Below, piece after piece: positions 1 to 64,000 of a stretch of 64,000 nt of DNA. A model generated the notes under the pieces. It did not search any database. It saw only the letters and a program-made list of their open reading frames with translations, and was not told the DNA's origin. Origin of the DNA: an uncultured Actinomycetota bacterium. Lineage in GTDB: Bacteria > Actinomycetota > Actinomycetes > Actinomycetales > Dermatophilaceae. The stretch covers positions 845,738 to 909,737 of the forward strand of contig CAWJTD010000001.1 of NCBI GenBank assembly GCA_963845815.1, given 5' to 3'. Both the position numbers and the translations under genes were made by a program. How positions within the stretch are numbered: position 1 is the stretch's first letter; every line of letters begins with the position of its first letter.

Positions 1-10123: not shown

Positions 10124-10135
10124 GGTCAATTGACC
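10124..10135. promoter_or_regulatory. Perfect 12-bp palindrome GGTCAATTGACC upstream of ipt (candidate operator)
   Basis: Seen directly in the A/T-richer intergenic region about 130 bp upstream of the ipt start. Confidence 0.4.
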
Positions 10136-10167
10136 ACGTCTTGGCAAGCCGTCAGAAGCCAGCTCAA

Positions 10168-11070
10168 CTAGTCGAGCTGTCGGGGCGCGTCGACGGCGAT
10201 GCGCTCGAAGGCCGCCTGGTCCACGGCGAAGTCGGAGTCGGGAGTCGGCCAGTGGATGACGATCTCGGAGAAGCCGAGGTCCCGATGCCGGCCGGCGAAC
10301 TCGACGAAGGCGTCGACCGACTCCAGCGGGCGGTTCCGGTCGGGGGTGAATCCCGTCAGAAGGATCCGGTCGACCTCGGCCGCGTCCCGGCCGAGCTCCA
10401 CGCACGCCCTGTCGAGCCGGTCGACCTGACCGCGCAGCGCCAGCAGCGACTGCTCGGGGGTCCCTGCCTCGAACAGCGTCGGGTCCCCGGTGGTCACCCA
10501 CGCCTGGCCGTGCCGGGCGGCAAGCCGCAGTCCACGCGGGCCGGTCGCCGCCACCGCGAACGGCACCCGTGGTTGCTGCACACAGCCGGGGAGGTTCCGG
10601 GCCTCGTGGGCGGCATAGAGGCGGCCCTGGCCGGTCACGGCACCTTCGGTGAGGAGCCGGTCCAGCAGCGGCACGAACTCGTCGAACCGGTCCGCCCGCT
10701 CCCGGGCCGACCACGCCTCCTGACCGAGCACGGTGGCGTCGAAGCCGGTTCCGCCAGCACCAATGCCGAGGGTGATCCGTCCTGCGGAGATGTCGTCGAG
10801 CGAAATCAGCTCCTTGGCGAGCGTCACGGGATGCCGGAAGTTCGGCGAGGTGACGAGGGTGCCCAGGCGAAGCCGCCGGGTGACGGCCGCCGCGGCAGTC
10901 AGCGTCGGGATCGCACCGAACCACGACCGGTCGCGGAAGGAACGCCACGAGAGGTGGTCGTAGGTGTATCCGGTGTGAAACCCGAGCTCCTCAGCGCGCA
11001 GCCATGCGGACCGGCCTCCCTCGTGCCAGCGGCGGTACGGAAGGATCACAGTGCTCAGGCGCACGCTCAT
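10168..11070 (-). CDS. LLM-class flavin-dependent oxidoreductase (luciferase-like)
   Basis: [40 protein letters not shown]; start ATG 11070. Confidence 0.9.
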
Positions 11071-11176
11071 CTGCCCGAGCGTACGGGCCGTCCTCGACGA
11101 CTCCGGGACGCCCAGGTCGGCATGGACCCGGTTCCGCCGCTGCGCTGAGAAACTGCCGGCTCGTCCGGGAGCGAGC

Positions 11177-12223
11177 TCAGGGCAGCAGCATCGTCTTGAT
11201 CGCGCGGCGCTCATGCATCGCGGCGTACCCCTCGGCGACCTCGGCGAGCGGCAGGGTGAGGTCGAAGACCTGACCGGGGTGGATCTCGCCGGCCAGCACC
11301 CGATCGCGCAGCTCGGGCAGGTACTGGCGCACCGAGGCGACCCCGCCGGCGATCTGGAGGTTCTTCGCGAACAAGGTGCCCATCGGCAGCTCGATCCCGT
11401 GCGGGACCCCGACGTAGCCGATCCGGCCCGCCGGCCGGGTCACCGTGATCGCGGTCTGCATGGCGGCGTCGGTGCCGACGCACTCCAGGGCCGCGTCGAC
11501 GCCCAACCCGTCGGTGAGCGCAAGCACCCGGGCCTGGCCGGCCTCGCCCCGCTCCTCGACGATGTCGGTGGCGCCCCACTGCACGGCCAGCCGCTGCCGC
11601 GGCTCGTGTCGGGACATGACGATGATCCGGTCCGCGCCCATGAGCTTGGCTGCCAGGACTGCCGACAACCCGACGGCTCCGTCGCCGACCACCGCCACCG
11701 TGTCGCCCTGCCGGACCCCGGCGCCGCGCGCGCAGTGCCAGCCGGTGCCCATGACGTCGCTGAGCGCGAGCAGGTCCGGCACCTGCTCGTCGGTCGGGAC
11801 CGTCGGGGTCGAGACCAGGGTGCCGTCGGCCAGTGGCACCCGGACGAGCTCGCCCTGCCCGCCGTCGACCAGCAGGCCGTCGCGGTCCTCGGCGCCGAAC
11901 CAGCCGCCGTTCTCGCAGGACGTGTTGATCCCGTTGCGGCAGTTGCGGCAGGTGTTGTCGCCCCAGCTGAACGGCGAGATGACGAAGTCACCCACCGCGA
12001 GCGTGGACACCTCGTCCCCGAGTGCCTCGACGATGCCGACGAACTCGTGCCCGATCCGGGTGCCGGGCGGGAAGTCACTCTCGCCGCGGTACCGCCACAG
12101 GTCGCTGCCGCAGACGCAGGACGCGGTGACCCGGACGACGGCGTCGGTCGGACGCTGGAGGGCGGGCTCGGCGACGTCGCCGAAACGGATGTCGAAGGGG
12201 GCGTGAAGAGTGGTGGCGCGCAT
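11177..12223 (-). CDS. Zinc-dependent alcohol dehydrogenase (MDR family)
   Basis: [37 protein letters not shown]. Confidence 0.92.
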
Positions 12224-12265
12224 CCGTGCAGTCTGCCGCCTTCCGACGGATGGCACGATGAGGGG

Positions 12266-12643
12266 GTGCCTCCCCGTCGCCGGATCGACCCCGCCGATGG
12301 TCTCGCGGCCCTGACGGTATGCCGGGCAGCCGGCTTCACGGCCGCAGCCACCCCTCGGGCCGTGCTCGCCACCGCGGTGCGGTACACGCTCGAAGAGCTC
12401 GCGCTGCGCTACCCGGGGCGGTCGGTGGAGGTCAGGGTGCCGCCGTTCGGCGCGGTCCAGTGCATCCCGGGGCCGTTGCACAAGCGGGGGACCCCGCCGA
12501 ACGTCCTCGAGACCGATGCGGCCACCTGGCTGGCGCTGGCCAGCGGGGACCTCGGCTGGACGGACGCGATGGCGACCGGTGCGGTCCGGGCCTCGGGCCA
12601 ACGCGCCGACCTGTCCGGCCAGCTTCCCCTGGTTCCCGGCTGA
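12266..12643 (+). CDS. Bacterial sterol carrier protein (SCP) orthologue
   Basis: [31 protein letters not shown]; commonly adjacent to purF in Actinobacteria. Confidence 0.85.
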
Positions 12644-12690
12644 CGCCCTGCGCGAGCTCGCGGCGCGGCCTCGCCTACGCTGGCCCCGTG

Positions 12691-12906
12691 ATGTCCGCAC
12701 CTCGCCGCCGCACCCCGAACTTCAAGCGGTTCCTGATCACCGGCGTGCTCGTCGGCGCCCTGCTCGGCGCCGTGGTCGCGGTCGTCGGGACCCCCGCGTC
12801 GGGTTACGACGCGAGCACCCAGCTGGGGTACTTCGCGGTCATGGGCGCCGGTCTGGGCGCCCTGGTCGCCGGTCTCGTCGCGGTCCTGCTGGACCGGCGC
12901 TCCTGA
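12691..12906 (+). CDS. Small two-TM membrane protein
   Basis: MSAPRRRTPNFKRFLITG..., two hydrophobic helices; TACGCT -10 just upstream. Confidence 0.7.
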   Translation: MSAPRRRTPNFKRFLITGVLVGALLGAVVAVVGTPASGYDASTQLGYFAVMGAGLGALVAGLVAVLLDRRS

Positions 12907-12993
12907 CCGTCGCCGGGCAGCCCCGGCCCCACCGCACCCGGCTGTGCCCCACGACACGGTCGCTGCTGCCTGACCCTGTGAAACACTGAGCCC

Positions 12994-14580
12994 GTGGCAC
13001 GCGGCGATGGACGACTCTCGCACGACCTCAGTCCGGACGAGAAGGGCCCGCAGGACGCCTGCGGGGTATTCGGCGTCTGGGCACCCGGCGAGGATGTCGC
13101 GAAGCTGACCTACTTCGGCCTCTACGCGCTGCAGCACCGCGGCCAGGAGTCGGCGGGCATCGCCACCGGGGACGGCGAGAAGATCCTCGTCTACAAGGAC
13201 ATGGGGCTGGTCAGCCAGGTCTTCGACGAGGCGGCGCTCAACTCGCTGCGCGGTCACCTGGCGATCGGTCACACGCGCTACTCCACCACCGGCGGCTCGA
13301 CCTGGGAGAACGCCCAGCCGACGCTCGGCGGACTGGGCGAGTCCAGCGTCGCGCTGGCCCACAACGGCAACCTGATCAACACCGTGGAGCTGCGCGAGCT
13401 GGTCACCCAGCGACTCGGACTCGGCGCCGGCAAGCTCGGTGAGCTCGGCCGGGGAAACACCTCGGACACCGCCCTGGTGACCACCCTGCTGGCTGCGGAC
13501 CAGGACCGGACCCTGGAGGCGAGCGCGCTGGAGATCCTCCCGCTGCTCAAGGGCGCGTTCTGCTTCGTCTTCATGGACGAGCACGCCCTGTATGCCGCCC
13601 GCGACCCGCACGGCGTGCGCCCCTTGGCGCTCGGCCGGCTGGAGCGCGGCTGGGTCGTCGCCTCCGAGACCGCCGCGCTGCAGACGATCGGTGCCAGCGT
13701 CGTGCGGGAGGTCGAGCCGGGCGAGCTCATCGTCATCGACGAGAACGGCCTGCGCACCCACCAGTTCGCCGAGCCGACACCGAAGGGCTGTGTCTTCGAG
13801 TACGTGTACCTGGCCCGGCCCGACGCCGTCATCCGGGGCCGGGTGGTGCACGAGGCGCGGGTCGAGATGGGACGTCAGCTGGCACGGGAGCACCAGGTCG
13901 ACGCCGACCTGGTCATCGGGGTGCCGGAGTCGGGAGTCCCGGCCGCAGTCGGCTACTCGCAGGAGTCGGGCATCCCGTTCGGCCAGGGCTTCGTCAAGAA
14001 CGCCTACGTCGGCCGCACCTTCATCCAGCCCTCGCAGACCCTGCGACAGCTCGGCATCCGGTTGAAGCTCAACCCGCTCGAGCACACCATCCGGGGCAAG
14101 AAGCTCGTCGTCGTCGATGACTCGATCGTCCGCGGCAACACCCAGCGCGCCCAGATCCGGATGCTTCGCGAGGCCGGGGCCCTGGAGATCCACGTCCGGA
14201 TCTCCAGCCCTCCCGTGCAGTGGCCGTGCTTCTACGGGATCGACTTCGCCACGCGGGCCGAGCTGATCGCGACCGGCCTCGGAGTCGAGGAGATCCGCGC
14301 CTCGATCGGAGCGGACTCGCTCGGGTACATCTCCGAGGCGGGCATGGTGTCGGCGACCGACCAGCCGAGAGCCGAGCTGTGCACCGCCTGCTTCACCGGC
14401 AGCTACCCCATCGAGCTTCCCGAAGACGGACGGATCGGCAAGCACGTGCTCGAGATGCTGCCGATCACGGTGCGCACCGGTCACGACTCGAGCATCGATA
14501 CCTCCGCCTCGTCGAGCGACGCCGATGGGGTGCCCCTCGGAGTGGGAGGCGGCGGCGAGAACGCGCTCCAGCACCCCTGA
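12994..14580 (+). CDS. purF: Amidophosphoribosyltransferase
   Basis: Propeptide ending ..QDA/CGVFG, LQHRGQESAG, GHTRYST, VVVDDSIVRGNT, CTACFTG. Confidence 0.97.
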   Translation: MARGDGRLSHDLSPDEKGPQDACGVFGVWAPGEDVAKLTYFGLYALQHRGQESAGIATGDGEKILVYKDMGLVSQVFDEAALNSLRGHLAIGHTRYSTTGGSTWENAQPTLGGLGESSVALAHNGNLINTVELRELVTQRLGLGAGKLGELGRGNTSDTALVTTLLAADQDRTLEASALEILPLLKGAFCFVFMDEHALYAARDPHGVRPLALGRLERGWVVASETAALQTIGASVVREVEPGELIVIDENGLRTHQFAEPTPKGCVFEYVYLARPDAVIRGRVVHEARVEMGRQLAREHQVDADLVIGVPESGVPAAVGYSQESGIPFGQGFVKNAYVGRTFIQPSQTLRQLGIRLKLNPLEHTIRGKKLVVVDDSIVRGNTQRAQIRMLREAGALEIHVRISSPPVQWPCFYGIDFATRAELIATGLGVEEIRASIGADSLGYISEAGMVSATDQPRAELCTACFTGSYPIELPEDGRIGKHVLEMLPITVRTGHDSSIDTSASSSDADGVPLGVGGGGENALQHP

Positions 14581-14635
14581 CGGCGCCGCGCGGCACCGGC
14601 GCGGAGAGCCCACGGCCCGCCGATAGGCTGTGCCG

Positions 14636-15757
14636 GTGACGAATGACCGCCCCATCACGTACGCCGACTCCGGAGTCGACGTCGAGGCCGGTGACCGGGC
14701 GGTCGAGCTGATGAAGGCGGCCGTCCGCCGTGCTCAGCGGCCCGAGGTCCTCGGCGGCCTCGGCGGCTTCGCGGGGATGTTCGACGCGAGCGCGCTGGGC
14801 CGGATGACCCGACCGGTGCTTGCCACCTCGACCGACGGCATCGGCACCAAGGTCGCGATCGCCCAGGCGCTCGACATCCACGACACGGTGGGGTTCGACC
14901 TGGTCGGCATGGTGGTCGACGACATCGTCGTGTGCGGCGCCGAGCCCCTGTTCATGACCGACTACATCGCCACCGGCAAGGTCGTCCCCGAACGGATCGC
15001 CGCCATCGTCTCCGGCATCGCGGCCGGGTGTGCCCAGGCCGGGGTGGCCCTCGTCGGCGGCGAGACCGCCGAGCACCCGGGGCTGCTCGAGCCGGACGAG
15101 TACGACGTGGCAGGCGCCGCCACGGGCGTGGTCGAGCATGCCGAGATCCTCGGGCCGGAGCGGGTGGCCGACGGCGACGTGCTGATCGGGCTCGCCTCGA
15201 GCGGACTGCACTCGAACGGCTACTCGCTGGTGCGCCGGGTCATCGCCTCGGCCGGGTGGAAGCTCGACCGCCACGTCCCCGAGCTCGGCTGCACCCTCGG
15301 CGAGGAGCTCCTTCGCCCGACCCGGGTGTATGCCGCGGACCTGCTGGCCCTGATCCGCACCGACGGGGTCGACGTGCACGCGCTCAGCCATGTCACCGGC
15401 GGCGGGCTCGCGGCCAACCTCGCTCGCGTCCTGCCGCCTGGCATGTTCGCCCGGGTGGACCGCTCGACGTGGACGCCGGCTCCGATCTTCTCGATGGTCG
15501 GCGAGCTCGGCCACGTCCCGCGGACCGACCTCGAGCGGACCCTCAACATGGGGGTCGGGTTCGTCGTGGTCCTGCCTGCGGAGCAGGCCGAGCTGGTGAT
15601 CGCCACGGCAGGTGCCCACGGCATCCCGGCCTGGTCGATGGGCGAGGTCCGTGCGTTGGCGGACGTCTCACCCCAGCACGGGGTCGAAACCGTCAGCGGG
15701 GCCAAGGGCGTCGACGGAGGCACGGTTCAGCTGGTCGGGGAGCACCCGCAGCGCTGA
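14636..15757 (+). CDS. purM: AIR synthase (phosphoribosylformylglycinamidine cyclo-ligase)
   Basis: TYADSGVD, GLGGFAGMF, TDGIGTK, GGETAEHPG, SSGLHSNGYSL; TAGGCT at 14624-14629 then GTG 14636 (leaderless). Confidence 0.96.
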   Translation: MTNDRPITYADSGVDVEAGDRAVELMKAAVRRAQRPEVLGGLGGFAGMFDASALGRMTRPVLATSTDGIGTKVAIAQALDIHDTVGFDLVGMVVDDIVVCGAEPLFMTDYIATGKVVPERIAAIVSGIAAGCAQAGVALVGGETAEHPGLLEPDEYDVAGAATGVVEHAEILGPERVADGDVLIGLASSGLHSNGYSLVRRVIASAGWKLDRHVPELGCTLGEELLRPTRVYAADLLALIRTDGVDVHALSHVTGGGLAANLARVLPPGMFARVDRSTWTPAPIFSMVGELGHVPRTDLERTLNMGVGFVVVLPAEQAELVIATAGAHGIPAWSMGEVRALADVSPQHGVETVSGAKGVDGGTVQLVGEHPQR

Positions 15758-15856
15758 ACGGCCGCTCCGAGGCAGCAGCAGATGGACCTCCCGGTCATCC
15801 GGAAAGCCGCGCGCCCACGAGGGACGTATGAGGTGACTCAGGGCTGAGGGCGAGCG

Positions 15857-16057
15857 TCACCGCTCGCCGGAGGCCCACTTTCCGTACTCGTCGTAGTCCA
15901 CACTCTCGTCGAGATCAGAGGCGCGCTCCGGCTCTCGCCGGGTCGTGGTGGACCCGTGTAGTTCTCGCTCAAGCGCGCTCAAGTCCGTGTCGGGAGAGAA
16001 GTACTTCAGCTCCCGAGCGACCTTGGTCTGCTTGGCCTTCGCCCGGCCGCGCCCCAT
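15857..16057 (-). CDS. DUF3073 domain protein
   Basis: MGRGRAKAKQTKVARELKY signature; convergent with purM, as is usual. Confidence 0.93.
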   Translation of the reverse strand: MGRGRAKAKQTKVARELKYFSPDTDLSALERELHGSTTTRREPERASDLDESVDYDEYGKWASGER

Positions 16058-16230
16058 GGCGTGACCCCCTCATGCGTCTGCCGGGGCGGCATCATTCAGG
16101 TCGCAGAACACTCGGTTCGACGACATTCGCGGAGCGGCCCCGGGAATCGTGTGTATTCGTGGTGCTAACGCTACCTCAGCGCTGCCCATTCCGCGTAGCC
16201 CGACCCTCCGCGAGCGGCGGCGGAGCGCAC

Positions 16231-17322
16231 TCAGGACCTCGGCAGCCAGATACCGCCCGGGGTTGCTGCCCCGATCCGTTCCTCGGCGAGGTGGTCGGCC
16301 GCGTCGGCGGGCGTGATCCCGCGCTGGTCGGCGGTCTCCAGGACGCGTCGGGTGGCCTCGAAGATCCCCGCAGTCCGTTGTCTGGCCCGCTCGAAGTCGA
16401 AACCGTGCAGCTCGTCGGAGACCTGGATCACCCCACCCGCGTTCACCAGGTAGTCGGGGGCGTACGCGATGCCGCGCTCCCGGAGCCGGTCCGCGGTGCC
16501 GCCCACCCCCTCGGTCACCAGCTGGTTGTTGGCGGCGCCGCAGACGATTCGGGCGGTCAACCGCTCGACGGTCGCCTCGTCGAGCGCTCCGCCGAGGGCA
16601 CACGGGGCGTACACGTCGAGGCGGGAGCCGGTCAACGCGGTGACGCTCTCGGCGACCTCGATCTCGGGATGCCGGGCCACGAGGGCCTCCACCGCGTCCC
16701 GGTTGACGTCGCACACGACGACGCGGGCCCCGTCCTCGAGCAGCTGCGCCGCCAGCAGGCGGCCCACCTTGCCGACCCCGGCGATCCCCACCGTCCGTGC
16801 GCGGAGGCTGGGCTCACCCCAGGCGTGCTCGGCACACGCGCGCATGCCCTGGAACACCCCGTAGGCAGTCAGCACGCTCGAGTCGCCGGCTCCACCCCTC
16901 GCCTCGGACCGACCGGTGGCGAACCGGGTCGTCTCGGACACCACGTCCATGTCGGCGACGTAGGTGCCGACGTCACAGGCGGTCACGTAGCGGCCGCCGA
17001 GGCTCTCGACGAACCGTCCATAGGCCCGGAGCAGCTCCGGTGTCTTGTCGGTCAACGGGTTTCCGATGATCACGGCCTTGCCCCCGCCGTGGTCCAGACC
17101 CGCCAGGGAGTTCTTGTAGGCCATGCCCTTGGAGAGCCGCAGCACGTCCGCCAGAGCCTCGTCCTCGGTGGCATACGGGTAGAAACGGGTTCCTCCGAGG
17201 CCTGGGCCGAGGGCGGTGTTGTACAGGCCGATGATCGCCCGGAGGCCGGTCGGCTCGTCGTGGCAGAAGGCGACCTGCTCGTGGGTGAACGGCGTGGGGT
17301 GGCCGTCGGTCGACCCGGTCAT
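16231..17322 (-). CDS. vdh: Leu/Phe/Val dehydrogenase
   Basis: [44 protein letters not shown]. Confidence 0.92.
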
Positions 17323-17587
17323 GCGGAGGCTCCGATCGTGGCGGGGGTGGGGTCGCGCTGGTGGCGCTCGGGACCAACCCTAGTGACGGCTGTGCTGCTC
17401 GCTCCGATTGCCTCAAAAGACCTCTTCGCCCCGGAATGTGGGTGCAGAATGTCCGATAAATCCCGTTACGAGGGATCGAAGTTCACAAAATCCCCCGTTT
17501 CGCTGATTGGTCAAGTAGTTTGGTGTTTGGGGAAACGAGCACTCGGTGGGGGCACCGATGCGAGTTAAGAGAATGCGGGGTTGGGTA

Positions 17588-17779
17588 ATGGCCATGTCCA
17601 TGCACGGACACGATCATGAGAAGTTGTTGACACCTGCGGAGGTTGCGGAGATGTTCCGGGTGGACCCGAAGACGGTCACCCGGTGGGCCAAGGCAGGGAA
17701 GCTGACGGCGATCCGGACGCTAGGCGGTCACCGTCGGTACTTCGAGAGCGAGGTCAGCCGACTGCTCGGCATGCACTGA
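17588..17779 (+). CDS. bldC: BldC family MerR-like transcriptional regulator
   Basis: LLTPAEVAEMFRVDPKTVTRWAKAGKLTAIRTLGGHRRY. Confidence 0.93.
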   Translation: MAMSMHGHDHEKLLTPAEVAEMFRVDPKTVTRWAKAGKLTAIRTLGGHRRYFESEVSRLLGMH

Positions 17780-17919
17780 GTCCGGGGTTGTCTGGTGGCG
17801 GTGTTTCAGCCACCTGCGCGGGCCCGAGACCTCGGTCCGCCGCAGGTGCCCTGACCTGGGGGTGACAGACACGTCGCCCCTTGCGCCGGTCCGGCTACCG
17901 TGGGCTCTACGCTGAGCCG

Positions 17920-19206
17920 GTGAACCAGAGAGCGGACCACCGGAGCGCCACGTCGTCGAGCGCTCCGCGGACGACCAGCGAGGGGCGACCCCTGTGGATC
18001 GCCATCACCTCGGGCAGCGCCAAGCGCACCGCGGTGACCGTGCTGCTGCTCGTGGTCGCGCTGTGGGTCGGCTCCTGGATGTTCGGCGCGCTCAGCTCGT
18101 TCCTGTTCCTGCTGCTGATCTCCTGGCTGATCTCGATCGCCATGGAGCCACCGGTGATCTGGCTGACCCAGCACGGGGTGCGCAAGCGTGGGCTGGCGAC
18201 CGCCATCGTCATGGTCGTCATGCTGCTCCTGGTGAGCGCGACGATGGGCCTGTTCGGTCAGCTCTTCGTCTCCCAGGCCTCCGAGCTGAGCCAGCAGTTC
18301 CCGCAGGCGGTCAAATCCGCGCTCGACTGGGCCAACTCGACCTTCCAGACCGAGTTCGACGTCAGCAAGATCCAGGCGGCCCTCAACCTCTCGCCGGACA
18401 AGATCGGGGATCTCGCGGGCCGTTACGGCGGCGGCATCCTCGGCGTGTTCGGTTCGCTGCTGACGTTCATCTTCGACGCGGTGACGATCCTCGTCTTCAC
18501 CTACTACCTCTCGGCGGACAGCCCGAAGCTGCGCCAGGCCATCGGGTCGTGGTTGCACCCGCGTTACCAGAAGATCCTCACCACCGTCTGGACGATCGCC
18601 GTCGAGAAGACCGGTGGTTACGTCATCTCGAAGGTCCTCCTGGCCGGGCTCTCGGCGGCCTTCCACTCGCTGTTCTTCTGGTTCATCGACGTGCCGTTCT
18701 GGTTGCCGCTGGGCATCCTCGCCGGCATCGTCGGTCAGTTCATCCCCACCATCGGCACCTACATCGGGGTGCTGTTGCCGGCGTTCTTCGCCCTGCTCGA
18801 CGACCCGATCGACGCGGTCTGGATCGCGCTGTTCGCCACGGTGTACCAGCAGCTGGAGAACTACGTCTTCACCCCGAAGGTCAGCAAGCGGACGATGGAC
18901 ATCCATCCCGCCATCGCGCTCGGCTCGGTCTTCGTCGGGGTGGCACTGTTCGGGCCGATCGGGGCACTGATCGGGATCCCGGTGGCTGCCGCAGCCCTGA
19001 CCATCACCGACACCTTCCGTCGCCGTTTCGAGCTGCTGCCGGAGCTGGCCGAGCTCGAGGACGAGCCACACCCCGACCCGGTCATCGCGACGTCGGACGG
19101 CGCGAGAGGCGCATCGGAGGACGACACCAAGGCCGCGGCCGCCGGGTCGCGAGCCGACGAGAAGCAGGCGGATCCGCCGAAGGCCGACGGGCCCACGCCG
19201 GGCTAG
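17920..19206 (+). CDS. AI-2E family transporter
   Basis: Multi-TM; FIPTIGTYIG, QQLENYVFTPK, FGPIGALIGIP; TACGCT -10 at 17908-17913. Confidence 0.9.
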   Translation: MNQRADHRSATSSSAPRTTSEGRPLWIAITSGSAKRTAVTVLLLVVALWVGSWMFGALSSFLFLLLISWLISIAMEPPVIWLTQHGVRKRGLATAIVMVVMLLLVSATMGLFGQLFVSQASELSQQFPQAVKSALDWANSTFQTEFDVSKIQAALNLSPDKIGDLAGRYGGGILGVFGSLLTFIFDAVTILVFTYYLSADSPKLRQAIGSWLHPRYQKILTTVWTIAVEKTGGYVISKVLLAGLSAAFHSLFFWFIDVPFWLPLGILAGIVGQFIPTIGTYIGVLLPAFFALLDDPIDAVWIALFATVYQQLENYVFTPKVSKRTMDIHPAIALGSVFVGVALFGPIGALIGIPVAAAALTITDTFRRRFELLPELAELEDEPHPDPVIATSDGARGASEDDTKAAAAGSRADEKQADPPKADGPTPG

Positions 19207-19790
19207 TGCCGGTGCAGGTTGTCCGGCTGGCTGGAGTCGCCGGGGTGCTCGAGGCCGGGGACCAGCTCGACGCGTTCGTGCAGGGCTCCGGCGAGCCAGC
19301 GGGAGAACTCGTCCAGCCGGCTGGACACCAGCAGCTCCTCCATGCTCCAGGCCGGGTCGCCGGTGTCGGTGGCCCCGAGCCGTGTCGCGCGCTCGATGGT
19401 CGCCGACGGCAGACGGACGTCTCGAGTGACCTCAAGGGCGGCCGTTCGCACGGCAGCGTGTCCGGACCACGCGGCCGCGACGATCGAGCCGAGGGCCACG
19501 GCGTCGGTGCGCGACGGCATACCCGGCGGCGGCTCTCCTCGCCAGTCGATGCCCCGCTCGGCGAGCTCGTCGACGCAGAGGCGCTCGACGATCATCACCT
19601 GGGTCACCCACCGACGCAGCTGGCGCGCCTCGCGGGTGTTCTCGGCCGGCAGGACGCAGGCCCGGTCATCGGCGCGTAGCCGGGCCAGTCGCAGGTCGAG
19701 CTCCTCGACGGGGACCGGCCGCCCGTTCACCCAGGCGGCGACGCGGTCGAGCGGCGGGTGCCCGAGGGTTCGTACGCCGGCTGGGCTCAC
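19203..19790 (-). CDS. Rv0649 ('FabD2')-like hypothetical protein, SurA-N-like
   Basis: RQLRRWVTQ..I.ERL and C-terminal EHPGD..QPDN.HRH, as recalled for M. tuberculosis Rv0649; GTGA overlap with upstream mannosidase. Confidence 0.7.
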   Translation of the reverse strand: MSPAGVRTLGHPPLDRVAAWVNGRPVPVEELDLRLARLRADDRACVLPAENTREARQLRRWVTQVMIVERLCVDELAERGIDWRGEPPPGMPSRTDAVALGSIVAAAWSGHAAVRTAALEVTRDVRLPSATIERATRLGATDTGDPAWSMEELLVSSRLDEFSRWLAGALHERVELVPGLEHPGDSSQPDNLHRH

Positions 19791-22700
19791 CCCGTCACCT
19801 CGAGCCGGACGGTCTCGGCGTACTGGGAGCGGCCGAACCACATGATCTTGGGCATCAGCCAGGAGTGCCCGGCGGCGGTGTCCGCCGGAGGACGAACGAT
19901 AATCGCCAGCTCGGTGGACGTCGCCGCGGGTACGGTGATGGTGCGGATCGCCTCGTCGATCCAGTCCCAGGTACCCCAGGGCGAAGCCACCTGGAGCTCA
20001 CCGCGGATCTCGCTGAGCGTGTGGTTGGTGACCGTGGCGGTGAGCGTGCTCGCCTGACCGGGGGACAGGGTCAGGGCCGTGCTGGACAGCCGCACCTCCA
20101 GCCCGGTGGGTCGGGCCGAGTCCGACTCCAGCGCACCCAGCTGGACGTTGCGATCGAGGTCCCCGACCGTGGGCAGGCCGAAGCCGACGGTCTCGGTGAG
20201 GGCCGTGGAGTCCCCGACGAACACCGTGGTGACGTCCTCGACGACGGTCACCGCGTCGCCGCCGGCCAGCTCCATGGTTGCCGGGGTGACCTGCGCGGCG
20301 ACGGCGTACTGGCCAACCGGCGCGGTGTCCGGGACCTCGACCCAGGACCGGTACCGGGCATACCCCTGAGGACCCAGCCGGGCCGAGAAGCGGGACGTGG
20401 ACGCGGACCACTGCGGGGGCAGCACCAGCTCAGCGGTGACGTCCACCTCCGCGTCCGAGTATTGGCTCGCGACCACCAGGGTGACCTCGAAACGACCGCC
20501 GGTGCTGCACCGTGCCAGGGCAGGCTCGACCGAGACGGTCACCGGCAGGTAGCCCATCGGCGCCGGCCCGCGGTTGTGCAGCCAATACCGGCTGAAGGTC
20601 GGCTGGGCCGCCTCGCGATCGACCCCCAGCACAGCGGTGGCCGAGCCGTGCTGCGGCGCCTCGTCGACGTCGAGGACCAGGGTCTCGATGGCGCTGCCGT
20701 CGAGGTCGACCTCGACGGCGCCGTCGGTCACCGGCACTGCCGCGCCACGGACCTCGAGCAGGTCGCCGCGTGCCGCGGCGGTGACTGTCGTCGTGGGCAG
20801 GGCCACGCGGGCGGTGCGCTCCCGACCGGTGGACTCGATCAGCCGCAGGGTCACCCCGCGACGCGGATCAGCCGCGACCGAGGAACCCTCGGCGACCGGG
20901 TTACCGGACGCCTTGAGGGTCGACACCAGCACGTCCCGGGACGGCTCCACGGTGAGCAAGGAGTGCGTCCGGGGGAGGTCCCCGGCAGACCCGGCATCCT
21001 CGACTCCGAGCAGCGGGGTGGAGAACTCCTGACCGCGCGCGGGCAGGGTCGCCTCGCGCCAGTCACCCCCCGTGCTGACCAGCGCGTACCGGAACTCATG
21101 GGTCCAGTGCTGGAGCTGGAAGGCGGATCCGTCCGGGGCGGTGCGTCGGGGTGGGTCGATCCAGATGCCGGAGGGCCACCCGGTGCAGGAACGCATCAGG
21201 GACAGGTTGAGTCCGCCCTGGGGGTCGACGGCGAATCCGGGCAGCCCATAGGTGAGCAGGGCGACGGTGCCGTCCTGGTACGGCTCCAGGGCCCGCTGCC
21301 CGGCGACGACCGCCGTGACCCGGAAGTCCCGAAGCTGGCTGACCGCGGAGGCGACGTCCCGGATGACGAGGGTCGGCAGGTCGTCCAGGTCGCGCACGTC
21401 GGCGTTCGGCACCCATACCTGGGTCAGCGGCTTCACGGCCGGCACCATCACGGCTGGCCCATCAGGGAGCTGGCCCACCCGGCGGACGAGCTCGTCCACC
21501 AGGGCATGAGGTCGGTCGGCGACGAGGATCCGGACGTCGGGGAGGTTCGAGTCGGTGTCCAGACGGCCGTAGCGGGCCCCGGACGCCGTGGAGGTGGTGG
21601 CCGTGACCCCGATCCGGGCCAGGGCGACAACGAGGGCCCGGGCGCTCGCGGGGTCGGCGTCGTCGGACATGACGATCTCCGCCACGGCCATCGCCCGGGT
21701 CCCGAGCGCGGCGCCGGAGCCGTCCACGAGGTCCACTCGTGCGGTCGTCCCCACGCCGAACCAGGTGTTCGCGGGATTGTCCAGGGTCCACGGTGCCGTG
21801 GCGGTGTCCGCGTCGATCAGGCCGAAGCCACGTCCGATGACCGCGCCGGCGACCTCGCTCACCGGGAGGGAGCCGGGGAGGTCAACGGGGAACCGCACCC
21901 GGACGAGACGGTCGGACTGCTCGTGGTCGAGGATCCTGGTGGTGAAGTCGACCCGGTCGAGGCCGTCGACGAGGGTGACCACCTGCTCGTAGTCGATGCC
22001 GTCGACTCGGCCGCGGGAGACCAGGCGTCGGCCGATGGCACTCTGCTGGACGGTGACCTCGGCGGCGGAGTCGGCGGCGGAGGCCATCGTCCCGGTGGGC
22101 AGCAGGTGCCAGGGGCCCTCGCCGAAGGTGGGGTGGTCGGCGTACTCCTCGTGGACCCGCAGGTCGTTCCCCGGGCCGGTCAGCAGCTCGGTGTCACGTC
22201 GCTTGTCGTGGACGCTGCTCAGGGTGCCGCCGCGGGCCGGGTCCGCGGTCACCCGGAAGTCCTCGTTCTCGATGGTCGGTTCCCCGGCGAGGTCGTGCCA
22301 TCCGTCGGGACCGGCGCCGGGGACGAGGCGGTAGCTGCGCCAGCCCATCGAGGGGACGTCGCGGGCGACGAACCGGATGACCCCGGGCGCCTCCTGGACC
22401 GACGCCACCGGGACGCCGCCGTCATCGATGACCTGCACCGGCTCGCGCGTCTCCAGCTCGACCCGCACCACGTCGGTCCGGGTGAAGGCCAGCGTGTTGA
22501 GGACCACCAGTGCCGATCCCTCTCCGGTGGTGTCCACCCGGGAGACCAGGGCTGCGGCGGCGGCGTCGCGGGCCGAGGCGGACAGGTCGAAGGCCTCGCG
22601 CCACCCGGTGAGCAGGTCGATGTAGACCTGGTCCGACTCCGAACCGGTGATGGCGTCGTGGTGCGCCCCATAGGCCAGCTGCCGCCAGACCTTGTCCAGG

Positions 22701-24076
22701 GCGGCCTCGGGGTAGCGACCCTCGCCGAGCAGGCAGGCAAAGGTCGACAGGCGCTCGGCGTCCACTGCCGCCATCTCCGCGGCACGCTGGCCCTGCTTGG
22801 TGTCGATGTAGGAGACGTCCTTGCCCGTGTAGACCGGGTTCATGTCGCGCGACTGCGGGGACGGCGTGCGGCCGTCCTGCTGCATCTCGTCGCGAACCCG
22901 GTCCATGAACATCTTCGTGGTGCCGCAGATGAACTTCGGCCAGACGTAGGCCGCCTCCCACCACCGGTGCACCTCGGTCACCCAGTTGTTCGGTGGGCAG
23001 TAGTCCCCACCCACCGGCAACAGGGTGTTCCGGGTCGACGCGGCCGGCTTGAGCACCTCGAAGAGCTGGCAGGCGATGTCGGCTGCGGCCTCCACGCTCG
23101 GCGCGTGCTGCATCTCCCAACCGGGGCCGTAGTGGTCCGGCATGTAGTGCGTCAGCACACCGTCCCCACTCGGTGAGATCCACTCGAACTCGCTGTCGAA
23201 CTGCATGACCCCGATGTCGCCCTCGCGCTGCTGGTTCCAGTGCTGACGCAACGGTCCCCACTGGTGGTGTGGCCCCCGGGCCCAGGCGCTGCCGGTCATC
23301 CCCGCCTTGGCCACGAGACCGGGGAACTGCGGGTCGTGACCGAAGACGTCGAGCTGCCACGCCGTGCGCGGGTCCCCGCCGAGGATGTCCCGCTGGTAGC
23401 CCATGCCGTAGACGATGTTGCGGATCGTCGTCTCACTACCGGTGAGGTTGGTGTTCGGTTCGTTGTAGGTGCCACCGATCAACTCGACCCTGCCTTCGGC
23501 AAGCAGCCGTCGCAGCACGGCACGCTGCTCCGGAAAGGTGTCGAAGTACGGCTTGAGGTAGTCGAGCTCGGCCAGCACGAAGTGGTAGTCGGGGTCGCGG
23601 ACGGCGAGCTTGAGGTGAGCCTCCACCAGGGCGAACGCGTTGTGCAGGAAGGCCGGGCGGGTCGACCAGTCCGCGCCGAGCAGCTCCCAGTTCGTCGTGT
23701 AGGACGCCTGGGTGTTCCACCACACCGGGTCGTAGTGGAAGTGCGACACCATCACCATGGTCCAGCCGGGTTCCGCCACGGTCACCTCAGCAGTCGTGCT
23801 CGCCGGGTGTCCGGCCGCGTCGGTCACGGTCACCTCGACCGGCAGGGTCGTCCCCGGCCGGGCGCCGGCGGGCAGCAGGAGCGGGACCTCCGCCCGGACC
23901 AGGCCGTCTCCGGACTCGAGCGCCGTCGACCCGGTGACGCCGTCGCCGGACACGACGATCTCCACCCGCCCGTCCGGCATACCGCGTTCCAGGGTGACGT
24001 GCAGGACCTGCCGCGGCTCGTCCTCGGTCCCGACGAAACGTTCGGTGGACGTCACGGAAGCAATGCGGACGGACAC
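19787..24076 (-). CDS. GH38 alpha-mannosidase with C-terminal NEW3-like domains (Rv0648-like)
   Basis: VSHFHYDPVWW, WQLDVFGH nucleophile region, HHDAITG; 1429 aa. Confidence 0.92.
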   Translation of the reverse strand: MSVRIASVTSTERFVGTEDEPRQVLHVTLERGMPDGRVEIVVSGDGVTGSTALESGDGLVRAEVPLLLPAGARPGTTLPVEVTVTDAAGHPASTTAEVTVAEPGWTMVMVSHFHYDPVWWNTQASYTTNWELLGADWSTRPAFLHNAFALVEAHLKLAVRDPDYHFVLAELDYLKPYFDTFPEQRAVLRRLLAEGRVELIGGTYNEPNTNLTGSETTIRNIVYGMGYQRDILGGDPRTAWQLDVFGHDPQFPGLVAKAGMTGSAWARGPHHQWGPLRQHWNQQREGDIGVMQFDSEFEWISPSGDGVLTHYMPDHYGPGWEMQHAPSVEAAADIACQLFEVLKPAASTRNTLLPVGGDYCPPNNWVTEVHRWWEAAYVWPKFICGTTKMFMDRVRDEMQQDGRTPSPQSRDMNPVYTGKDVSYIDTKQGQRAAEMAAVDAERLSTFACLLGEGRYPEAALDKVWRQLAYGAHHDAITGSESDQVYIDLLTGWREAFDLSASARDAAAAALVSRVDTTGEGSALVVLNTLAFTRTDVVRVELETREPVQVIDDGGVPVASVQEAPGVIRFVARDVPSMGWRSYRLVPGAGPDGWHDLAGEPTIENEDFRVTADPARGGTLSSVHDKRRDTELLTGPGNDLRVHEEYADHPTFGEGPWHLLPTGTMASAADSAAEVTVQQSAIGRRLVSRGRVDGIDYEQVVTLVDGLDRVDFTTRILDHEQSDRLVRVRFPVDLPGSLPVSEVAGAVIGRGFGLIDADTATAPWTLDNPANTWFGVGTTARVDLVDGSGAALGTRAMAVAEIVMSDDADPASARALVVALARIGVTATTSTASGARYGRLDTDSNLPDVRILVADRPHALVDELVRRVGQLPDGPAVMVPAVKPLTQVWVPNADVRDLDDLPTLVIRDVASAVSQLRDFRVTAVVAGQRALEPYQDGTVALLTYGLPGFAVDPQGGLNLSLMRSCTGWPSGIWIDPPRRTAPDGSAFQLQHWTHEFRYALVSTGGDWREATLPARGQEFSTPLLGVEDAGSAGDLPRTHSLLTVEPSRDVLVSTLKASGNPVAEGSSVAADPRRGVTLRLIESTGRERTARVALPTTTVTAAARGDLLEVRGAAVPVTDGAVEVDLDGSAIETLVLDVDEAPQHGSATAVLGVDREAAQPTFSRYWLHNRGPAPMGYLPVTVSVEPALARCSTGGRFEVTLVVASQYSDAEVDVTAELVLPPQWSASTSRFSARLGPQGYARYRSWVEVPDTAPVGQYAVAAQVTPATMELAGGDAVTVVEDVTTVFVGDSTALTETVGFGLPTVGDLDRNVQLGALESDSARPTGLEVRLSSTALTLSPGQASTLTATVTNHTLSEIRGELQVASPWGTWDWIDEAIRTITVPAATSTELAIIVRPPADTAAGHSWLMPKIMWFGRSQYAETVRLEVTG

Positions 24077-24245
24077 GAGGGCACTCCTGGAGGCAGATGG
24101 GTTGTCGCGGTCGGCGGCGCGACAACTCTTCCCGAGTTCGGCCGGCCCCGCTAGGGCTGTGTCAGGACATTCTCACATCTGGTCCAGGCCCTGGTCTGTG
24201 GGAGGGGCATACTTCCGGGATGGACCCCGCACCTCGCCCTGGCAT

Positions 24246-24935
24246 GTGACCGTGGAACCCGCTGTCGTGATGGTCCCCGGGCTCGGGCTCGACGCGCGCG
24301 CCTGGGAACGGGTCACCCGGGCCCTGTCGCCGGTTCGGTCCCACGTGGTCCTGCTGCCCTCGCTGGGTCGGCGCCCGGCCCGCGGTCGGCGCCTCGACGT
24401 ACCGGCCCAGGCCACGAGGCTTCTGAACGAGCTGGACCGGCTCGCCTGTGGACCGACCCTGCTGGTCGGACACTCGGCCAGCTCTCCGGTCGTCGTCGAG
24501 GCGGCGACCCGGACCGCCGCGGTCCTGGGGCTGGTGCTCCTCGGGCCGGTCACCGACCCGCGGGCTGCGACGTGGCCACGAATGCTGGGTCAGTGGGCGC
24601 GGACCGCCGTGCACGAACGGCTCTGGGAGGGGCCAGAACTCGTGCCTCAGTACGCGCGGACCGGGGTCGTGGGCATGATCCGCGGGATGAACGACGTCCG
24701 CCCCTTCCGCACGGACCAGGCCCTGCGGACCCTGGCGACGCCGACGGTCGTGATCCGTGGGGAGTACGACCGGATCGCCGCGTCGGCCTGGATGGACGAC
24801 CTCGCCGGGGCCGGAGCCCGCGTGGTCACGGTCCCGGGGGCAGCGCACATGCTTCCGCTCACGCACCCTCAATCGGTGGTGAGCGCCGTCCGTGAGCTCA
24901 TCTGCGACCTGGATCCCGATCTGAGACCGGGCTGA
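24246..24935 (+). CDS. Alpha/beta hydrolase
   Basis: VPGLGLDARAW, VGHSAS nucleophile elbow, GEYD, GAAH. Confidence 0.8.
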   Translation: MTVEPAVVMVPGLGLDARAWERVTRALSPVRSHVVLLPSLGRRPARGRRLDVPAQATRLLNELDRLACGPTLLVGHSASSPVVVEAATRTAAVLGLVLLGPVTDPRAATWPRMLGQWARTAVHERLWEGPELVPQYARTGVVGMIRGMNDVRPFRTDQALRTLATPTVVIRGEYDRIAASAWMDDLAGAGARVVTVPGAAHMLPLTHPQSVVSAVRELICDLDPDLRPG

Positions 24936-25779
24936 CCCCTTCCGAGGTGGCGTGGGTCACCCGGGTGGCTTCGGAGCCAGCCAGGACCAGGGCGCCTGCC
25001 AGAGCGAGCGCGAACCCGGCGACGCCGGCCAGCTCCCAGCCGGCCCGGGGGCTGTCGCCCAGCAGGATCACCCCGATGGCCGCGCCGGACAACGTCTCCA
25101 GACCCACCAACGCCGCCGTCGCACTCGTCACGGAACTGCGTTGCAGGGCTGCGGCGTAGACGATCAGCCCGAGCAGGGCTGCCCCGGCCAGGGCCCACAT
25201 CGCCGGGTCGGCGAGCAGGCCGAGCAGGACGCCGCGCGGTCGGGTGCGTGCGGCCACGCCGACCAGCCCGAAGCTGAGCCCGGCGACGCAGGCCAGCGCC
25301 ACCCCCGCGCGCGGCCCGTGGCCCCGCTCGATGACGCGGGCGAGCAGCGCCAGGACGACGAGCGCCAGCAGCAGGCCCCACTTCCCGGGAGCGGACAGGG
25401 AGGTGGCCGGACCGCCCTCGCCCGCCGACACGACGAGGAGAAGCCCCACCGCCATCGCCCCCAGGGCCAGGACGTCCCACCTGCCGATCCGTACCCCCAG
25501 CAAGGGCCAGGCGAGCAGCGCCGTGACCGCGAGGCTGCAGGCCCGGGCCACCGCCACGACGAACACCGGCAGCTCCTGAAGGGCCATCACCGAGAGCAGG
25601 AAACCCGCTGCCACCAGGGCCAGCCCGGCCAGGTACGTGCCCGAACGGGCCAGCCGCACGGCCATTCGCGGCCCGAGCCGGTCAGCGGTCTCCGGCGAGC
25701 CGACCGCGCGGGCCTGGAGGATGGCGGCGACGCCAGAGCAGATCGCGGCACCGAGCGCGGCGAGGAGGGCGTACGTCAC
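24898..25779 (-). CDS. DMT-superfamily integral membrane protein
   Basis: About 9-10 hydrophobic helices; LQELPVFVV; ALVGLET..GAAIGV.LLGD. Confidence 0.7.
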   Translation of the reverse strand: MTYALLAALGAAICSGVAAILQARAVGSPETADRLGPRMAVRLARSGTYLAGLALVAAGFLLSVMALQELPVFVVAVARACSLAVTALLAWPLLGVRIGRWDVLALGAMAVGLLLVVSAGEGGPATSLSAPGKWGLLLALVVLALLARVIERGHGPRAGVALACVAGLSFGLVGVAARTRPRGVLLGLLADPAMWALAGAALLGLIVYAAALQRSSVTSATAALVGLETLSGAAIGVILLGDSPRAGWELAGVAGFALALAGALVLAGSEATRVTHATSEGVSPVSDRDPGRR

Positions 25780-25835
25780 AACAGTCGGCTCCTGACGGTC
25801 CCGTCGGTGCGGCGGCGTGGCCTACAGTACATCTG

Positions 25836-27134
25836 GTGACTCCGCCGCTCGATCGACTCGCGCCGCGAGCGCGCGTCTCCTCCCACGGCAGCGGTCTGAC
25901 CACGCCCGCGCTCGAGGCGCCGGCGACGGCTCGGGTCGCCCTGCGTCCGGTGGTCCTGATCTTCCTGGCGATGACCGTCGCGGCGACGGTGCTGGTCAAT
26001 GTCGGCGCCCGCTTGGTCGACTATCCACCGTCCCTTCCGCTGTGGGACTGGCTCGAGCCGTGGGTGCGGTATGACTCCGGCTGGTACCAGGCGATCGCCG
26101 TCGACGGCTACTACTACCGGGAGGGTGTCCAGTCCCCGGTTGCCTTCTTCCCGACCTATCCGCTGCTGATGCGCGCAGGCGGGGCGGTGATCGGCGTCTA
26201 CCTGAGCGGCGTGATCCTGACGATCCTGGCCGGGTTGACATCCGTTCTGCTGTTCACCCGCTGGGCCTCGGCAAGGATGTCGCGTCGGGCGACGGTCACG
26301 GCCCTGGCGCTGCTGCTCGTCTATCCCTACTCGTTGTACCTGTACGGCGCGGTCTACGCCGACGCACTCTTCCTGGCCTGCGCGCTCGGAGCCTTCGTCC
26401 TGCTCGAGCGCGGCCATCCGTGGCTCGCCGGTCTCGTCGGCGCGCTGGCCAGCGCCGGTCGGCCGGTCGGGGTCGCGCTGGTCATCGCGTTGGCCGTGCG
26501 CGCCGTCGAGCTGGCGTGGCGTCGGAACCAACCGGACCAGACGACGCCGACCTCGGCCCAGGCACCGGCGACGTGGCTCGCGCGAGTGCGGCGGGGACTG
26601 ACGACGGCCGTGCAGTCACTGCGGTACGTCCGTCTTTCCGACGCGGGCGTGCTGCTGGCCGGGACGGGCCTGGCCGCCTACATGGCCTACCAGTGGCTCA
26701 GCTTCGGCAACCCGATCGCCTTCGTGGCCACCGAGTCGTCGCCCGGCTGGGACCAGGGCAGCGGCCCCAGGGTCCTGTTCAAGGTCGCGTTCTTCGGGAC
26801 GATGCTGCACGGCAGCGCGCCGGAGATCGCCCGCCTGCTGGTGCCGGCCGTCCTGCTGCTCGGCACCGTGCTGCTCCTGCCGCGGATCGTGCGCCGATTC
26901 GGGTGGGGCTACGCGGTGTACACCGCAGTCGTCATCGCCATCCCGATCGTCGGCACGAAGGACTTCATGGGGTGTGGGCGATATCTTCTGGTGGCGTTCC
27001 CCGCGTTCGCCGCCGCCGGTCAGCTGCTGGGCGAAAAGTGCTCGCCCTGGGTCCGCACCGTCATCCTGTCCCTGTCCGCAACACTCCTGGCCGTCGCCGC
27101 GCTCGGCTACGGCCTGGGTTACGAGGTGTCATGA
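25836..27134 (+). CDS. GT-C membrane glycosyltransferase (PIG-V / mannosyltransferase-like)
   Basis: WVRYDSGWYQAIAVDGY, AFFPTYPLL, YADALFL, GRY; multi-TM. Confidence 0.8.
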   Translation: MTPPLDRLAPRARVSSHGSGLTTPALEAPATARVALRPVVLIFLAMTVAATVLVNVGARLVDYPPSLPLWDWLEPWVRYDSGWYQAIAVDGYYYREGVQSPVAFFPTYPLLMRAGGAVIGVYLSGVILTILAGLTSVLLFTRWASARMSRRATVTALALLLVYPYSLYLYGAVYADALFLACALGAFVLLERGHPWLAGLVGALASAGRPVGVALVIALAVRAVELAWRRNQPDQTTPTSAQAPATWLARVRRGLTTAVQSLRYVRLSDAGVLLAGTGLAAYMAYQWLSFGNPIAFVATESSPGWDQGSGPRVLFKVAFFGTMLHGSAPEIARLLVPAVLLLGTVLLLPRIVRRFGWGYAVYTAVVIAIPIVGTKDFMGCGRYLLVAFPAFAAAGQLLGEKCSPWVRTVILSLSATLLAVAALGYGLGYEVS

Positions 27135-27907
27135 GCAGCACCACCGGGGCCGCGCCCCTCGATCCACCGCCGCCGTTCAAACGGCTGAGCATCATCATCC
27201 CGATGTGGAACGAGGAGGAGTACATCCACCGATCCGTCCGCGTGTGCACCGAGGCGAGCGAACGGATCAAGGCGGCTGGTCTGGTCCTCGACCACGAGAT
27301 CGTCATCGTCAACGACGCCTCGACGGACAGCACTCCGCAGCTGGCCGACGCCCTCAGCGCCGCGGACCCGCGCATCGTGGTGGTCCACCATCCGGTCAAC
27401 CGCAAGCTCGGCGGCAGCGTGCGCACCGGCCTGGCGACGGCCACCGGTGACCTCGTGCTCTACACGGACGCCGACCTGCCGTTCGACATGCTCGAGCTGG
27501 ACCGCGCGGTGCGGATCATGCGGGCCTACGAGGCGGACATCGTCAGCGCGTACCGCCACGACAGGACGGGGGAGGGGCCACGGCGCGCGGTGTACTCCTG
27601 GGCCTACAACTGGTTGATCCAGCTGATGTTCGGGACCCGGCTGCGGGACATCAACTTCGCGTTCAAGCTGATGCGGCGCGAGGTCCTCGACGCCGCCGAC
27701 CTGCGCAGCGAGGGCTCGTTCGTCGACGCCGAGCTGCTGGTGCGGGCCCAGCGACTGGGCTTCTCCGTCGTCCAGATCGGGGTCGACTACTTCCCGCGCT
27801 CCCGGGGGGTCTCCACGCTGTCGTCACCGGCGGTCATCGGCGGGATCGTCCGGGAGATGCGCCAGCTGCGGGCCGAGCTGCACTCCCTCAAACCCCTGGA
27901 CCGATGA
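27131..27907 (+). CDS. GT2 polyprenol-phosphate glycosyltransferase
   Basis: SIIIPMWNEE, VNDASTDST, NRKLGGS, YTDADLPFD. Confidence 0.9.
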   Translation: MSSTTGAAPLDPPPPFKRLSIIIPMWNEEEYIHRSVRVCTEASERIKAAGLVLDHEIVIVNDASTDSTPQLADALSAADPRIVVVHHPVNRKLGGSVRTGLATATGDLVLYTDADLPFDMLELDRAVRIMRAYEADIVSAYRHDRTGEGPRRAVYSWAYNWLIQLMFGTRLRDINFAFKLMRREVLDAADLRSEGSFVDAELLVRAQRLGFSVVQIGVDYFPRSRGVSTLSSPAVIGGIVREMRQLRAELHSLKPLDR

Positions 27908-28752
27908 CCCGGCTGCTGGTGGTCAACGCCGACGACTTCGGTCTCACGGAGGGCGTGAACCGTGCCGTGCTCACCGCGCATCGCGAGGGCATCGTCACCT
28001 CCACCTCCGTGCTGGCGGTCGCACGGGCCTACCCGCACGCGGTCGAGCTCGCTCGTCGCTCACCGACCCTCGGAGTGGGCGTCCACCTGGCCGCCGTCGG
28101 AGAGGACCCGCCGCTGCTGTCGGCGGACGAGGTGCCCTCCCTGGTCGACCGGTCCGGCCACTTTCCGCTGTCGTACCGCACCGTGCTGCGTCGTGCGGCG
28201 GCGGGGCGGCTGGACGTCGAGGATGTCCGGAGGGAGTTCCGGGCGCAGATCGAACGCGTGCTGGGTGACGGACTGCCCGTCACGCACCTGGATACCCACC
28301 AGCACCTGCACCTGTGGCCGGGGGTTGCCCGGGTGGTGGTCGAGCTGGCCCAACACTTCGGCATCCCGGCCGTTCGACTGCCGCGCAGCCACAGCCGGGG
28401 ACCGGTCGGCGTCGGGGTCAACCTGCTCTCGACCCGCCTGGCCGGACGACTCGACGTCGCCGGCCTGCACCGGACGATGGACTTCGCCGGCCTCGACGAG
28501 GCGGGCGCCATGGACCAGGCCCTGCCCCGGGTGCTGAACCGGCTGGCGCTGCGCGGCGGGACCACGGTCGAGGTCAACGCGCATCCCGGGGAGGCGGACG
28601 ACCCCGACCTGGGCCGGTTCTCCTGGGGCTACCGTTGGGGGCACGAGCTGACGGCCCTGACCGACCCAGCCCTGCCGACCCTCGTCTCCGACGCCGGGTT
28701 CCGACTGGCCTCCTGGGCCGACCTCACCAGCCCGAAGGGGACACAGGCATGA
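27904..28752 (+). CDS. ChbG/HpnK (YdjC) family carbohydrate deacetylase
   Basis: [25 protein letters not shown]. Confidence 0.9.
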
Positions 28753-29438
28753 CCAGCGCCAGCCGCCAGGCCATCTCGCTCTACGACGACCTCTCGCTGA
28801 CCACCCGCGCGCACGTCCGGGTGCGCTGGGTCAGCTGCCCCTTCCCGGAGGTTGCCGAGGCGATCCCGGCAGCGGGCAGGGTGCTCGAGGTCGGCTGCGG
28901 CCACGGGTTGTTCTCGAACTACCTCGCGCTGCAGTCCGCTCAACGCGAGGTCCACGGGGTGGATCTCGATGCGGCCAAGATCGCCGAAGCCCAGGCGACG
29001 GTGGCCGCGGCGGAGCGGCTCGGCGCCTCGGTGTCGTTCAGCACGGCGGCCTCGGGTGCGGTCCCCGCCGGCCCGTGGGACGCGATCACCATCGTGGACG
29101 TGCTGTATCTCCTCCCGCCGCAGGAGCAGCGGGCACTGATCGCCGAATGCATCGGCCAGCTCGCTCCGGGCGGGGTCCTCGCGCTCAAGGAGGTCGGCCC
29201 CGAGCCGCGCTGGAAGTACCGCTGGAACCTCACCCAGGAGACGCTCGCGGTCAAGGTCCTCAACATCACCGAGGGGCACCGGCTGTCGTTCCTCTCGCCC
29301 GACCAGCTGGCCGAGGTGATGCGCGAGGGCGGCCTCGAGGTCACCGCCAACCACCGGGTCGACCGGCACCGGCCGCACCCCCACCACCTGGTCGCGGGTC
29401 GGGCGCCTGGCGTCGCGGGTTCAGCCGACCCGCGGTAG
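28749..29438 (+). CDS. Class I SAM-dependent methyltransferase
   Basis: [25 protein letters not shown]. Confidence 0.88.
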
Positions 29439-29452
29439 TCCGCCACGAGCGG

Positions 29453-29488
29453 CCGGTCCCCGCCCGCGGCCCGCCCCGCGGGGACCGG
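29453..29488 (+). terminator. GC-rich hairpin after the glycosylation operon
   Basis: CCGGTCCCCGC (29453-29463) pairs with GCGGGGACCGG (29478-29488), 15 nt after the stop. Confidence 0.55.
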
Positions 29489-29527
29489 GCTGCTCTCACC
29501 GGGCGATGTCCCGCCGCGCGTGTCAGC

Positions 29528-31318
29528 ATGTCGACACGCGTCGGTCGTCACCACCGTGACTCCGACCGCCAGACCAGGGGGTATGCGGTGCGCGCAGGGA
29601 CACGTGCTGGTCGGCGGGGGCGGCTGGTCGGGGCAGTCCTGACCTGCCTCCTGTCGACGGCGATCGCCGTTGGCATCGGAACCGCCCCACCCGCGGCCTC
29701 GTCCCCACCAGGGACCAAGGAGGTGACCGCCACCCTGTTCGAGTGGTCGTTCAGCTCGGTGGCGACGGCGTGCACCAACACCCTGGGACCGAAGGGCTAC
29801 GGCTTCGTCGAGGTGTCTCCGCCGCAGGAACACATCCAGGGTGCTCAGTGGTGGACCTCCTACCAGCCGGTCAGCTACCAGATCGCGGGGCGGCTCGGGA
29901 CCGAGGCGCAGTTCTCGTCGATGGTCAGCACCTGTCACGCAGCAGGGGTCAAGGTGGTCGCCGACGCGGTCATCAACCACATGACCGCCGGTTCCGGGAC
30001 GGGGACGGCGGGCACGGTCTACACGAAGTACACCTACCCGGGGACCTACCAGAACCAGGACTTCCACTCGTGCCGGACCGAGGTCAGCAACTACGCGGAC
30101 CGCTCGAACGTGCAGAACTGCGAGCTGGTCGGACTCGCCGACCTGGACACCGGCAGCGAGTACGTGCGCGCGACGATTGCGTCCTACCTCAACCGCCTCA
30201 CCGCCTTGGGCGTCGACGGGTTCCGCATCGACGGTGCCAAGCACATCGCGGCCTCCGACCTTTCGGCGATCAAGGCGAAGCTCACCAACCCGAGCGTCTA
30301 CTGGGCCCAGGAGGTCATCTATGGCGCCGGGGAGGCGGTGCAGCCGAGTGAGTACACCGCGACCGGCGACGTCGACGAGTTTCGCGCGGCATACGACCTC
30401 AAGCGGATGTTCACCAGCGACAAGCTCACCTACCTCAGCACCTGGGGTGAGTCCTGGGGCTACCTGCCCAGTGCCAACGCCCGAGTGTTCGTGGACAACT
30501 GGGACACCGAACGCAACGGCTCGACCCTGAACGCCACCTACGGCAGCACCTATACCCTCGCGAACGTCTTCGTCCTGGCGTGGCCGTACGGATCGCCGAA
30601 CGTCTTCTCCGGGTACTCGTACACGAACGGCGACGCGGGTCCGCCGAACGGCGGCACCGTCAACGCCTGCTTCACCGACGGGTGGACCTGTCAGCACGCC
30701 TGGCGGCCGGTCGCCAACATGGTGGCCTTCCGCAACGCCACGAGAGGGAACGCGGTGACCAACTGGTGGTCCAACGGGAACAACGCCATCGCCTTCGGCC
30801 GGGGAAGCGCAGGTCACGTCGTCATCAACAAGGAGGGCAGCTCGATCACCCGGCAGTTCCAGAGCTCGCTCCCGGCCGGGCGGTACTGCGACGTCATCCA
30901 TGGCGACCGTGCGACGAACGGCTCCTGCACCGGGCCCACCTATGTCGTGGCGTCCAACGGGACCTTCTGGGCCAGCGCCGGTGCGGGTGACTCAATCGCG
31001 CTCTACGGTCCGCCGATCCCCAACGTCAGCGGCGCGGCCTTCGCGGTGAACGCGACGACCTCACCGGGCCAGGACATCTACGTCGTCGGTGACATCCCGG
31101 CCCTCGGCGGCTGGAACACCGGCCAGGCGTTGAAGCTCGCGCCGACGGCCTACCCGACCTGGAACCTCGACGTCGCACTGCCGGCCGGCTCGTCGATCCA
31201 GTACAAGTACCTCCGCAAGGACCCCTCCGGTGCCGTGACCTGGGAGTCCGGCGCCAACCGCACGGCGACCGTGCCGTCCAGTGGGCTGCTGTCCCTCAAT
31301 GACACCTGGCGGTCCTGA
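29528..31318 (+). CDS. amy: Secreted GH13 alpha-amylase with C-terminal CBM20
   Basis: Signal peptide; [32 protein letters not shown]-terminal starch-binding domain (WESGANR). Exact start uncertain (29528 or 29588). Confidence 0.92.
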
Positions 31319-31419
31319 CCCGGTCCAGCGCGGCGGCTGACCGCGGAGCCGCGACCCTTGCCGTCCGCGCGGCTGATGAGGATCATGGGCGCCCAGAGGT
31401 CCTCGGGCAGGGAGGAAAG

Positions 31420-32826
31420 ATGGACGTACTCGAGCTGGATGCCGTCGGGCAGGCGGAGGCCGTCCGGGCCGGGCAGGTGTCGGCCGGCGAGCTGCGCGAC
31501 GCGGCCCTGACCCGGCTGCGGGAGAGCGACGAGCTGCTGAACTCGGTGGTGTGGTTCGGTGACGAGGAGACGCTGCCCGACGAGCCGACCGCGCGGCGTG
31601 ATGCTCCCTTCGACGGGGTGCCGATCGTCCTCAAGGACCTCCCGGCCTGGCAGCGCGGGGTCCCGGTGGGCCTGGGAGTGCGGGCGCTCGAGCAGGCTAG
31701 GATTCGCGCCAGCCAGGACAGTCCCGGCGGCGCCCGCCTGCGGGCTGCCGGCTTCGTCACGGTGGCGACGACAAGCACCGCGCCCTTCGGTTGGGGCCCG
31801 TGGGCGGGGACCGCCCAGGGACACACCCGGACCCCATACGACCTCACCCGCGCCTCCAACGGCTCGAGCGGCGGCAGTGCGGCCTCGGTCGCCGTCGGGG
31901 CCGTCGCGGTCGGGACAGGCGCCGACGCCGGCGGGTCCATCCGACTACCCGCCGCCTGGTGTGGCGTCGTCGGTCACAAGCCCACCCGAGGCCTGGTTCC
32001 GTCGGCCTGGGCCTACCCCCAGGTCACCGAGGGGGTGCTCACCCGCAGCGTCAGGGATGCGGCAGCCCTCTTGGACGTGCTGGCCGCGCCGGAGCCCGGG
32101 TCGCTCTTCATGGCACCGCGACCCGCTGGCGGCTATGCGGCGGCACTGACGCGTCCCCTTCCCCCGTTGCGGGTGGCCGTGCTCGGGGAGTTCTCGGACG
32201 CGACGACGGCCACCACTCGTGACGTCGTGTCGCGGGTAGGGGAGCGGTTGGCCGCCCTCGGTCACCACGTCGAGGTGGCCACCCCGGTCGGGTTCTACGA
32301 CGAGGTCTCGGACCAGCAGTCCGGGATGGCATTGCATGCCATGCTCGCCCACTCCATCGCCGACGCCGGTCTCCTGTTGGGACGGCCACTGCGCGAGGAC
32401 GAGCTCGAGCCCTATGTCGGGATGCTGCGCCAGGCCGGCGAGGCCGCCACCGCCCGCGACGAGGTGCGGCGGGTCGCGGCGACCCAGACGTGGTCCCGGA
32501 CCCTGTGCCGGTTCTGGGCCGAGTACGACGTCCTCGTGTGCCCCACCTCGCCGTTCCCACCGCTGCCCGTGGAGCAGTGGGAGCCCAACCCCGACGATCC
32601 GATGGAGCCCTGGATGCGATGGGGTCCGGGGCTGAGCTACACCGACCCCTTCAACCAGACGGGACAGCCGGCGCTGTCGATGCCGGCAGGCACCATCGAC
32701 GGGCTGCCGTACGCCGTGCAGCTGGTCGCCAGGCACGATGAGGACGTCGTGCTGCTTCAGCTGGCGGCCGCTCTCGAGGAGGAGCAGCCGATCCTGCCGC
32801 GCTGGCCGGTGCCGAGCGGGTCGTGA
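31420..32826 (+). CDS. Amidase (amidase-signature family)
   Basis: PIVLKD, GSSGGSAASVA, DAGGSIRLPAAWCG. Confidence 0.92.
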   Translation: MDVLELDAVGQAEAVRAGQVSAGELRDAALTRLRESDELLNSVVWFGDEETLPDEPTARRDAPFDGVPIVLKDLPAWQRGVPVGLGVRALEQARIRASQDSPGGARLRAAGFVTVATTSTAPFGWGPWAGTAQGHTRTPYDLTRASNGSSGGSAASVAVGAVAVGTGADAGGSIRLPAAWCGVVGHKPTRGLVPSAWAYPQVTEGVLTRSVRDAAALLDVLAAPEPGSLFMAPRPAGGYAAALTRPLPPLRVAVLGEFSDATTATTRDVVSRVGERLAALGHHVEVATPVGFYDEVSDQQSGMALHAMLAHSIADAGLLLGRPLREDELEPYVGMLRQAGEAATARDEVRRVAATQTWSRTLCRFWAEYDVLVCPTSPFPPLPVEQWEPNPDDPMEPWMRWGPGLSYTDPFNQTGQPALSMPAGTIDGLPYAVQLVARHDEDVVLLQLAAALEEEQPILPRWPVPSGS

Positions 32827-32857
32827 TGCGGATGCCGAGGTGCCCGGCCAGAGCGCC

Positions 32858-33994
32858 CTAGGGAGCGACCAGCGGGGCACCGCGTAGCGGGAGTCCGTCG
32901 ACGGCGCGGCGCTCGTTGTCCCGCAGCCGTGGCTCGTAGTGGGCGAAGAACACCTTGCCCACCAGGTCGCGCCTGCTGCGCACGCCGGTCTTCTCGAAGA
33001 CGCTCTTGAGGTGCTGCTGGACGGTGTGCGCCGAGACGACGAGCCCGCTCGCGATCTCGAGCGTGGACTCGCCCTTGAGCACCGCAAGGGTCACCTCCTG
33101 CTCCCGGTCGGTCAGCCCGTACGCCGACATCAGCAGGGGGGTGACCCGGGCTGGGTCGGCGGGCTGGACGATCACGGCCACCCGCGGCTGGCCGTCGCTG
33201 ACGAGCCCCGCACCGTGCAGGACCACCCAGGAGCCGGATCGGCACCTGACGCGCGAGAGGGCCGTACCGGCGTCCGGCTGCCCCGGTGCCTGGCGCAGGG
33301 CTTGGCCGGCCACCGCAAGCACCGACGAGGGCAGGGTGCCACCGTCCCAGTCTCCGTCGGGCAGGTCGGCCAGCCAGCGGGCGACGCCGGGGGTGGCGGA
33401 CTCCACCTCGAAGTCGGCGGTGAGGATGAGCAGGCCCGGGACATTGGGTCCCTCGGGCTCGCGCGCATCCGCGAGGAGCAGCGTCCGCCGGGCTCCCATG
33501 GCCCAGTGCCGCGCCGCCTCCGCGACGAATGCCTTCTCCTCACTGGTGAACGTCGGCGCCCCCGGCTCGCGGTACAGGCTGAGAGCGCCCCATACCTCCC
33601 CGCCCTTGGTCCGCAGCCGCGCGATCAGCTCCTGGTCGGCGCCGTACTGCATGTTCTCGCGCCACCGGCGGCTGCTCGAGGGATCGCCTCCGGTGGCCTC
33701 GTGCAGCGTGGCGACCCCGCTGTCGGAGCGAGCCACGTCGACCAGGGTGTTGACGTCGTCGCCGTAGTACTCGTGGGTGAGCCACTCCTGGGGGAACTGC
33801 GGCACGTCGGGGTTGTAGTGGCTGGTGATCAGCAGCGACGCCGGATCGAGGGTGTACCAGCACGGGGCCTGGTAGTGCGGTACCGCCGTGGCCAGCACCT
33901 CGGACGACTCGCGCCACATGGTGACGAGGTCGTCCGCCCGCGCGGCGATGAGCTCGATCCTGTCGAGTGCTCGCCGGCTGGCTTCCACGCTCAC
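32858..33994 (-). CDS. GAF-like + LuxR-HTH transcriptional regulator
   Basis: C-terminal LTDREQEV...IA..LVVSAHTVQQHLKSVFEKTGVRSR; start set at GTG 33994. Confidence 0.88.
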   Translation of the reverse strand: MSVEASRRALDRIELIAARADDLVTMWRESSEVLATAVPHYQAPCWYTLDPASLLITSHYNPDVPQFPQEWLTHEYYGDDVNTLVDVARSDSGVATLHEATGGDPSSSRRWRENMQYGADQELIARLRTKGGEVWGALSLYREPGAPTFTSEEKAFVAEAARHWAMGARRTLLLADAREPEGPNVPGLLILTADFEVESATPGVARWLADLPDGDWDGGTLPSSVLAVAGQALRQAPGQPDAGTALSRVRCRSGSWVVLHGAGLVSDGQPRVAVIVQPADPARVTPLLMSAYGLTDREQEVTLAVLKGESTLEIASGLVVSAHTVQQHLKSVFEKTGVRSRRDLVGKVFFAHYEPRLRDNERRAVDGLPLRGAPLVAP

Positions 33995-34121
33995 GAGTTC
34001 AATGTAGGCGCGGCAGGTCCAGAGAGGTACCACCTTTGTGGGATGGGAACGGTGACGCCGGTTCACTAGCGTGAGTCCAACCAGCGTCGAGCGACGGCGC
34101 GGCGTGACCGAGGGGTGCATC

Positions 34122-34619
34122 ATGACGGAGCAGACCACGACGGCGGACGTGCGGGCGGTGCGTGCCGACGAGGGAGACCTCTCACGGCTCGGAGGGATCC
34201 GCGACCGGTTCATCATCGACGGGCACCTGACCGGCCAGCGGTTCGCGCTCGTGGAGCACCGGTTCGACGCGATGGCCCTCGCGGCCCCGATGCACCGGCA
34301 CCGGGACGAGGACGAGTACTCCATCATCATCGAGGGCCGGATGGGTGCCGTGCTCGGCGGCACGGAGGTGTTCGGCACCGCCGGTGACGTCATCTTCAAG
34401 CCCCGCGACCAGTGGCACACCTTCTGGAACGCCGGCGACGAGCCACTCGTGGTCCTGGAGCTCATCTCTCCGGCTGGTCTCGAGCGGCTCTTCCGCGCCT
34501 TCGCCGAGGAACCGGATCCCGACCCCGAGCGCCTCGCGGCGATGGCGGCCGAGTACGGCTGTGACCTCGACTTCGAGCAGACGATGCCGGTGCTGGAACG
34601 GCACGGTCTGACCTTCTGA
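34122..34619 (+). CDS. Cupin domain protein
   Basis: PMHRHRDEDEYS..IEG, PRDQWHTFWN; divergent from the LuxR gene. Confidence 0.88.
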   Translation: MTEQTTTADVRAVRADEGDLSRLGGIRDRFIIDGHLTGQRFALVEHRFDAMALAAPMHRHRDEDEYSIIIEGRMGAVLGGTEVFGTAGDVIFKPRDQWHTFWNAGDEPLVVLELISPAGLERLFRAFAEEPDPDPERLAAMAAEYGCDLDFEQTMPVLERHGLTF

Positions 34620-34670
34620 CCAGGTCGCCGCGCATAGAGTCAGCCCTGTGCGGAACTCGTCGAGCCAAGG

Positions 34671-35930
34671 GTGCGATCCCCGGATCTGCGGGTCCGGATG
34701 AGAGCAGCCGGCTCCGCGCAGCTCGACGAGCTTCGGCGACACAACACCGGCCTGATTCTCAAGGAGCTCGTCCGGGGCGGCCAGATGGCCCGGGTCGAGC
34801 TCTCCGAGCGACTCGGCCTCAGCGCCGGGAGCGTGACCAAGATCGTGGCGGTGCTCATCCGCGAGGGACTCGTGGTCGCCCCGGTGGAGATGCGCAGCGT
34901 CGGCGAAACCGGTCGCCCGCGTTCTCCCCTGGACCTCAACCCGGACGGTCCGGTGCTCGTCGGTGCTCAGATCGGGCTGAGCCGGTCGATGGTGGTGGTG
35001 ACCGACCTTCGTGCCCGCGTTCTGTACCAGGGCAGGGTGAGGCATGAGGACACCGACCCGGCGAAGGTCATCGAGCGCACGGGCCGCCTGATCCGCACGC
35101 TCCTGCGGAAGGTCCCTCAGCGCCGGGCACTCGCGGTCGGGGCCAGTATGCCGGGCTGGGTGGACCACGATCGGGGTCTGCTGGTCGAGAACGTCGCCCT
35201 CGGCTGGGCGAACGTCCCGGTCCGGGACATGCTGGCTGCCGCGGTGGGCCTTCCGGTGCTCTTCGACTCGACGGCGAACGCGGTGGCGATGGGAGAGCTG
35301 TGGCTCGGCGCCGGTCGCGAGGTCTCCGACATCCTCAGCGTCTTCGTGGGGACGACGGTCAGCGCCAGCCTGGTCGTCGACCGGAAGCACGTACGCGGTC
35401 GGGACTCGGGCGTCGGTACGCTGACTCACTTTCCCGTCCCCGGCGCACGGGGAGAGCGGTGCGGCTGCGGCAGGCGGGACTGCATCCAGGTCACCGCGTC
35501 CAACGTCGCCGTGGTGAGTGAGGCCAAAGCCAAGGGCCTTATCCCGAAGTCGGCGCCCGACAGCGAGCTGTTCCACCGCGACGCACTGGGAGAACCGGCG
35601 ATCCAGCGCCTGCTAGATCGGCGGGCTCGACTGCTGGCGTCGGCCCTGTCGGTATTGGTCGACTTCGTCAACCCGGAGCTGGTCATCCTGTCCGCCCTCA
35701 GTGACCAGGATGTGGAACGCGTCCGCACGGCGCTGGCGTCGCTGCGCAGGGGCCGTCCAGGTCCGCGGGTCCCGCTCACCGCACCCACCTTAGGGTCGGA
35801 CCAGGTGGCCGTCCCTTCCGCGGTGCTTGCGCTGGACGCCCTGATCCAGGATCCGCTGCGGTTCGAGCCGGCGTTGTCCACCTACCGCACCCGAGCGCCC
35901 GCTCCCCCTGCGAAGTCCGGGCGTCGCTGA
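34671..35930 (+). CDS. ROK family transcriptional regulator
   Basis: N-terminal HTH (LSERLGLSAGSVTKIV), TGRP, CGCGRRDC zinc motif. Confidence 0.9.
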   Translation: MRSPDLRVRMRAAGSAQLDELRRHNTGLILKELVRGGQMARVELSERLGLSAGSVTKIVAVLIREGLVVAPVEMRSVGETGRPRSPLDLNPDGPVLVGAQIGLSRSMVVVTDLRARVLYQGRVRHEDTDPAKVIERTGRLIRTLLRKVPQRRALAVGASMPGWVDHDRGLLVENVALGWANVPVRDMLAAAVGLPVLFDSTANAVAMGELWLGAGREVSDILSVFVGTTVSASLVVDRKHVRGRDSGVGTLTHFPVPGARGERCGCGRRDCIQVTASNVAVVSEAKAKGLIPKSAPDSELFHRDALGEPAIQRLLDRRARLLASALSVLVDFVNPELVILSALSDQDVERVRTALASLRRGRPGPRVPLTAPTLGSDQVAVPSAVLALDALIQDPLRFEPALSTYRTRAPAPPAKSGRR

Positions 35931-36093
35931 GGTCGGTCGTGACCCAGCGGGATGACCACCTCCCTTCGGCCGGGGCCTCGACCGGCGGTCCTTACCGATG
36001 GCTTACCGGCACCGGAAGCCATTGCCGTCATCGGCACCGAAGGCTAGGTTCGAAGACGGGGCAGGTACCCGTCAGGTCAATCGAGGAGCCAGG

Positions 36094-36654
36094 ATGACCG
36101 TGGACGAGCAAGCGGCTGGGTCGGGAGCCCGCGAGCTGACCGAGGGTCCGGCGCATGACCGGGCGACGTCGGTCTCGGCGTTCCTCCTGCGCATCATCGT
36201 GGCGCTGCTGTGGATCGACAACCTCTCTTGGAAGGTTCCCCCGGACTTCGGTTCCCAGGACCGGTCCGGCCTCTACTACTTCACCTCGCTGGCTGTCGAG
36301 CACCCGGTGCTGGTTCCGTACTCCGCGCTGGTCGAGAACGTCATCCTGCCCAACTTCGCCCTTTTCGGCTGGGGAGTGTTCCTGGCCGAGATCGGGCTGG
36401 CCGTGGGCCTGCTGCTGGGCATCGCGACCCGCCTGTGGGCGGTGGTCGCCATTGCCCAGTCGATCGCGATCTTCCTCTCGGTGGGGGCCTCCCCCGAGGA
36501 GTGGAAGTGGAGCTACTTCCTCATGATGGCCGCTCACCTGGCCGTCCTCGGTTTCGCGGCGGGTCGGGTGTGGGGACTCGACGCGGTACTTCGCCGGCGC
36601 GTCTCCCGATCCTCCCCCAGCCTGCTTGGCCGCCTGTACCTCAAAGCCTCCTGA
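36094..36654 (+). CDS. DoxX/DoxD-like membrane protein (Rv1678 family)
   Basis: LLRIIVALLWIDNLSWKVPP; four TM; GAGGAG RBS before ATG 36094; first gene of the Rv1678-81-like block. Confidence 0.8.
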   Translation: MTVDEQAAGSGARELTEGPAHDRATSVSAFLLRIIVALLWIDNLSWKVPPDFGSQDRSGLYYFTSLAVEHPVLVPYSALVENVILPNFALFGWGVFLAEIGLAVGLLLGIATRLWAVVAIAQSIAIFLSVGASPEEWKWSYFLMMAAHLAVLGFAAGRVWGLDAVLRRRVSRSSPSLLGRLYLKAS

Positions 36655-36750
36655 CCGCCCTGGACCCCGGCGCACGACTCCCGCTCGACTGCCGCTCGAC
36701 GACAGCGGCCTGAAACGTTCGCCCCACCGACAGACAAGGACGGTCGACCC

Positions 36751-37878
36751 ATGGACCTGCAATCCCGACTCGAACCCGTGCTGCAGGCAGCCCGGGCCAG
36801 CGCCGATGTCGTCGACAGCGAGGGGGTCTTCCCCGAGGCCGCGGTCTCCGCGCTGCGCGGCTCGGGGCTGATGGGACTCACCCTTCCCGAGTCCGTCGGT
36901 GGCCTGGGGCAGGGTCCGGAGCAGTTCCGCGACGTCATCTCGCAGCTCGCCGGTGCCTGCGGGTCGACGGCGATGATCTACCTGATGCACGTCTCGGCCG
37001 CGATGCCGCTCGCTGCCGCACCCCCGCAGGCACACCCCGGCATGCTCGAGGGTCTGGCCGACGGGAGCATGCTCGGCAGCCTGGCGTTCAGCGAGCGGGG
37101 CTCGCGCAGCCACTTCTGGGCCCCGGTCTCCCGGTGCACCGAGGACGCCGGCGGAGTGCACCTGCAGCTGGAGAAGAGCTGGGTCACCTCGGCCGGGTAC
37201 GCGGACGTCTACGTCATCAGCACCCAGTCGGCGCAGGCCGAGTCCCCCTCCGACTCGGACCTGTATGCCGTGTTGGGATCGGATCCGGGCGTCAAGGTCG
37301 CCGCCCCCTGGGTGGCCTTGGGGCTGCGCGGCAACGCCTCCTCACCGATCAAGCTCGACACCACGGTCTCTGCGCAAGCCCGGCTCGGCGAGGTCGGGTC
37401 GGGGTTCGCGACGATGATGGGCGTCGTCCTGCCGTGGTTCAACCTCGGGAACGCCAGCGTGACGATGGGCCTCGCGCGAGCCTCCCTCGACGCGGCGGTC
37501 CACCACGTGTCGGGCGCCCGGCTGGAGCACCTCGGATCCAGCCTGGCCGACCTGCCGACGATCAGGCACCGCATCGGTCGGGCGGGGACGGTGCTCGCGG
37601 CGCACGAGGCCTACCTGCGGGAGACGGCCGCGAAGGTCACGACTCCGGACGACTCGACACTGCTGCACGTCATCGGCTCGAGGGCGGCCGCCAACGACGC
37701 CGCCCTGGAGATCATCGACGAGGCGATGCGGGTCTGCGGCGGGGCCGCGTTCTCGAAGCACCTGCCGATCGAGCGGTACTTCCGCGACGCCCGGGCCGGC
37801 CACGTCATGGCCCCGACCTCGGACGTGCTCTACGACCTCTACGCCCGAGTCCTGTGCGGCATGGAGCTGTTCTCGTGA
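36751..37878 (+). CDS. Acyl-CoA dehydrogenase-like flavoprotein (Rv1679/FadE16 family)
   Basis: ACGSTAMIYLMH, AFSE.GSRSHFWAP, KSWVTSAG, RVCGGAAFSKHLPIERYFRDARAG. Confidence 0.88.
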   Translation: MDLQSRLEPVLQAARASADVVDSEGVFPEAAVSALRGSGLMGLTLPESVGGLGQGPEQFRDVISQLAGACGSTAMIYLMHVSAAMPLAAAPPQAHPGMLEGLADGSMLGSLAFSERGSRSHFWAPVSRCTEDAGGVHLQLEKSWVTSAGYADVYVISTQSAQAESPSDSDLYAVLGSDPGVKVAAPWVALGLRGNASSPIKLDTTVSAQARLGEVGSGFATMMGVVLPWFNLGNASVTMGLARASLDAAVHHVSGARLEHLGSSLADLPTIRHRIGRAGTVLAAHEAYLRETAAKVTTPDDSTLLHVIGSRAAANDAALEIIDEAMRVCGGAAFSKHLPIERYFRDARAGHVMAPTSDVLYDLYARVLCGMELFS

Positions 37879-38675
37879 CCACCCTGCTGGTCGGTGCGGT
37901 GGCGTACACCCCCAATGTCGTGCCCATCTGGGAGGGGATCCGGGACTACTTCCGCGGCGCGGCGGTGGAGATGGACTTCGTCCTGTTCTCCAACTACGAG
38001 CGCCAGGTGGACGCCCTGCTGGCCGGGCACGTGGACGTCGCCTGGAACACCAACCTGGCGTACGTGCGGACCGTGGGCCTGACCGACGGGGCCTGCCGGG
38101 CGCTGGCGATGCGGGACACCGACGTGACGTTCCAGACGGTGTTCGTGTCGCGCAGCGGCGCGGGCTTCGGCTCACTCGACACGTTGTCCGGGCAGCGGAT
38201 CGCGCTGGGTTCGAAGGACTCGGGTCAGGCGCGGATCCTGCCGGTGAAGTACCTCACCGAGCACGGCGTCGTCGACGACAACAAGCTCGTCATCTTCGAC
38301 TCCGACGTCGGCAAGCACGGTGACACCGGCCGGAGCGAGCTCGACGCGCTGCGGGCGGTGGTCGAGGACGAGGCGGACGTCGCCGCGCTGGGCATCTCGA
38401 CGTGGAACCAGCTGCAGCAGGCAGGAGACCTCGGGGTCGAGGCCTTCTGGACCAGCCCGCACTACTGCCACTGCAACTTCACCGCCCTCCCGACCCTCGA
38501 CGAGTCGGTCAGCGGACCGTGGGTCGAGCACCTCCTGGCGATGGACTGGGAGAACCCGGAGCACCGGAGAATCCTCGAGCTCGAGGGTCTGACCCGGTGG
38601 GTCCGGCCGCAGCTCGAGGGGTACGCCTCGCTCTTCGAGGCCGTGCGCGAGCAGGAGATCTCGTTCCGGTGGTGA
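37875..38675 (+). CDS. PhnD/SBP-fold protein without signal peptide (Rv1680 family)
   Basis: VGAVAYTPNVVPIWEGIR, GKHGDTGRSELDA, YCHC; no lipobox; GTGA overlap with the ACAD stop. Confidence 0.85.
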   Translation: MTTLLVGAVAYTPNVVPIWEGIRDYFRGAAVEMDFVLFSNYERQVDALLAGHVDVAWNTNLAYVRTVGLTDGACRALAMRDTDVTFQTVFVSRSGAGFGSLDTLSGQRIALGSKDSGQARILPVKYLTEHGVVDDNKLVIFDSDVGKHGDTGRSELDALRAVVEDEADVAALGISTWNQLQQAGDLGVEAFWTSPHYCHCNFTALPTLDESVSGPWVEHLLAMDWENPEHRRILELEGLTRWVRPQLEGYASLFEAVREQEISFRW

Positions 38676-38681
38676 GCTGAG

Positions 38682-39677
38682 GTGGACCGGGCGCTGCTGG
38701 CGATCGACCTGCTCGAACGGGTCGGGGCGACCGCTACGGGCTCGACGGTGCAGGTCGCCGCCCGGACGTCGGGGGACGTCGACTTCATCGACGCGTGGTG
38801 CCGGGCCAGCGGCAACTCGGTGCTGGCCGTCCTGCCGGACCGGGTCGAGGTCTATCGCGGCTCGCTGGCCGACCCGACGGCGTCCCTTCCTGCCGAACGC
38901 CTGCCCGGCTACCGGCTGTGGATGTACACGAACTTCCACTGCAACCTGGCCTGCGACTACTGCTGCGTCTCGTCGTCGCCGAAGGCGGCCCCGCGCGAGC
39001 TCAGCGCCGAGACGGTCGCCGAGGTGGTGCGCCAGTCTCGGGAGACCGGGATGCGGGAGATCTACCTCACCGGTGGGGAGCCGTTCATGAGCAAGGAGAT
39101 CGGCGCCATCGTCGAGACCTGCGTCGCAGCCGCCCCCACGGTGATGCTGACCAACGGGATGCTGTTCCACGGCGCCCGCAGGCGACTGCTGGAGGCGATG
39201 CCGCGGGCGGGACTGGTGCTCCAGATCAGTGTCGACAGCGCCACCTTCGAGGTCCACGACCGGCACCGCGGCACCGGCTCGTGGGCCAAGGCGACTGCCG
39301 GCATCCGGCTCGCCCGGGAGCTGGGGTTCCGGGTGCGCCTCGCGTCGACCGTGTCCGCGGGGTCGACCGCGCAGGAGGAGGTGCTCGTCGACCTGTGCGC
39401 CGAGCTCGACGTCCCTGCCGAGGACCTGATCGTGCGCCGGATCGCGGCCGAAGGGTGCGCGACCGACGGGATCGTGATCACCCGGGAGTCGGTGGTGCCC
39501 GAGGTCTGCGTCACCGCCGACGGGGTCTACTGGCACCCGGTCGCCGCGACCAACCCCCGGATGAGGGTGTCGGGGTCGATCTTCCCGCTCGCCGAGTCGG
39601 TCGCCGCCATGACAGCCGAGTTCGTGGCCTACCGGCGCCGGGGCGCGGTCCTCGCGGCGAGCTTCCCGTGCGCGTAG
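38682..39677 (+). CDS. Radical SAM protein with TusA-like N-terminus (Rv1681/MoeX family)
   Basis: WMYTNFHCNLACDYCC, LTGGEPF, TNG, C-terminal FPCA. Confidence 0.88.
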   Translation: MDRALLAIDLLERVGATATGSTVQVAARTSGDVDFIDAWCRASGNSVLAVLPDRVEVYRGSLADPTASLPAERLPGYRLWMYTNFHCNLACDYCCVSSSPKAAPRELSAETVAEVVRQSRETGMREIYLTGGEPFMSKEIGAIVETCVAAAPTVMLTNGMLFHGARRRLLEAMPRAGLVLQISVDSATFEVHDRHRGTGSWAKATAGIRLARELGFRVRLASTVSAGSTAQEEVLVDLCAELDVPAEDLIVRRIAAEGCATDGIVITRESVVPEVCVTADGVYWHPVAATNPRMRVSGSIFPLAESVAAMTAEFVAYRRRGAVLAASFPCA

Positions 39678-39711
39678 GTCCTCGCTTCCGCCGCGGCGGC
39701 CGGCGCTGCCG

Positions 39712-41253
39712 GTGACGACGCCTCGGATCGTCACGCGGGACGAGGAGGCGGCCGCGGCCCGGGATCGGGCCCGGCCTCGGCTGGCTCTCTGGGCGGTGGT
39801 GGGTGCCGCGCTGGTGCCGGTGGCGGCATTCGTCGTGCTGGCGGCCCAGCGGGTGGGGTACCCGTACGAGCTGCAGTGGTTCGAGGGAGGGACCGTGGAG
39901 GTGTCCGCCCGGGTTGCCGAAGGACTGCCTCTGTACGGGCCGCCCACGACCGAGTTCACGCCCTGGCCCTACCCGCCGCTCTACTTCTGGGTCACCGGGG
40001 AGCTCGCCAAGCTCTCCGGAGTCAACCTGTCCACCCTGCGCGCGGTGTCGCTGGCGGCCACGTTGGTGTCGCTGGTGCTGCTGGTGCTGATCGTCCGCTC
40101 AGTGACCCGCAGTCTGGTGGCGGGAGTCGTGGCGGCCGGGGTCTTCGCGGCGACCTACCGGGTCTCGGGCACCTGGTTCGACTCGGCTCGGATCGACTCG
40201 CTGTTCCTGGCGCTGGCCCTCGCCGCCCTTCTGGTCGGCCTGCGCGCACGAACCTGGCGCGGGGGACTCGCGGTCGGCGGACTCTTCCTGCTCGCCTTCC
40301 TCACCAAGCAGAACGCGCTGATCGTGGCTGCTCCCATCCTGGGATGGCTGCTGTGGCGCCGGCGCCCGGTCGGCCTGGCGGCGGCCGGGGGCCTGTCGGT
40401 CGGAGCCGTCGCCTCGCTCGTCCTCGGCGACGTGATGACCGGTGGGTGGTACTCCCGGTACGTGGCGACCCAGCTGCTGGGCCAGGGCGCGGCCCTGCAG
40501 TGGGTCATCGGCTTCTGGGTGGTGGACCTGCTGATCCCGTTCGCGCTCCTGCTCGGCGCGTGGGCGTGGTGGCAGCTGCGGCAGCGCAGACGGGGGCAAC
40601 CACTCGGCCCTCTGGCTGCGGCCGAGCGCGGCTACCTGTTCGCAGGGATGTCGGGCCTGGCGTTGGCCAGCTGGGCCGGACGGCTGCACGACGGCGGGTA
40701 CGCCAACAACGCCATTCCGGCACACGCCGGCATGGCATTGCTCCTCGGACTGGCTGCCGCGCGGGTGCTCGACTCCGCTCCGACCACCCGCCTGCTGTGC
40801 GGCGGGGCGGCAGTACTCCTCGTCCAGGCCGTGGGACTGTCGGTGGGGCACGGCTCGGCCCTGCCGACCCCGACCGACCGGCTCGCCGGCGACCGGTTCA
40901 TCGCGCAGGTCGAGAACCTGCCCGGGCGGACGGTCATCGCCAGCCATCCCTACTACCTACGCCTGGCCGGCCGGGCGACCCACGCGTCCGCGATCGCCGT
41001 GGACGACCTGCTGGACACCCGGCCGGGGCCGGCCCGGGACGCGATGACCGAACAGCTGCCGTGGTCGCTGACCGGCGTGGACTCGGTCATCCTCGACCAC
41101 GTCAACGAGGCGGCCCTGTTCGGCGACGTACTGGCCCGCGACTTCACCCTGGTCTCGGACCGGGTCGTTCCCGGCTCCGACTTCGTCCCGGTCAGCGACG
41201 TGGCCACCAAGCCGGCGCTGCTCTACGTCCGCACCTCGGTGCTGCCCCGATGA
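39712..41253 (+). CDS. GT-C (ArnT/PMT-like) membrane glycosyltransferase
   Basis: Multi-TM; YPYELQWFEG, YPPLYFW, ARIDSLFL, TKQN. Confidence 0.75.
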   Translation: MTTPRIVTRDEEAAAARDRARPRLALWAVVGAALVPVAAFVVLAAQRVGYPYELQWFEGGTVEVSARVAEGLPLYGPPTTEFTPWPYPPLYFWVTGELAKLSGVNLSTLRAVSLAATLVSLVLLVLIVRSVTRSLVAGVVAAGVFAATYRVSGTWFDSARIDSLFLALALAALLVGLRARTWRGGLAVGGLFLLAFLTKQNALIVAAPILGWLLWRRRPVGLAAAGGLSVGAVASLVLGDVMTGGWYSRYVATQLLGQGAALQWVIGFWVVDLLIPFALLLGAWAWWQLRQRRRGQPLGPLAAAERGYLFAGMSGLALASWAGRLHDGGYANNAIPAHAGMALLLGLAAARVLDSAPTTRLLCGGAAVLLVQAVGLSVGHGSALPTPTDRLAGDRFIAQVENLPGRTVIASHPYYLRLAGRATHASAIAVDDLLDTRPGPARDAMTEQLPWSLTGVDSVILDHVNEAALFGDVLARDFTLVSDRVVPGSDFVPVSDVATKPALLYVRTSVLPR

Positions 41254-41918
41254 ACGACGAGCCGGCCCTGGTCGAGGTCGTCCTCCCGGTGCTCGACGAG
41301 GCGGGGGCGCTGCCCTGGGTGTTGAGCCGTTTCCCGGAGGGCTACCGGGCGGTCGTCGTCGACAACGGGTCCACGGACGGATCAGCGGACGTGGCCCGCC
41401 GCCATGGCGCCCGGGTCGTCGACGAACCCCGCCGAGGCTTCGGCTGGGCCTGCTACACCGGGCTGCTGGCGTGCACGTCCTCCGTCGTGGCCTTCATGGA
41501 CGCCGATGCCAGCCTCGATCCCGGGGAGCTGGGCCGGGTCTGCGATCCTCTCCTGGCCGGTGACGCCGACCTCGTCCTGGGCGCGCGTTCGGCCCAGGCC
41601 GGCTCCTGGCCGTGGCACTCCCGGCTGGCCAACCGCTACCTGGCCGGTCAGGTCGCTCGACGGACGGGCGTCTCGGTCACCGACCTCGGGCCGATGCGCG
41701 CCGTGAACCGGGTGGCGTTGCTCGAGCTCGGGATGACGGACCGGGCCTTCGGGTGGCCGCTCGAGATGGTCCTGCTCGCCGCACAGGCCGGATGGAGGGT
41801 CGCCGAGGCGCCGGTCAGCTACCGGAGCCGGATCGGCCGGTCGAAGGTCACCGGCACGGTCCGCGGCACGGTCCGGGCCGGTCGCGACATGTCCCGGCTG
41901 CTGTCGGAGCACCGGTGA
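41250..41918 (+). CDS. GT2 glycosyltransferase
   Basis: VLPVLDEA, VDNGSTDGS, FMDADAS, LGPMRA, GWPLEM, RIGRSKVTGT. Confidence 0.9.
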   Translation: MNDEPALVEVVLPVLDEAGALPWVLSRFPEGYRAVVVDNGSTDGSADVARRHGARVVDEPRRGFGWACYTGLLACTSSVVAFMDADASLDPGELGRVCDPLLAGDADLVLGARSAQAGSWPWHSRLANRYLAGQVARRTGVSVTDLGPMRAVNRVALLELGMTDRAFGWPLEMVLLAAQAGWRVAEAPVSYRSRIGRSKVTGTVRGTVRAGRDMSRLLSEHR

Positions 41919-42565
41919 AGATCCTCCTCGTCGCCAAGGCGCCGATCGCCGGCCGGGTCAAGACCCGGCTCTGCCCGCCGCTCACCCCGGAGCAGGCAGC
42001 CATCGTCGCCGCCGCCGCGCTGCGGGACACCCTGGGCGCGGTGCTGGCCAGCCGGGCGACGGAGGTGGTGCTCGCGTTCGACGGTGACCCGGAGCCGTGG
42101 ATCCCGGCCGGTCTGCGGGTGCACGCCCAGCGCGGGGCGTCGTTCGCGCAGCGCCTGACCAACGCCTGGGACGACTGCGGAGGACCGACGCTCCAGATCG
42201 GCATGGACACCCCGCAGGTGAGCACGGAGCTGCTCGATGACGCGATGCGGACGCTGGCGGCCGCGCCGGGGCGGGCGGTCCTGGGCCTGGCGGAGGACGG
42301 AGGATGGTGGGGACTCGGCATGCACGCCCCGCATCCGGAGGCGTTCCAGGGGATCGTGATGAGCACTCCGGACACCGGTCAGGCGCAGCGCTGCCGGCTC
42401 CAGGAGCTCGGCGGCCCGCCGGTGCTGCTGCCGACCCTGCGCGACGTGGACACCTGGCAGGATGCGCTCGCGGTGAGCGAGCTCTCGCCCGGCAGCGCGT
42501 TCGCCGCGGCGGTCGCGGACTGCCGGAGCGGACCGCTCGCGGAGCCGCTCACTGAGCGCCGCTGA
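41915..42565 (+). CDS. DUF2064 / TIGR04282-type nucleotidyltransferase-fold protein
   Basis: VAKAPIAGRVKTRL, QIGMDTPQ, GLAEDGGWW, LRDVDT. Confidence 0.88.
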   Translation: MKILLVAKAPIAGRVKTRLCPPLTPEQAAIVAAAALRDTLGAVLASRATEVVLAFDGDPEPWIPAGLRVHAQRGASFAQRLTNAWDDCGGPTLQIGMDTPQVSTELLDDAMRTLAAAPGRAVLGLAEDGGWWGLGMHAPHPEAFQGIVMSTPDTGQAQRCRLQELGGPPVLLPTLRDVDTWQDALAVSELSPGSAFAAAVADCRSGPLAEPLTERR

Positions 42566-43727
42566 CGCCCTGCTCGAGCTCGGCGCGATGGGTCCTCAGC
42601 TCACGGGCCCCGTTCACCCCGACCGCCGCGCACAGCCGTCCGGCCCGGTAGTACCGAACGACGAACTTCTCCTCGGCGTAGGACCCCCACACCAGCTCGC
42701 ACGCGTCGTGGCCCGCGAGGTGGCCGAACGACTGCAGGCGCAGGTCGAACTGGTCGGACCAGAAGTAGGGCGCCGCCGAGAGGGGAGCCTCGTCGGGCCG
42801 GCCCAGGATCAGCTTCGCCACCGCGCTGCCCTGCTCCCGGGCGAGGGTCCAGTGCTGGCCCCGCATTCCGGCTCGCCCGTGCGGGCCGGCCCAGCAGGCG
42901 ACGTCGCCGGCGGCATACACCCCGCTGACCGAGCTGCGCCCGCTCCGGTCGCACTGGACGCCGTCCCCCAGAGCCAGCCCGGACCCGGCGAGCCACTCGA
43001 TGTTGGGAGCCGTGCCCAGGCCGACGAGGACGACGTCGGCTGCCATCCGCCGGTCGTCCGCCAGCTCGACACAGACGCCGGCGTCCTCCTCATGGACCGC
43101 CCGGACCGCGACCCCGGCCTCGATCCGCACCCCGCGGCGGCGGTGGGCCTCGCCCAGGGCGTGCCCGACCTGCTCGCCGAGCACTCCGAAGAACGGCGAC
43201 GGCGCCGCCTCGACGATCGTGACCTCGACGCCGTGCTGGCTGGCCATCGCGGCGACCTCCGCGCCGACGAAGCCGCCGCCGACGACGAGCAGTCGCGCTC
43301 CGGGGACCAGCAGCCGGCGCATCGCGGACGCATCATCGACCCCGCGAAGGGTGAGCACCCGCTCGGAATGGACGCCCGGGAGGCTCCGGGCGCGTGCCCC
43401 GGTGGCGATGACCACGTGCTGCGCGGTGATGGTCCGACCGGACTCCAGGGACACCGTCCTCGCGGCTGGGTCGAGCGCTCTGGCTCCGTCGCCCAGGGCG
43501 AGCTCGACGTCCAGCACCTCATAGTGCGAGGCGGGACGCAGCTGCGCCTGGGTCGGCTCCCACCCGTCGGCGAGTGACTTCTTCGACAGCGGTGGCTTGT
43601 CGTACGGCAGGTGCCGCTGCGCGTCGACGAGCAGGATCGACCCGGTGAAACCACCCCGGCGCAGCTCCTCTGCCGCGGAGAGCCCGGCAATAGATGCCCC
43701 GACCACGGTCACGCCGTAGCTGTCCAT
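42549..43727 (-). CDS. Ferredoxin reductase (NAD(P)/FAD oxidoreductase)
   Basis: VGASIAG, PYDKPPLSK, GGGFVGAE, AAGDVA, PYFWSDQF. Confidence 0.92.
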   Translation of the reverse strand: MDSYGVTVVGASIAGLSAAEELRRGGFTGSILLVDAQRHLPYDKPPLSKKSLADGWEPTQAQLRPASHYEVLDVELALGDGARALDPAARTVSLESGRTITAQHVVIATGARARSLPGVHSERVLTLRGVDDASAMRRLLVPGARLLVVGGGFVGAEVAAMASQHGVEVTIVEAAPSPFFGVLGEQVGHALGEAHRRRGVRIEAGVAVRAVHEEDAGVCVELADDRRMAADVVLVGLGTAPNIEWLAGSGLALGDGVQCDRSGRSSVSGVYAAGDVACWAGPHGRAGMRGQHWTLAREQGSAVAKLILGRPDEAPLSAAPYFWSDQFDLRLQSFGHLAGHDACELVWGSYAEEKFVVRYYRAGRLCAAVGVNGARELRTHRAELEQGVSGAQ

Positions 43728-43756
43728 CGACGCTCCTGGTGGTGTCCGGCGTAGGG

Positions 43757-43981
43757 TCAGGCGCGAGCTGGGGTCTCGGCGTCGGAGACCGCCGTCGTGA
43801 TGGCCCAGGTCGGGCACAACCCGGCTGCCGTCTGCGCGTCGATGGCGAGCTGTCCGGTGAGGTCGTCCTGCCGCAGGAGCACGACGATGCCGTCGTCGTC
43901 CTGGTCGAAGACCCCGGGGGCGCTGCGAACGCAGTTGCCGGACCCGCAGCACTTGTCGTAGTCGACGGTGATCTGGATCAT
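43757..43981 (-). CDS. Ferredoxin (3Fe-4S type, P450 partner)
   Basis: VDYDKCCGSGNCVRSAPGVFDQ...CPTWAI. Confidence 0.92.
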   Translation of the reverse strand: MIQITVDYDKCCGSGNCVRSAPGVFDQDDDGIVVLLRQDDLTGQLAIDAQTAAGLCPTWAITTAVSDAETPARA

Positions 43982-44000
43982 CAGGCTCCTCCTCGAGGGC

Positions 44001-45254
44001 TCACCAGGTGAGCGGTAGGGCATGCAGCCCGTAGTTGGTGGTGTCCTTGCGGAAGGGCAGGTCGACGACGTCGGCGGTCAGGGCCAGGCTGGGGAACCTC
44101 CGGAAGATCTCCGACAGCCCGATCTGCATCTCCATCCGGGCCAGCGACTGTCCCATGCACTGGTGCGGGCCGAAGCCGAAGGCCAGGTGGCTGTTGACGT
44201 TCTCCCGGCCGACGTCGATCGAGCCCGCGTCGGCGAACTGCGAGTCGTCGTGGTTCGCGGCCCAGATCGAGACCATCACGCCTTCGCCCTGGTGGATCAG
44301 CTGCCCGCCGACCTCGACGTCCTCCAGGGCCAGCCGTCGCGGTCCTCCCCGGACGATGGAGTGATAGCGCAGCAGCTCCTCGGCGGCCGGTTCCCACAGT
44401 GCCGGGTCCGCGCTCAGCCGGTCCAGCTGGTCCGGGCTCTGCAGCAGCATGAGGATGCTCAGGGCGAGTGCACCGGCGGTGGTGTCATGTCCGGCGGAGA
44501 CGAGCAGCGTTGCGTACGAAGCGACTTCGTCCCGGGTGAGCTCTCCCTCGACCTGTTTCTGGACGAGGCGGGAGAGGATGTCGTCCTGCGGCTCCTTCTC
44601 CTTGCGCGCGGCCAGGGCAAGCATGTAGGAGCCCAGGTCGTCCAGCGCCGCGGTGACCTCGGCGGTGCTCGCGTGCCGGCTGGTCAGCCGCTGGGTGGCG
44701 TCCTGGAAGACCTCATGGTCGCTCTGCGGTATCCCCAGGAGCAGGCTGATCACGGTGGACGGGACCGACATGGCGAAGTCCCGGACGAAGTCCGCGGGCG
44801 GTCCCTGTCGCTCAATGGCGTCGAGGTGCTCGGTGATGATCCGTCGGACGTCGGGCTCGTGCAGCTGGACGTTCCTCGGCATGAAGTCCCGGGTGGTCAG
44901 CCTGCGCAGGCGCATGTGCTCCGGTTCGTCCATCCGGATGATCGAACGGGCGAAGGCCGCGGTGTCCCGGCCGGGCAGGCCGTAGACCGGGAAGCCGGGC
45001 TTGGTGGTGACCGAGCTGAACCTCGGGTCGCCGAGTACCGCCTTGACGTCGTCGTACCGGGTCAGCAGCCAGATCGGAGTCCCGTCGCCGAGAGCGACTC
45101 GGCTCACCGGGGTCAGGTCACGCAGCGCCGAGAACTCGGCCGGAGGCGCCATGGGGCAGGCCGCGGGAGGCTCGCTGGGCATCGGCGGGTGCGGCACCGG
45201 GCAGCCGGCCACTGTGGCGGCCGGGCCCACCGCGACGCGCTCTGGAGGAGTCAT
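44001..45254 (-). CDS. Cytochrome P450 (CYP105-like)
   Basis: MDEPEHMRLR, AGHDTT, EELLRY, FGFGPHQCMG. Confidence 0.95.
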   Translation of the reverse strand: MTPPERVAVGPAATVAGCPVPHPPMPSEPPAACPMAPPAEFSALRDLTPVSRVALGDGTPIWLLTRYDDVKAVLGDPRFSSVTTKPGFPVYGLPGRDTAAFARSIIRMDEPEHMRLRRLTTRDFMPRNVQLHEPDVRRIITEHLDAIERQGPPADFVRDFAMSVPSTVISLLLGIPQSDHEVFQDATQRLTSRHASTAEVTAALDDLGSYMLALAARKEKEPQDDILSRLVQKQVEGELTRDEVASYATLLVSAGHDTTAGALALSILMLLQSPDQLDRLSADPALWEPAAEELLRYHSIVRGGPRRLALEDVEVGGQLIHQGEGVMVSIWAANHDDSQFADAGSIDVGRENVNSHLAFGFGPHQCMGQSLARMEMQIGLSEIFRRFPSLALTADVVDLPFRKDTTNYGLHALPLTW

Positions 45255-45351
45255 ACTGATGTATTAGATCAGCGTGGATGGTGCAGATCCATGCGTGGGT
45301 CCGTAGGCTACTTGTCATGAACCGGTGTTCGCAGTCGTCGGTAGCCCGGCC

Positions 45352-46197
45352 ATGAGGCCGGCGCCGGATCCGCTCGCCGAGTCGACGTGGCTGGCGGCGC
45401 TGTCCCAGCCGGACAGCCGGCTGGACTTCGCCCTGTTCGGGTACGACACCGTGGTCCCGGACTGGGGGTTTCGCCAGCGGGTGCTGCCGGACCACCTGAT
45501 CTACCTGGTGGTCGACGGGTCCTGCACCGGGGACATCGACGGCGCACCCTTCGCGCTGTCGGCCGGCTCCCTCCTGTGGATGCAGCCCGGCGTGCGGCAT
45601 ACCTTCGAGGTGGGTCCGGGGCCCCGTCCGCCGACCCTGTACTTCGCCCGGTTCCGGCTCAGCGTGGCGGGGCGCGAGCTCGCCCTGGCGGACCGCCCCT
45701 TCCAGCACTGGGAGGCGGCCTGGGAGCTGCGCGAGCTGATGGACCAGCTCGTCGACGAGCTCGGCACCCAGCTGGCGCACCGGGAGCCACGGTTGCGGGG
45801 GCTGCTGCTTGCCATCTGCGCCGCAACCCTGCGGCACCGGGAGCCGCAGGCGGCCAAGACCGGGGCCGGCACGCTGAGCCGGGCCCAGCGGCAGGCCATC
45901 GAGAGCTACGTGCGACAGCACCTGTCCGCCCGGCTCACGCCGCGCGACCTCGCCGAGCACGTCCAGCTGTCCCATGACTACTTCTCCCGCCGCTTCGCCG
46001 TGACGTTCGGGATGCCGCCGCGGACGTGGCTGGTGCACACCCGCCTGCGGGGTGCGGCACGACGGCTGACCGACAGCATGCAGTCGATCTCCCAGATCGC
46101 CGCGGCGCTGGGCTATGAGGACGTCAGCGCCTTCAGCCACCAGTTCAGGCAGCGCTACGGACTCAGTCCGCGGGCCTATCGGCAGCAGCAGCGCTGA
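45352..46197 (+). CDS. AraC family transcriptional regulator
   Basis: N-terminal cupin; C-terminal double HTH (LSHDYFSRRF...IAAALGYEDVSAFSHQF). Confidence 0.9.
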   Translation: MRPAPDPLAESTWLAALSQPDSRLDFALFGYDTVVPDWGFRQRVLPDHLIYLVVDGSCTGDIDGAPFALSAGSLLWMQPGVRHTFEVGPGPRPPTLYFARFRLSVAGRELALADRPFQHWEAAWELRELMDQLVDELGTQLAHREPRLRGLLLAICAATLRHREPQAAKTGAGTLSRAQRQAIESYVRQHLSARLTPRDLAEHVQLSHDYFSRRFAVTFGMPPRTWLVHTRLRGAARRLTDSMQSISQIAAALGYEDVSAFSHQFRQRYGLSPRAYRQQQR

Positions 46198-46963
46198 GCC
46201 CGATCGAGGCGGTCCAGCCGCCGTCCGCGGTGACGCACGAGCCGGTGACGAAGCTCGCCGCGGGCGAGAGCAGGAAGAGCACCGGACCGACCATCTCCTG
46301 TGGTTCGGCTCGGCGGCCCATCGGGGTGCGGGCCTCGATCTCGGCCACCTCGAGGGCGCCGACGCCGATGGCCCGGTCCGTCATCGGGGTGCGAACGAAC
46401 CCGGGGCAGACCGCGTTGACCCGCACGCCGCGCGAAGCCCACTCGATGGCGAGCGTCCGGACCAGGCCGATCAGCCCGTGCTTGGAGGCCGAGTAGGCCA
46501 CCCGGTGGGCGAAGCCTGCGGTGCTGGTCAGGGAGCCCAGGTGCACGATGCTCCCGCTCCCGGCATCGAGCATGGCGCCGCCGACCTCCCGGGAGAGCCG
46601 GAAGGCACCGATGAGGTTGACGTCGAGCACCCGGGCGAACTCGTCGTCGCCGACCAGCTCGGCCGGGCCGATCCCGCTGACGCCGGACGCGTTGACCAGC
46701 CCGTCGAGCTTGCCGTGCCGGTCCAGGACGGAGCCGACCGCCCGCTGGAGCGAGACGGCGTCGGTGACGTCGAGGACCTGGGTGGCGATCTCGACCTCGG
46801 CCAGGTCGCTTCGGGCCAGCTCGCAGGTGCGGGCGAGCTCCTCCTGCCGGCGACCCGCGACGGTCACCCGGGCGCCCTCACCGGCCAGGGCCAGGGCAAC
46901 GGCTCGACCGATGCCCGAGCCGCCGCCGACGACCAGGACGTCCCGGTCGACGGACCCACTCAT
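46163..46963 (-). CDS. SDR family oxidoreductase
   Basis: GGGSGIG, LVNASG, YSASK, VNAVCPG. Confidence 0.92.
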   Translation of the reverse strand: MSGSVDRDVLVVGGGSGIGRAVALALAGEGARVTVAGRRQEELARTCELARSDLAEVEIATQVLDVTDAVSLQRAVGSVLDRHGKLDGLVNASGVSGIGPAELVGDDEFARVLDVNLIGAFRLSREVGGAMLDAGSGSIVHLGSLTSTAGFAHRVAYSASKHGLIGLVRTLAIEWASRGVRVNAVCPGFVRTPMTDRAIGVGALEVAEIEARTPMGRRAEPQEMVGPVLFLLSPAASFVTGSCVTADGGWTASIGLSAAAADRPAD

Positions 46964-47024
46964 GAGCCTCTCCTCATTGTCGTGGGTCCGTCGACCGGGG
47001 GCCTGGTGCGCCGTGGTCCGGCTG

Positions 47025-48104
47025 CTACTTCTTGCCGTCCCGGTACTTCTTGGCGCTCTGCAGGACACTCAGGCCCTTGTCGACCAGCGTGCCCACGTCG
47101 GGCTTGGTCTTGTAGACGCCCACCTCGACGAAGAAGTCGGACAGGTCGGTCAGGGTCTTCTTCGTGGTGCCGTCGGACATGTCACTGATGGCTTTGTCGA
47201 GGGTGACCCAGGTGCGGGACTTCAGGGTGTACTCCGCGCGGGCCTCGTTGGTGTCCAGACCGACGGACTTGTCGAACTCGACCATGTACTTGATCGCCTC
47301 GGCCGGGTGGTCGTTGACGTACTCGTTGGCCTTGTAGACCGCGCTGACGAAGCGGGCCGCAGCCTCGGGGTTGTCCTTGACGAACTTCGGCGTGACCATG
47401 TAGCTGCTGATGAAGGAGGCCTTGGCCATCGTCCCGTCACAGACCTTGGTGTACTGCGCGGTGTCCTGCACGAGGTCGTAGTCCGCAGCTGCGGCTGAGG
47501 TTCCGGCCGCGATCTGCTTGGCAGCGAGGGCCTGCCGGACCTGGGGCGGGTCGAGCGGGACGATCTGCAGCTCCTGCGGCTTGACGCCGAAGTGCTTGGC
47601 GCAGGCGAAGAGGAGGTTCTGGAAGGTGCTGTTGGCTCCGGTTCCCACCTTCTGCGTCCGCAGGACCTCCGCCGGCGTCGAGCCCTTGAGGGCGTCGTTG
47701 CGCATGAGCAGCTTGAGGTTGTTCTCCTCCTTGATGTGCGGGAAGGAGATCAGGCCCCACTTGTCGAACCCGCTCAGTGCCGGTGGCGCGCCGATCCAGC
47801 CGGCCTGCCAGTCCCCGGCGATACCGGCCGGGAGGGCGGCTGCCCCGCTGGCGGCATACTGGATGGTCACCTCGAGGTTGTTCTCCTTGAAGTAGCCGAG
47901 CTTGTTCGCCAGCCACAGCGGCATGGCGGTGTCGTCGGTCAGGCTGGACGCGGTGATCTTCGTGACCTCGGCCGGAGCTGCGGCGCCCCCGGTGGAGGTG
48001 CCGGCGCTGGTGGTGCCGCCACATGCGGTCAACGCGACGAGTCCTGCGACGCCAACGGTGGCGATACCCATACGGCGGCGCCAGCGGTCCTGGTTCATCC
48101 TCAT
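47025..48104 (-). CDS. ABC transporter substrate-binding lipoprotein (SsuA/THI5-like)
   Basis: Lipobox LTAC; SsuA/TauA-like fold; part of the operon with the ATPase and permeases. Confidence 0.85.
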   Translation of the reverse strand: MRMNQDRWRRRMGIATVGVAGLVALTACGGTTSAGTSTGGAAAPAEVTKITASSLTDDTAMPLWLANKLGYFKENNLEVTIQYAASGAAALPAGIAGDWQAGWIGAPPALSGFDKWGLISFPHIKEENNLKLLMRNDALKGSTPAEVLRTQKVGTGANSTFQNLLFACAKHFGVKPQELQIVPLDPPQVRQALAAKQIAAGTSAAAADYDLVQDTAQYTKVCDGTMAKASFISSYMVTPKFVKDNPEAAARFVSAVYKANEYVNDHPAEAIKYMVEFDKSVGLDTNEARAEYTLKSRTWVTLDKAISDMSDGTTKKTLTDLSDFFVEVGVYKTKPDVGTLVDKGLSVLQSAKKYRDGKK

Positions 48105-48189
48105 AGCAAGTCCCTTGTCTCTTGGTGGGGTGCTGCAGTGGTGGTGCGGTGGTGGTGCGGCGGTGCGGGTACTGCGTGAGGGCGACCGG

Positions 48190-49029
48190 TCAGGCCGGCG
48201 TGATCTCCTCTCGGACGAGCTGCCAGATCTGCTGGCGGGCGTCGTTGAAGTCGGTGAAGCCCATGGCGTCCTCGATGTTGTGGGCGCGCCACTCGGCATC
48301 GCGGGGGATGGAGATCTCGGTCTTGATCCGGCCGGGCCGCTTCGTCATCACGACGACCCGGTCGGCCAGGTAGACCGCCTCCTCCACGCTGTGGGTGATG
48401 AACAGGACGGTGTAGTTGTTGACCCGGCGCAGCCGGGAGACCTCTTCCTGGAGCAGGGCTCGGGTCTGCGCGTCGAGGGCGCCGAACGGTTCGTCCATCA
48501 GCAGAATCTCGGGCCGGACCACCAGGGCGCGAGCGATGGCCACCCGCTGCTTCATCCCGCCGGACAGCTCGTGCGGGTAGGCCGAGCGGAACTGCTGCAG
48601 CCCCATCAGCTCGAGCTGCTCGTCCAGCCGCTCCTCACGTTCCTCACGGCCGACCTTCGCCACCCGCAGGCCGAACTCGATGTTCTGGGCGACGGTCTGG
48701 GAGGGGAAGAGCGCGAACGCCTGGAACACGACGCTGCGCCGCGGGCCAGGCGGACCCGCCGGCTTGCCGTCGACCAGGACGTCGCCGGTGCTCGGCTCGT
48801 CCAGGCCCGCGGCGATGGTCATCAGGGTGGACTTGCCGCAGCCCGACGGCCCGACGATGGTGACGAACTCCCCGGTGGCCACGCTGAGGTCGCAGGCGTC
48901 GAGGGCCTGGATGTCACCGCCGCGGGTCCGGAACGTCTTCGAGACCCCGCGGACCTCCATCTTCGGGGTGGCGCTCGGCACGAGGGACTCCTTGATCGTC
49001 GAGGTGGACGGCGTCGGCTGGCTCATCAC
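48190..49029 (-). CDS. ABC transporter ATP-binding protein (NitT/TauT)
   Basis: GPSGCGKS, LSGGMKQR, LLMDEPFGALD. Confidence 0.95.
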   Translation of the reverse strand: MMSQPTPSTSTIKESLVPSATPKMEVRGVSKTFRTRGGDIQALDACDLSVATGEFVTIVGPSGCGKSTLMTIAAGLDEPSTGDVLVDGKPAGPPGPRRSVVFQAFALFPSQTVAQNIEFGLRVAKVGREEREERLDEQLELMGLQQFRSAYPHELSGGMKQRVAIARALVVRPEILLMDEPFGALDAQTRALLQEEVSRLRRVNNYTVLFITHSVEEAVYLADRVVVMTKRPGRIKTEISIPRDAEWRAHNIEDAMGFTDFNDARQQIWQLVREEITPA

Positions 49030-49877
49030 ATGCGCCCCTCACTGATCGGGCGCCACGGCATCAGGAAGGCCTGAGTGCGTTGCATCCCGAAGTCGAACAG
49101 CATCCCGACGATGCCGATGGAGATCATCCCGACGATGATGGTCGCGGGAGAGTTGTTGACCTGGCCCTGTGCGATGAGGAAGCCGAGGCCCTGCTTGCCG
49201 ACCACGAGCTCCGCGCCCACCAGGGCCATCCAGCCGTTGCTCGTCGCGGTGCGGATGCCGGTGAAGATCATCGGCATCGCGTCCGGGATCACCACGGTGA
49301 CCAGGGTGCGGATCTGGCCGGCTCCGAGGGTGCGCGCCGCCCGCTCGAGGATCGGCTCGGCCAGCGCGATGCCGAGCTGGGCGTTGATCACGCAGACCGG
49401 GAACGCGGCGACGAACACGATCGTCGCCTGGGCCTGGAGCGAGGCGCCCATCCACAGCACGGCGATGGGGATCCAGGCGAACGGCGGGATGTAGCGCAGC
49501 AGCTCGAACAGCGGGGTGACGGCGGCGCGCAGTACCGGTACCCAGGCGAGCAGGATCCCGAGCGGTACGCCGATGAGCACGGCGAACAGGACTCCGAGGC
49601 CCCAGCGTTGCAGCGACATGAGGGTGTGGCCGGCCAGTGTCGTGCCGCTGTAGGGCTCGGACAGCAGGCTGCCGAACCGGGCCACCACCTCGAAGGGTGA
49701 CGGGAGGAAGGTCGGCCCGACCAGGTGGGCCACGTCGGTGATGAGGATCCACGCCCCGAGCAGCAGGCCGATGCCGGCTGCGCCGTAGAGCAACGGCGCC
49801 CGGCGACGCGTCGGCGCCCCGGCCGGAGTGACGTCCGACGGCGTCGTCGTCGGACGCGGCAGCTGGGCGGTGGACAC
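49026..49877 (-). CDS. ABC transporter permease (NitT/TauT)
   Basis: LRYIPPFAWIP, EAA-like loop ERAARTLGA, ALVGAEL. Confidence 0.92.
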   Translation of the reverse strand: MSTAQLPRPTTTPSDVTPAGAPTRRRAPLLYGAAGIGLLLGAWILITDVAHLVGPTFLPSPFEVVARFGSLLSEPYSGTTLAGHTLMSLQRWGLGVLFAVLIGVPLGILLAWVPVLRAAVTPLFELLRYIPPFAWIPIAVLWMGASLQAQATIVFVAAFPVCVINAQLGIALAEPILERAARTLGAGQIRTLVTVVIPDAMPMIFTGIRTATSNGWMALVGAELVVGKQGLGFLIAQGQVNNSPATIIVGMISIGIVGMLFDFGMQRTQAFLMPWRPISEGRM

Positions 49878-49878
49878 G

Positions 49879-50718
49879 TCAGGCCTCCTTGGCCCAGGGG
49901 GCGACGAGCCGCACGAGCAGCTGCATGCCGTAGGAGAAGAAGGCGCCGAGCAGGCCGATGACGAGCATCGCGGTGACCATGATGTCGGTGTCCAGCGTCT
50001 TGGACGAGTTCAAGGTGACGTAGCCCAGGCCGGCCGCGGCAGCCAGCAGCTCGGCTGCGATCAGGGTCATCCATGCGTTGCCGAGGGCGATCCGGGCGCC
50101 GGCCACGATGGTGGGCAGCGCGGTGCGGATGACGACCCGACGCAGGATCAGCAGGTCGCTGGCGCCGAGGGTGCGGGCCGCGCGGATCAGGATCGAGTCT
50201 ACCGAGCTGACCGCGGCGATCGAGTTCATCACCCACGGGATGAGCGCGGCCAGGAAGACCACGAAGATCCGGGCCACGTCGGAGATCCCGAGCCAGACGA
50301 TGGCCAGCGGGATCCAGGCCAGCGGCGGGATCGGGCGCAGCATCTGGAAGAGCGGGAAGATGAACCAGCGCACCGGCTGCCACCAGCCGATGGCGATCCC
50401 GAGCGGTACCCCGACCAGTCCGGCGAGGGCCCAACCGCCCAGGACGATCCGCAGGCTGACCAGGGTGTGGCCCCCGAGTGTCTCGCCGAGGTACGGCTGG
50501 GCGAGCATGCCGGTGAAGGCGCGCCAGACGTCCTGTGGCGGCGGTAGCAGCAGCGGCTCGACAAGCTCCGCCGGTCCGGACGCGAGGTACCAGAGGCCGA
50601 TGAACCCCACGGTGGCCAGGACCGCGACGAGCAGACCCTGGGCCCGTCCGAGCGGGCGCCGCAACCGGATGGTCGCGCGCCGGATGGCGCTGGGAGGTCG
50701 AGTGACGGCGGTGACCAC
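49879..50718 (-). CDS. ABC transporter permease (NitT/TauT)
   Basis: LRPIPPLAWIP, IRAARTLGA, LIAAELL; GGAGGAGG RBS before GTG 50718. Confidence 0.92.
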   Translation of the reverse strand: MVTAVTRPPSAIRRATIRLRRPLGRAQGLLVAVLATVGFIGLWYLASGPAELVEPLLLPPPQDVWRAFTGMLAQPYLGETLGGHTLVSLRIVLGGWALAGLVGVPLGIAIGWWQPVRWFIFPLFQMLRPIPPLAWIPLAIVWLGISDVARIFVVFLAALIPWVMNSIAAVSSVDSILIRAARTLGASDLLILRRVVIRTALPTIVAGARIALGNAWMTLIAAELLAAAAGLGYVTLNSSKTLDTDIMVTAMLVIGLLGAFFSYGMQLLVRLVAPWAKEA

Positions 50719-50862
50719 CGGGGGACCTCCTCCAACTTGGGACGGACGCGTGGGAGTCACCCTAGTGCGTGCTGACCGTTTGTCCAGCACTTTTGTGCAA
50801 GTCGTTATTTGAGCGGGAACGAAGTTTCTGCGAGTAGTCTCTGAGCACCAGACGGGAAGGGA

Positions 50863-51879
50863 TTGCACGTGTCGGATGACCACTCTGCGCCGCCGGCCGG
50901 GGCCGGCTCGCCCGGGCCGGAGCATCGCTTCGCACCCGAGCTGCTCTACTCCGCAGCCCAGCTGTACTACCTCGAGGACGCCAGCCAGGCCGACATCGCC
51001 GTGCGACTGGGGACCAGCCGGGCCACGGTGAGCCGGGTGCTCGCCGAGGCCCGGCGCCAGGGCATCGTCAAGATCGACGTCGTGTCCCCGGGCGTGGTCG
51101 ACCACCAGTCCCTGGGTGAGCAGGTGGCCCAGGCGCTGGGTCTGATCGACGTGTTCGTGGTCCCCCGCGCCCCCAGTGGGCTGCTCGGGTCATCCCTCGC
51201 GGTCGGCGTCTGTGCTGCGTTGGAGGCGGCCGACCTGCACGCCGGCGACGTGCTCCTGGTCTCCAGCGGACGCACCGTCTACGAGGTGGCCCAGGCCGAG
51301 CTGCCGCACCTGCCCGGCGTCGTCGTGGCCCCGATGATCGGCGGTCACGACGAGCCGGAGGCGTGGTACCAGCCGAACGAGATCGCCCGGCAGTTCGCCA
51401 AGAAGATCGACGGGTACCCCACCTTCTTGTATGCACCGGCGCTGCCCGGCCCGGACCTGCACGAGAGCCTGCTCAACGAGCCGTCGATCCAGCGCGTCGT
51501 CGGGCTGTGGACCTCGGCGCGGTGCGCGGTCGTCGGCATCGGTGCGCCGCCGATCACCCGCCAGTCGATCCCGCGGTTCATCCCGACGGACGCGATGTCG
51601 CTGCGCGAGGCGGTCGGCGACGTCTGCTCCCGGTTCTATGACCGGGAGGGGGCGATGGTGCCGTTCCCCGGCAGCGAGCACCTGCTGTCCACCGGGCTGG
51701 ATGTCCTCAGCGAGATCCCGGTGACGATCGGGGTCGCCGTCGGGGCCGACAAGCTGGTGAGCATCGCGGTCGGTGCCCGGGCCGGCTACTTCAACCGGCT
51801 CGTGACCGACGCGGACACGGCGCTCGCGCTCGTCGCCCAGGCGGGAAGCTCACCGAACCGGTCACCGCAGGCGGACTGA
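50863..51879 (+). CDS. SorC/DeoR family sugar-binding transcriptional regulator
   Basis: AAQLYYLEDASQADIA..LGTSRATVSRVL; sugar-binding C-terminal domain. Confidence 0.9.
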   Translation: MHVSDDHSAPPAGAGSPGPEHRFAPELLYSAAQLYYLEDASQADIAVRLGTSRATVSRVLAEARRQGIVKIDVVSPGVVDHQSLGEQVAQALGLIDVFVVPRAPSGLLGSSLAVGVCAALEAADLHAGDVLLVSSGRTVYEVAQAELPHLPGVVVAPMIGGHDEPEAWYQPNEIARQFAKKIDGYPTFLYAPALPGPDLHESLLNEPSIQRVVGLWTSARCAVVGIGAPPITRQSIPRFIPTDAMSLREAVGDVCSRFYDREGAMVPFPGSEHLLSTGLDVLSEIPVTIGVAVGADKLVSIAVGARAGYFNRLVTDADTALALVAQAGSSPNRSPQAD

Positions 51880-51917
51880 GCCCGGCCTACCCGTGACCGC
51901 CGCACGCCGGGCTCGCC

Positions 51918-52394
51918 TCAGCGCAGCGCGGGCACGCGGAGCTCGAGGACCTGCCGGGTGTGCACCGGGACGTGGTCGTCCGCGAGGCCGTCCACCAGGG
52001 CGGACAACGGGATGGGCTGATCCACCACGAGCGCGTCGTTGGACACCAGGAGGCACGGCACCTGGACCGACGCGTCGTCGTGGCTGAGGTGGTCGGCGAT
52101 GTCGCACAGCAGCGCGGACTGCCGGGCCACCTGGTCGAGGAGTGCCGCCCTGCCGGAGTGCGCGGCGATGATCCGCTCGAGGTTCCACGGGTCGAGGCAG
52201 ATCCGGTTGTCGAAGGTCGGTCGCGCGCCCGAGATCACCCCGAGGGCGACGGCTGCGATCGAGGAGTCGACGCTGACCAGGTGGGCCAGGATCTGGTCGA
52301 CGTTCCAGCCACCGTCGGCGGCGTCACCGAGGTCGGGGTGGGCGGCGGCCTCGAGCAGCCCGCTGTAGGCGGCGCGGAGCTTCGTGGTGTCCAT
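51918..52394 (-). CDS. DinB/YfiT-like hypothetical protein
   Basis: WNVDQILAHL ... DDH..VHTRQ putative metal-binding His pattern. Confidence 0.65.
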   Translation of the reverse strand: MDTTKLRAAYSGLLEAAAHPDLGDAADGGWNVDQILAHLVSVDSSIAAVALGVISGARPTFDNRICLDPWNLERIIAAHSGRAALLDQVARQSALLCDIADHLSHDDASVQVPCLLVSNDALVVDQPIPLSALVDGLADDHVPVHTRQVLELRVPALR

Positions 52395-52508
52395 CTGGTG
52401 TCCTTCCGGTGGGTGACAACGTCGTCGGTAGTGCAACCACACAGTTGCACGCGGATCTCTAATGTGCAACTCTGAGATTGCACTCACGACACGACGAAGG
52501 AGCCACCG

Positions 52509-52952
52509 ATGGACACCGACCGAATCGAACGAGACACGCTGATCGAGGCTTCCGTCGAGCGGGTCTGGTCGTTCGTCTCCCGCGCCGGCTTCTGGGTTGC
52601 CGACGACGCCTCCCTGCCCGACCGAGAGGCCGTGCCGGGCGAGGTGATGATCGCCAAGGGTGGCCACGGGGACTTCCCCGTGCGGGTGGAGACGGTCGAG
52701 CCGTCGAGCTACCTGGCGTACCGCTGGACCAGCGCGTTCCCGGGCGAGGAGCTGCGCGAGGACAACAGCACCCTGGTGGAGTTCACCCTGACCGCGGAGG
52801 GTGACTCGACCCGGTTGCGGGTCGTCGAGAGCGGATTCGCGGCGCTGGCCGGCTCCGACGAGCTGCGCCGACGGACCATGCAGGACAACACCGGCGGCTG
52901 GCCCCAGGTGTTGCAGGCGGTGAAGGCGCGCCTGGAGGACTCGGCGGCGTGA
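52509..52952 (+). CDS. SRPBCC/AHSA1 domain protein
   Basis: ERVWSF, LAYRW, TLVEFTL, TRLRVVESGF, GGW. Confidence 0.88.
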   Translation: MDTDRIERDTLIEASVERVWSFVSRAGFWVADDASLPDREAVPGEVMIAKGGHGDFPVRVETVEPSSYLAYRWTSAFPGEELREDNSTLVEFTLTAEGDSTRLRVVESGFAALAGSDELRRRTMQDNTGGWPQVLQAVKARLEDSAA

Positions 52953-53323
52953 CCGACGCACCCGGCAGGGCGGCCGGCGCCGTCGACGACGTGTTGACGG
53001 CGTTGGCCGACCCGACCCGGCGTCAGCTGCTGGACCTGCTGGCAGCGAGCGCCGGGGCGACGGCGACCACCCTCGCCGAGGAAGTTCCGGTCTCGCGCCA
53101 AGCGGTGGTCAAGCACCTCGCCGTCCTCGACGCGGCCGGGCTCGTCTCGAGCAGGCGAGTCGGCCGCGAGGTGCGGTATGCCGTGCGGGCCGAGCCGCTC
53201 GACGCGACGGCGCGGTGGATGGCCGCGCTCGCGACCCAGTGGGACCGGCGGCTGGCGGCGATCAAGCAAGCGGCCGAGGCGGCCGAGCGGGAGGCGAGCC
53301 TGGGGCGGGCGCCTCGGGAGTGA
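52949..53323 (+). CDS. ArsR/SmtB family regulator
   Basis: ALADPTRRQLL, VSRQAVVKHLAVL, RRVGREVRY. Confidence 0.9.
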   Translation: MTDAPGRAAGAVDDVLTALADPTRRQLLDLLAASAGATATTLAEEVPVSRQAVVKHLAVLDAAGLVSSRRVGREVRYAVRAEPLDATARWMAALATQWDRRLAAIKQAAEAAEREASLGRAPRE

Positions 53324-53335
53324 GTCGGGCTTCCG

Positions 53336-53412
53336 TGGTGGCCAGGGGCGGGGTCGAACCGCCGACCTTCCGATTTTCAGTCGGACGCTCGTACCAACTG
53401 AGCTACCTGGCC
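53336..53412 (-). tRNA. tRNA-Phe (GAA)
   Basis: Reverse complement GGCCAGGTAGCTCAGTTGG...TCCGA-CTGAAAA-TCGGA...GGTTCGACCCC...GGCCACCA; CCA encoded. Confidence 0.97.
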
Positions 53413-53598
53413 GAGTCTGCGGGTCATCGTGCGGGACCGGCGCAGACAGCAGGCCGGATCGCTCCGGCCGGGCCCGACTATACCCGAGTCGGGGCTGGCC
53501 CTCACGCCGCCCGGGCGAGTGCACGGATGACCTACGATCGATCGGTCCGAAGCGCCGGCGGGCCCTCCGCCGCCACGACAGGGAGCGGGATCGTCAGC

Positions 53599-54447
53599 AT
53601 GGGCATGACCAGGATCGGTGTCGTCGGGTGCGGCCTCATGGGCGCCGGGATCGCGGAGGTGTGCGCTCGAGCTGGGCTGGACGTCCTGGTCGTCGAGTCG
53701 AGCGAGACCGCCGCTGCGGCCGGCCGAAAACGCCTGGAGACCTCGCTGCACCGGGCCCAGGAGCGAGGCAAGGTCGCCAACGCCGAGGAGGTCCTGGCCA
53801 GGATCACCCTCGGCACCGACCTGGCCGCGCTCGCCGACCGCGAGCTGGTCATCGAGGCGATCATCGAGGACGAAGCCGCCAAGGTGGCGCTGTTCCGCCA
53901 GCTCGACGCGATCGTCACCTCCCCGGTTGCGATCCTCGCTTCGAACACCTCCTCGATCCCGATCATGAAGCTCGCCGTGGTCACCGAGCGGCCGAGCCAC
54001 GTCGTCGGCATCCACTTCTTCAACCCGGTGCCGGTGCTCTCGCTGGTCGAGCTCGTCCCCAGCCTGCTCACCGCCAAGGACACCACCGACCAGGCCCGGG
54101 TCTTCGTCGAGGAGACCCTCGGCAAGCACGCCATCGACTGCCAGGACCGGGCCGGCTTCGTCGTCAACGCCCTGCTCATCCCCTTCATCCTCAGCGCCAT
54201 CCGGATGCTCGAGTCCGGCTTCGCCACCGCCGAGGACATCGACCAGGGCCTGGTCCGCGGCGCCGCCCACCCGCAGGGACCCCTGGCCCTGGCCGACCTG
54301 ATCGGGCTGGACACGACCAAGGCGGTCGCCGAGTCGCTGTACGAGGAGTTCAAGGAGCCGCTGTATGCCGCCCCGCCGCTGCTCAACCGGATGGTCGACG
54401 CCGGACTGCTCGGGCGCAAGACCGGCCGCGGGTTCTATACCTACTGA
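53599..54447 (+). CDS. hbd: 3-hydroxybutyryl-CoA dehydrogenase
   Basis: GVVGCGLMGAGIA, EAIIE, ASNTSS, HFFNPVP, GFVVNALL, GRKTGRGFY. Confidence 0.93.
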   Translation: MGMTRIGVVGCGLMGAGIAEVCARAGLDVLVVESSETAAAAGRKRLETSLHRAQERGKVANAEEVLARITLGTDLAALADRELVIEAIIEDEAAKVALFRQLDAIVTSPVAILASNTSSIPIMKLAVVTERPSHVVGIHFFNPVPVLSLVELVPSLLTAKDTTDQARVFVEETLGKHAIDCQDRAGFVVNALLIPFILSAIRMLESGFATAEDIDQGLVRGAAHPQGPLALADLIGLDTTKAVAESLYEEFKEPLYAAPPLLNRMVDAGLLGRKTGRGFYTY

Positions 54448-54537
54448 CCGACCCTGGTGCCTGGCGGCAGCGACCGCCGCCGCCCGCCGTTCGCTACTTG
54501 AGGAACAATCCCGGTCGCCCGTAGGTTGGATCCTATA

Positions 54538-54552
54538 TACCCCGTGGGGGTA
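54538..54552. promoter_or_regulatory. CsoR operator TACCCC-GTG-GGGGTA
   Basis: Palindrome with G/C tracts 13 nt upstream of the csoR ATG; matches the CsoR/RicR-type TACC...GGTA box. Confidence 0.85.
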
Positions 54553-54565
54553 GGAAGGCGGCGAG

Positions 54566-54856
54566 ATGAGCGAGACGTACGGGTACCACGACACCAAGGA
54601 CAGTCACCTCAAGCGGCTGCGCCGCGTCGAGGGACAGGTGCGCGGACTGCAGCGGATGGTCGAGGGCGACGAGTACTGCATCGACATCCTCACCCAGGTC
54701 TCCGCAGCGACCAAGGCACTCCAGTCGTTCTCGCTCCTGCTGCTCGAGGAACACCTCGAGCACTGCGTCGTCGACGCCGCCCGACGCGGCGGCCCTGAGG
54801 CCCAGGAGAAGGTGCGCGAGGCCTCCGAGGCCATCGCCCGGCTCGTGCGGTCCTGA
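54566..54856 (+). CDS. csoR: Copper-sensing repressor CsoR/RicR
   Basis: RLRRVEGQVRGL.RMV...YCIDILTQ...HLEHC (Cys-His-Cys Cu ligands). Confidence 0.92.
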   Translation: MSETYGYHDTKDSHLKRLRRVEGQVRGLQRMVEGDEYCIDILTQVSAATKALQSFSLLLLEEHLEHCVVDAARRGGPEAQEKVREASEAIARLVRS

Positions 54857-54899
54857 CCCAGTTCCCCTCCGCATCACCGACAGCACCAGAGGAGCAACG

Positions 54900-55115
54900 A
54901 TGAGCAACCAGACCTACCAGGTGACCGGGATGACCTGTGAGCACTGCGTGAGCGCGGTGACCGACGAGCTCCAGGCCGTCGCGGGAGTCCGTGACGTCGC
55001 GGTCACCCTCGTCGCCGGCGGGGCGTCCACCGTCACCGTCGAGAGCGAACGCGAGCTGAGCTCCGACGAGGTCGCGACCGCTCTCGACGAGGCGGGCGAC
55101 TACTCCCTCGCCTGA
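54900..55115 (+). CDS. copZ: Copper chaperone (HMA domain)
   Basis: VTGMTCEHCV. Confidence 0.92.
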   Translation: MSNQTYQVTGMTCEHCVSAVTDELQAVAGVRDVAVTLVAGGASTVTVESERELSSDEVATALDEAGDYSLA

Positions 55116-55159
55116 GCCGCGTCGACGGCGGGCGGCACGGGTACGGCATACTCGCGTCC

Positions 55160-55519
55160 GTGGAGAGACGCTGGCCCGGCTGGGTCTACGCCAAGGGCGA
55201 CGAACCCGACCCCCGCTTCTCGTTCGCCAACGAACGCACGTTCCTGGCCTGGATCCGCACCGCACTGGCCCTGTTGGCGGCCGGGGTCGCCCTGCACGCG
55301 ATCCCGCTGCAGATCTCCGCGCGGGCCCGCGACGCGCTGTCCCTGGTCTTCATCGTCCTCGGCATCGTCGCCTCGACCGCCGGCTGGCTTCGCTGGGCCC
55401 GATCGGAACGGGCGATGCGGCTGAACCTCCCGCTGCCCGGCCTGGCCCTCGGGGCGGTTCTCGGGATCGCGCTCGTGGCCGCCGGGGTGGCGTTGCTCGC
55501 GATCCTCGTGCTCGGCTGA
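55160..55519 (+). CDS. YidH / DUF202 membrane protein
   Basis: DPRFSFANERTFLAWIRT. Confidence 0.9.
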   Translation: MERRWPGWVYAKGDEPDPRFSFANERTFLAWIRTALALLAAGVALHAIPLQISARARDALSLVFIVLGIVASTAGWLRWARSERAMRLNLPLPGLALGAVLGIALVAAGVALLAILVLG

Positions 55520-55523
55520 CCCG

Positions 55524-55865
55524 ATGGGCAGCCACCCCTGGGACCCGTCGCTCAGTGACCGCGACCCCGGGCTGCAACCGGAGCGGACCGCCCTGGCCTG
55601 GCAACGGACGGCGCTGTCGATGGCGGCGGCTGCGGCCATCGTCGCCCGGCTGACCGTCGGCCGGCTCGGGGTGATCACCCTGATCGTCCTGGCGTTCTGC
55701 CTCGCCCACGCGGCCGTGCTCTTCCGCAACTCCCGGCGCCGGTATGACGCGCGCACCGGTGCCGCGTCGCACCAGCCCCGTGCCGTCGGGGTGCACGGGG
55801 CGCTGCTGGGCCTGCAGGTCATCCTGCTGGCGATGCTCGAGCTGCTCTCGATCGCGAGCGGCTGA
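55524..55865 (+). CDS. DUF202 membrane protein
   Basis: DPGLQPERTALAWQRT. Confidence 0.88.
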   Translation: MGSHPWDPSLSDRDPGLQPERTALAWQRTALSMAAAAAIVARLTVGRLGVITLIVLAFCLAHAAVLFRNSRRRYDARTGAASHQPRAVGVHGALLGLQVILLAMLELLSIASG

Positions 55866-55933
55866 GGGCAGCACGGCCAGCCCGTGCGTGGCAGGCCCGC
55901 CCGACGAGGACCTGCCGGACGAGGACCGCACGC

Positions 55934-55967
55934 GGAAGGCCCGCACCCCACGGGGCACGGGCCTTCC
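55934..55967. terminator. Hairpin terminator between the DUF202 genes and tRNA-Asp (possibly bidirectional)
   Basis: GGAAGGCCCG (55934-55943) pairs with CGGGCCTTCC (55958-55967). Confidence 0.7.
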
Positions 55968-55975
55968 TTCTCGAG

Positions 55976-56049
55976 CGACCCCGACCGGGCTCGAACCGGC
56001 GACCTCCGCCGTGACAGGGCGGCGCGCTAACCAACTGCGCTACGGGGCC
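55976..56049 (-). tRNA. tRNA-Asp (GTC)
   Basis: Reverse complement GGCCCCGTAGCGCAGTTGG...CCGCC-CTGTCAC-GGCGG...GGTTCGAGCC...GGGGTCG; CCA not encoded. Confidence 0.96.
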
Positions 56050-56078
56050 TGGGTTGGTGCAGGCCTTGCGTTACTGCG

Positions 56079-56151
56079 TATCCCCAACGGGATTCGAACC
56101 CGTGCTGCCGCCGTGAAAGGGCGGAGTCCTAGGCCGCTAGACGATGGGGAC
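56079..56151 (-). tRNA. tRNA-Glu (TTC)
   Basis: Reverse complement GTCCCCATCGTCTAGCGG...CCGCC-CTTTCAC-GGCGG...GGTTCGAATCC...GGGGATA; CCA not encoded. Confidence 0.96.
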
Positions 56152-56289
56152 CCGTTGCCTCCAGGGACCCCCCGTCATACTGAGCCGACCTAGTCACAGT
56201 GCTTCGGATCCGTCGAGGACTCCGAAAGCATAGGGGATGGGCCAGCGGGGTCAAAATCGCCTGGCAACCCTCCGTGGCCGGCCCGGACC

Positions 56290-57336
56290 TCAGCCCGCCG
56301 CCCACTCCAGGACCCGCTCCAGCGGCCAGGTCGTGACGATCCGGTCGGCCGGGATGTCGAGCCGCTGGGCCCGCTCGCAGCCGTACGCCTTCATGTCCAG
56401 CTGGCCGGGTGCGTGCGCGTCCGAGTCGATCGCGAAGAGGCAGCCGAGGTCGCGGGCGAGCACGATGAGCTCGTCGGGCGGGTCGCAGCGCTCGGGGCGG
56501 GAGTTGATCTCGACGGCGATGTTGCTCTCCAGGCAGGCCCGGAAGACCGCCTCGGCGTCGAACTCGGACTGGGCGCGCTTGCCGCGGGAGCCGGTCACCA
56601 GCCGGCCGGTGCAGTGTCCCAGGACGTTGACCCGGGGGTTGCGGACCGCGGCCACCATCCGGCGGGTCATCGGCGCGGAGCTCATCGCCAGCTTGGAGTG
56701 CACCGAGGCCGTGACGACGTCCAGGCGGTCGAGCATCTCCTCGCTCTGGTCGAGCTCCCCGTCGTCGAGGATGTCAACCTCGATGCCCTTGAGCAGCCGG
56801 AACCGGTCGCCGAGCGAGGCGTTGATCGCCTCGACGACGCCGAGCTGCTCGGTGAGCCGCGCTGCCGTCAGGCCGTTGGCGATCCGCAGCCGCGGCGAGT
56901 GGTCGGTCAAGGCCAGCCATTCGTGCCCGAGCTCGACCGCGGCCAGCACCATCTCCTGGATCGGTGACCCGCCGTCACTCCAGTCCGAGTGGCTGTGCAG
57001 GTCGCCGACGACCGCGGCATACAGCTCCTCGCCGCCACGCACGAGCGGCTCGGACTCCTTCTCCTGCAACGACTCCAGGTATGCCGGCAGCTCGCCGCGG
57101 ACCGCTTGGCTGACTACGGCGCCGGTCGAGCCGCCGACGCCGGACAGCTCGGTCAGCGTGTCCTGCTCGACGCGGTCGGCCAGCTCCTGCTCGGACAGCG
57201 CCGCGATGGTCTTCTCCGCCTTGCGGAAGGCCTCGACCCGGTACGTCCCGGCGCGGGAGCGCTCCAGCAGGAAGGCGATCCGGCGCAGCGCCTCGGAGGG
57301 CGTCACCGGTGCGGACAGTGGCTGGACGGGAATCAC
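56290..57336 (-). CDS. PHP domain protein with N-terminal PolX-like helical domain
   Basis: YRVEAFRKA, HhH-like SGVGGSTG, DLHSHSDWSDG, TDHS, GHCTGR, DSDAH. Confidence 0.88.
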   Translation of the reverse strand: MIPVQPLSAPVTPSEALRRIAFLLERSRAGTYRVEAFRKAEKTIAALSEQELADRVEQDTLTELSGVGGSTGAVVSQAVRGELPAYLESLQEKESEPLVRGGEELYAAVVGDLHSHSDWSDGGSPIQEMVLAAVELGHEWLALTDHSPRLRIANGLTAARLTEQLGVVEAINASLGDRFRLLKGIEVDILDDGELDQSEEMLDRLDVVTASVHSKLAMSSAPMTRRMVAAVRNPRVNVLGHCTGRLVTGSRGKRAQSEFDAEAVFRACLESNIAVEINSRPERCDPPDELIVLARDLGCLFAIDSDAHAPGQLDMKAYGCERAQRLDIPADRIVTTWPLERVLEWAAG

Positions 57337-57377
57337 GCGGTCAGTCTGGCATCACCGGCGGACGATCCACCGACCTG

Positions 57378-58154
57378 TCAGCCCACGCTGGCGATGTCGC
57401 CGTACCGCTGGCGCAGGGACGTCCGCTGCCCGTCGGTGGCATCCGCCCCCAGGGTGATCCGCACCCGACCGAGGTCGTCACAGGCCACGTCCGCAACCGG
57501 GAACCCGCCTTGACGCAGCGCCGGCACGTCGGTCCTGACCCGGTCAAGGTTCGCGGAACAGGCCGTCGCGGAGTAAGCCGACTGGACGAACGCGATCGGC
57601 GCCGCGCGCGGCACCCCCTCGGTCACCACCGCCATCGCCGCCGGGTCGAGCCGGGTCAGGTAGTAGGTCGCCTGGGCCTCGGGGGCGGGACGCACCACGA
57701 CGCCGGTGAAGATCTCGTCGTACGGCCGGCTGGTCAAGGTCGTCCGGACCCGGGCCAGGGCGTCGGCGGCCGAGTCCCAGGCGAAGCCGGGGTCGCCCGC
57801 GCGGGCGACCACGGTGGTCGGGCTGGCCGGGGCCTTCGCGTCCGCGGTCGGACCGGCCAGACCCTGACCGGGTGCAACGTCGCCCGATCCCGGTGCTGCC
57901 GGCTGGGCGGACTGCCGCTCTGGAGCCGCGCCGGCCACCGAGGAGGTGACACCGCTGTGCTGCGGGACGTTGACGACGATGAGGGTGCCGATCACGACTG
58001 CCGCGGCCGCGCCGAGCAGTCCCGTCGACCAGGTCCGCCGCTGGGCCAGCCGGCGCTGGCCGGCCGCCAGCGCCCGCTCGTCGAAGCCGCCGGCGTCGGG
58101 CGGCGTCAGCTCGTCGACCCGATGGAGCTGTTCGCGCAACCGTTCCTCGGTCAT
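57378..58154 (-). CDS. Putative membrane-anchored anti-sigma factor
   Basis: MTEERLREQL start overlapping the sigma stop (ATGA); single TM; extracytoplasmic C-terminus with two Cys. Confidence 0.6.
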   Translation of the reverse strand: MTEERLREQLHRVDELTPPDAGGFDERALAAGQRRLAQRRTWSTGLLGAAAAVVIGTLIVVNVPQHSGVTSSVAGAAPERQSAQPAAPGSGDVAPGQGLAGPTADAKAPASPTTVVARAGDPGFAWDSAADALARVRTTLTSRPYDEIFTGVVVRPAPEAQATYYLTRLDPAAMAVVTEGVPRAAPIAFVQSAYSATACSANLDRVRTDVPALRQGGFPVADVACDDLGRVRITLGADATDGQRTSLRQRYGDIASVG

Positions 58155-58684
58155 GACGTCACCTCCTTGTCCTGTGCGTCGTCGTCGGATTCATCGATCT
58201 CGTCTGTCGGGTCGCCGAGCTGGGTCCGCATCACGGCGAGCGCCCGGGAGAGCTGGCTCTTCACCGTGCCCTCCGGGATGCCGAGCTCCTGGGCGATCTG
58301 CGGGACGCTGAGGTCCTGGTAGAACCGCAGCACCACCACCGCCCGTTGGTTGGCCGGCAGGTCCCTGAGCAGTCGGGTGAGCGTGACCGTCAGGGCTGCG
58401 TCCGGGTCCTCGGTCCCCCGCTCGGGCAGGACGGCCAGGGTGACCTCGCGGCCCCACTTGCGTCTGTTGTTGAGGTAGGTGCGCAGCATCGTCGTGCGGG
58501 TGTACGACTCCACCGCCTTGCTGGAGGAGATCCGGGGCCAGGCGACGTACACCTTGGCCAGGGACTCCTGGACGAGGTCGTCGCCGTCTGCCCAGCCACC
58601 GCACAACAGGTATGCCGTGCGGCGCAGCGCCAGCGATCGCTCGCGCACGAACTGCATGAACTCCTCGTCCCGCACCCGCGACAC
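58151..58684 (-). CDS. ECF sigma factor (Streptomyces SigE-family)
   Basis: LRRTAYLLCG, DDLVQESL, QRAVVVLRFYQDLS, GTVKSQLSRAL. Confidence 0.92.
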   Translation of the reverse strand: MSRVRDEEFMQFVRERSLALRRTAYLLCGGWADGDDLVQESLAKVYVAWPRISSSKAVESYTRTTMLRTYLNNRRKWGREVTLAVLPERGTEDPDAALTVTLTRLLRDLPANQRAVVVLRFYQDLSVPQIAQELGIPEGTVKSQLSRALAVMRTQLGDPTDEIDESDDDAQDKEVTS

Positions 58685-58813
58685 ACCTCACCTGCCCTCC
58701 TGTGGGGTTCAGAGACCACTCTTCACCAGAAGGGACACCCGACGGGCCCGATTCGTTCCCCGTGTCGGGCGCAGACTCGTTCCCCGCGGCGGGCGAAGAT
58801 CGGGCCCTGCGAC

Positions 58814-59401
58814 TCAGGAGGCGTTGACGGGGCCGACCGGGTGACCGTCGACCACCGCGGAGCAGACGGGGTTTCCCTTGCCCGAGTTGGACATGGTGAC
58901 CCGACCCGGTCCCGCCTGGGTCTTGTCGACCGCGTCGCCGGACTGCAGGGTCACCTCCACACGCTCGGTCGTCGTGAAGCTCAGCTTGGCGACCGTCTTC
59001 TTGTCGTCCTTCTGGCAGGTCAGGGAGACGTCCGAGACCTTGGGCGCGTTCGGCGGCGGGGGTGGCGCAGGCGCAGGCGCGTTGGGGTCGGGGTCGGCCG
59101 TCTGACCGGGCACCGGGTCGCGCAGCGTGGGCTGCTCGGCGGGAGCGAGGCTGGGCGTGATGGAGGGAGGAGTCCAGCCGGGCTTCGGCGGCACGACGGT
59201 GGTGGTCGCGGCGGGCGCGATCGGCTGAGCGGTCGAGGCCGAGGTGGTGACGGCAACCTTGGCCACTGCGCCCTTGAGCGGGAGGGAGGAGGCGCTGTTC
59301 AACAACCAGAACATCGCCAACAGGGCGGCGACGACCACGGCACCGACGATGGCGAGGACGACGGCCGTGCTTCGCCCATCGCGTTCGAGCTCAGTGTTCA
59401 T
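58814..59401 (-). CDS. Pro-rich membrane-anchored hypothetical protein
   Basis: One TM, Pro/Thr-rich linker, small two-Cys C-terminal domain. Confidence 0.65.
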   Translation of the reverse strand: MNTELERDGRSTAVVLAIVGAVVVAALLAMFWLLNSASSLPLKGAVAKVAVTTSASTAQPIAPAATTTVVPPKPGWTPPSITPSLAPAEQPTLRDPVPGQTADPDPNAPAPAPPPPPNAPKVSDVSLTCQKDDKKTVAKLSFTTTERVEVTLQSGDAVDKTQAGPGRVTMSNSGKGNPVCSAVVDGHPVGPVNAS

Positions 59402-59552
59402 CGGTTGGTCGGTCCTCCGTCGCGTGGCCCCCCACGGTTGGTCCATCGGACACCCTAGACGACTGAAGGGCCAGAACCCACCCTCGACGCTCCGAAACGA
59501 GGTCAGCCGCTGCGGCTGGATCCCGATGCCGCGTGCACGGCAGGCTGTGCCC

Positions 59553-60278
59553 ATGCCCGACCCTGGACCCCATCGTCAGACTCCGGACGTCGTCGTGTGG
59601 CTGTATCGGCATCACGAGGGTGCCGAGGTCGACACGAGCGAGCTGGCGGGGGACGAGCTGGAGCACGCTGGACGATTCCGGCGGCAACGCGACGCGAGCG
59701 GGTTTCTTGCTCGGCGCGCACTGCGGCGTCGGGTACTGGGCCGACATCTTGGCCTTCCCGGCGGGGACCTCGACTTCGCCACCCGATGCGGGCGGTGCGG
59801 TTCCGCCGAGCACGGCCGACCGGCTGTTCACGGTGTCCCGAGCCTCACCTTTTCGACGTCCAGCGTCTGGGTTGAGCCTCGTCGCGCTCACGTCATGGCC
59901 CTGAGCATCGCCGGGGACGGGGTGGATGTGGGCGTCGACCTGGCGGTCACGGAGGACGCCGACGAGCTAGAGCCCTCAGTGGTCCTCGCGCCGGACGAGG
60001 TCCTGAGCCCCCGCGGCATGGTGGAGACGTGGACCGCCAAGGAGGCGATGCTCAAGCTGGCCGGGGTAGGGCTGAGCGTTGATCCACACGAACTTGTGGC
60101 GTTTCCCTCCGTGCACAGCGTGAACGGCATAACGCCGTCGACCTCGCCGCGGTTGGCCTGGCTCGACTGGGGCGGCGCGGTGCTGTGTATCGCGCATTCG
60201 GGCGCGCCGGAGCGGAGCTGGTCGTGGCGACCGTCAGGCGCGCCGTCCGGGTACGCCCTGCTGGTCCTGGGTCGCTAG
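59553..60278 (+). CDS. Sfp-type 4'-phosphopantetheinyl transferase
   Basis: CGRCGSAEHGRP, VGVDL, WTAKEAMLK; start uncertain (59526 or 59553). Confidence 0.85.
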   Translation: MPDPGPHRQTPDVVVWLYRHHEGAEVDTSELAGDELEHAGRFRRQRDASGFLARRALRRRVLGRHLGLPGGDLDFATRCGRCGSAEHGRPAVHGVPSLTFSTSSVWVEPRRAHVMALSIAGDGVDVGVDLAVTEDADELEPSVVLAPDEVLSPRGMVETWTAKEAMLKLAGVGLSVDPHELVAFPSVHSVNGITPSTSPRLAWLDWGGAVLCIAHSGAPERSWSWRPSGAPSGYALLVLGR

Positions 60279-61465
60279 GCGGCGCTGAGCCGCATCGGCA
60301 ACCGCTCGATGCCACGGACGAAGGTCGACCGGGTAGGAACCACCTCGCCGGTCACCTCCATGGTCCGCACGCGACTAAGCAACGCCTCGGTGAACACGGC
60401 GATCTCGCGCCGAGCCAGCTCGGCACCGAGGCAGAAGTGCGCGCCCACGCCGAACGCGACGTGCCGCCGACCGTGTGGGGCGATGTCGAAGCTGTCGGGG
60501 TCGGTGAAGGCGCGCTCGTCGCGGTTCGCTGAAGAGTTCCACAGGGCCACTCGATCGCCTCGACGGATGCGCACGTCGTGCAGGTGGAGATCTTCGCGCG
60601 CCGTGCGCATCATGTGCACCGCCGGGGAGGTCCACCGGATGATCTCCTCGGTCGCGCTGCGCAGCAGGCTCGGGTCGGCGCGTAACCGACGGAGCTGATC
60701 GGGGTGCTCCAGCAGGGCGAGGATGCCGCCCACCATGGCGTGCCGGGTGGTCTCGTTGCCGCCGGTGAGCAGCCCATCACAGTTGAGCAGGAACGAGTCC
60801 AGCGCCTCCGGCGTCCCGTCCAAGCCTGCGGCCAGCATCGAGACCAGGTCGTCGCGGGGCTCACGGCGACGTTCCGCGGCGAGCTCCTCGTAGTAGCTGA
60901 GGATCTCGGCGTGCGCCAGCGTCTGCTCATGGACCGACCCGGTCTGCTCGTCCGGAGCGCGGAAGACCACCTTCGTCAGCGAGAGCAGTCGCGGGTGATC
61001 CGCCTCCGGGATCCCCATCAGCCAGCAGATCATCCGCACGGGCAGGTCGCCGGCGACGCTGACGAGGTCGCAATCCCCGGCCTCGAGGGCAAGGTCAAGA
61101 GACCTGGCCACCTCCGACCTCATCCGACCGGTCAGGACGTCCAGGGAGCGCGGCGTGAATACCGAGCTCATGGTGCTGCGCATCTGGGTGTGGCGAGGTG
61201 GGTCGGTGACGACGAGCATCTTTCCTGCCGCAGCCGCGTTCGCCGCACGCGGAGCATCGATGCGCACCCCTCGCTCCGAGGTCCATCGCCGCGGGTCCCG
61301 ATAGACAGCGGAGACGTCAGCGTGCCGGGTCAGCGACCAGAATCTCGTGGCCGGGTCCCCGGCGGGACGGTATACCGGAGCTCGACTGCGCAGTTCTCGC
61401 CAAATCTCGTGCGGTTCGCCAAGTCGATGGAGCGCCGGGTCCGTCAGGTCGAGGTATGGGTCCAC
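60275..61465 (-). CDS. Cytochrome P450, OxyD/NovI/NikQ-like (carrier-protein-dependent)
   Basis: TDPPRH, NCDGLLTGGNETTRH, EEIIRWTSP, FGVGAHFCLG. Confidence 0.9.
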   Translation of the reverse strand: MDPYLDLTDPALHRLGEPHEIWRELRSRAPVYRPAGDPATRFWSLTRHADVSAVYRDPRRWTSERGVRIDAPRAANAAAAGKMLVVTDPPRHTQMRSTMSSVFTPRSLDVLTGRMRSEVARSLDLALEAGDCDLVSVAGDLPVRMICWLMGIPEADHPRLLSLTKVVFRAPDEQTGSVHEQTLAHAEILSYYEELAAERRREPRDDLVSMLAAGLDGTPEALDSFLLNCDGLLTGGNETTRHAMVGGILALLEHPDQLRRLRADPSLLRSATEEIIRWTSPAVHMMRTAREDLHLHDVRIRRGDRVALWNSSANRDERAFTDPDSFDIAPHGRRHVAFGVGAHFCLGAELARREIAVFTEALLSRVRTMEVTGEVVPTRSTFVRGIERLPMRLSAA

Positions 61466-61468
61466 CGG

Positions 61469-63295
61469 TCAGTCCTGGGATCGCACGGTGATCAGTCGAG
61501 CGGCGTCCCGCAGGACCGGGTGCTCCAGGAGGGCGGCCACAGGTAGGTCCAGTCCGTGGCGGGTTCGCAGTTCTCCGACCACCCGGGCCGCTGCGAGGGA
61601 GTGCCCCCCGAGCTCATCGAACCTGTCCTCGGCGCGGACGCCGTTGACCCCCAGCACGCGTTGCCAGGCCAGGGCCATGTCCCTCTCCGCGACCGTCAGG
61701 TCGTCAGCACCAGCCATTGGCGCAGGCGCCGGTGAGGTCGCGACGCGTCCCCGCAGCGCGTCCCGGTCGACCTTGCCATGGGCGGTCAGCGGCAAGTCGG
61801 ACGTGATGTGGACCCGGGATGGCACGAAGCTCTCAGGCAGGCGCTTGCGAGCAAAGATCCTCAACCCCCGCGGATCAAGGACCGCGTGGTCGCGGGGGAT
61901 GACGTGGGCCGTCAGGTGCTGCCCCCCATCGTGCTCCGGGCCGATCACCACGGCGGCGTGCGCGAGGTCCGGATGCTCGGCCAGGACTGCCTCCACCTCC
62001 TCCAGCTCGACGCGGTGGCCGCGCACCTTGACCTGCAGGTCACGTCTGCCGACGTACTCGAGCAGGCGGTCCGCCCGCTCACGCACGAGATCACCGGTGC
62101 GGTACAGCCGCTGTGGTTCCGCGCTCCGTGCCGGTCCTTCGACGAACCGCTCGCTCGTCAGCTCCGGTTGCCCGAGGTAGCCCTGGGCCAGGCCCACGCC
62201 TCCGACGTACAGCTCACCGACGACCCCGCGCCGCACTCGCCGTCCGTCGTCGTCCAGCACATGGACGGTCACGCCGGGTATGGGGCCGCCGATGGGGACG
62301 CGGTCGCGGACAGCAGCGCCGTGGGGGACGTGAAAGGCGGTGGCCCAGATGGTCGTCTCCGTGGGGCCGTAGAGGTTGAAGAACGCCACCCGACTGGCAA
62401 AACGGCGGGCCAGCTCGGGTGGGCACGACTCACCAGCACTGGCAACAAGCCGCAGGTCCTCGCCCAGGTGCTCATCGCCGAGAACGGCGAGCGTGGTCGG
62501 CGGAAGCACCATGGCGGTGATCCCCCGGCTCCGGATCAGGGCAGCCAGCTCCGGTCCGGGCAGGAGCGCTCTTCGGTCGGCGAACTGGATACTCGCTCCG
62601 CTGCCGAGGGCAAGGACGACCTCGAAGATGGAGGCGTCGTATCCCGGTGAGGAGAACTGCAGCACTCGGTCGCCGTGGCCGAGTGCGAACATGGATCGCT
62701 GGACCTCCATCACGTTGGTCAGCCCAGCGTGGGTGAGGACGACCCCTTTGGGTCGCCCGGTCGACCCCGAGGTGTAGATGAGGTACGCCGGGTCGATGCC
62801 GGTGACGTCGGCCGGTGAGGGGGTGAGGTCTCGACCGTTCGGGTCGGCAGGTTCATCGCTGGGGTGAATAACAGGTGGGCAGAGAGAGGCGGTTGCGGTC
62901 AGTGATCGAGCCAGGCCGGCAAGTTCGGGTGCTGCCAGCAGGACTCGCGGTTGCGCGTCATCGAGCATGAAGCGCAGCCGGTCAGCGGGATAGGCGGGAT
63001 CGAGGGGGAGGTAAACCGCCCCGAGTCGGCCAATGCCCAGGAGTGCCGCGGCGAGATCGACGCTCGGCGGAAACAATGACGCGACGACGTCCCCGGGGCG
63101 TACCCGCGCCTCAGCGAGCAGGGCGCTGATCTCAGCGGCCCGGTGTTCCAGCTGGGCATAGGTCAGCGCTCGGTGGTCATCCTGCGCCGCGAGCCCTCGG
63201 GGGGTGATTGCTCCCTGGCGCGTGACCGCGGTGGTCCACGGCCGGGAGGCACTGGCTTGAGAGGGTGGGGTGGATGGCGCATACGTCGAAGTCAT
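61469..63295 (-). CDS. Stand-alone NRPS adenylation-thiolation (A-T) didomain
   Basis: YTSGSTGRPKG, YDASIFE, NLYGPTE, YRTGD, QVKVRGHRVELEE, PCP motif GGHSL; no C or TE domain. Start may extend to 63346. Confidence 0.93.
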   Translation of the reverse strand: MTSTYAPSTPPSQASASRPWTTAVTRQGAITPRGLAAQDDHRALTYAQLEHRAAEISALLAEARVRPGDVVASLFPPSVDLAAALLGIGRLGAVYLPLDPAYPADRLRFMLDDAQPRVLLAAPELAGLARSLTATASLCPPVIHPSDEPADPNGRDLTPSPADVTGIDPAYLIYTSGSTGRPKGVVLTHAGLTNVMEVQRSMFALGHGDRVLQFSSPGYDASIFEVVLALGSGASIQFADRRALLPGPELAALIRSRGITAMVLPPTTLAVLGDEHLGEDLRLVASAGESCPPELARRFASRVAFFNLYGPTETTIWATAFHVPHGAAVRDRVPIGGPIPGVTVHVLDDDGRRVRRGVVGELYVGGVGLAQGYLGQPELTSERFVEGPARSAEPQRLYRTGDLVRERADRLLEYVGRRDLQVKVRGHRVELEEVEAVLAEHPDLAHAAVVIGPEHDGGQHLTAHVIPRDHAVLDPRGLRIFARKRLPESFVPSRVHITSDLPLTAHGKVDRDALRGRVATSPAPAPMAGADDLTVAERDMALAWQRVLGVNGVRAEDRFDELGGHSLAAARVVGELRTRHGLDLPVAALLEHPVLRDAARLITVRSQD

Positions 63296-63682
63296 GAGCG
63301 TCCTTGGATTGGCCTCAGTGCAGGCGAAGGTCACCTGATCGTTCATCTGTCAATCACTAGCCAACGCACGTATGCCAAGAAAGTCACGGTATATGGACCG
63401 TAAAGCGAGTCAAACATTCGTAAAATCAGTATGGAAGTGGACAAGAACGACTGTGTAAGACGATGTTTCCCGGTATTTACGGTGAAAACTGCCGGTTTCG
63501 TGGCAATACCTCGCATTTCCATGCTGCTCTGGTCGCGCAGAGTCGGCAGGCCGTCTGTCGGCGGGCGGTCAGCGGCGGACACAGACCAGGCACCGCTCGA
63601 GTCGAACTGGACAGCGACTCGGGCGGTGCCTGCTGTGCGTCTCGGACTGATTGACACCGCACCGGGCCTTCGGAATGCTCCA

Positions 63683-64000
63683 GTGGTGAACCGCTCGGGC
63701 AGGCCAGCGCCGGGCCTGCCGCTGTTGCTGCCGTTCGTCCTCGTCTCGTTCGCGGCCAACTCGCTCATCACGCGACACGTGGTCCAGCAGGACCTGCTCG
63801 ACGCCGGTCTGCTGACCGGAGTGCGGTTCCTCGCCGGAGCCGTCGCGCTGGTGGCCCTGGCCGTGGCGATGCGTGAGCGACCGCGCCTCGGACGAGCCAA
63901 CGTCGTGCCCGCCCTGTGGCTCGGGATCTATGCCGTCTGCATCTCCTACGGCTACCGGTATATCGGGGCGGCGGCCGGGACCTTCGTCTTCTACGCGTCG
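63683..64000 (+). CDS. EamA/DMT family transporter, partial (runs off right edge)
   Basis: My translation from GTG 63683: ..LLLPFVLVSFAANSLITRH..LLTGVRFLAGAVAL..ISYGYRYIGAAAG, open to the end of the window. Confidence 0.8.
   Translation, partial: MVNRSGRPAPGLPLLLPFVLVSFAANSLITRHVVQQDLLDAGLLTGVRFLAGAVALVALAVAMRERPRLGRANVVPALWLGIYAVCISYGYRYIGAAAGTFVFYAS

What the first reader, a model, noticed from the sequence alone, without database searches (positions are those of the whole stretch)
59553..64000. Minimal NRPS-independent-style cassette: A-T didomain + OxyD-like P450 + PPTase + EamA exporter
Seen: stand-alone A-T with GGHSL, a P450 3 bp downstream with NCD..LxGGNETT, a convergent Sfp-type PPTase, and a divergent EamA gene. 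Established: NovH/NovI, NikP1/NikQ and OxyD systems beta-hydroxylate a PCP-bound amino acid. My reading of the Stachelhaus positions is D-A-F-V-A-A-L-I-W-K, aromatic-like (Phe/Tyr type) but unusual. No C domain, thioesterase or ketoreductase is in the window, so the release step and final product are unexplained. It may be a small hydroxylated aromatic amino acid derivative from a new cluster that continues to the right.
Basis: partly seen in the sequence, partly recalled or inferred. Interest (0 to 1): 0.68.

Follow-up and report, generated by a model that had tools for sequence, protein, structure and literature searches.

The report
Carrier-bound amino acid hydroxylation cassette
Three adjacent genes in a high-GC soil bacterium look like a small, ordinary kit that loads an amino acid onto a carrier protein and oxidises it there with a P450; the amino acid and the fate of the product are unknown.

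Summary

- **A-T didomain** (61469-63346, minus strand): it has all core motifs and the GGHSL serine.
- **P450** (60275-61465, minus strand): it starts 3 bp after the A-T stop codon. Its closest natural solved structures are P450sky and OxyD.
- **Sfp-type PPTase** (59553-60278, plus strand): convergent with the P450. Sequence evidence is weak, but the predicted fold supports the call.
- **EamA gene** (from 63686, plus strand): divergent, and only its first 105 codons lie in the window.

That code matches no substrate I could assign. It recurs in unrelated NRPS modules, and "aromatic" is only weakly favoured.

The best reading is a NovH/NovI-, BpsD/OxyD- or Qui18/Qui15-type cassette that β-hydroxylates an amino acid while it is tethered to the carrier. 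This one brings its own PPTase.

The three core genes have no relative above about 50% identity in any collection searched, and their GC3 is slightly lower than that of most neighbouring genes. The left flank is housekeeping. The EamA gene has 72-80% identical relatives in 20 loci, and none of the 29 loci checked carries the cassette, so its link to the cassette is adjacency only.

No C domain, TE, MbtH or hydrolase lies in the window, and the right flank could not be recovered. This is a new member of a known kind, of modest interest.

The parts
59553..60278 (+). Sfp-type (group II) 4'-phosphopantetheinyl transferase, 241 aa. An alternative in-frame ATG lies at 59526. It has the HGRP and WTAKEAMLK motifs and a metal triad of the Asp-Xxx-Glu type (D129, A131, E164).
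   Evidence: Pfam ACPS scores 19.6 bits, below its cut-off. All 13 homologues carry PF01648 and are 28-40% identical. The alignment shows that the Glu of VGVDLE, near-invariant in the homologues, is Ala here. The AF2 model has pLDDT 78.6 and its best fold match is Sfp 4MRT at E 5e-8. The middle residue of the triad is reported to be non-essential (PMC4103896). Codon-position GC is 0.76/0.54/0.80, which is coding-like. The protein database returned no identical entry for this ORF, so the source annotation probably did not call it (inference).
60275..61465 (-). Cytochrome P450, 396 aa, GTG start. It belongs to the P450sky/OxyD group of P450s that oxidise amino acids tethered to a peptidyl carrier protein.
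   Evidence: Pfam p450 E 1.2e-21. PDB scores: P450sky 4L0E 306 bits, OxyD 3MGX 236 bits, natural CYP124/125 only 186-223 bits, and the reconstructed ancestor CYP125MRCA 311 bits. Identity is 40.8% to P450sky and 36.4% to OxyD. At 42 positions where P450sky and OxyD agree with each other but differ from CYP125MRCA, this protein has the P450sky/OxyD residue 22 times and the CYP125 residue 8 times. The NJ tree places it on the P450sky/OxyD side. Its start lies 3 bp after the A-T stop codon.
61469..63346 (-). Stand-alone NRPS adenylation-thiolation (A-T) didomain, 625 aa, or 608 aa from the likelier ATG at 63295. The specificity code is DAFVAALIWK. The carrier serine sits in LGGHSL at 61595-61612.
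   Evidence: Pfam AMP-binding, AMP-binding_C and PP-binding; TIGR01733 scores 411.7 bits, above its cut-off. The code was confirmed against 1AMU numbering. No C, E or TE domain is present. The nearest relatives are at most 47-48% identical in all collections.
63347..63685 (.). Divergent intergenic region between the A-T and EamA genes. It is AT-rich for this genome and contains a 27-nt inverted repeat at 63578-63641.
   Evidence: Sequence. Inverted repeat I1 is 85% complementary. As RNA, 63560-63700 folds at -77.3 kcal/mol, z = -4.3 against shuffles. No Rfam family matches.
63686..64000 (+). First 105 codons of an EamA/DMT-family membrane transporter, cut off by the end of the window. It is a neighbour of the cassette and has not been shown to belong to it.
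   Evidence: Pfam EamA scores 18.1 bits, below its cut-off. 225 representative proteins match at E <= 1e-3, the best at 80% identity. Five full-length relatives each have two EamA stretches. None of the 29 loci with relatives carries the cassette.

Best explanation
This is a small module for modifying an amino acid while it is attached to a carrier protein. It is the same kind of system as NovH/NovI, BpsD/OxyD, NikP1/NikQ and Qui18/Qui15.

Proposed steps, all inferred from homology and gene arrangement:
1. The PPTase converts the T domain of the A-T protein to its holo form, at the serine of GGHSL.
2. The A domain adenylates one L-amino acid and loads it as a thioester onto its own T domain. 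The substrate is probably hydrophobic, aromatic or large aliphatic, but the code DAFVAALIWK cannot yet be assigned.
3. The translationally coupled P450 docks on the loaded T domain and oxidises the tethered residue, most likely by hydroxylating the β-carbon. Electrons would come from a ferredoxin and reductase encoded elsewhere.
4. The modified residue is then hydrolysed off, or passed on, by an enzyme that is not in the window.

The three genes look like a compact unit, possibly acquired, lying between housekeeping genes and an unrelated transporter gene. No step has been shown biochemically.
For: - The domain content and motifs of the A-T protein are intact.
- The P450 start codon lies 3 bp after the A-T stop codon, with an AGGA sequence upstream.
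- P450sky and OxyD are the closest natural solved P450 structures. Both act on aminoacyl-PCP substrates (literature).
- The P450 shares the OxyD I-helix motif LLNCDxxLxGGNETTRHA, the TSExG motif and the PAxH motif. At 22 of 42 discriminating positions it has the P450sky/OxyD residue, against 8 with the CYP125 residue.
- In the NJ tree it sits with P450sky and OxyD (67 sequences) and not with the CYP125-like group (53 sequences).
- The closest P450 relatives (45-49% identity) lie in NRPS clusters. In Micromonospora sp. LH3U1 one lies directly after a C-A-T module whose code is the near-identical DAFTIALIWK.
- The PPTase fold is Sfp-type and the essential Asp and Glu are retained. One PPTase homologue also lies convergent to an NRPS gene.
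- Qui15 hydroxylates only Trp loaded on Qui18, not free Trp, which shows the mechanism for this architecture (PMC3578932).
- The left flank is housekeeping, so the unit begins at about 59.5 kb.
- GC3 of the three genes is 0.79-0.84, against a mean of about 0.87 for the other ORFs in the window.
Against: - No thioesterase, hydrolase, C domain, MbtH-like protein, ferredoxin or tailoring gene is in the window, so the pathway as seen is incomplete.
- The P450 is as similar to a reconstructed CYP125 ancestor (44%) as to P450sky (41%). The published list of 23 fingerprint residues for aminoacyl-PCP P450s could not be obtained.
- The NJ tree has no support values, and this protein is the earliest branch on its side of the tree.
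- The A-domain substrate is unassigned.
- Relatives of this P450 group also carry out other chemistry, for example dehydrogenation by P450Sas.
Confidence: 0.6

Rival explanations
1. The architecture is the same, but the chemistry differs. The P450 acts on the tethered residue without β-hydroxylating it. Possible reactions include α,β-dehydrogenation, ring hydroxylation, N-oxidation or a coupling reaction.
For: P450Sas (WS9326) dehydrogenates a carrier-bound substrate, and the P450 domain of BsmF hydroxylates the ring of PCP-bound Tyr. The P450 here is only 36-41% identical to the characterised β-hydroxylases and branches early in the tree.
Against: It keeps the canonical acid-alcohol pair (GGNETT), which P450Sas lacks. 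It also shares the OxyD-type I-helix motif and other residues specific to the P450sky/OxyD group.
Confidence: 0.15
2. One reading: a larger, new NRPS-type cluster continues to the right of the window, and the EamA protein is its exporter.
For: The cassette lacks a release enzyme and any downstream enzymes, and the window ends 315 bp into the next gene. In the known systems, A-T/P450 pairs usually lie inside larger clusters.
Against: The EamA gene has relatives at 72-80% identity over the fragment in 20 loci (L087-L102, L107, L108). None of the 29 loci checked has the A-T gene, the PPTase gene or a close P450 copy, and the neighbours of the EamA gene differ from locus to locus. The 59 kb to the left holds no other NRPS motif. 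The right flank itself could not be read.
Confidence: 0.3
3. The cassette is an orphan remnant. The three genes are what is left of a lost or transferred cluster and make no useful product in this organism.
For: No partner genes are visible. No relative above about 50% identity exists anywhere. GC3 is lower than in most neighbouring genes. The source annotation shortened the P450 to 330 aa and apparently missed the PPTase gene.
Against: All catalytic motifs in all three proteins are intact, there are no frameshifts or internal stop codons, and the A-T and P450 genes remain translationally coupled.
Confidence: 0.1
4. The P450 is a CYP125/124-like hydroxylase of a free lipid or sterol, and its position next to the A-T gene is coincidental.
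For: The top PDB score is to a reconstructed CYP125 ancestor (311 bits, 44% identity). Many database relatives at about 40% identity are labelled cholest-4-en-3-one 26-monooxygenase.
Against: Natural CYP125 and CYP124 structures score only 186-223 bits, against 306 for P450sky. The tree places it on the P450sky/OxyD side. The gap to the A-T gene is 3 bp. No lipid or sterol catabolic genes are adjacent.
Confidence: 0.05

Closest known systems
BpsD / OxyD / Bhp (β-hydroxytyrosine supply in balhimycin and vancomycin biosynthesis)
   Same: A stand-alone A-T didomain is paired with a separate P450 that hydroxylates the tethered residue. OxyD shares the I-helix motif LLNCDxxLxGGNETTRHA and is 36% identical over its full length.
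   Different: BpsD-type Tyr domains use Tyr codes of the DASTxAAVCK kind (my own knowledge; such codes occur in stand-alone A-T homologues P0004, P0042 and P0069). The code here is DAFVAALIWK. No Bhp-like hydrolase and no glycopeptide genes are present. A PPTase gene is attached to this cassette.
P450sky (Sky32, CYP163B3) of skyllamycin biosynthesis
   Same: It is the closest natural solved structure (306 bits, 41% identity, aligned end to end). It hydroxylates the β-carbon of PCP-bound Phe, O-methyl-Tyr and Leu.
   Different: P450sky works in trans on modules of a large assembly line. The partner here is a dedicated stand-alone A-T protein encoded 3 bp upstream.
Qui18 / Qui15 / Qui5 (also Ecm13/Ecm12 and TioK/TioI): β-hydroxytryptophan for quinoxaline chromophores
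   Same: The system is an A-T didomain plus a P450. In vitro, the P450 accepts only the carrier-loaded amino acid (PMC3578932).
   Different: The Qui18 code is DAWTVTGVGK. Qui18 needs the MbtH-like protein Qui5, and no MbtH gene is in the window. No tryptophan dioxygenase or thioesterase genes are present here.
NovH / NovI (aminocoumarins) and NikP1 / NikQ (nikkomycin)
   Same: The same two-enzyme logic applies: β-hydroxylation of Tyr or His on a dedicated carrier (cited; details are from my own knowledge).
   Different: No NovJ/K-type oxidoreductases and no thioesterase are present.
Micromonospora sp. LH3U1 locus L082 (uncharacterised): MbtH, A-T, C-A-T, P450, C
   Same: It is the closest available pairing. 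The A domain has the code DAFTIALIWK (42% identity) and is followed directly by a P450 that is 45% identical to this one.
   Different: There the A domain is part of a C-A-T elongation module in a multi-gene NRPS with MbtH and C domains. Here it is a free A-T with no C domain nearby.

Membership tests
Stand-alone A-PCP loading didomains paired with a P450 (NovH, BpsD, NikP1 and Qui18 type) | AMP-binding, AMP-binding_C and PP-binding domains in one protein, with no C domain | tested here: met
   Pfam and TIGR01733 score above their cut-offs. No Condensation domain hit was found, and the only HHxxxDG match in the window lies at 34.3 kb.
Stand-alone A-PCP loading didomains paired with a P450 (NovH, BpsD, NikP1 and Qui18 type) | Intact catalytic motifs A1-A10 and the carrier serine (GGxS) | tested here: met
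   LTYAQL, YTSGSTGRPKG, YDAS, NLYGPTE, GELYVGGVGLAQGYL, YRTGDL, GRRDLQVKVRGHRVELEEVE, HGKVDR and LGGHSL were read from the translation.
Stand-alone A-PCP loading didomains paired with a P450 (NovH, BpsD, NikP1 and Qui18 type) | A P450 gene of the aminoacyl-PCP hydroxylase group lies next to it in the same operon | tested here: met
   The gap is 3 bp on the same strand.
Stand-alone A-PCP loading didomains paired with a P450 (NovH, BpsD, NikP1 and Qui18 type) | A release enzyme (thioesterase or hydrolase) or follow-on enzymes are encoded nearby | tested here: not met
   None is present in 59 kb to the left or in the 650 bp to the right. The result is open because the window ends at 64000.
Stand-alone A-PCP loading didomains paired with a P450 (NovH, BpsD, NikP1 and Qui18 type) | A specificity code that can be assigned to a known substrate (Tyr, His or Trp in the known cases) | tested here: not met
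   DAFVAALIWK differs from the Qui18 code and from Tyr- and Phe-type codes. No paper in the library contains this code or five close variants, and no adenylation paper contains ALIWK.
Stand-alone A-PCP loading didomains paired with a P450 (NovH, BpsD, NikP1 and Qui18 type) | Self-loading of the amino acid onto the protein's own carrier domain | not testable with these tools
   This needs an ATP-PPi exchange or hydroxamate assay and intact-protein mass spectrometry.
Aminoacyl-PCP β-hydroxylating P450s (OxyD, P450sky, NovI, NikQ, Qui15) | P450 core: heme-ligand Cys loop, ExxR motif, and the I-helix acid-alcohol pair | tested here: met
   FGVGAHFCLG, EEIIRW and GGNETT are present.
Aminoacyl-PCP β-hydroxylating P450s (OxyD, P450sky, NovI, NikQ, Qui15) | Groups with characterised members rather than with other P450 families | tested here: met
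   P450sky scores 306 bits and OxyD 236 bits, against 186-223 bits for natural CYP124/125. The NJ tree places it on the P450sky/OxyD side, but without bootstrap support and as the earliest branch.
Aminoacyl-PCP β-hydroxylating P450s (OxyD, P450sky, NovI, NikQ, Qui15) | The 23 conserved fingerprint residues in 6 regions described for stand-alone P450s acting on PCP-bound amino acids | tested here: inconclusive
   The fingerprint is mentioned in PMC8161544, but the residue list could not be obtained. As a proxy, at 42 positions where P450sky equals OxyD but differs from CYP125MRCA, this protein has the P450sky/OxyD residue 22 times and the CYP125 residue 8 times. These include TSExG, LNC, GG and PAxH.
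Aminoacyl-PCP β-hydroxylating P450s (OxyD, P450sky, NovI, NikQ, Qui15) | Activity on the carrier-bound amino acid and not on the free amino acid, giving the 3-hydroxy product | not testable with these tools
   This needs in vitro reconstitution.
Group II (Sfp-type) 4'-phosphopantetheinyl transferases | A two-lobed pseudo-dimer fold of about 230 aa | tested here: met
   The AF2 model has pLDDT 78.6. The top Foldseek hits are Sfp, AASDHPPT, PcpS, PptAb and PptT, aligned over the full length, with TM-scores of 0.45-0.59. AcpS-type enzymes match only half of the model.
Group II (Sfp-type) 4'-phosphopantetheinyl transferases | Pfam ACPS (PF01648) scores above its gathering threshold | tested here: not met
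   The score is 19.6 bits against 25. All 13 database homologues do carry PF01648.
Group II (Sfp-type) 4'-phosphopantetheinyl transferases | Metal-binding triad Asp-(Glu/Xxx)-Glu and the W/F-x-K-E-A/S-x-x-K motif | tested here: met
   D129 lies in VGVDLA and E164 in WTAKEAMLK. The middle residue is Ala, where 10 of the 11 aligned homologues have Glu. The literature reports that the first and third residues are essential and the second is not (PMC4103896).
EamA / DMT transporters, taken as part of the cassette | Two EamA repeats (about 10 transmembrane helices) | tested here: inconclusive
   Only 105 aa are visible and Pfam is below threshold. Five full-length relatives, 48-80% identical to the fragment, each have two EamA stretches.
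EamA / DMT transporters, taken as part of the cassette | Conserved co-occurrence with the A-T, P450 and PPTase genes | tested here: not met
   None of the 29 loci with EamA relatives (L087-L115) has the A-T or PPTase gene. Three have a P450 match nearby: unrelated ones at 33-36% identity in L102 and L104, and a 59-aa C-terminal fragment at 49% in L094.

The most novel reading that the evidence does not exclude
The three genes form a self-sufficient island consisting of a PPTase, an A-T didomain and a P450. It makes a carrier-tethered oxidised amino acid of a specificity class that has not been deciphered (DAF[V/T]xALIWK). That product is used outside any NRPS assembly line, for example as a donor to a non-NRPS acceptor, or it is released as a free β-hydroxy amino acid. 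Solving the substrate would at the same time decode a signature that recurs in many uncharacterised NRPS modules from Streptomyces, Micromonospora and uncultured soil bacteria.
Probability: 0.1. Interest if true: 0.55.

Novelty: new member of a known kind. Interest (0 to 1): 0.3.

Why it matters
In kind, this is an ordinary biosynthetic building block. A-T/P450 pairs that hydroxylate tethered amino acids have been known for many years. Two things give it modest value.

- **An undeciphered code.** The A-domain code DAFVAALIWK belongs to a signature, DAF[V/T]xALIWK, found in 24 of 112 of the closest A domains. Those domains fall into several separate sequence clusters, and I could find no substrate assignment for the signature. 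A small soluble A-T protein is a convenient way to decode it, and the result would carry over to many NRPS clusters.
- **A compact, divergent cassette.** It comes from an uncultured soil bacterium, is below 50% identical to anything else, and carries its own PPTase. That makes it easy to express in a heterologous host as a three-gene unit.

Tried and rejected
- **Recovering the right flank.** Exact-protein look-ups for the A-T protein, the P450 and the database's own 608-aa form all failed. The one genome-contig scan returned only distant NRPS genes, at most 48% identical, so the source genome is not in that collection. An exact 47-nt search of metagenome contigs found nothing. Public soil-metagenome runs do hold the sequence, but only as short unitigs, and no letters beyond position 64000 are shown.
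- **Assigning the code from the literature.** Searches for the exact code, for five variants, for ALIWK and for LIWK found nothing useful, and the held PARAS supplement has no match.
- **Assigning the code by sequence clustering.** The domain is a singleton and is nearly equidistant from all groups.
- **Assigning the code from gene context.** Of four modules with the same or a near-same code, only one has an adjacent P450.
- **Looking for the same cassette elsewhere.** None was found among 76 A-domain loci or 29 EamA loci.
- **A disabled PPTase.** I considered that the Glu-to-Ala change in VGVDLE disables the enzyme. I rejected this because that residue is reported to be non-essential.
- **A mobile-element origin.** No flanking direct repeats or integrase were found. 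The nearest tRNA genes are 3.4 kb away, beyond an ECF sigma factor operon.
- **A riboswitch in the leader of the EamA or A-T gene.** No Rfam family matched.


Full report
**The observation**

The window has about 70% GC.

The ORF at 61469-63346 (-) encodes 625 aa. Pfam finds AMP-binding (260.5 bits), AMP-binding_C and PP-binding domains, and the protein passes the NCBIfam amino-acid-adenylation model TIGR01733 (411.7 bits, cut-off 317.4). The translation shows every core motif from A1 to A10 and the carrier motif LGGHSL. There is no condensation, epimerisation or thioesterase domain. The protein database holds this protein as a 608-aa form that starts at the ATG at 63295. That ATG has an AAGGA sequence upstream, so it is the likelier start.

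The next ORF, 60275-61465 (-), is a 396-aa cytochrome P450. The junction reads TGA CCG GTG, so its start codon lies 3 bp after the A-T stop. It has the heme loop FGVGAHFCLG, an ExxR motif, and the I-helix LLNCDGLLTGGNETTRHA.

A 241-aa ORF at 59553-60278 (+) converges on the P450. The two TAG stop codons overlap in a CTAG at 60275-60278.

Beyond a 340-bp AT-rich spacer, a divergent ORF starts at 63686 and runs off the end of the window after 105 codons.

Short-read unitigs from four soil-metagenome runs cover most of the region, with best matches at 99% identity or more. The assembly is therefore sound, and the source is a soil organism.

**The PPTase**

Sequence evidence alone is thin. Pfam ACPS scores 19.6 bits, below its threshold of 25, and Sfp scores 17.7 bits. 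Three further results support the call:
- All 13 database homologues carry PF01648.
- In the alignment, the HGRP motif, the VGVD motif and WTAKEAMLK are conserved.
- An AlphaFold model (pLDDT 78.6, pTM 0.79) finds Sfp best (4MRT, E 5e-8). Human AASDHPPT, PcpS, PptAb and PptT follow, all over the full length, whereas AcpS-type enzymes match only half of the model.

The Glu of VGVDLE is near-invariant in the homologues and is Ala here. A mutational study of group II PPTases reports that the first Asp and third Glu of the metal triad are essential and that the middle residue is not (PMC4103896). The substitution is therefore not evidence of inactivity. One homologue lies convergent to an NRPS gene, as this one does.

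**The P450**

Among solved structures the top score goes to a reconstructed ancestor, CYP125MRCA (311 bits). P450sky follows at 306 bits and OxyD at 236 bits. Natural CYP124, CYP125 and CYP142 enzymes score only 175-223 bits.

Identities over the full length are 44% to CYP125MRCA, 40.8% to P450sky and 36.4% to OxyD. At the 42 positions where P450sky and OxyD agree with each other but differ from the CYP125 ancestor, the window's protein has the P450sky/OxyD residue 22 times and the CYP125 residue 8 times. These positions include TSExG, LNC, the GG of the I-helix and PAxH.

A neighbour-joining tree of 120 sequences splits into two sides. One side, of 67 sequences, holds this protein, P450sky, OxyD and the NRPS-linked relatives. 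The other, of 53 sequences, holds the CYP125 ancestor and the proteins labelled cholest-4-en-3-one 26-monooxygenase. The tree has no support values, and this protein is the earliest branch on its side.

The nearest database relatives are only 45-49% identical. All three whose context I read sit in NRPS clusters.

The literature describes this group as P450s that dock on the carrier domain and hydroxylate the β-carbon of the tethered amino acid. For the A-T/P450 pair Qui18/Qui15, only the loaded amino acid is a substrate. A published set of 23 fingerprint residues defines the group. I could not obtain the list, so that membership test remains open.

**The A domain and its code**

HMMER alignment of the pocket segment to GrsA-PheA (1AMU), which carries the reference numbering, gives D235, A236, F239, V278, A299, A301, L322, I330 and W331. 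The A10 lysine comes from HGKVDR.

I could not assign it to a substrate:
- It differs from the Trp code of Qui18, DAWTVTGVGK.
- It differs from the Tyr-type codes (DASTxAAVCK) that are common in the stand-alone A-T homologues.
- No paper in the library contains the code or its close variants.

Mapping the same ten positions onto the 120 best homologues shows a recurrent signature, DAF[V/T]xALIWK. In the set of 112 homologues long enough to map, 24 end in ALIWK, and two C-A-T modules have the identical code (P0031, and P0047 from Streptomyces castrisilvae). These domains fall into several separate sequence clusters, so the signature looks convergent. That suggests a real and fairly common substrate.

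The context of four such modules was read. One is followed directly by a P450 that is 45% identical to ours (Micromonospora sp. LH3U1). The other three are ordinary NRPS or NRPS-PKS modules without a nearby P450.

The evidence on substrate class is weak and mixed:
- The pocket segment scores best against the Phe domains GrsA and TycA (54 and 51 bits), but Lys-specific Pls reaches 50.
- The whole domain is a singleton. It is 44% identical to the signature family, 42% to Tyr and Phe types, and 40% to Gly types.
- From my own knowledge of published codes, the LIWK tail is typical of Gly and Cys codes, and DAF- begins the Val, Ile and Leu codes.

I conclude that the substrate is probably a hydrophobic amino acid and that "aromatic" is unproven.

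**The surroundings**

To the left lie a small membrane protein, an ECF sigma factor with a putative anti-sigma partner, a PolX-like PHP protein, three tRNA genes, two DUF202 proteins, a CsoR-type repressor, a 3-hydroxyacyl-CoA dehydrogenase and ABC transporter genes. All are housekeeping genes.

A motif scan of all six frames of the 64 kb finds no second A or T domain, no PPTase beyond the one described, and no MbtH. The only HHxxxDG match is at 34.3 kb. The cassette therefore begins at about 59.5 kb.

GC3 of the three genes is 0.79-0.84. The other ORFs in the window average about 0.87, and most confident genes are at 0.84-0.95. This is a mild hint of foreign origin or low expression. No flanking repeats or integrase were found.

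**The EamA gene**

Unlike the three core genes, the 105-aa EamA fragment has many close relatives. The best is 80% identical, and 37 representative proteins match at E <= 1e-10. Five full-length relatives each carry two EamA stretches.

I fetched 29 loci that contain such relatives. Several have 10-kb flanks, and one comes from an assembled genome. None contains the A-T gene, the PPTase gene or any gene from the window's left flank. Three have a P450 match nearby: unrelated ones at 33-36% identity in two loci, and a 59-aa fragment at 49% in a third. The neighbours of the EamA gene differ from locus to locus.

The transporter is thus an ordinary gene of this lineage that happens to lie beside the cassette. 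Its role as the cassette's exporter is unsupported. Its relatives also give no clue to what lies to the right of position 64000.

**How it most likely works**

The following steps are inferred, not shown:
1. The PPTase primes the carrier serine of the A-T protein.
2. The A domain activates one amino acid and loads it onto its own carrier domain.
3. The translationally coupled P450 binds the loaded carrier and hydroxylates the β-carbon, with electrons from a ferredoxin system encoded elsewhere. A ferredoxin reductase lies beside a second, unrelated P450 at 42.5-45.3 kb.
4. The product is released or handed on by an enzyme not seen in the window.

The main uncertainties are the substrate, the exact oxidation chemistry and the downstream fate of the product.

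**Comparison with known systems and verdict**

In architecture and likely mechanism this matches the BpsD/OxyD, NovH/NovI, NikP1/NikQ and Qui18/Qui15 systems. It differs in four respects:
- It has an unassigned specificity code.
- It has its own PPTase.
- It has no visible release or follow-on enzyme and no MbtH gene.
- It is below 50% identical to any sequence in the collections searched.

It is a new member of a known kind. Its main practical interest is as a small, expressible system for decoding the DAF[V/T]xALIWK signature.

Noticed in passing
window 63578-63641: A 27-nt inverted repeat (85% complementary, 10-nt loop) lies 45 bp upstream of the EamA start codon. As RNA, 63560-63700 folds at -77.3 kcal/mol (z = -4.3). 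No Rfam family matches. It could be a leader hairpin or attenuator, or a protein-binding palindrome.
   Followed up: partly
window 60275-60278: The P450 and PPTase genes converge so tightly that their TAG stop codons overlap in the palindrome CTAG. There is no room for a terminator, so the two transcripts must overlap in antisense.
   Followed up: partly
window 59553-61465: The protein database holds the P450 only as a 330-aa form that starts at V67, although homologues align from residue 5. It returned no identical entry for the PPTase ORF. The source annotation therefore seems to have shortened one gene and missed the other.
   Followed up: partly
window 42549-47068: A second, unrelated P450 (44001-45254, -) lies next to a ferredoxin reductase (42549-43952, -), an AraC regulator (45325-46197, +) and an SDR (46163-47068, -). 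This looks like a catabolic P450 system. Its reductase is the only candidate redox partner seen in the window.
   Followed up: no
window 53336-56151: Three tRNA genes lie on the minus strand: Phe-GAA (53336-53412), Asp-GTC (55975-56049) and Glu-TTC (56078-56151). They are 3.4-6 kb to the left of the cassette. The tRNA-Phe gene lies inside the longest ORF for the 3-hydroxyacyl-CoA dehydrogenase, so that gene must start further downstream.
   Followed up: no
proteins P0003-P0103; loci L081-L084: The A-domain signature DAF[V/T]xALIWK recurs in 24 of 112 of the closest homologues. They come from Streptomyces, Micromonospora, Cellulomonas and uncultured soil bacteria and fall into several separate sequence clusters. 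No substrate assignment could be found, so this appears to be an undeciphered but common specificity class.
   Followed up: partly
L082 7943-15808 (Micromonospora sp. LH3U1): A compact uncharacterised NRPS locus has the order MbtH, A-T (code DIFAGGGVAK), C-A-T (DAFTIALIWK), P450 (45% identical to the window's P450) and a free C domain. It is the closest available analogue of the A-domain/P450 pairing.
   Followed up: partly
L102 5863-7753 and L094 95-1103: In two metagenome contigs an EamA orthologue (about 70% identical to full-length EamA P0254 of L087) is followed by a convergent P450. That P450 is 33% identical to the window's P450 in L102. L094 holds only a 59-aa C-terminal fragment, 49% identical.
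   Followed up: no
window 19787-24076 and 38682-41253: A 1429-aa GH38 α-mannosidase-like protein with an NPCBM-associated domain lies on the minus strand. Further right, a radical SAM protein (38682-39677) is followed by a PMT_2 glycosyltransferase-like membrane protein (39712-41253). Neither is related to the finding.
   Followed up: no
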